This document shows, in pieces, positions 1 to 24,594 of a stretch of DNA of 24,594 bases (the stretch's first letter is position 1; the number at the start of each line of letters is the position of its first letter). The position numbers were made by a program, and so were the translations under genes. The notes beneath the pieces were generated by a model, which did not search any database, was not told where the DNA came from, and saw only the letters and a list, made by a program, of their open reading frames with translations. Source of the DNA: Candidatus Heimdallarchaeota archaeon (lineage in GTDB: Archaea > Asgardarchaeota > Heimdallarchaeia > Heimdallarchaeales > Heimdallarchaeaceae); assembly GCA_019057375.1 (NCBI GenBank), contig DXJF01000007.1:1-24594 (forward strand), written 5' to 3'.

Positions 1-136
1 ACTCAATTTTTATTGTCGCTTTTGTTAGTTGTTTACTATCTTCGAGATGTTCTAATTCTAATAAAAGATTTCTGTATTCTTCTAAATTAACGAAATCAGG
101 AACATTCTCTTCAGGTATAGTTTTTTGTTCATTCAT
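1..136 (-). CDS. hypothetical protein, 5' part only (runs off window start)
   Basis: Hand translation from ATG at 136: MNEQKTIPEENVPDFVNLEEYRNLLLELEHLEDSKQLTKATIKIE..., open to position 1. A purine-rich GAAAGGAAAG lies upstream, directly after the stop of the 151..333 gene. Not in the supplied ORF track. Confidence 0.6.
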   Translation of the reverse strand, partial: MNEQKTIPEENVPDFVNLEEYRNLLLELEHLEDSKQLTKATIKIE

Positions 137-150
137 TTGTCTTTCCTTTC

Positions 151-333
151 CTAGTTGCTTTTGGGTTTGATAACCCACCCTCTTTCGAGGTCGATTCTAC
201 AAAAGTCTGCAATCAGATCTTGCAGTTTTTCGTAAGTAGACTTTCCTTCTTTTTCGCATAAGTTTCTAAAAATTTCAGCTACTTCAGAAGGTACGCGTGT
301 ATTGAATTGTTCGAGTTTGTTTTCCGATGGCAA
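151..333 (-). CDS. ribbon-helix-helix (CopG/Arc-like) DNA-binding protein
   Basis: 60 aa with an alternating beta-strand (QFNTRV) followed by two helices (PSEVAEIFRNLCEKEG, STYEKLQDLIADF), the typical RHH layout. Confidence 0.65.
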   Translation of the reverse strand: MPSENKLEQFNTRVPSEVAEIFRNLCEKEGKSTYEKLQDLIADFCRIDLERGWVIKPKSN

Positions 334-374
334 TTTTCGTCACCAAAAGAATAGCTGTTTAGATAATATTTAAT

Positions 375-435
375 GATATCGAAAAAAGATAGCGAATTAA
401 ACTATCTAACAAAACAATTTATTACCAATAGCGAA
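375..435. promoter_or_regulatory. short repeats in divergent promoter region (putative operators)
   Basis: GATATCGAA (375), GATAGCGAA (388), AATAGCGAA (427), plus the inverted pair AGATAG(387-392)/CTATCT(402-407), between the divergent RHH and wHTH genes. Confidence 0.3.
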
Positions 436-446
436 AATGTAATTTA

Positions 447-752
447 ATGGATGGAAAAGAGCTAAATATAGTTGAATTATTATCAAGAAAAGGTTTCTAT
501 GAAGTATTGTATGCTGTAGCAATTGAAGGTTATAAAAACTGGTCTAATATTGTTTTTTCAGTACTTAACCAAAAAAGAAGAACTAGCACTTCTACGATCA
601 GAGATAGGTTGAATGATTTAGTCAAAGTAAATTATGTTGAGAAGAAATTAAAAATTAAGTCTAGGAGTGAATATACCTATCATGTTACAGCTTTAGGAAA
701 GAAATATGCTCTTTCTATTCAAAAGATGTTAGAAGAAACAAAAGAAAAATAG
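447..752 (+). CDS. winged-helix transcriptional regulator (HxlR/ArsR/MarR-like)
   Basis: 101 aa. Recognition helix STSTIRDRLNDLVKVNYV, wing EKKLKIKSRSEYTYHVT, then ALGKKYA, a standard wHTH ending. Confidence 0.75.
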   Translation: MDGKELNIVELLSRKGFYEVLYAVAIEGYKNWSNIVFSVLNQKRRTSTSTIRDRLNDLVKVNYVEKKLKIKSRSEYTYHVTALGKKYALSIQKMLEETKEK

Positions 753-758
753 GCAGTT

Positions 759-842
759 CTAAAAAAGCTGTGAATTACATTCTAACTTATCTGGAATTTC
801 TAAATGCTTTAAATATTCAGCATATCTTGTTAGATTCTCCAT
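759..842 (-). CDS. putative 27-aa small protein
   Basis: MENLTRYAEYLKHLEIPDKLECNSQLF*, with a strong GAGGTG RBS 9 nt upstream of the ATG. Below the ORF-track cutoff. Confidence 0.3.
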   Translation of the reverse strand: MENLTRYAEYLKHLEIPDKLECNSQLF

Positions 843-870
843 TCTTAGATACACCTCTTTTTGAGAAGAG

Positions 871-890
871 TTGTCCCCGCGTGGGGACAA
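871..890. promoter_or_regulatory. GC-rich 20-bp palindrome/hairpin
   Basis: TTGTCCCC-GCGT-GGGGACAA: perfect 8-bp arms in a very AT-rich intergenic region. The structure is certain, the function is not known. Confidence 0.55.
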
Positions 891-911
891 AGTGAAAACT
901 ACTAGTGCTAT

Positions 912-924
912 AAAACTTTATATA
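912..924 (+). promoter_or_regulatory. archaeal BRE-TATA promoter
   Basis: AAAAC-TTTATATA, with the TATA box at 917-924, about 30 nt before the ATG at 956. Confidence 0.5.
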
Positions 925-955
925 CTTTATATTGTTTACAATTTAGAGGATTTAA

Positions 956-1135
956 ATGTCAAAAGTAGTATTATTAGATCCTGAATTACATAGAAATTTG
1001 GATATCTTACGAGCTGCGAAAGGAAAGAAGAGTTTCAATGATACAATTGAATTCTTATACACCTATTTCTATAAAAAAGAAGTCGAAGGCACAGAGCTCG
1101 ATAAGATGACAATAATTGCTAAAAAGGGGACATGA
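956..1135 (+). CDS. small RHH/antitoxin-like DNA-binding protein (59 aa)
   Basis: Hand translation MSKVVLLDPELHRNLDILRAAKGKKSFNDTIEFLYTYFYKK...; GAGGA RBS. The pattern V.L..E.H..L..L...G..SFNDTI resembles archaeal VapB/CopG-type antitoxins. Missed by the 60-aa cutoff. Confidence 0.6.
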   Translation: MSKVVLLDPELHRNLDILRAAKGKKSFNDTIEFLYTYFYKKEVEGTELDKMTIIAKKGT

Positions 1136-1138
1136 AAA

Positions 1139-1330
1139 ATGTACGAAGAAGATAAAGAAGAAAGCGGTTATGAACGCGTAGCTAGGCATGAAGCTACAAT
1201 CTATCCTAAAGGATATGAGAATACTTCATATGAAAAACTGGGAGGATTTATTATTTTTGTACCTGCTCATTATGATATCAAAGAAGGAGATATAGTTCGT
1301 GTTACTCTAGAAAAAATAAAGGCGAAATGA
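1139..1330 (+). CDS. small beta-barrel protein, AbrB/SpoVT- or TRAM-like
   Basis: Motif GFIIFVPAHYDIKEGDIVRVTLEK. ATGA overlap with the next gene. Confidence 0.5.
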   Translation: MYEEDKEESGYERVARHEATIYPKGYENTSYEKLGGFIIFVPAHYDIKEGDIVRVTLEKIKAK

Positions 1331-1629
1331 AAAGAATGGAAATAGAAAACATAGATATGAAACTTTATGGTAATCTTGCTTGTACAATTCAAGCAAAATG
1401 TGATTGTGGAAAAACTATAACACAAGGAGATCAGAACGACTATATTGATCTTCCTTATCAATATTTATTGCAATGTGTCGAATGTGGAAGAACCTATGGT
1501 ATTTGTATAGAAGCTAATATAAAACCTAAAATTACTAAACAAACTTATTTTGGACAAAATTTAGAAAAAATTGAAACTGACAAAAAATTTGAAGAATGGT
1601 TAGAAAGTATAGAAGGAGAGATACATTAA
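1327..1629 (+). CDS. Zn-ribbon protein
   Basis: 100 aa with CDCG and CVECG knuckles about 25 aa apart; translationally coupled to the upstream gene. Confidence 0.6.
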   Translation: MKRMEIENIDMKLYGNLACTIQAKCDCGKTITQGDQNDYIDLPYQYLLQCVECGRTYGICIEANIKPKITKQTYFGQNLEKIETDKKFEEWLESIEGEIH

Positions 1630-1658
1630 AGTATTCAAAATATAGGATAGACATTCTT

Positions 1659-2486
1659 ATGACTACAGGTGTGGAGATATATATTGATGAAATAAGAGTA
1701 TTGGGAGAAACTATTAAAGACGCGATAATATCAAATGATACTTTAATTTTGAAAGGGATACAAGCAATGGAATCATCTATATGGAACAAGATTCGCGCTT
1801 CTGAAAGCATAGTAACCACAATAATCACTAATGCATATGATCTTTATGACTCTACGGATCCTAATAGAGATAAAGCAAGTAAAATAAAAACGCATATAAT
1901 GAAAGAGTGGAAGAACAAGTGGAGAGGTGTTTCAGCAGAGAACATATGGGAGACATTAGAGGAGTTAGAAAGACTAGATCTAATAGAGTTACATATGCGG
2001 CAGTATGTTGATAGGCATGGTAATGAAGCTGAAGCACCATACAAAGTATCTTTGAAGCCAATATGGGATGATGTAATTGAGAACATGCATCAAGAAGGTG
2101 GAGATAGATATATTTTCGCATCTTCAATTGGTAAACTAATTGGTTTGTCTATTGCAGGAAACAGACCAGATGTTCGAGGTAGGAGAGCTTATGGTGTAGA
2201 ATCTTGGAGACCTGTTTCTGTTGTAGTCAGAAAAGCGAGTGCTAAACCAGATGGAAGGATATCAAAAAAGGAATTAGAACAGATTTATGTAAGTTCTGCG
2301 ACTTATGGAAAGAGAAAGTGGATTGAGATGCGAGAAAGAGATAAAGCTAAAGCTGAAGAAATTCGTTTCATTACTGATGATAGGGGGTCTTATGTAACAA
2401 TAAATAGAAATGCGATTTTAGCTTATCAAAGAATAGTAGAAAACGCTAGAAGATTAACACAACAGAGGGTAATTGATGAGAGCTAA
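1659..2486 (+). CDS. hypothetical protein, probable tandem winged-helix (275 aa from the ATG at 1659)
   Basis: Long ORF in operon. The ATG at 1659 avoids overlap with the upstream gene. wHTH-like segments: VSAENIWETLEELERLDLIELH and GRISKKELEQIY...RFITDDRGSYVTIN. The CDS is solid, the fold is an inference. Confidence 0.7.
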   Translation: MTTGVEIYIDEIRVLGETIKDAIISNDTLILKGIQAMESSIWNKIRASESIVTTIITNAYDLYDSTDPNRDKASKIKTHIMKEWKNKWRGVSAENIWETLEELERLDLIELHMRQYVDRHGNEAEAPYKVSLKPIWDDVIENMHQEGGDRYIFASSIGKLIGLSIAGNRPDVRGRRAYGVESWRPVSVVVRKASAKPDGRISKKELEQIYVSSATYGKRKWIEMRERDKAKAEEIRFITDDRGSYVTINRNAILAYQRIVENARRLTQQRVIDES

Positions 2487-3177
2487 AAACAATGATTTTT
2501 TGATCTTAAATCCAACAGATATTCAAGAAGATATTATTAAACTAAAAGGAAAGAAATATAATGAAATCTATGACTTTGTAAAGAAAATAATAAGTCACCA
2601 ATTTCAAAGAAATATAGATAAAGGTATCAAAGGTTTTATTTTCTATGGTGATGTAGGTACAGGAAAAACAGTAATGGTTAAGGCGCTTAGTAGAGATCTT
2701 AATCTTCCTTTATTTTTCATAGATGGTGTTGATATTGCAAGAAGTTTATATGGACAAAGTGAACAACAGATTGGGTCATTATTTGAAGTAGCTTCTTCAA
2801 GAAAGTGTATGATTTTAATTGATGACGCTGAATCTGTTTTTCCTAAAAGAGATTGGATTAAAGGTCAATCTTGGCATGTAGCTCAAAATAACGTTTTTTT
2901 CCATCAATTAGATAATATAAACTCAGCAAAAACTTGTGTAATCTTAACAACTAACAGATATGATTTAATGGATAAAGCTATAAAAGATAGATTATATCCT
3001 ATTGAATTTGATAAACCTGATTTAGAGACATTAATTGAGATATCGAAGTTGAAATGTGCAGAATTAGGAATGAGCTCTAAGGAAGTTATAGAAGAGCTAA
3101 AAGCAAATGCTGAGTCTTACAAAAGTGTAAGAGCGTTAGAAAAGTTAATAAGAAGAATATACATCGAAAGTTTGTAG
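2476..3177 (+). CDS. AAA+ ATPase (classical AAA clade, no N-domain, Pch2/TRIP13-like motifs)
   Basis: Walker A GDVGTGKT, pore loop RSLYGQSE, Walker B ILIDDAE, sensor-1/SRH VILTTNRYDLMDKAIKDRL. AGAGGGT RBS before the ATG at 2476. Confidence 0.88.
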   Translation: MRAKNNDFLILNPTDIQEDIIKLKGKKYNEIYDFVKKIISHQFQRNIDKGIKGFIFYGDVGTGKTVMVKALSRDLNLPLFFIDGVDIARSLYGQSEQQIGSLFEVASSRKCMILIDDAESVFPKRDWIKGQSWHVAQNNVFFHQLDNINSAKTCVILTTNRYDLMDKAIKDRLYPIEFDKPDLETLIEISKLKCAELGMSSKEVIEELKANAESYKSVRALEKLIRRIYIESL

Positions 3178-3199
3178 TTCGGGATTGGAACCCCGAACT
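3176..3199. other. GC-rich hairpin overlapping the AAA stop codon
   Basis: AGTTCGGG-ATTGGAAC-CCCGAACT, an 8-bp perfect stem. Confidence 0.55.
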
Positions 3200-3213
3200 T
3201 AAGAAATATAAAA

Positions 3214-3492
3214 ATGGTAAGGAAAATGGTATGGATAATGATTCATGCTTTAAATAAAAATGCATCTACAAGAATTAATGATTATTGTCAGAGAAATCCA
3301 GAAAAACTTATAGCAAAACTCCATTATAAAATACTATTGATGAAAAATGATGGAGAAGTACTTGCTTATTTGGTGAAATTAAAGAAAGTATATGGAGAAT
3401 GGATAGAATTATTTGCAATACAACCTTTAGAATTATTTTCATTACCAGAAAAAGTATTAAAAGTTGTGAATATATGGCTGAACATAAGTTAG
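3214..3492 (+). CDS. hypothetical protein
   Basis: 92-aa ORF, co-oriented in the operon and in the same frame as the AAA gene. The start is uncertain (3214, 3226 or 3238). Confidence 0.5.
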   Translation: MVRKMVWIMIHALNKNASTRINDYCQRNPEKLIAKLHYKILLMKNDGEVLAYLVKLKKVYGEWIELFAIQPLELFSLPEKVLKVVNIWLNIS

Positions 3493-3718
3493 GAGTCACT
3501 CCTAAAATTGCAATAAAACATATAAAAGAGATTAATGATTTGGAGGAATTACAAAAATGTCAGATAATATTCGAGAGAATACGGGTAGAAGAATAGTAGA
3601 ATTGTTAAAAAAAAGCAATCTAAATTTTCAAACAAATATTTTAAAAAGAAAAAGTGATCAAGAGTTAAATAAAATAATTGAAAGAGAATTTGAGAAATGG
3701 GTTGATGAAAATGATTGA
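3474..3718 (+). CDS. small helical protein(s): two overlapping ORFs (3474..3596 and 3557..3718), or one gene split by a frameshift
   Basis: MAEHKLGVTPKIAIKHIKEINDLEELQK... and MSDNIRENTGRRIVELLKK...EFEKWVDEND*. The second ORF has GGAGG at 3542-3546 and overlaps the SMC start by 8 nt. Confidence 0.45.
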
Positions 3719-5540
3719 ATTGGAACTAGAAAATATTGGAGGACTAAGAGGAGAACACAATCTTACTTTGAAAGAAGGTTTGAATATAATTGAAGCTCCA
3801 AATGCTACTGGTAAAACAAGCATTATTAATGGAATAAGATCTTTGATTCTTCCTTCTGAAGATATTAAAAATCAAAGACACTTTCTAAACTTAATGGTTA
3901 AAGATGGAAAAGTCAGCGCTAAAATCAATAATGAAAAGTTTGTAAGAGAGATTCATGAAGCAGGAGGGAATCTTTTTGTCAGTGGTGATTCTCTATTTGA
4001 AGCTGATATAAAAGCAGATGTTCTAGCTGTTGCACAAAGAGGCAATAGATTGTTAAATCTTGTATCTCAAGGTGAATCTTTAAAATCAGTTTTAGATGAG
4101 TTTTCTGATTCCCGATATTATGAATCAGGTGCTCAGATACTTAAATGGAAACAAAATGCTATATTAACCGAATTAAAGAATTACAGGGAAGAACAAAGGA
4201 AATTGGAAGAATATCGTAATCAATTAAAAGAATTAGAAAACGAAAAACAGAAACTAGAAGAAGAACAAAATCAACTTGAAAGAATCCCTGAAGCTAGTGC
4301 TTCTGACATGTTAAAAAAACAAAGAGAATTAAGAGAACTGAATGAAAAAAGAACAACTAGAAAAATAGAAATTCAAAACTTAAAAAACAGATTAGACGAT
4401 TTTAAAAATGATATAAAAGAAAGTCGAAGATTAGAAGAATACTATGAAAAGCAAATTGAAGATTTCTCACAAAGACATCCTGACATAGATAAAGAAATCA
4501 AAGAAATTGATAATGATATTTCAGAATTAATGAAACAAAAGAGTGAAGTACAAACTGAACAAAGAATGATTAGCATTATGTTAGAAGAAAGTAGAAAAAA
4601 CCTTTCAGAAGCGCATAAACTAGGAGTAGACGAGTGTCTAGCTTGCGGGAATAAGAGTTTTTCACGTGCAGATGCTGAAATAAGAGTGAGAGATTTGGAA
4701 AAAAAATATTCTGAATTAACTAAAATTATTGGACAAATAAATATAGAAATTGAACAAAAAAGAATAACAATAGATTCTCTACAAGAGGAACGTCAAAAAA
4801 TAAAAACAGAATTTTACAAAAATTTAAATGATGTTCGACAAAACTTGAAATTTAAAGAAAACGCAAGAAAAAAAACAATTAATGAAATTTCATCAAATGA
4901 AAAAATGTTGAAAGAATTAGAAGAAGAAATCAATGAAACAGAAGAAGGATTTAATGAAACTATTCTTTCTTTAATGCAAGAACATGAAGATTTACGTTAT
5001 AGGATGGGAGTAAATGATGGAGAAATAAGAAGAACTCAAGAGGCTATAAATGAAAGTGCTGATGTAACAGGTGTAGTTCAAAAATCTGAAAAAAAATATG
5101 AATTTTTAGGGCAAACAATAACATATATGCAGAATAAAGCTAAAAGCATATCTGATGAGTTAATTAGGTACTTTAATACAAAGATACATGAAGTTTATCA
5201 AAAACTTGATTTTAAAGATTTTGAAAAGATATATATTGATTCCAATACTTTTGAAATTAATATTATACGTAAAACAAATGGTAATCCAATCAGGCAGCCT
5301 ATTTCCTCCTTAAGTGATAGTGAGAGAAATACAATAGGTATAATTTCAATGTTAGCAGGAAAAGAACAGTTTTTACCAAACTTCCCTCTATTTGTTCTCG
5401 ATGCTGTAACTACAGATTATGATGACACTAGATTCAACTCAATTATTAGTTATTTAGTGGAAAATGTAACCTATGTTTTAGTAACAAAGCTAAGTCCTTA
5501 TGAAACAACTTCAGGATTAACCATAAAACACAAATTCTAA
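3711..5540 (+). CDS. SMC/Rad50-like coiled-coil ATPase, Sph/ASRP-like, with central CxxC hook
   Basis: N-terminal head LENIGGL...APNATGKTS, long coiled coil, central CLAC, C-terminal head LSDSER...LAG...PLFVLDAV..YD...F..IISYL. The start is more likely the ATG at 3711 (or 3705) than the TTG at 3678. Confidence 0.9.
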   Translation: MIELELENIGGLRGEHNLTLKEGLNIIEAPNATGKTSIINGIRSLILPSEDIKNQRHFLNLMVKDGKVSAKINNEKFVREIHEAGGNLFVSGDSLFEADIKADVLAVAQRGNRLLNLVSQGESLKSVLDEFSDSRYYESGAQILKWKQNAILTELKNYREEQRKLEEYRNQLKELENEKQKLEEEQNQLERIPEASASDMLKKQRELRELNEKRTTRKIEIQNLKNRLDDFKNDIKESRRLEEYYEKQIEDFSQRHPDIDKEIKEIDNDISELMKQKSEVQTEQRMISIMLEESRKNLSEAHKLGVDECLACGNKSFSRADAEIRVRDLEKKYSELTKIIGQINIEIEQKRITIDSLQEERQKIKTEFYKNLNDVRQNLKFKENARKKTINEISSNEKMLKELEEEINETEEGFNETILSLMQEHEDLRYRMGVNDGEIRRTQEAINESADVTGVVQKSEKKYEFLGQTITYMQNKAKSISDELIRYFNTKIHEVYQKLDFKDFEKIYIDSNTFEINIIRKTNGNPIRQPISSLSDSERNTIGIISMLAGKEQFLPNFPLFVLDAVTTDYDDTRFNSIISYLVENVTYVLVTKLSPYETTSGLTIKHKF

Positions 5541-5650
5541 CCTATATTAGAAATTTCAAGAATTATATAAAATTTCTAATCTTTCTTATTTTTGTATTAT
5601 GCTGATTTTTTTATGAACTAAAAATCTTTGTTTACTTTTTAATTTAATAA

Positions 5651-6103
5651 ATGACAAATAGATTAAAAATGATAAAAATGAAGGAAGAAATAGAGTTCAC
5701 ATATTATGCAATGATCTATTCAATAGATGAAGAACATCTATACATTTTACTGTCCAAAAAAGAAGGATACTTAATATATGTCCCAACAAATTCTGGTTTC
5801 AGACGAGGAGATCATGTAAGAGTAAAACTCAAAAAACCAGTTGTTAAATATAAAGAAGAATTTGCTTTAGTTACAAAAGATGGAAAATATGAAGTTCATA
5901 GTGCTAAAGTTACTTTTAGCAAAAAGAAAGGCAAAGTTTAGGGAATAAATTCTGAATGGACAAAAAGAAGTCTTTCTATTCCTAAAGAAACAACTGATCT
6001 CTCTAAAACATTTGTTTTTTTTGAACAAGATGAAAATGGTATCTGGTACGCTATTTTTTTCCAACCTTTAGGTGAACATGATATAATCAAATCAAGAGTG
6101 TAG
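5651..6103 (+). CDS. AbrB/SpoVT-like protein interrupted by an in-frame TAG at 5939-5941
   Basis: The 96-aa ORF (GYLIYVPTNSGFRRGDHVRVKL) is followed in the same frame by 53 stop-free codons (...KRSLSIPKETTDLSKTFVFFEQDENGIWYAIFF...) ending at TAG 6101-6103. Confidence 0.55.
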
Positions 6104-6125
6104 GGGGTTCGAACCCGTGTCTTGA
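6092..6125. other. hairpin containing a tRNA T-arm-like palindrome
   Basis: TCAAGA...GGGTTCGAACCC...TCTTGA. The minus strand reads ACGGG-TTCGAAC-CCCCT. There is no D-arm or acceptor stem, so this is not a tRNA gene. Confidence 0.35.
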
Positions 6126-6299
6126 AAATGGTAAAAAATCGAGCAAATATTACCAATTCTAAGGTACTTTTTTCTTGTGATATATCTCATCCCATCTAGT
6201 AATCTCTCAGTAGCTTTACGCTTTAGTGCCTTATATTCCATCTTAGAAAGGCTTTCCAGCTATTTTTCAAGATTCAGCCAAAAAGAATGATTCTAAGAA

Positions 6300-7300
6300 A
6301 AGCTTCTTTTCTCTTCTAATTAAAGAATAGGATAGCTTCAGCCATAAGTACTGTGCCAATAGAGTATTTTTACGGTTCAACCATCGCCAAATTGGCGGTG
6401 CTTCCAATATCATAATTATAGGGTTTAAGGCATGCAACAGTATTCGAGGTAGATACCGTTACAGGAGCGCGTAAAAACATCTTCCTCAACCTCAAGGGCG
6501 TTATTCATCTTATTATGAAATGTAATCAAAGTAAACATGGGCAATCTACCCATAAGATTTATCAAACTCAACCGTCTTAACCCCCCACAACTTTTCTTAT
6601 CCGAAGTGTTAAAATTCTTATGGTGGCTGTAAGTTTTGCAGAAAGGGGAAAGACGTGGACGGGGGAAATAGGGGGGAATTTTGGCAACGGGGAAGGGTTG
6701 AGACGGCTTTAACTGATAAATGAGTACTAGAATCATGGTCCTATTTCAAAATATCGCAGATTCTCAAGATACAGCTATATACCCTCAAAATATGCGTCTT
6801 ATTCAAAAATCAAACATAAATCGGTTTCTACATCGCAATGAAATACTACTGTTGGTATCAAACAGTAGGTATGAGGTTTGTAGTCTTAAACCTTGTCAAA
6901 AGAGTGTATCACCCCCAAGCACTTTTTTAGAACTTCAGTTTTCACCTGGAAGGTTTTGTTGGATCATTCACTATGAAGGAAAAAGATAGGGCAGGGGAAA
7001 GAAGGAACGAAGGGGTGATACGAGAATCTGCGAGGATATAGAAGAAACTAGAAGTAGTGAATAATTCATTCGGTATACACTGAATAGTAAGATTAGTGGA
7101 AAATCCTTCCAGTTTCCACTTAGTAGTAGATCATATAGCAAAATGATCCTGCAGAAAGAATTTCTTTCTTTTCTGATACGGAAAGTCCGTCCAGTCCACA
7201 TACACCTGTAAATTGGCTTTTCTTTAATGTATTCGGAATTGAAAATTTGCACAAGAACCCTAGTTAAACCATAATAAAACATGAAAGCTTCGAATCCGTT
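6300..7300 (-). pseudogene. possible heavily decayed DDE transposase relic (IS4 superfamily/ISH3-like)
   Basis: Region looks more GC-rich than its flanks and has only broken ORFs. Joining frames near 7200 gives EKPI/VYVDWTDFPY, resembling the first catalytic-Asp motif of ISH3/IS701-type enzymes. No terminal repeats found. Confidence 0.25.
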
Positions 7301-7354
7301 TGAGAAAAAAATGTAGTGGGTTTATTGATCCATTTCACATGAAAAGCTAGTCAA

Positions 7355-7392
7355 TTTCACTAGATTCTGAGCACTTTTCACTAGATTCCGAG
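7355..7392. repeat. direct repeat, 17 bp x2, 21-bp period
   Basis: TTTCACTAGATTCTGAG (7355) and TTTCACTAGATTCCGAG (7376), 16/17 identical. Confidence 0.7.
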
Positions 7393-7954
7393 ACAAAATG
7401 AAGTTCTTTTCTAGCGCTTTTTCAAATAAAACGGAAAAGTATAGGTGTGCTATATAGCTCCCAAATAACTATATCATTAGTGTAGGAAATTAACTCTAAC
7501 AGAGCAAAAACCAATTCTAAAGAGAGATGTGTGAAACCTATATCAGATTAAATGAGAAAAGCTCTTAAAAGATGTTATTTTCTCTCTTTTCGGTTTGATC
7601 TCAAAATTATATTTTTAAAAGAATAATTGCCTTTCTAAGGCAAAAAAAGAAGAGAACAAAAAAGAAAGAGAAAGCAGAAGCTTTTGATTAAAAATACTGG
7701 GAATAATTGGTACAATTATCATAACTATGTTAACACAATTAGCAGAAAGAATTGTGGACTTATTTCCTTTTTAATTGCTTGTATTTTTTTGTTCCAAAAA
7801 GACATGATAAATGTTAAAATCTGCTAGAAATAATGAAAACTATTGAAGATTTCAAATAATAAAAGTTATTGTTTTTTTTCATAAAATATGATTGTCTCTA
7901 ATTAGTTTTATTTTAACGAATAAATATTTATACATATAGAGGTATAAATATTGC

Positions 7955-9790
7955 ATGGAAGGAGAAAATGAATTTATAACTAGTAATACACTTTTCTTTC
8001 TTGGAGCAGGATTTTCTGCATCAGCAGGTGTTCCTATGACTTTTGCTTTTGTAGAAAAATTCCAAGATTATTTGAATGAAAATAAAAAAGAGCTATCTAT
8101 AGAATTTCATAAATTACTTGAAATATTTAAAAAAACTCAAATTAGAGATAAAGAAATAGGTATTCTTCCAGATATTGAATTCGTTTATGAAATACTTCAT
8201 AGAAGATTAGATTATAATAATGAATTAATTCTAGCTTTTTTTGAGAATTATAAAGGGATTCTAGATTCAATTCCATCCGATATAGTTGAGAAATTAATCG
8301 TTGAATTAAAATACTTTATTAAAAAAAAGACTAATGTAAATCTTAATTCTATTATATATTTGAAAGATTTTCAAAGATTTTTTGATAGCAATGAGATTAT
8401 TGAAATTTTTACGACAAATTATGATAATACGATAGAACAATTTTGTTCAAACTATGGAATAAGTTATACTGATGGATTTGATTTAGAATGGAATAGAAGT
8501 ATATTAGAAGAATTGAAATATAAACTAAAACTCTATAAAATTCATGGTTCAATAGGGTGGTACCAAACTACAACTGGAAAATATCTAAAAATTCCAATTG
8601 ATTTTGAACAATATTGTGATTCTTGTAGGAGGAAAATACCAGTTTTAAGATCAGGTGAAATTCTTGAAGACATGATAATGTATCCAATGCAAAAATGGGA
8701 AAGACCAGGACCTTTGCTTGATTTGATGTATATTTTAAAACAAAGATTATTATCCTCTAATACTGAAATTGTAATTTCTATAGGATATTCTTTTAGAGAT
8801 GATTATATCAAAACCTTATTTATTGAATCTCTAAAAAGAAATCCCTCATTACACATCTTTATAATATCTCCATCCGCAGATAAAATAAAAAAAGTTTTTC
8901 TAACTGAAGAAAATCTAGAATTAAATACTAGAATAATTCCAATTACATCCTATTTGGAAGACATTTTACACATACTAAATAACATAAGATTTTATTATAA
9001 ACAAGCTTTGAAAGATGAAGAGGAATGTTATCGAAATTTGAGACATGGAGGTAGACCAAACTGGAATTCTACTGTAGATAGATATATTAGTTCTTTCCAT
9101 TTCGAAAAAGTCCTAAACACATTTAATAATGATGATGATTTTCTATTTGATAGAAATTTCACCCAAAAAATAGAGATTGCTTTCAAATTAATTATTGGAC
9201 TTTATTCATTAAATCTTAAAGAAGAAGCTCATACAATAAAAAAACAATTATTTGGGTTATATGAAGTTTTTATTGAAGGCTTAATATTAGAAATTTATGA
9301 TTTGAAAGATGAGGTTTACCCATGCAATCTAAGTTCGACTGTTAGCAGTATAGATAGAAATAGCAGAAGAAAAGAACATATAATAAGAACTAATGATTTT
9401 CAAGGAATTGAAAGAAGTCTAAGTACATTGAATTTCCTAAAAAACAGATATATAAAGAAAATGAAAAATGAAAATACTCAAAAATTCAATGAGCTAAAAT
9501 CAATGTTTGAATTTTTAGAAGTAACTTCGATAATTTATAATTTTTGGAATAGTAGAATCCTAAACAAAGAACTATTAGAAGAACATTACGGGCAAATAAA
9601 TGAAAAGCTTGGGATTGTAATAAGAGAAAGAAATGATTTAGATAAAATCTTTCCAATCGAAGATAATTCAAAAGCTGAAAAAGAGATTTTAGAGAATGAA
9701 AAAAATATCTTTAGAACTATTCTGGATCATTATTTTTTCATTACAGATAAACTAGACAAAGAAGAAATTTTCAGAAAATGGAAATTATAG
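7955..9790 (+). CDS. SIR2-like (SIR2_2-type) NAD+-cleaving domain protein with C-terminal helical region
   Basis: FFLGAGFSASAGVP, IFTTNYD, YKIHGSIGW, SIGYSFRDDYI motifs in aa 1-310. TATA-like TTTATACA at 7927-7934. Confidence 0.88.
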   Translation: MEGENEFITSNTLFFLGAGFSASAGVPMTFAFVEKFQDYLNENKKELSIEFHKLLEIFKKTQIRDKEIGILPDIEFVYEILHRRLDYNNELILAFFENYKGILDSIPSDIVEKLIVELKYFIKKKTNVNLNSIIYLKDFQRFFDSNEIIEIFTTNYDNTIEQFCSNYGISYTDGFDLEWNRSILEELKYKLKLYKIHGSIGWYQTTTGKYLKIPIDFEQYCDSCRRKIPVLRSGEILEDMIMYPMQKWERPGPLLDLMYILKQRLLSSNTEIVISIGYSFRDDYIKTLFIESLKRNPSLHIFIISPSADKIKKVFLTEENLELNTRIIPITSYLEDILHILNNIRFYYKQALKDEEECYRNLRHGGRPNWNSTVDRYISSFHFEKVLNTFNNDDDFLFDRNFTQKIEIAFKLIIGLYSLNLKEEAHTIKKQLFGLYEVFIEGLILEIYDLKDEVYPCNLSSTVSSIDRNSRRKEHIIRTNDFQGIERSLSTLNFLKNRYIKKMKNENTQKFNELKSMFEFLEVTSIIYNFWNSRILNKELLEEHYGQINEKLGIVIRERNDLDKIFPIEDNSKAEKEILENEKNIFRTILDHYFFITDKLDKEEIFRKWKL

Positions 9791-9969
9791 AATTCTTAGA
9801 AATAGTCTATTAGGAATTACTATAACCTTTGATATGAGAAAATTAGTGGAATATAGATAGTTAATGGAAAAGAAGAGGATATAGAATGATATCATGTTGA
9901 CAAATACCTAAATTTCAGTAGTATTATGCTGTAAATTGTTTAAGAAAGACAAATATTTAGATACAAAAA

Positions 9970-10623
9970 TTAATATATCTCCTCTTCTTTAGGAATGCGA
10001 CCAAAATAATGTGCTATTTTTTTTCTTAAATCAATTCTAGAATTCTCAGATAATTCTAAACACTTTGATTTCAAAATTTTATCTCCAATATCCTTTCGAA
10101 TTATATATTCACAATTCAACTGATAAATTGTTTTGAAATCAATCATTTTATATTGAGTTTCATATTCTATTTCATCTTTTTTGACTGTTTTTTTCACTTG
10201 ATATCTTTTAAATAGTTCATTTTCCGCATAAAAAAAAAGATTCAAGTAAGTAAATAATCTTCCTTCCTTTTTATTTTCTTCTTTTTTCTCTTCAGGTAAT
10301 CCTTCCCATACATGTGGTGGAATTATTGTTTGTTTATCAATTTCAGTATTTAGTAAAGTGAAATCTTTTCGTATGGCTGGACTACTAAAGTACTTCACAG
10401 GGATATCCAAAAGAGGAGCTAATGAAATTGTCTTTTCTTCAATATTACAACAAGGTGTTACAATTACGGAAAATTTAGGCATAGTAATTCTCATTTGTAG
10501 TTTAGATTCATATAAAGTCTCAGGAATTATAGGATCATTGATTTCAGGAATAAAATTAAAAAATCCTTTAATCACATCACCAAATCTTAAAAGCGTATAA
10601 TCTGGTTCCTTTTCATAGAACAT
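9970..10623 (-). CDS. hypothetical protein, putative PemK/MazF-like fold toxin
   Basis: 217 aa. The motif order GDV / VIVTPCCNI / SLAPL / IDFKTIYQL / L.LSENSRIDLRKKIAHYFGR resembles long PemK-like proteins. The fold is an inference. Confidence 0.5.
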   Translation of the reverse strand: MFYEKEPDYTLLRFGDVIKGFFNFIPEINDPIIPETLYESKLQMRITMPKFSVIVTPCCNIEEKTISLAPLLDIPVKYFSSPAIRKDFTLLNTEIDKQTIIPPHVWEGLPEEKKEENKKEGRLFTYLNLFFYAENELFKRYQVKKTVKKDEIEYETQYKMIDFKTIYQLNCEYIIRKDIGDKILKSKCLELSENSRIDLRKKIAHYFGRIPKEEEIY

Positions 10624-10628
10624 AGAAT

Positions 10629-10913
10629 CTATTCCTCTAAATAAAGATCTTCCTCTTTGTGATAATTTTCTTTGGATATAATTTGTCTGAATGATCTAAA
10701 ATCTCTGTTTATTTTTATTTCAATTATTCCTAGAAATTCATTTGAGGAAGTGAGTTCGACTTTAATTAAATATCTATCAAAAGGATATTCTATTATTTTG
10801 GTTTCTTCATCTAAATCAATCTTACTACCAGTTCCTTCCATTTCAAGTGAATCATTTTTTTCACCTAGATTTGAAACAAAATCATTCATTCTTCTTTTAT
10901 TCATTTTTCTCAC
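10629..10913 (-). CDS. hypothetical small protein (middle gene of three-gene operon)
   Basis: 94 aa, acidic, low-complexity N-terminus. Overlaps the upstream gene by 17 nt and lies 5 nt from the downstream gene. Confidence 0.65.
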   Translation of the reverse strand: MRKMNKRRMNDFVSNLGEKNDSLEMEGTGSKIDLDEETKIIEYPFDRYLIKVELTSSNEFLGIIEIKINRDFRSFRQIISKENYHKEEDLYLEE

Positions 10914-11658
10914 TCATAAATTTCTTTACTGGATCTTTGATAGTATTTTCCCATTCATTATGTATTAATTCATGAAGTTCATCTAGAATGGATATATAAT
11001 TATTTACATGAACATTGGTAGCATAACCATCAAAATCAAGATAATATTTAAACGTTGATTCTTCTTTTACTATAGATTCTCTGTAGGTTAAGAAATAGTC
11101 TTTTCTTCTTGTAGTTGTAAGGAATTGAATTTTCTCTGTATTTTCTAGATCGAATCTGTTAAGTGGAAAAACAGTATTATACCATTCCTTAAATTCTTCA
11201 TTTTTCATCGAAGGAATAGGAGCGTCATCAATATATCGTAATCCCATTCTTTTTATGGTATGTAAGGGAACTAATTCAAGAAAGTAATCCACTGAATACT
11301 TTGTAATATCTCTGAAACCATTACTGTCTGGAGAATAATAAGACTTATGTTGTTGAGATACTATATCAAGAGAATTTGTTAAAACACTTAATGTGTATTT
11401 ATCATCAGACTTAAATTGCCATATTTTTACTCCTAAACTCTCTTCAGTTGATATTTCTTCTAATTTAAATTCTGGACCAACATCTGCAATCATCACTTGT
11501 CTTCTTATACTTAGTGAGGATTCAGGAAATTTATCAATAATTTTCTCTTGAAATTCTCCAATTTTATTTTCTATAATAAATAGATTCGCAAATTTAATTT
11601 GAAAGATTACTTGTTTTATAATAGGATTTGGATAAATTATGTAGTTTTTGGGTATCAT
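10897..11658 (-). CDS. TIGR04255-family protein
   Basis: N-terminal YPNPIIKQVIFQIKF, central KRMGLRYID, C-terminal YYLDFD...ILDELHELIH..W.NTI, recognisable as this family. TTTATATA box at 11699-11692. Confidence 0.75.
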   Translation of the reverse strand: MIPKNYIIYPNPIIKQVIFQIKFANLFIIENKIGEFQEKIIDKFPESSLSIRRQVMIADVGPEFKLEEISTEESLGVKIWQFKSDDKYTLSVLTNSLDIVSQQHKSYYSPDSNGFRDITKYSVDYFLELVPLHTIKRMGLRYIDDAPIPSMKNEEFKEWYNTVFPLNRFDLENTEKIQFLTTTRRKDYFLTYRESIVKEESTFKYYLDFDGYATNVHVNNYISILDELHELIHNEWENTIKDPVKKFMSEKNE

Positions 11659-12029
11659 ACTTAAATTCAGAAATTTATTATCATAATTATATATATAAAT
11701 TGTGTACAGTTTTAGAAAAATCTAAATGTGAATGTTAGAATTACTTTTTCATTTTATTGCAAACCTTATATTCTTCTTATATGGAGGTTAATCTAAAAAA
11801 ATACTTTGCTAGAAGGCAATTTTTAGAATCGCTTAAAATGGCTCAAATACAGAAAAACGCTATTTTCAGCCTTTTTGAGAGAAAAATCAAAGCCATACTT
11901 CAATGCTAAAGAGAGAAAAAGCTAGGCTGAATATTGTGGTTCATAGGTGAATCTTTTCTTAGAGTTGTTTATTTTTGGAATAGCAATTCCAGGTATTTTG
12001 TTTTAGGTCCACTAAGTAGAAGCTGAACT

Positions 12030-12146
12030 TTGTTGTCAAAACGTGTCCAAAACGATAAGAACTTGAGATCTGCGTAATCAATTTGATTACTCAGAGGGGT
12101 ACTTTTGAAAAGCATACCTTGTTGTCGGAACGTGTCGTAAACGATA
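12030..12146. repeat. 28-bp direct repeat x2 (iteron-like)
   Basis: TTGTTGTC-aa-AACGTGTC-ca-AAACGATA (12030-12057) and TTGTTGTC-gg-AACGTGTC-gt-AAACGATA (12119-12146), 24/28 identical. Confidence 0.75.
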
Positions 12147-12267
12147 GAAACCACATTCTACTCTAATTAAGTAGAAGTGAAACCTTGATGAAACATGATG
12201 AAAAGCTGTTTTAGACAGATTTCGACAGAGATTATTAGAAATTTCAGATTAACTGTTAATTTGACAT

Positions 12268-12603
12268 TTATTGTTTTTTGCATATAGAGGAAATAGGTTT
12301 TTCACCTACTGATAAAATCTTTTTAATTTCCTGTAATTTGTCATAAGGCAAGTTTTGGATCTGTTCGATTTTATTTAAGCTGTTAAGGAGAAGCTTGATA
12401 TCATGTAATATTTTTTTAATCTTTTCCTTTTCCCTTTTTTCTTTATCTAAAAACCATTCTTCTATTTTCCAGTCTTTTGCACAAATAAATTCATATTGGC
12501 AACGTTTACATTTATTAGAAAAGAAATTCCATTTAGAACAATTCCTGATCTTGTTTTTTTCAACAGTAGTAAGATCATGATAATTTAAAGCTGATTTATT
12601 CAT
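12268..12603 (-). CDS. Cys-cluster / coiled-coil hypothetical protein
   Basis: 111 aa, C-x9-C-x2-C-x5-C (CSKWNFFSNKCKRCQYEFIC). GGAG-rich RBS and ATGA overlap with the upstream gene. Confidence 0.7.
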   Translation of the reverse strand: MNKSALNYHDLTTVEKNKIRNCSKWNFFSNKCKRCQYEFICAKDWKIEEWFLDKEKREKEKIKKILHDIKLLLNSLNKIEQIQNLPYDKLQEIKKILSVGEKPISSICKKQ

Positions 12604-13445
12604 TTAGAACCCCCTCTCCTATCATATTCTTTCATATAATGTATAGCTCCATCTATCTTCACTTTTCCGTCAAAAATAGGTTGCATAGTTTTCTTACAAA
12701 CAGGACAAACATTTTTTATTCCTGAATCTTCCCATTTTTTTATTGGACAAGCACAAGAATGTTTTATTAAAAGTAATTTACTTTTCAATTTGTTTTTATG
12801 TTGTTGTTTCTTCTTGAGATATTTTTCTCTTTCTTCAGGAGTAATTTTTTCTAAGAAACTTTTTTGGATGTCGTCTAACAATGGATCGGTTGGTTCAGGG
12901 ATTATGGGCACTGTAAAGGAATCTTTACGGTGAAGTTTGCTATCTAGAGGGCTTGGGGTTATTGTCTTGTTTTCTTTACAGTGAATGTTTTCTAGACATT
13001 CATCATATTGTGAAGTAAATTTTTCATAAATTTCAGGATCTACATCAGGAAGAAAGTAAACAAAAGCAGTTTGGTTTCTATATCTGTATTTTTCCTTTTT
13101 TAGATATCCATAGTTGTGGAGATTTTTAATTAACCAGGATAGATTCATTTTATTTGTTTGGATATTTTGAGCTAGAGCAGATTTGTAAAAACCACTTATA
13201 TTGTCTATTTGCTTGGTTTGTATTAATTCTATTTCTTTTTTCATCTTACTAAATTTAGACCAGATACTCATCTTTAGAGGATCATTAAAATCTAAATCTG
13301 ACTGCAGGTATTCCCATAACTGTAAAGGATTATTTACAGTGAGAGAATCAGTATTATTAGATTTATGACAAGAATGATTGAGATATTCTTCCATTGAATA
13401 GTGCATTTCACAGTATTGACAATAATAAAAGAGTGTTTCAGTCAG
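12600..13445 (-). CDS. Zn-finger / wHTH / Zn-ribbon protein, probable CTG start (281 aa)
   Basis: The frame is open 13 codons above the track's ATG (13406) to a CTG at 13445, adding CQYC. Central wHTH-like LSWLIKNLHNYGYLKKEK..., C-terminal CACP...CPVC. Confidence 0.7.
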   Translation of the reverse strand: MTETLFYYCQYCEMHYSMEEYLNHSCHKSNNTDSLTVNNPLQLWEYLQSDLDFNDPLKMSIWSKFSKMKKEIELIQTKQIDNISGFYKSALAQNIQTNKMNLSWLIKNLHNYGYLKKEKYRYRNQTAFVYFLPDVDPEIYEKFTSQYDECLENIHCKENKTITPSPLDSKLHRKDSFTVPIIPEPTDPLLDDIQKSFLEKITPEEREKYLKKKQQHKNKLKSKLLLIKHSCACPIKKWEDSGIKNVCPVCKKTMQPIFDGKVKIDGAIHYMKEYDRRGGSK

Positions 13446-14755
13446 ATTCTACCACCTTCCTTTATTTTGTAAATATCTTTTCTAGCTCCTTTTCCTGATC
13501 TTACTTCTTTGTAAGCTGTTATTTTCCCTAAATCTAACAGCTTTCTAATATGGTAGTAAATCCGATTATAATCTAGCTGTAAAACTGTTTCAAGTTCATG
13601 AATTGAATGATCCTTTTTCTCTAAAAGTTGAAGGATTGTTGTTTGTAAGGATTCGCTCCTAGCTTGATTAGTGCTAACTACTTTGAGAATATGTATTTCT
13701 TCAGCTAGAAAATCACATTCTTTTTTCATGCTGCTGTCATGGTCCTGAATAAGTTCTGTTTGGGTATCAACCTTGTGGAGTAACATTAAATCATTTGTAG
13801 CTAATTGTAATTGTAATTGAGCTAGCTGATTCATATCTTTGTTATAATTATAGAAATTACTATCAAGTTGTTGAACAACATTTCGATTATAATTTAGTAC
13901 AGAATTGAGTTTAGACATGCTTTGATTGTGAGAGGTTTCAAATTGGCTTAATACAATATTTGTTCTATCAAATACAGTACCTATTTTCAACTCTAAATCA
14001 GTTCTTTCTAGCTGTTTAATCATTCTATCAACAGGGATATCCATTTTGCTTAATTGGACTTCTTTACGCAATCCTTCTTTCTTATTATAAGCTGTTAAAA
14101 GAAGATTTTGAAAAGCTTGGACACTAACATAATTAGCTCCTGCTATTCTCAGAAAATCTTTATCATTGTGTAAATCAAAATTGATTATCCTCATTTTATC
14201 ATGACTACATTTTATCTCTTTCAGGTGTAATACAGTATCAACAACAGCTATTAAAGCATTGAATAGATAAACATCCAGAGCTTTCTTCCAACCACTACAT
14301 TTAAGGTCTATCCTGATACTGTGAGTAGTCTTGTAAAAAGTGAATCTTATGGGATGAGAGAGATTCAAAAAAGGTACTTCTAGCTTTTCATATTTCTTAA
14401 TGGGTAGATCTCTTATCATAATTATTATTCGATGAATGAATAAAGGTTCAGCAGAATCGAAAAAGGAATCTAATTCATAAGGGATCAGTTCTTTAGGTTC
14501 AGCTTTGAAATAATAGTACAGAAATGGCTGTCTCTCTGTTCGAGCAATAGAGTAGTTAGGATCTCTTACTAATCTTGTTAAAATCCGTCTAATGCTTGAA
14601 GGATTAGAATCAGGATTAAGCTGTTTAATAGCTTTGACTATTTCCCCACAAGTAAGCTTATAGCTAGCTTGATGAATAGTGGAGATAATAGATTCAGTTA
14701 AAGAAAAGGTAGAAGAGGGATTAGCTGGGTTTTCAATTTTAGCCAATAAAATCAA
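13442..14755 (-). CDS. multi-domain DNA-binding protein: wHTH, alpha/beta core, coiled coil, ArsR-type wHTH (candidate replication protein)
   Basis: N-terminal LTCGEIVKAIK...PSSIRRILTRLV; C-terminal SIHELETVLQLDYNRIYYHIRKLLDLGKI. An AGGAG RBS suggests a TTG start at 14746 rather than 14755. Confidence 0.75.
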   Translation of the reverse strand: MILLAKIENPANPSSTFSLTESIISTIHQASYKLTCGEIVKAIKQLNPDSNPSSIRRILTRLVRDPNYSIARTERQPFLYYYFKAEPKELIPYELDSFFDSAEPLFIHRIIIMIRDLPIKKYEKLEVPFLNLSHPIRFTFYKTTHSIRIDLKCSGWKKALDVYLFNALIAVVDTVLHLKEIKCSHDKMRIINFDLHNDKDFLRIAGANYVSVQAFQNLLLTAYNKKEGLRKEVQLSKMDIPVDRMIKQLERTDLELKIGTVFDRTNIVLSQFETSHNQSMSKLNSVLNYNRNVVQQLDSNFYNYNKDMNQLAQLQLQLATNDLMLLHKVDTQTELIQDHDSSMKKECDFLAEEIHILKVVSTNQARSESLQTTILQLLEKKDHSIHELETVLQLDYNRIYYHIRKLLDLGKITAYKEVRSGKGARKDIYKIKEGGRI

Positions 14756-15200
14756 CTCCTAGAAAAGAGCGACAAGCGACACAGACTGATAGGGAAAATG
14801 TCACACTTTTTTCAAAAATAATAGAATCGTTAAACTCTCGAGTAAAAGCCTTTGAAACAATAAATTTGTTAAAATTAGCTATGATAATTTTTAAAATCTT
14901 TTTTCTAAAAATAAAGGTTGTTGAGACAATTTTTTGTCGCACTTTTTTCAAAAAAATAATGAAATGGCTTTCATTACATTCCTTTTGATAAGACCCCTTT
15001 TTGTAAGGGAGTTTAGTCTTTTTTTTCTGAACAGCATCTAGTAAGGTAGGTATAGGTGTTTCATTAGAAATAGCTTTAAACAATTTTAGTATTGGTGAAG
15101 TAAAACAACAATCAAGTTTATTGTTTAGAGTTATCTGGTTTGTGAGTTTTGTAGAGTTTTCTTTTTGCTGTAAATGGGGTACCCTTCTTGTAAGCTCCAC
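14739..15200 (-). CDS. hypothetical basic protein
   Basis: 153 stop-free codons in AT-rich DNA, with the 3' end containing the RBS of the next gene. GTG start and no recognisable motif. Confidence 0.4.
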   Translation of the reverse strand: MELTRRVPHLQQKENSTKLTNQITLNNKLDCCFTSPILKLFKAISNETPIPTLLDAVQKKKTKLPYKKGSYQKECNESHFIIFLKKVRQKIVSTTFIFRKKILKIIIANFNKFIVSKAFTREFNDSIIFEKSVTFSLSVCVACRSFLGVDFIG

Positions 15201-15207
15201 CTTTTTA

Positions 15208-15230
15208 AAAGAGTGTAGCGCCTACTCTTT
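15208..15230. other. hairpin at island/host transition
   Basis: AAAGAGT-GTAGCGCCT-ACTCTTT, 7-bp perfect arms. Confidence 0.35.
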
Positions 15231-15366
15231 AGTAGTCTAGATACATTACTCCACCTTATTAGAAAACCCCTTCTCATATAATACTGCCAGCTTACGTCAA
15301 TAATACACTCAAACTTTTATTGCTTGAAAAAACAATTTTATAGCTCTTCGTGTAAAACAGTGAACA

Positions 15367-15759
15367 ATGATAAAAATAGTTATCCTAGTTGGAAGCATTA
15401 TTACACTTGGATTTGCTGTCTGGCATTTTCTAGTTCCTTGGAAATATAAGTGGTTCAGTTACATGCCTAATATCTCTAAGGATTTAGAAAATTCAATTAA
15501 AGCCACAAATTTCCTTTTCGCTCTTTCTTTACTTCTATTAGGCAGTTTGTCTTTAATAGTTACAAGCTGGTTATGGGAAAATACTTTGATTGTAAGAATC
15601 GTATTAGTAATGATGTCTATACTTTGGACTGCTAGAGTTATTTATCAAATCATTAAACCACAAGGAAAAATGCTTCAGCATGTCTCCACAATAATGTTAG
15701 GCACTTTTATCATAACAGATTTGTTGTTCGTTATCCCAATGTTCATCGTATTCTTCTAA
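15367..15759 (+). CDS. integral membrane protein (about 4 TM)
   Basis: 130 aa with four hydrophobic segments. Confidence 0.8.
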   Translation: MIKIVILVGSIITLGFAVWHFLVPWKYKWFSYMPNISKDLENSIKATNFLFALSLLLLGSLSLIVTSWLWENTLIVRIVLVMMSILWTARVIYQIIKPQGKMLQHVSTIMLGTFIITDLLFVIPMFIVFF

Positions 15760-15815
15760 TAATTTAGAAATATTAATATAGAAAGCAAGGTGTTAGAAAT
15801 AATAGAGATGATATT

Positions 15816-16196
15816 ATGCCTCGTCCAGCAGCTTTCTTAGGCGGAGCTTTAACAGCTATAGGTATTTTTGGTGTGATTATTTCAATAGTCCAGTTAACTG
15901 ATAAGTATTGGTGGCTACTGTTTTATCTTGGTATAGGGATAATTGGTGGTTTCTCCCTTGGATCAGTTTCAGCATCTTTTAAAGAACAAGAAAAGAATGC
16001 TTATTTGACGCTAACCGGATTTATGCTAGCAGCATTAATTTTGCTAACTGTTTTTCTAGGAATATGGCAAAACAGTAATCCTGCTTTAAACACTGTTTTA
16101 GGTGGCATTTGGGTAATTATCATTGCTGCAGCTTCAGGTTTGGTCACATTTATTGGAACGACTTTAATGTCAGTTGGCGAAGGTTTCAAAAGATAA
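15816..16196 (+). CDS. integral membrane protein (about 4 TM, Gly/Ala-rich)
   Basis: 126 aa with four hydrophobic segments. Confidence 0.8.
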   Translation: MPRPAAFLGGALTAIGIFGVIISIVQLTDKYWWLLFYLGIGIIGGFSLGSVSASFKEQEKNAYLTLTGFMLAALILLTVFLGIWQNSNPALNTVLGGIWVIIIAAASGLVTFIGTTLMSVGEGFKR

Positions 16197-16283
16197 TTTT
16201 CTCGTTAACACTTCCACAATCTTTTTTTTCCCATAAGACTTAATATCTTCTAAGTAGCTATAATATTTAAAAAAAAGAGAACG

Positions 16284-17438
16284 ATGTTTATGAAAAATAT
16301 AAAATTCTTTCATCTTGGACAATTTTTTGGTAAAAGAGCCTTGATTGCGACACTTCTCGGTGCTGGACTTGCCGTTGTAACAGAATATGTTCTTCCAAAG
16401 TTCGGAATTTTTGCTTACTCCGCTATTCAATACTGGATTACCCCCGCAACCATAACATTTACTCTTGCAGTAATTATCATATTTAGTGCAATTGCGAAAA
16501 ACTTAGTAGCATCTATTCTTATAGGAACAGCAGCTATTCTTTCTTTTTATAGTCCTTATACAGCAGGAATTTACGATTATGGCTTTTGGTCAATTGTAAT
16601 AATTTACCTAGTCACCGCATTTTTCTCAGGATTGTTTGCAGCAATAGAGATGTCTGGAAGAACAGCTCTGTTAGTTGTTGGAATTGTATATGGAATACAA
16701 GGATTCATTGGTGCAGGAACTAGTATGTTCCTTGGTTTAACTAATATGCATTTACCATTTCATGATAATTATCTCGGAATTGCATATGGTAAGACGATGG
16801 GTTCATTTCCATTGTATGATGTGATAGTAGGAGGATTTTCATTTATCTTCATGTTAGTTTTTATCATTCTTTCTCGTAGAAGAGATTCAATTGATGTTGA
16901 TAACAAAAAACGTGAAATAATTGGCCAAATCATAATATTTCTAGCAATATTTGGAGCAATACTTTTCATTGTTTTATCTAACGTTATGTTTGATCAGACT
17001 TCTGCAGAGTTAATTTTTGGTGATAAAAATACTAGATTTATGAATCTTCTTTTTGCTAAGAATCTTACAGGTGGGTTTATGGCAATTAAATTGCTTAATG
17101 TATTCTATATTCTACCCATTGTAGGTTTTGCTATTGGAATTGGAATGCTTTTCATCATACATGGAAGAGCAAAAGGTACAACCGGTCATTTCAGAATGAA
17201 TTTTGAAGGACCTTTATTACTCCTCAATGTTGTCCCATTCTTAATAATTTTATTCTACAGTTATCCTGTTCAAAGATTCTTTGCAGGAGATGCTCCAGTA
17301 ACACATTTCTACCTTGAGATGCCAGCTTGGTTTACAGTATTCACTGAATATACAAGTCTATTACTCATAAATCTCTTAGTTGCATATATAATTTTCAAAA
17401 TAATTACTTTAACTAAATATTTAATTCAGAAGAGATGA
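16284..17438 (+). CDS. polytopic membrane protein (about 10 TM)
   Basis: 384 aa, repeated hydrophobic helices, no motif recognised. Confidence 0.82.
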   Translation: MFMKNIKFFHLGQFFGKRALIATLLGAGLAVVTEYVLPKFGIFAYSAIQYWITPATITFTLAVIIIFSAIAKNLVASILIGTAAILSFYSPYTAGIYDYGFWSIVIIYLVTAFFSGLFAAIEMSGRTALLVVGIVYGIQGFIGAGTSMFLGLTNMHLPFHDNYLGIAYGKTMGSFPLYDVIVGGFSFIFMLVFIILSRRRDSIDVDNKKREIIGQIIIFLAIFGAILFIVLSNVMFDQTSAELIFGDKNTRFMNLLFAKNLTGGFMAIKLLNVFYILPIVGFAIGIGMLFIIHGRAKGTTGHFRMNFEGPLLLLNVVPFLIILFYSYPVQRFFAGDAPVTHFYLEMPAWFTVFTEYTSLLLINLLVAYIIFKIITLTKYLIQKR

Positions 17439-17465
17439 TCAATTCATTTCTTACCTTTCTCTTTT

Positions 17466-18713
17466 TCAGGTAACAATAAACTCATGACCATCAAATGAAC
17501 CTGATTGGTCTCCGCTATTTCTCTGTATTAATCTTTCTTTCATTTTGGGATTGAGACCAAATAAGTAAGATCTTCCTTTTTGACCTTTTAGAACAACTAT
17601 GTTTTTCTCTTTCAATCGTTTAAGAAAGCTCTTAGTTCCCATATATTTGCTTCGGTATTCTGATGAAGGTAATTCTCCATAAAGATAAAGGGTAATTTCC
17701 TTTGCAGAGGCATCTTTATGAATAAGATACTCACACACTTGTCTTTCTCTATGGGGTAAGTTATTCAAGACTTGTTGGTATAAAAATTTCTCATGGTCAT
17801 CTAAACCATCTTGCACAGTAGAACGGGAGAAGAGATCTATTACATCAACAACATCTTCATGGCTTACACTTTTCGAACCTTTTTTCTGGGAATACGAGTA
17901 AGCGTCAGATAGAATAGAAATCAAAATCCATGGATTTCCTTTTGATTTGTTCCATGCTTCTTCTATCGCCAATTCTGAAAAAACTTCTGTCACTTTAAAG
18001 GAAGATTGATTTAATGCATAACACATTCGAGAATGAATTAAGTCTTTCGCATCTTGAATTGACATTTCTGAAATTCTAATTGAATATGTAAAGTGATCCC
18101 ATCCTCCATTTTTTAAGCCGTTTAAACTTATTGGCATATCACTGAGATTGAAAGATATAACGCAAGAAAAGTTTTCTCTTAGTAATTTCAGTATTTTAGC
18201 TGAATATTGGGAAATAGCAAAAAGATTGTCTCCTGTGAAATTATCAAGCAAAACTACAAGTAGTGAGTTTGTACTCATAACATATTTTTTTAGCTCTACT
18301 ATTATTTGCTCTTTTGTGGAGTAATATTTTCCAAGTACTTGATCGGCAATATTTTGCAGAAAATTAGTTAGTGTGTATTCTTTGAACTCATCGGAAGTGA
18401 AATTCACAATGAATATTTTATCAAAATCTGCATACTTCCAAAGAGATTCTTTTAACCCATCTTTTAACAAATTCATCAAATAAGATTTTCCTGATTTAAT
18501 ATCCCCCATGATAGAACAAATAGATTTACCATTTTTTATTATCTGTACTAGACGTGCAACTTGAATGTTGAGTTTTTCTGATGATATATACAACTCTGGA
18601 AGAGGGGCCATTGTCCAAGGATCACGTCTAAATTCCTGATTCTGAACATTGAAATTCTCATCAGTTATATATTGTGAAATTTTGAACACTCTATCTAGTA
18701 GGTTTTCTAACAA
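17466..18713 (-). CDS. P-loop AAA+-type ATPase (ExeA/Cdc6-like architecture) with C-terminal winged helix
   Basis: Walker A GDIKSGKS, Walker B VVLLDN, lid SKGNPWIL, C-terminal wHTH (ASAKEIT...KSFLKRLKEKNIV...YLFGL). Confidence 0.75.
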   Translation of the reverse strand: MLENLLDRVFKISQYITDENFNVQNQEFRRDPWTMAPLPELYISSEKLNIQVARLVQIIKNGKSICSIMGDIKSGKSYLMNLLKDGLKESLWKYADFDKIFIVNFTSDEFKEYTLTNFLQNIADQVLGKYYSTKEQIIVELKKYVMSTNSLLVVLLDNFTGDNLFAISQYSAKILKLLRENFSCVISFNLSDMPISLNGLKNGGWDHFTYSIRISEMSIQDAKDLIHSRMCYALNQSSFKVTEVFSELAIEEAWNKSKGNPWILISILSDAYSYSQKKGSKSVSHEDVVDVIDLFSRSTVQDGLDDHEKFLYQQVLNNLPHRERQVCEYLIHKDASAKEITLYLYGELPSSEYRSKYMGTKSFLKRLKEKNIVVLKGQKGRSYLFGLNPKMKERLIQRNSGDQSGSFDGHEFIVT

Positions 18714-18792
18714 TGTATCCCCATTGAGTATTCACAAATTTTCTATATATACTTTATTAATAAGGAAATAGGGAAAACACTAGTTTAAACCT

Positions 18793-19923
18793 GTGGATTT
18801 AATCGGAAAAGATATTAAGCTTGTTAATGATTTATCACGAAAATCAATGTACTTTTCATCAGCACCTGCTAGAGTTTGCTTGTTTGGAGAACATCAAGAT
18901 TACTTGGAATTGAAAGTTATTCCCGCTGCAATTAATTTACGTCTTCAGATAACTTCACAAAGAATAAGTGGAGATGTAATTGAGGTACACAGTCAAAATT
19001 TGAGTGAAACAACCAAAATAAGAATCAATATCAACCATTTAGAAGCAGAAAAAGATTCGCAAAATTCATATCTAGAAGCAGGAATCCTTGCTCTGAAAAA
19101 ACTTAAACAAGATATAGTCATTCCTCCATTAAATGTAACTATAAGAAGTCAAATTCCTATTGCAAGTGGTCTTTCGAGCTCAGCTGCTCTTCTAGTTGGT
19201 TGGATAAAACATTTGTCTGGAATACTAGAGTTAAATTTGAATGAAAGAACAATCGCTGAGTTAGCTTATGATGCTGAACATAACTTCCTATCAATCCCAT
19301 GTGGAAGAATGGATCAATATGCTTCATCATTTGGAGGAATTTTTAGCTTAGGATGTAAAGAAAAGCCTACGTTAAATAGATTAAAGCATCCAAATGCAGG
19401 TTTGATTGTAGTAAATAGTCAAATTCCCAAATTAACTAGCAATGTTCATGGGGAAAAAGTTGCAAAGATTAAGCAAATTGTTGATAATTTCAAAAGAGTG
19501 TGTAATAAGAAACTAGAAGACATTACTACAGATTTTCTTCAAGAATCAAAAGAGAAAATTAAATCAAATGAGTTCAAAATACTGAAAGGTGTTATCTCAA
19601 TAAAAGAAAATACATCGATAGCAGAAAAAGAATTATCGAAATCAGCACCTGATTCAGAGCTACTTGGTCAGCTTCTAACTACACAGCACAATTTTCTAAA
19701 AAACAATATACAAGTTTCTCTACCATTGTTAGATAAAATTGTTGAAAAGGGAATAATATATGGTGCTCTGGGAGGAAAATTAACTGGGGCAGGATTAGGA
19801 GGAAGTGTCGTACTTCTCACTGAGGAGGCAAATGAAAAAATAGTTGAAAAGATTCAAAATAATTTGAAACTTCCCACATATTCAGTGAAAATAGATAAAG
19901 GAGCTGTTTTTGAAGTAATTTAA
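18793..19923 (+). CDS. galK: galactokinase-like GHMP kinase
   Basis: SAPARVCLFGEHQDY, PIASGLSSSAA, CGRMDQYAS, GGKLTGAGLGG motifs. The exact sugar substrate is not certain. Confidence 0.82.
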   Translation: MDLIGKDIKLVNDLSRKSMYFSSAPARVCLFGEHQDYLELKVIPAAINLRLQITSQRISGDVIEVHSQNLSETTKIRININHLEAEKDSQNSYLEAGILALKKLKQDIVIPPLNVTIRSQIPIASGLSSSAALLVGWIKHLSGILELNLNERTIAELAYDAEHNFLSIPCGRMDQYASSFGGIFSLGCKEKPTLNRLKHPNAGLIVVNSQIPKLTSNVHGEKVAKIKQIVDNFKRVCNKKLEDITTDFLQESKEKIKSNEFKILKGVISIKENTSIAEKELSKSAPDSELLGQLLTTQHNFLKNNIQVSLPLLDKIVEKGIIYGALGGKLTGAGLGGSVVLLTEEANEKIVEKIQNNLKLPTYSVKIDKGAVFEVI

Positions 19924-19934
19924 ACGATAGAATC

Positions 19935-20792
19935 TTAGATTTCGAAATGCAAGATGGTTTGTGCTACTTTAACAGCTTCCAAAGTAGGTTTTACATCGTG
20001 AGTTCTAATGATATGTACGCCATTTACAAGAGCAATTATAGTTGCCCCCAACGTCCCAAAAAGCCTTTGTTCTGGAGGAGCATCATTTAGTATTTTGCCA
20101 ATTGATGTTTTTCTACTTATGCCCACATAAACAGGTTTGTTTAGTATCCTGAATTCTTCTAAATTCTTAATAATTACAAAATCATGCTGATAATCTCTAG
20201 CCTCCCAACTACCTATACCAGGATCAATTATTATTTTTGTCTCATCAATACCGTGTTTATTACCTATTTCAATACTTTTTCTTAATTCAGAGATGATATC
20301 ATTAATTAGATATACGTCGCCTGGCTCATTTCTAGCTGCCATAACAACCGCTGTTCCATCGAAATCAGCAATGTATTTAGCTATTTTTTCATCTTTTTTA
20401 AAACCAGAAATATCGTTTATGATGTTAACTCCCTTGTTCAATGAATGCTCCACAACTGCTGAACGTTGAGTATCAATTGAAATTTCAATATTATTGTAAC
20501 TACTTAGAACATCCATTGTTACTTCCAATGTTTCCTTTATGATTTGAAGTTCTGTTACTTCATCAACTCTACCTTCACCACCATAGATCTGAATAGGTCT
20601 GGTAGATTGAGCACCTAAATCGATGCCATGCACACCTTCGTTTATCATGTTGGTAACCATTTTTTCTAAATCATCTGATGAAGAAACTTTTGATCCTAGA
20701 TAGAAAGATGCTTCTGATAGATTAACTACACCAATAATTTTTGTAGGATGTTTATCTCCAACTAATAATTTACCCAAAAATCCTTCAATCAT
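19935..20792 (-). CDS. folP: dihydropteroate synthase
   Basis: IIGVVNL..SFY, DLGAQSTRP, ISIDT, INDISG, IIDPGIG, GISRK, IRTHDV motifs. Confidence 0.92.
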   Translation of the reverse strand: MIEGFLGKLLVGDKHPTKIIGVVNLSEASFYLGSKVSSSDDLEKMVTNMINEGVHGIDLGAQSTRPIQIYGGEGRVDEVTELQIIKETLEVTMDVLSSYNNIEISIDTQRSAVVEHSLNKGVNIINDISGFKKDEKIAKYIADFDGTAVVMAARNEPGDVYLINDIISELRKSIEIGNKHGIDETKIIIDPGIGSWEARDYQHDFVIIKNLEEFRILNKPVYVGISRKTSIGKILNDAPPEQRLFGTLGATIIALVNGVHIIRTHDVKPTLEAVKVAQTILHFEI

Positions 20793-20804
20793 AGCAACAT
20801 CTCT

Positions 20805-21593
20805 TTATTCATTTATTTTGTTAACAAAAGGTCCGATAAACATACATTCTTCAGCAGAGATAAGAGTGTTGAGATCCATTTCTTCATCTTTTGATATTCT
20901 TATCATCGGAAAACCTCTGATAATAGCAAAAGGAATCATTTCATCTGTTTCTCCCATTACAATTTCTGCAGCTGTTGCTAGTTGATCAGCTATTGCTCTA
21001 ACTGTAATGTGCATGGGTCTTCCAAAGAGATCATCTTTTCCTCTCTCATCAAGAATTGATAAAAAACCATAAGTAGCTAATGCACAACCCACTGTCCCTA
21101 ATCTCAAAGGTGTAGTCCTTGAATCAGCAATGATAATCCCAACATACTTTTTCATTTTTTCAAAAATTCGCTTATGTATATTCTCTGCTGATTTCTTACA
21201 ATTTCTTGGTAAAAGGATTATTTTCCCTTTTCCAGAGTTAGATTGATCAGCTCCTGCATTTGCTAACAGACCATATTTATTAATTGTAGTAATTGCTCCA
21301 GGAACAGCCCCTGTATAATTGCCATTAGATTCATCTAGGATAACTTGAGCAAATTCCGGTTCCATATGGGCATTCTTAGCAAGTTCAATTGCTTCTTTAG
21401 ATGGTTTAATAGATGTAAATGACACTATACCAGCTTCGACAACTGCAACTATTTTACTTGCAATAACAAGAATATCATCATCTTTGAACTCTATTTTGCT
21501 TACTCTAAGTGACTCTTCAAGAATTGAGAGTAAATCATCACTTTCTTCTACTAATTTGCAAGAGGGTATAGGTATAATCTCTAAATTTGGCAT
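20805..21593 (-). CDS. cofE: coenzyme F420-0:L-glutamate ligase family (CofE-like) protein
   Basis: DDILVIASKIVA, ANAGADQSN, IIADSRTTPLRLG, DLFGR, ADQLATAAEIVMGE.DE.IPFAIIRG motifs. Confidence 0.87.
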   Translation of the reverse strand: MPNLEIIPIPSCKLVEESDDLLSILEESLRVSKIEFKDDDILVIASKIVAVVEAGIVSFTSIKPSKEAIELAKNAHMEPEFAQVILDESNGNYTGAVPGAITTINKYGLLANAGADQSNSGKGKIILLPRNCKKSAENIHKRIFEKMKKYVGIIIADSRTTPLRLGTVGCALATYGFLSILDERGKDDLFGRPMHITVRAIADQLATAAEIVMGETDEMIPFAIIRGFPMIRISKDEEMDLNTLISAEECMFIGPFVNKINE

Positions 21594-21663
21594 TATGTTA
21601 CTATGAATTATATCATTAAAAAAATTCTTCGGCTGATGTTAGTTTTAATTAAGATTCTGGAAT

Positions 21664-22503
21664 TTAAGCCAGAAAAGCTACAAGTATCCACGAGATTGCT
21701 ATGATAATTACAGCAACCACATTAAGAACAGCATATAGATTGGATGTTTCTTCATTGTAAATGTGATTAACATCTCTTGCAATTTCATTCAGTTTAGTAT
21801 CAATGGATTCGAGAATGCCTTTACCTTCTCCGCCTTCGATAAACTGTTCAGTTGATGAGCTTAGAACATCTATGAAACCATGTAGCATTTTTTTATCATT
21901 TTCTAGCATACTAGGTGAGGTAATTGCATGTAGTTTTTCGTGTAGTTGTTTAACTTCTTCTGAAGATAACTGTGGCATTTCCCATTTTATGTCAAACTCA
22001 ACTAAATTTGCAAGATGAGTTGTTAAATCATCATAATATATTCCGAAGGGTATAGCTTTGTAATCTAATTCATTAACCAATCTAAAGAATTTAATCTCCA
22101 AGTCCTCTTGTTTAGATGAGTTATAATATTTTGAAGGGTCAACAACCAATGCTACGGCTTGGGGGAAAAGGTTTTGATATGTTCTTTGAGTCCCTTTATC
22201 TGTTCCTGAGAGGAAGCAACCATATGAAGGATGTGTATGAGCCCAACCAACGATAGTTTCATTCTTATCCCTTTTGTTCAAATCTTCAACAATTTGAACC
22301 AGAGCTTCATCACTAAGAACTACATATGTTGATGTTTGTTGTTGTCTTCCAGTATTAAAATCAGTTATTACTAATGTTCCCTCATCATTAACATAACCTA
22401 ACAACAAACCTGCTGATTCTTTTGATTTATCTAACGAATCAACAGCTAGCATCTTAGCTAAAACATATGCAGAAATTAGAACCTCTTTCTTTGAGTGAGT
22501 CAT
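21664..22503 (-). CDS. JAMM/MPN+ metalloprotease (Rpn11/AMSH-like) with C-terminal transmembrane anchor
   Basis: Catalytic E in KESAGLLLG, intact H-x-H-x7-S-x2-D (HTHPSYGCFLSGTD), AVALVVDP. Ends in LYAVLNVVAVIIIAISWILVAFLA*. Confidence 0.9.
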   Translation of the reverse strand: MTHSKKEVLISAYVLAKMLAVDSLDKSKESAGLLLGYVNDEGTLVITDFNTGRQQQTSTYVVLSDEALVQIVEDLNKRDKNETIVGWAHTHPSYGCFLSGTDKGTQRTYQNLFPQAVALVVDPSKYYNSSKQEDLEIKFFRLVNELDYKAIPFGIYYDDLTTHLANLVEFDIKWEMPQLSSEEVKQLHEKLHAITSPSMLENDKKMLHGFIDVLSSSTEQFIEGGEGKGILESIDTKLNEIARDVNHIYNEETSNLYAVLNVVAVIIIAISWILVAFLA

Positions 22504-22551
22504 CTCTCAAATATCCATTGCTTTCGTCTATAAAATATTTACTCTTCCCTT

Positions 22552-23598
22552 TCATATAAAACTATTGATTTCCTTTCCTATAGGTTGCTCAGTTAGGAAA
22601 TAATAAGCGAAATCTTTGAGAAGTTCAATATTTGGATTGTCGGTAGGTATATTTTGGACTGTGGTTTTATCCAGTATATCCATTAATGCCCAGACTGCCA
22701 AGAATAGATCTAGAGGAAATCCTTTTGGATAGAGTGTTTCCAGTTGTTGAGAGTTTATTTCTCTCAAGTGTACACTGTATCCCAGAATAAACTGTTTGAT
22801 GTCTTCTATGGTGGCAGGGATTCCGTGAGATCCTCTAAATTCAAGAAATGCTTGTCTCCCAAAAAATGTACCAATATCTTCAAACCTATCAAATGAACCT
22901 TGCATCCAAAAAGTTGGATCTATGAGAGCTATGTTTAATACTTCGTTCTGAGGAGAAGCTCTAATCATAAGATTACTCTGATGAAAATCTCCAAATGCAT
23001 CGCTTCCACCTTGGGATGCAGATATCATTTCCAGTAAGATTCTTGATTTATCCATTATCTCGTGTTCATTTGGATGACCACCAAAAACAGCTAGAACAAG
23101 CCTTCGATATAGTTCTTCATAAATGTCTATCATTACAGGACGAGGTTTTCCTTCATGAATTATAGATAAAACATATCCACCCCAGAAACTCTTATCTCTT
23201 ACATCATGAGCATCCTCATAATTTATCCCAGTGACTCCTTCATAAGCAATGAAAGTTGGAGATTTTAAATTAACATAGATGTATCGTGGAATTTTAACAA
23301 CTGATCTGGTTGAAAATTTTTTCTCCAAAAAAGAAGAATTCTTGATTTCAGTAATAACTTCGGGAGGACTTTCCATGAATTTAATCGCTAGTTTAGTTTT
23401 ATGGTTTCCTAATTCAGAACTATAAAAAACATCAATAACATAAACATCGCCAAACCTTCCACCAGCCTTATGATATTCAATATCATTTATTTTAACTTCC
23501 AAAATATCTTTTCCGAATTCTCTGCGTGCTTCATCGATTAAATAATATGAAAAGGAACTGACAAGCTGTATTAATAGAGGTTTGAGTGATTCACTCAT
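22552..23598 (-). CDS. protein-kinase-like fold phosphotransferase (APH/choline-kinase-like)
   Basis: GGRFGDVY loop, LAIK lysine, GDFHQSN catalytic loop, LIDP metal-binding strand. Confidence 0.72.
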   Translation of the reverse strand: MSESLKPLLIQLVSSFSYYLIDEARREFGKDILEVKINDIEYHKAGGRFGDVYVIDVFYSSELGNHKTKLAIKFMESPPEVITEIKNSSFLEKKFSTRSVVKIPRYIYVNLKSPTFIAYEGVTGINYEDAHDVRDKSFWGGYVLSIIHEGKPRPVMIDIYEELYRRLVLAVFGGHPNEHEIMDKSRILLEMISASQGGSDAFGDFHQSNLMIRASPQNEVLNIALIDPTFWMQGSFDRFEDIGTFFGRQAFLEFRGSHGIPATIEDIKQFILGYSVHLREINSQQLETLYPKGFPLDLFLAVWALMDILDKTTVQNIPTDNPNIELLKDFAYYFLTEQPIGKEINSFI

Positions 23599-23809
23599 GA
23601 GAGAACAATTACATTTTGGGTTATTAAATTTTAGTTTAGAAGTAGTTAGTTAAGTTAAACGAACGTTTTTACTTCTTCAAAAATAGATTTAATTTAAGCA
23701 TATTAACCTACCAAAAACTATGCAAAACGGATACTTAAGAAAAGTTAATAAGATATGAAAGGTAGTATGGCTTGAGATTCTCACTCACCCCTCAACAAGT
23801 GGTTATCAT

Positions 23810-24594
23810 ATGAATAATGAAGAAGATTCAAATGACATGCTAGATTGGGACAAAAAAAATGTTACAAGATTTGCTCAATTTTTGTATAATTTAGCTAAAG
23901 AAAGAGTTCAAACAGATAGAGATACCACAGAATCTACAGAGGACGAAATTGTTGAAGAATTAATTCTATTAGATGAATCTTTAGAACAGGAGTTTCTTGA
24001 TGAACCTCTAGACACACCGAAAGTTGAGGAAGAGATTTTTGAAGAAGATGATCTAGAAGTTGAAAGTGATTTAGAGCAAGAATTAGAGGAAGTAACGATT
24101 GGATTAGCTAAAGCTGTTTCTGGAGAAGAAGTTGGAGAAATTGATGTTAGTGATATAGAAGAGATAAGGGAAATAATAGAAAAAGAGCAAATTCCTATTC
24201 CTTCTGAGAATATTGCAATTTCCACTGAAGCTATATTACAAGAAGAATCACTTGAGACACAAACAAGTATAGAACTAGCCCAAGAATTCGAAGTTGATCA
24301 ACAGATTGAAGAACTAGAATCTGTTAATCTCTCACAACCCATTGTTACTGACCCAGTTATCAATAAGGAAGTTTTTGTGCAACCCGAAAATATACCAGAA
24401 GATATTCATAATTTAGTTTTTGTTGAAGAAGCACAAAGTATGCCAATTATTAAAGATGAAATTATAATTACAGATAGTGCCCAAGAGACAGAAGTAGTTC
24501 AAGAGACAGAAGTAGTTCAAGAGACAGAAGTAGTTCAAGAGGTAGAAGTAGTTCAAGAGACAGAAGTAGTTCAAGAGGTAGAAGTAGTTCAAGA
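23810..24594 (+). CDS. highly acidic low-complexity protein, 5' part only (runs off window end)
   Basis: Hand translation from ATG at 23810: MNNEEDSNDMLDWDKKNVTRFAQFLYNLAKER..., open to the window end and very Glu-rich. Absent from the track because there is no stop in the window. Confidence 0.85.
   Translation, partial: MNNEEDSNDMLDWDKKNVTRFAQFLYNLAKERVQTDRDTTESTEDEIVEELILLDESLEQEFLDEPLDTPKVEEEIFEEDDLEVESDLEQELEEVTIGLAKAVSGEEVGEIDVSDIEEIREIIEKEQIPIPSENIAISTEAILQEESLETQTSIELAQEFEVDQQIEELESVNLSQPIVTDPVINKEVFVQPENIPEDIHNLVFVEEAQSMPIIKDEIIITDSAQETEVVQETEVVQETEVVQEVEVVQETEVVQEVEVVQ
24482..24594 (+). repeat. coding tandem repeat, 18 bp x at least 6.3
   Basis: CAAGAG(AC/GT)AGAAGTAGTT, encoding QETEVV/QEVEVV in the order T,T,T,V,T,V. 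Confidence 0.95.

Follow-up and report, generated by a model that had tools for sequence, protein, structure and literature searches.

An ASRP-family SMC-like ATPase gene lies in a conserved five-gene cassette with genes for two small proteins, a tandem winged-helix protein and a classical-clade AAA ATPase

Introduction

Coalescin, an essential protein of Sulfolobus islandicus, shapes the compartments of the chromosome. The SMC-related proteins specific to archaea (ASRPs) include coalescin (ClsN) of Sulfolobus and Sph1-4 of the haloarchaea, and the paper describing the family found no consensus among their flanking genes (Yoshinaga et al. 2022, PMC9389158). ClsN acts on the host chromosome, which it organises (PMC11344861), while Sph3 controls rod cell shape in Haloferax together with an adjacent small partner gene, RdfA (PMC10869688). 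The locus described here lies in a stretch of 24,594 nucleotides from the genome of a Heimdallarchaeota archaeon (contig DXJF01000007.1), referred to throughout as the window. It contains an ASRP gene, E, preceded by four further genes, A to D.

Gene content and organisation of the cassette

All genes of the cassette are encoded on the + strand and are packed tightly, with neighbours overlapping or separated by no more than 36 nt (Table 1). B overlaps A by 11-14 nt, while the upstream end of D overlaps C and its downstream end overlaps E, by 14 nt. A first-pass annotation of the window had put this cluster forward as a candidate system, with conserved order in distant genomes as the preset test. 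The order A-B-C-D-E was kept in 18 of 27 GTDB species-representative loci, which were located via the AAA gene, and in three further metagenome loci. Iterated HMMs recovered A (1e-43 to 1e-99), C (1e-23 to 1e-48) and E (1e-193 to 1e-249) beside the AAA gene, an ordered co-recovery which indicates that the cluster did not arise by chance. The cluster is confirmed as a real, conserved unit of five core genes in fixed order and, as had been expected, it did not map onto any existing PADLOC system.

Table 1. Features of the cassette and adjoining ORFs (window coordinates).
Feature	Coordinates	Strand	Evidence or remark
Z, 100-aa Cys-rich (CxC...CxxC) zinc-ribbon-like protein	1327..1629	+	ORF and homologue in L023
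A, 275-aa tandem winged-helix protein	1659..2486	+	Homologues share start MTTGVEI
B, 233-aa classical-clade AAA ATPase, no N-terminal domain	2476..3177 (or TTG start at 2473)	+	PF00004, 1.1e-22
C, ~125-aa ferredoxin-like small protein, frameshifted in window	3214..3596	+	C HMM
D, 53-aa two-helix microprotein	3557..3718	+	Positional ORF conservation, D HMM
E, 611-aa ASRP-family zinc-hook SMC-like ATPase	3705..5540	+	NF045487
96-aa ORF downstream of E	5651..5941	+	Operon membership doubtful

Z lies just upstream of A, and the operon thus reaches further upstream than position 1659. A homologous ORF of 111 aa occupies the same position in the closest relative, locus L023 (5852..6187), and most other cassettes have none; the operon has Z as an upstream member in particular lineages only. 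Searches against Pfam yielded zinc-ribbon matches to Z below threshold only. At the position downstream of E, other clades carry either a MazE/AbrB-type gene of 53-62 aa or a gene of 126-135 aa, and the homologue in locus L045 matches PF04014 (7e-12). The ORF at this position in the window has no Pfam match, and L023 has no ORF there. No nuclease domain was found among the cassette genes using Pfam, PADLOC, PHROGs and NCBIfam, in agreement with the first-pass annotation, and A, C and D have no family match in Pfam, NCBIfam, PADLOC or PHROG.

The SMC-like ATPase E

E matched the NCBIfam model NF045487 with 354.5 bits (cut-off 300; 1.1e-105) across model positions 1-592 of 593, and this profile match places it, over its full length, in the ASRP family already published (coalescin/Sph). 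Walker A (PNATGKT) is N-terminal, the LSDSE signature and Walker B are C-terminal, and a CxxC zinc hook (CLACG, residues 311-315) lies in the middle of the coiled coil. The original description of a zinc-hook SMC-like ATPase in an undescribed system therefore holds with respect to the hook, and not with respect to the protein, since an ASRP is not itself new. Walker B of E reads FVLDAV, with Ala in place of the catalytic Glu; in the motif alignment LDAV is the reading of the E subclade. Among the PADLOC models, LmuB matched E over its full length, if weakly (best 6.8e-17), and matches to DndD, PbeC and JetC were also weak, those to JetC reaching 1e-7 at best and covering the coiled coil only.

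The E genes of cassettes on Dehalococcoidia contigs, a complete 3.3-Mb chromosome among them, scored 345-364 bits against NF045487, above the cut-off. The ASRP family is thus not strictly archaeal, and the cassettes on complete chromosomes settle a question that the family paper had not closed, in that ASRPs truly entered bacteria. These bacterial members touch the name of the family, not the membership of E from the window.

The small proteins C and D

Intact homologues of C are 119-138 aa in length. In the window two pieces take the place of the intact gene, one of 92 aa (3214..3492) and one of 40 aa (3474..3596), and the C HMM matches both (4.8e-32 and 6.2e-11). Protein and DNA alignments with the two closest relatives indicate that the window is without one G near 3466, and C is, on these alignments, broken by a 1-nt deletion at that point. 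As a result of the frameshift the copy of the cassette in the window genome is probably impaired, unless this is an assembly error. The 92- and 81-aa proteins previously taken as the products of two genes correspond to two frames of C, and the true second small gene is D. An AF2 model of the intact C homologue of L023 (pLDDT 90.8) has a beta-alpha-beta-beta-alpha-beta ferredoxin-like fold of 70 residues and a C-terminal helical tail. Structural matches were to generic ferredoxin folds only (UreE, Cas2, ACT, PII), and no HORMA-type partner was encountered, C being a small ferredoxin-like protein.

An ORF of 45-93 aa was present at the position of D in 20 of 20 non-redundant cassettes and in a paralogue. 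These ORFs are alignable and share a pattern, and an HMM of D retrieved those of L023, L022, L024 and L017. The C-D-E trio was also found without A-B: in a sister genus, where an ASRP was present in 17 of 21 genomes with a C homologue (1e-9 to 1e-16) and a D-like ORF, and in the paralogue carried by the window genome itself on contig C35. C and D are shown by these data to be constant companions of E, preceding ASRP genes even in the absence of A and B. C-D-E therefore represents the core, and A-B a translationally coupled add-on of the mobile form, confined to cassettes of this sporadically occurring kind. The view that the AAA is a general part of the ASRP machine has to be abandoned, as C-D-E operons exist without it and the AAA exists alone in Nitrososphaerales. 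That most ASRP operons have no AAA gene of any kind also counts against the reading preferred below.

The AAA ATPase B

B possesses a Walker A motif (GTGKT) and a Walker B motif (LIDD) in which DD is followed two residues on by an invariant Glu. Its pore loop contains YG, and its arginine finger is a single DR. Alignment of 28 sequences yielded 46 invariant columns, including a family-specific motif, RDWxKGxSWHxAQNN, at the site expected for pore loop 2. The ATPase looks active, there being no variation in Walker A, in the YG pore loop, in sensor 1 or in the arginine finger. No other gene of the cassette is as well conserved as B, whose mean pairwise identity is 53%, compared with 25-32% for A, C and E. 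Its initial classification as Pch2/TRIP13-like proved too specific, the IetA (63 bits, 7e-18) and CDC48 (60 bits) models scoring above TRIP13 (49 bits; 1.4e-13, PADLOC). The top 60 solved relatives listed included VAT, Cdc48, p97, AFG2, Rix7 and Rpt, of which VAT, Cdc48 and p97 were best, and none of the 60 was TRIP13. B is closest to VAT/Cdc48 and is not specifically TRIP13.

The AAA was also found without the cassette: in Nitrososphaerales, where it has a conserved housekeeping neighbourhood (TusA, a sulfur transporter and thioredoxin), and in two Dehalococcoidia, where it stands alone. Neither A nor C was found in these five solo-AAA genomes, and none of them had an ASRP scoring above cut-off. 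Given that the subfamily also lives alone, its substrate need not be an ASRP complex. Both solo clades were nested inside cassette clades in the AAA tree (FastTree, midpoint-rooted) and for this reason look like secondary losses.

The tandem winged-helix protein A

The AF2 model of A (pLDDT 89.3, pTM 0.88) comprises an N-terminal helical bundle, a first winged helix (WH1), a helical linker, a second winged helix (WH2) and a C-terminal helix, bearing out its description as a tandem winged-helix protein. Structural matches were to generic winged helices only (Z ≤7.2), those of kleisin and KITE proteins being tied with transcription factors. WH1 superposes on the winged helices of Nse1/3, JetABC, ScpA-C and Scc1-C with Z of 6.0-6.8, tied with generic wHTH regulators, and no sequence similarity was detected between A and the kleisin/KITE families. 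With similarity of so general a kind, a kleisin or KITE role for A is at most putative, and this counts against the reading preferred below. All 27 members of the A family are encoded immediately upstream of the AAA gene, and in the data examined every A gene was accompanied by B.

Distribution and genomic context

Cassettes were found in at least seven archaeal lineages, with hosts that include Asgard, Thermoplasmata, Nanoarchaeota, Methanocellales, Thermococcus and Nitrosotalea archaea, and in bacteria of the Dehalococcoidia, where they sit on complete chromosomes, one of them of 3.3 Mb. The distribution is patchy and partly within variable islands: of the phylum's 301 genomes 6 were found to carry the AAA, and the genus of the window genome has it in none of its 22 other genomes. 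For A, B, C and E the matrices of pairwise distances were correlated (r = 0.86-0.93; B with E, r = 0.91), which shows that the four larger genes co-diverged as one unit.

No flanking gene was conserved, in that no family occurred in more than four loci among the flanks of 20 cassettes. Several flanks carry transposases or defence genes (BrxP-like/ParB, DarTG, an SNF2/DrmD-like helicase, BglII), and a SIR2 gene is present in the flank of the window cassette. The first-pass annotation had suggested this SIR2 or a PemK-like neighbour as an effector; neither is conserved beside the 20 cassettes examined. It counts against the preferred reading that many flanks consist of ordinary metabolic or housekeeping genes, that the cassette was not found on PLSDB plasmids or in GenBank phages, and that 2.9 million viral contigs yielded a single partial match. 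There were no homologues of B on PLSDB plasmids at 1e-20. The literature searched contained no description of an ASRP with two tiny partners, a double winged-helix protein and a Cdc48-like AAA.

Proposed function and alternative explanations

The preferred reading, to which a probability of roughly 45% is attached, is that the window carries a self-contained, horizontally spread operon for a DNA-binding, SMC-like machine of the ASRP type, one that has C, D, A and B as partners and a role in restraining DNA. E would dimerise via its hook and clamp DNA between ATP-engaged heads. C, a ferredoxin-like body whose C-terminal tail is flexible, and the helical hairpin D would be the non-SMC subunits, binding the heads or the coiled-coil base of E and taking the part played by kleisin/KITE or Mre11 in other SMC-like ATPases. 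A may make up in trans for the adaptor or DNA-binding domain missing from the bare AAA, and a B hexamer may thread the flexible end of a subunit of the complex, such that the clamp is reset, unloaded or activated. The lack of a nuclease together with the patchy distribution suggests that the likeliest role is to hold, compact or silence particular (foreign or mobile) DNA rather than to cut it. A more far-reaching proposal, which we regard as doubtful, sees in C and D the non-SMC subunits long missing from ASRP complexes generally, possibly also from distant forms such as coalescin, and supposes that the mobile form recruited a dedicated AAA unfoldase with a winged-helix adaptor acting in trans, by which the SMC-like clamp is opened or unloaded. 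If true, this would be the first prokaryotic SMC-family machine under the control of a protein-remodelling AAA, and a nuclease-free means of restraining foreign DNA.

E is a bona fide ASRP, and the characterised ASRPs organise the chromosome (PMC11344861) or determine rod shape (PMC10869688) and do not act in defence, which also counts against the preferred reading. The cassette may accordingly be an accessory module for chromosome organisation or cell shape, like coalescin or RdfA-Sph3, with no role against foreign DNA and with the AAA as a chaperone of assembly or turnover. The near universality of C-D-E in one genus (17/21) is what housekeeping would predict, and housekeeping genes flank many cassettes. 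This account is nevertheless considered somewhat unlikely, since the A-B form is rare and patchy (6/301; 0/22 in the same genus) and crosses domains, which is unusual for a housekeeping organiser, a broken C gene is tolerated in the window genome, and RdfA has no detectable similarity to A, C or D. Alternatively, the AAA, with A, could be a general-purpose remodeller that shares an operon with the ASRP trio without acting on it. Retention of all invariant motifs in the solo AAA of Nitrososphaerales and of two Dehalococcoidia genomes is consistent with such a function, which is rendered quite improbable by the nesting of the solo clades, the fixed order with overlapping genes in 18 of 27 loci, the co-divergence of B with E and the invariable company of A and B.

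The full-length match of E to LmuB, and its weak matches to JetC, DndD and PbeC, would be explained if the cassette were a variant of a described SMC-based defence system, Lamassu (LmuABC) or Wadjet (JetABCD). This is very improbable: the ASRP model scores far higher (1e-105), PADLOC found no LmuA, LmuC, JetA, JetB or JetD match in the cassette ORFs, and neither a nuclease nor any other effector domain is present. Hardly any weight can be given to the model drawn from the original proposal, in which the target of a Pch2/TRIP13-type AAA would be a HORMA-like partner seated on an SMC axis and remodelled there. The alignment does place a single DR motif in the arginine-finger region, as in TRIP13, and the PADLOC TRIP13 model matches B, but the IetA, CDC48, PAN and FtsH models match B equally well or better, its best solved relatives lie elsewhere (VAT, Cdc48, p97), no ORF has a HORMA match, and in confident models A is a winged-helix and C a ferredoxin-like protein.

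Comparison with known systems

The RdfA-Sph3 pair of the haloarchaea (Schiller et al. 2024, PMC10869688) resembles the cassette in that a small gene overlaps and lies directly upstream of the ASRP gene in conserved synteny. The haloarchaeal pairs differ in having no AAA, and RdfA is 201 aa long. Comparison of the A and C profiles with Haladaptatus RdfA gave hhalign probabilities below 1%, hmmsearch queries built from A, B, C and D produced only E-values > 0.1, and no RdfA-family gene adjoins E, which excludes the cassette from the RdfA-Sph pairs.

Lamassu (LmuA-LmuB-LmuC) and Wadjet (JetABCD) are likewise sporadic operons of an SMC/Rad50-like ATPase with small non-SMC partners. The cassette differs from both in having no effector nuclease and none of LmuA, LmuC, JetA, JetB and JetD; membership of Lamassu was rejected on LmuB-type matches restricted to E, with no LmuA or LmuC in any ORF, and membership of Wadjet/MksBEF on the absence of JetA, JetB and JetD matches (PADLOC). 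To our knowledge neither system contains an AAA ATPase, and there is none in their PADLOC models. With Smc-ScpAB, MukBEF and Smc5/6 the cassette shares a tandem winged-helix protein, A, as in the KITE subunits, and with Rad50-Mre11 the zinc-hook architecture, Mre11 being absent from the cassette. C and D have no counterpart in the SMC-kleisin-KITE complexes or in Rad50-Mre11.

The classical AAA core and aromatic-Gly pore loop of B are shared with VAT/Cdc48/p97, TRIP13, Vps4 and IetA. Unlike the classical AAA unfoldases, B is a single 233-aa module with no N-domain, with a Walker B in which the invariant Glu comes two residues after DD, and with the invariant RDWxKGxSWHxAQNN insert. The cassette was excluded from the TRIP13/Pch2-HORMA systems, as the AAA is not specifically TRIP13 by its scores and no HORMA partner was found (Pfam, PADLOC), and from IetAS, as B matches IetA (7e-18) but no IetS or protease match occurs in the cassette.

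E conforms to the ASRP family in its length of approximately 610 aa, N-terminal Walker A, central CxxC hook and C-terminal signature and Walker B. It departs from the family in the Walker B of its subclade, which is without the catalytic Glu (LDAV), and in its fixed operon with C, D, A and the AAA, the family paper having found no consensus of neighbours. Concrete candidate subunits of ASRPs can now be named, C and D everywhere tested and A and the AAA in the mobile form, and the question of ASRP partners becomes directly testable by experiment. We know of no described prokaryotic precedent for a dedicated AAA coupled to an SMC-like ATPase, a combination that would bear on how SMC proteins are loaded and unloaded and on archaeal defence against mobile DNA.

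Gene organisation of the cassette

The window has a G+C content of approximately 30% and lies on contig C134 of an Asgard archaeal MAG of 3.47 Mb in 159 contigs. Positions 1327-5540 of the + strand are occupied by a series of genes that overlap or lie almost end to end, comprising a zinc-ribbon-like ORF (Z) followed by the five-gene cassette A-B-C-D-E. In agreement with the first-pass annotation, which saw no nuclease in the cluster, none of these genes carries a nuclease domain in Pfam, NCBIfam, PADLOC or PHROGs searches. No tRNA genes were found in the window and consequently no attachment site was identified.

Coordinates of the cassette genes and adjoining ORFs in the window
Feature	Position	Strand	Description
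Z	1327..1629	+	Cys-rich zinc-ribbon-like ORF, 100 aa
A	1659..2486	+	275 aa
B	2476..3177	+	AAA ATPase, 233 aa
C	3214..3596	+	
D	3557..3718	+	53-aa ORF
E	3705..5540	+	SMC-like ATPase, 611 aa
96-aa ORF	5651-5941		110 nt 3' of E; no Pfam match

A stand-alone SIR2-domain protein of 611 aa is encoded 2.4 kb downstream of the cassette (7955-9790), matching PADLOC Aga_SIR2 (7e-27) and Pfam SIR2_2 (1e-11), with a C-terminal half that has no family match. Between the cassette and a set of housekeeping genes (galactokinase-like, pterin-binding, F420 ligase), positions 9970-18713 hold mostly family-less ORFs on both strands, including a 415-aa AAA_22-type ATPase (17466-18713). This stretch may be the remainder of an accessory island.

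The two ATPases

E is a full-length ASRP, scoring 354.5 bits against the NCBIfam model NF045487, for which the cut-off is 300. This family of archaeal SMC-like ATPases was defined around Sulfolobus coalescin (ClsN) and Halobacterium Sph1/2 (Yoshinaga et al. 2022, PMC9389158). The earlier reading of E as a zinc-hook SMC-like ATPase holds: a central CxxC hook accompanies a Walker A motif and an LSDSE signature. Walker B is LDAV, without the catalytic Glu, in the subclade formed by the window, its closest relative L023, L017 and L024; elsewhere it is DE in most other cassette ASRPs, DS in two haloarchaeal plasmid ASRPs and DK in one sister-genus ASRP. In Promethearchaeota (L043:8155-11717), one cassette directly adjoins a 665-aa ATPase, upstream of which lie two genes, of 273 and 253 aa, with no family match. 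The ATPase was rejected as a second ASRP, being Rad50-like, and the pair of upstream genes is unrelated.

B consists solely of a classical AAA module (PF00004, 1.1e-22). Identity within the family is 50-60% across domains, and 46 columns of the alignment are invariant, including GxGKT, the YG pore loop, LIDD followed by an invariant Glu, the sensor-1 TN, a single DR arginine finger and the segment RDWxKGxSWHxAQNN.

Conservation, distribution and mobility

When each GTDB species was scanned through a single genome, 27 loci with B were found; in 18 of them A, B, C, an ORF in the D position and E follow one another in fixed order. The hosts of these 18 are Heimdall- and Promethearchaeota, Thermoplasmata, Nanoarchaeota, Methanocellales, Nitrosotalea, Deferrimicrobium and Dehalococcoidia. 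The same order is repeated beside B homologues on a 430-kb JGI contig, on Thermococcus contigs and in a Chloroflexota MAG from public collections. The expectation that a conserved order would support a system was thereby borne out, and A-B-C-D-E is a system. For A, B, C and E, pairwise distance matrices are correlated (r = 0.86-0.93), indicating that the cassette has been inherited and transferred as a whole.

The distribution is patchy and crosses domains. Of 301 genomes from the phylum of the window, 6 were found to carry B, and the 22 congeners of the window's genome yielded none. Full cassettes are also present in bacteria, in one case on a complete 3.3-Mb Dehalococcoidia chromosome (L039, OZ242014.1) and in four further loci (L036, L020, L028 and L033), with E genes above the ASRP cut-off. 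Contamination versus gene transfer was left open for bacterial ASRPs in the family paper (PMC9389158); the presence of cassette E genes above cut-off on bacterial chromosomes means that "archaea-specific" is not strictly true of ASRP.

The flanks of 20 cassettes shared no family common to more than four loci. Housekeeping genes occur there together with transposases and with some genes for defence (BrxP-like with ParB, DarTG, an SNF2/DrmD-like helicase and BglII). The nearby SIR2 or PemK-like protein had been proposed as a possible effector; neither SIR2 nor any other neighbour in the window is a conserved partner across the flanks. PLSDB plasmids and GenBank phages yielded no match to the AAA, and IMG/VR one partial match; a plasmid or viral origin is therefore unsupported, although such collections contain few archaeal elements.

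Small genes and the C-D-E core

Homologues of C with an intact frame encode 119-138 aa. In the window the gene is split, with the first 85 residues in the frame 3214..3492 and the last 40 in the frame 3474..3596. The C profile matches both pieces (4.8e-32 and 6.2e-11), the two align end to end with homologues, and DNA alignment against the two nearest relatives places a single absent G near 3466. The 92- and 81-aa proteins listed initially as two genes are therefore one broken gene. The 1-nt deletion may be true or an assembly error; another contig, whose AAA is 95% identical, stops short of the frameshift site. The true second small gene is D, absent from the initial list. In every cassette examined an ORF of 45-93 aa occupies the same place, where it overlaps C at its end and E at its start, and an alignment of these ORFs shows a two-helix peptide.

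ASRP genes are found more often than the AAA. Of 21 genomes in a sister genus within the same class, 17 carry an ASRP whose score is above or near cut-off. At 14 of the 16 loci with enough upstream sequence, the ASRP is closely preceded by a C homologue (E 1e-9 to 1e-16), with no A or B within 1.5 kb. One such locus, followed in full, has a divergent gene upstream; after an intergenic gap come C (131 aa), a 57-aa D-like ORF and the ASRP. The window's own genome encodes a second, more distant ASRP on contig C35 (L002:330-2683; 629 aa, 210 bits, below cut-off), preceded by a 118-aa protein matching the C profile (7e-7) and a 52-aa D-like ORF; no AAA is visible there, the contig beginning only 330 nt upstream. 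From the sister genus and this paralogue, C-D-E emerges as the constant unit, to which A-B is an addition confined to a rare, mobile form.

Some lineages carry extra, lineage-specific small DNA-binding genes: the upstream zinc ribbon common to the window and L023, a clear MazE/AbrB-type gene downstream of the cassette in Thermococcus, Promethearchaeota and Thermoplasmatales, where the window has its 96-aa ORF, and a gene of 126-135 aa downstream in Dehalococcoidia and Methanocellales.

AAA genes outside the cassette

In 9 of the 27 loci B occurs without the cassette, and no A, C or ASRP above cut-off was found in five genomes with such solo AAA genes. Both solo groups (Nitrososphaerales and two Dehalococcoidia) nest inside cassette clades in the topology of a midpoint-rooted FastTree tree; this nesting suggests that the solo AAA may result from secondary loss of its partners. 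The Nitrososphaerales protein keeps all invariant motifs (L049-L051, L029-L032, L035, L038, L040) within a conserved neighbourhood of TusA, sulfur transporter, DUF169 and thioredoxin genes. Such a conserved setting resembles a housekeeping context and suggests that the AAA was domesticated for another task. The solo genes are the main evidence against an AAA strictly dedicated to ASRP.

Predicted structures of A and C

A, C, D and Z gave nothing above threshold in Pfam, NCBIfam, PADLOC or PHROGs, even when intact homologues from three clades were included. Profile searches of A and C against PDB sequences returned E > 0.01 throughout, the best match being a DnaD-like winged helix, and the ESM Atlas held no usable neighbour for either. 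Confident AlphaFold2 models were obtained for both from alignments of cassette homologues. In the model of A (pLDDT 89, pTM 0.88), a helical N-terminus is followed by two winged-helix domains with helices between them and, at the C-terminus, by a long helix, in agreement with the initial description of A as a tandem wHTH protein. That of C (pLDDT 91) comprises a 70-residue beta-alpha-beta-beta-alpha-beta body and a less ordered helical tail.

Fold searches with Foldseek and VIA-align matched A to generic winged-helix regulators (Z <= 7.2), with which the winged-helix domains of Nse1/3, JetABC, ScpA-C and Scc1-C were tied (Z 6.0-6.8), and C to ferredoxin folds of the UreE, Cas2, ACT and PII type (Z <= 8.1), again generic. 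Since these matches are generic only, A was not assigned as a KITE or kleisin, nor C as Cas2-like. Two tandem A paralogues occur in Promethearchaeota and Deferrimicrobium cassettes (L043:2527-4170, L045:5341-6984, L047:4665-6587).

Proposed mechanism and comparison with known systems

A tentative picture, to which we give a probability of about 45%, is that of a clamp which restrains particular DNA without cleavage. E would dimerise through its hook and clamp DNA, with C and D as putative non-SMC subunits on the E heads or coiled-coil base. A might serve as adaptor or DNA-binding partner for the AAA, which lacks an N-domain, and B would thread the flexible end of a subunit, whereby the clamp would be reset, unloaded or activated.

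A housekeeping role like that of ClsN/Sph is doubtful, though the strongest of the alternatives; it would suit the family membership of E and the frequency of ASRP genes in the sister genus, and would have to accommodate the rarity of the form with A-B. That the AAA is functionally unlinked to ASRP is unlikely: the solo genes speak for it, the fixed order and correlated distances against it. For a Lamassu or Wadjet variant, which we consider very improbable, the best PADLOC match of E is indeed LmuB (6.8e-17), far weaker than the ASRP match. Least credible is remodelling of a HORMA protein by a TRIP13-type ATPase. The first-pass annotation had called B Pch2/TRIP13-like, and a TRIP13 model does score 49 bits; the IetA (63 bits) and CDC48 (60 bits) models both exceed it, and the closest solved structures are VAT, Cdc48 and p97, leaving that label without specific support. 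Nor is there anything HORMA-like among the fold matches of A and C.

The SMC-like protein of the cassette is already known as ASRP, and an ASRP or SMC-like gene linked to an AAA partner, or this operon, was not found in the searchable literature. According to the family paper, the flanking genes of ASRPs are without consensus (PMC9389158). In haloarchaea the ASRP gene is adjoined by that of RdfA (PMC10869688), a protein without detectable similarity to A, C or D.
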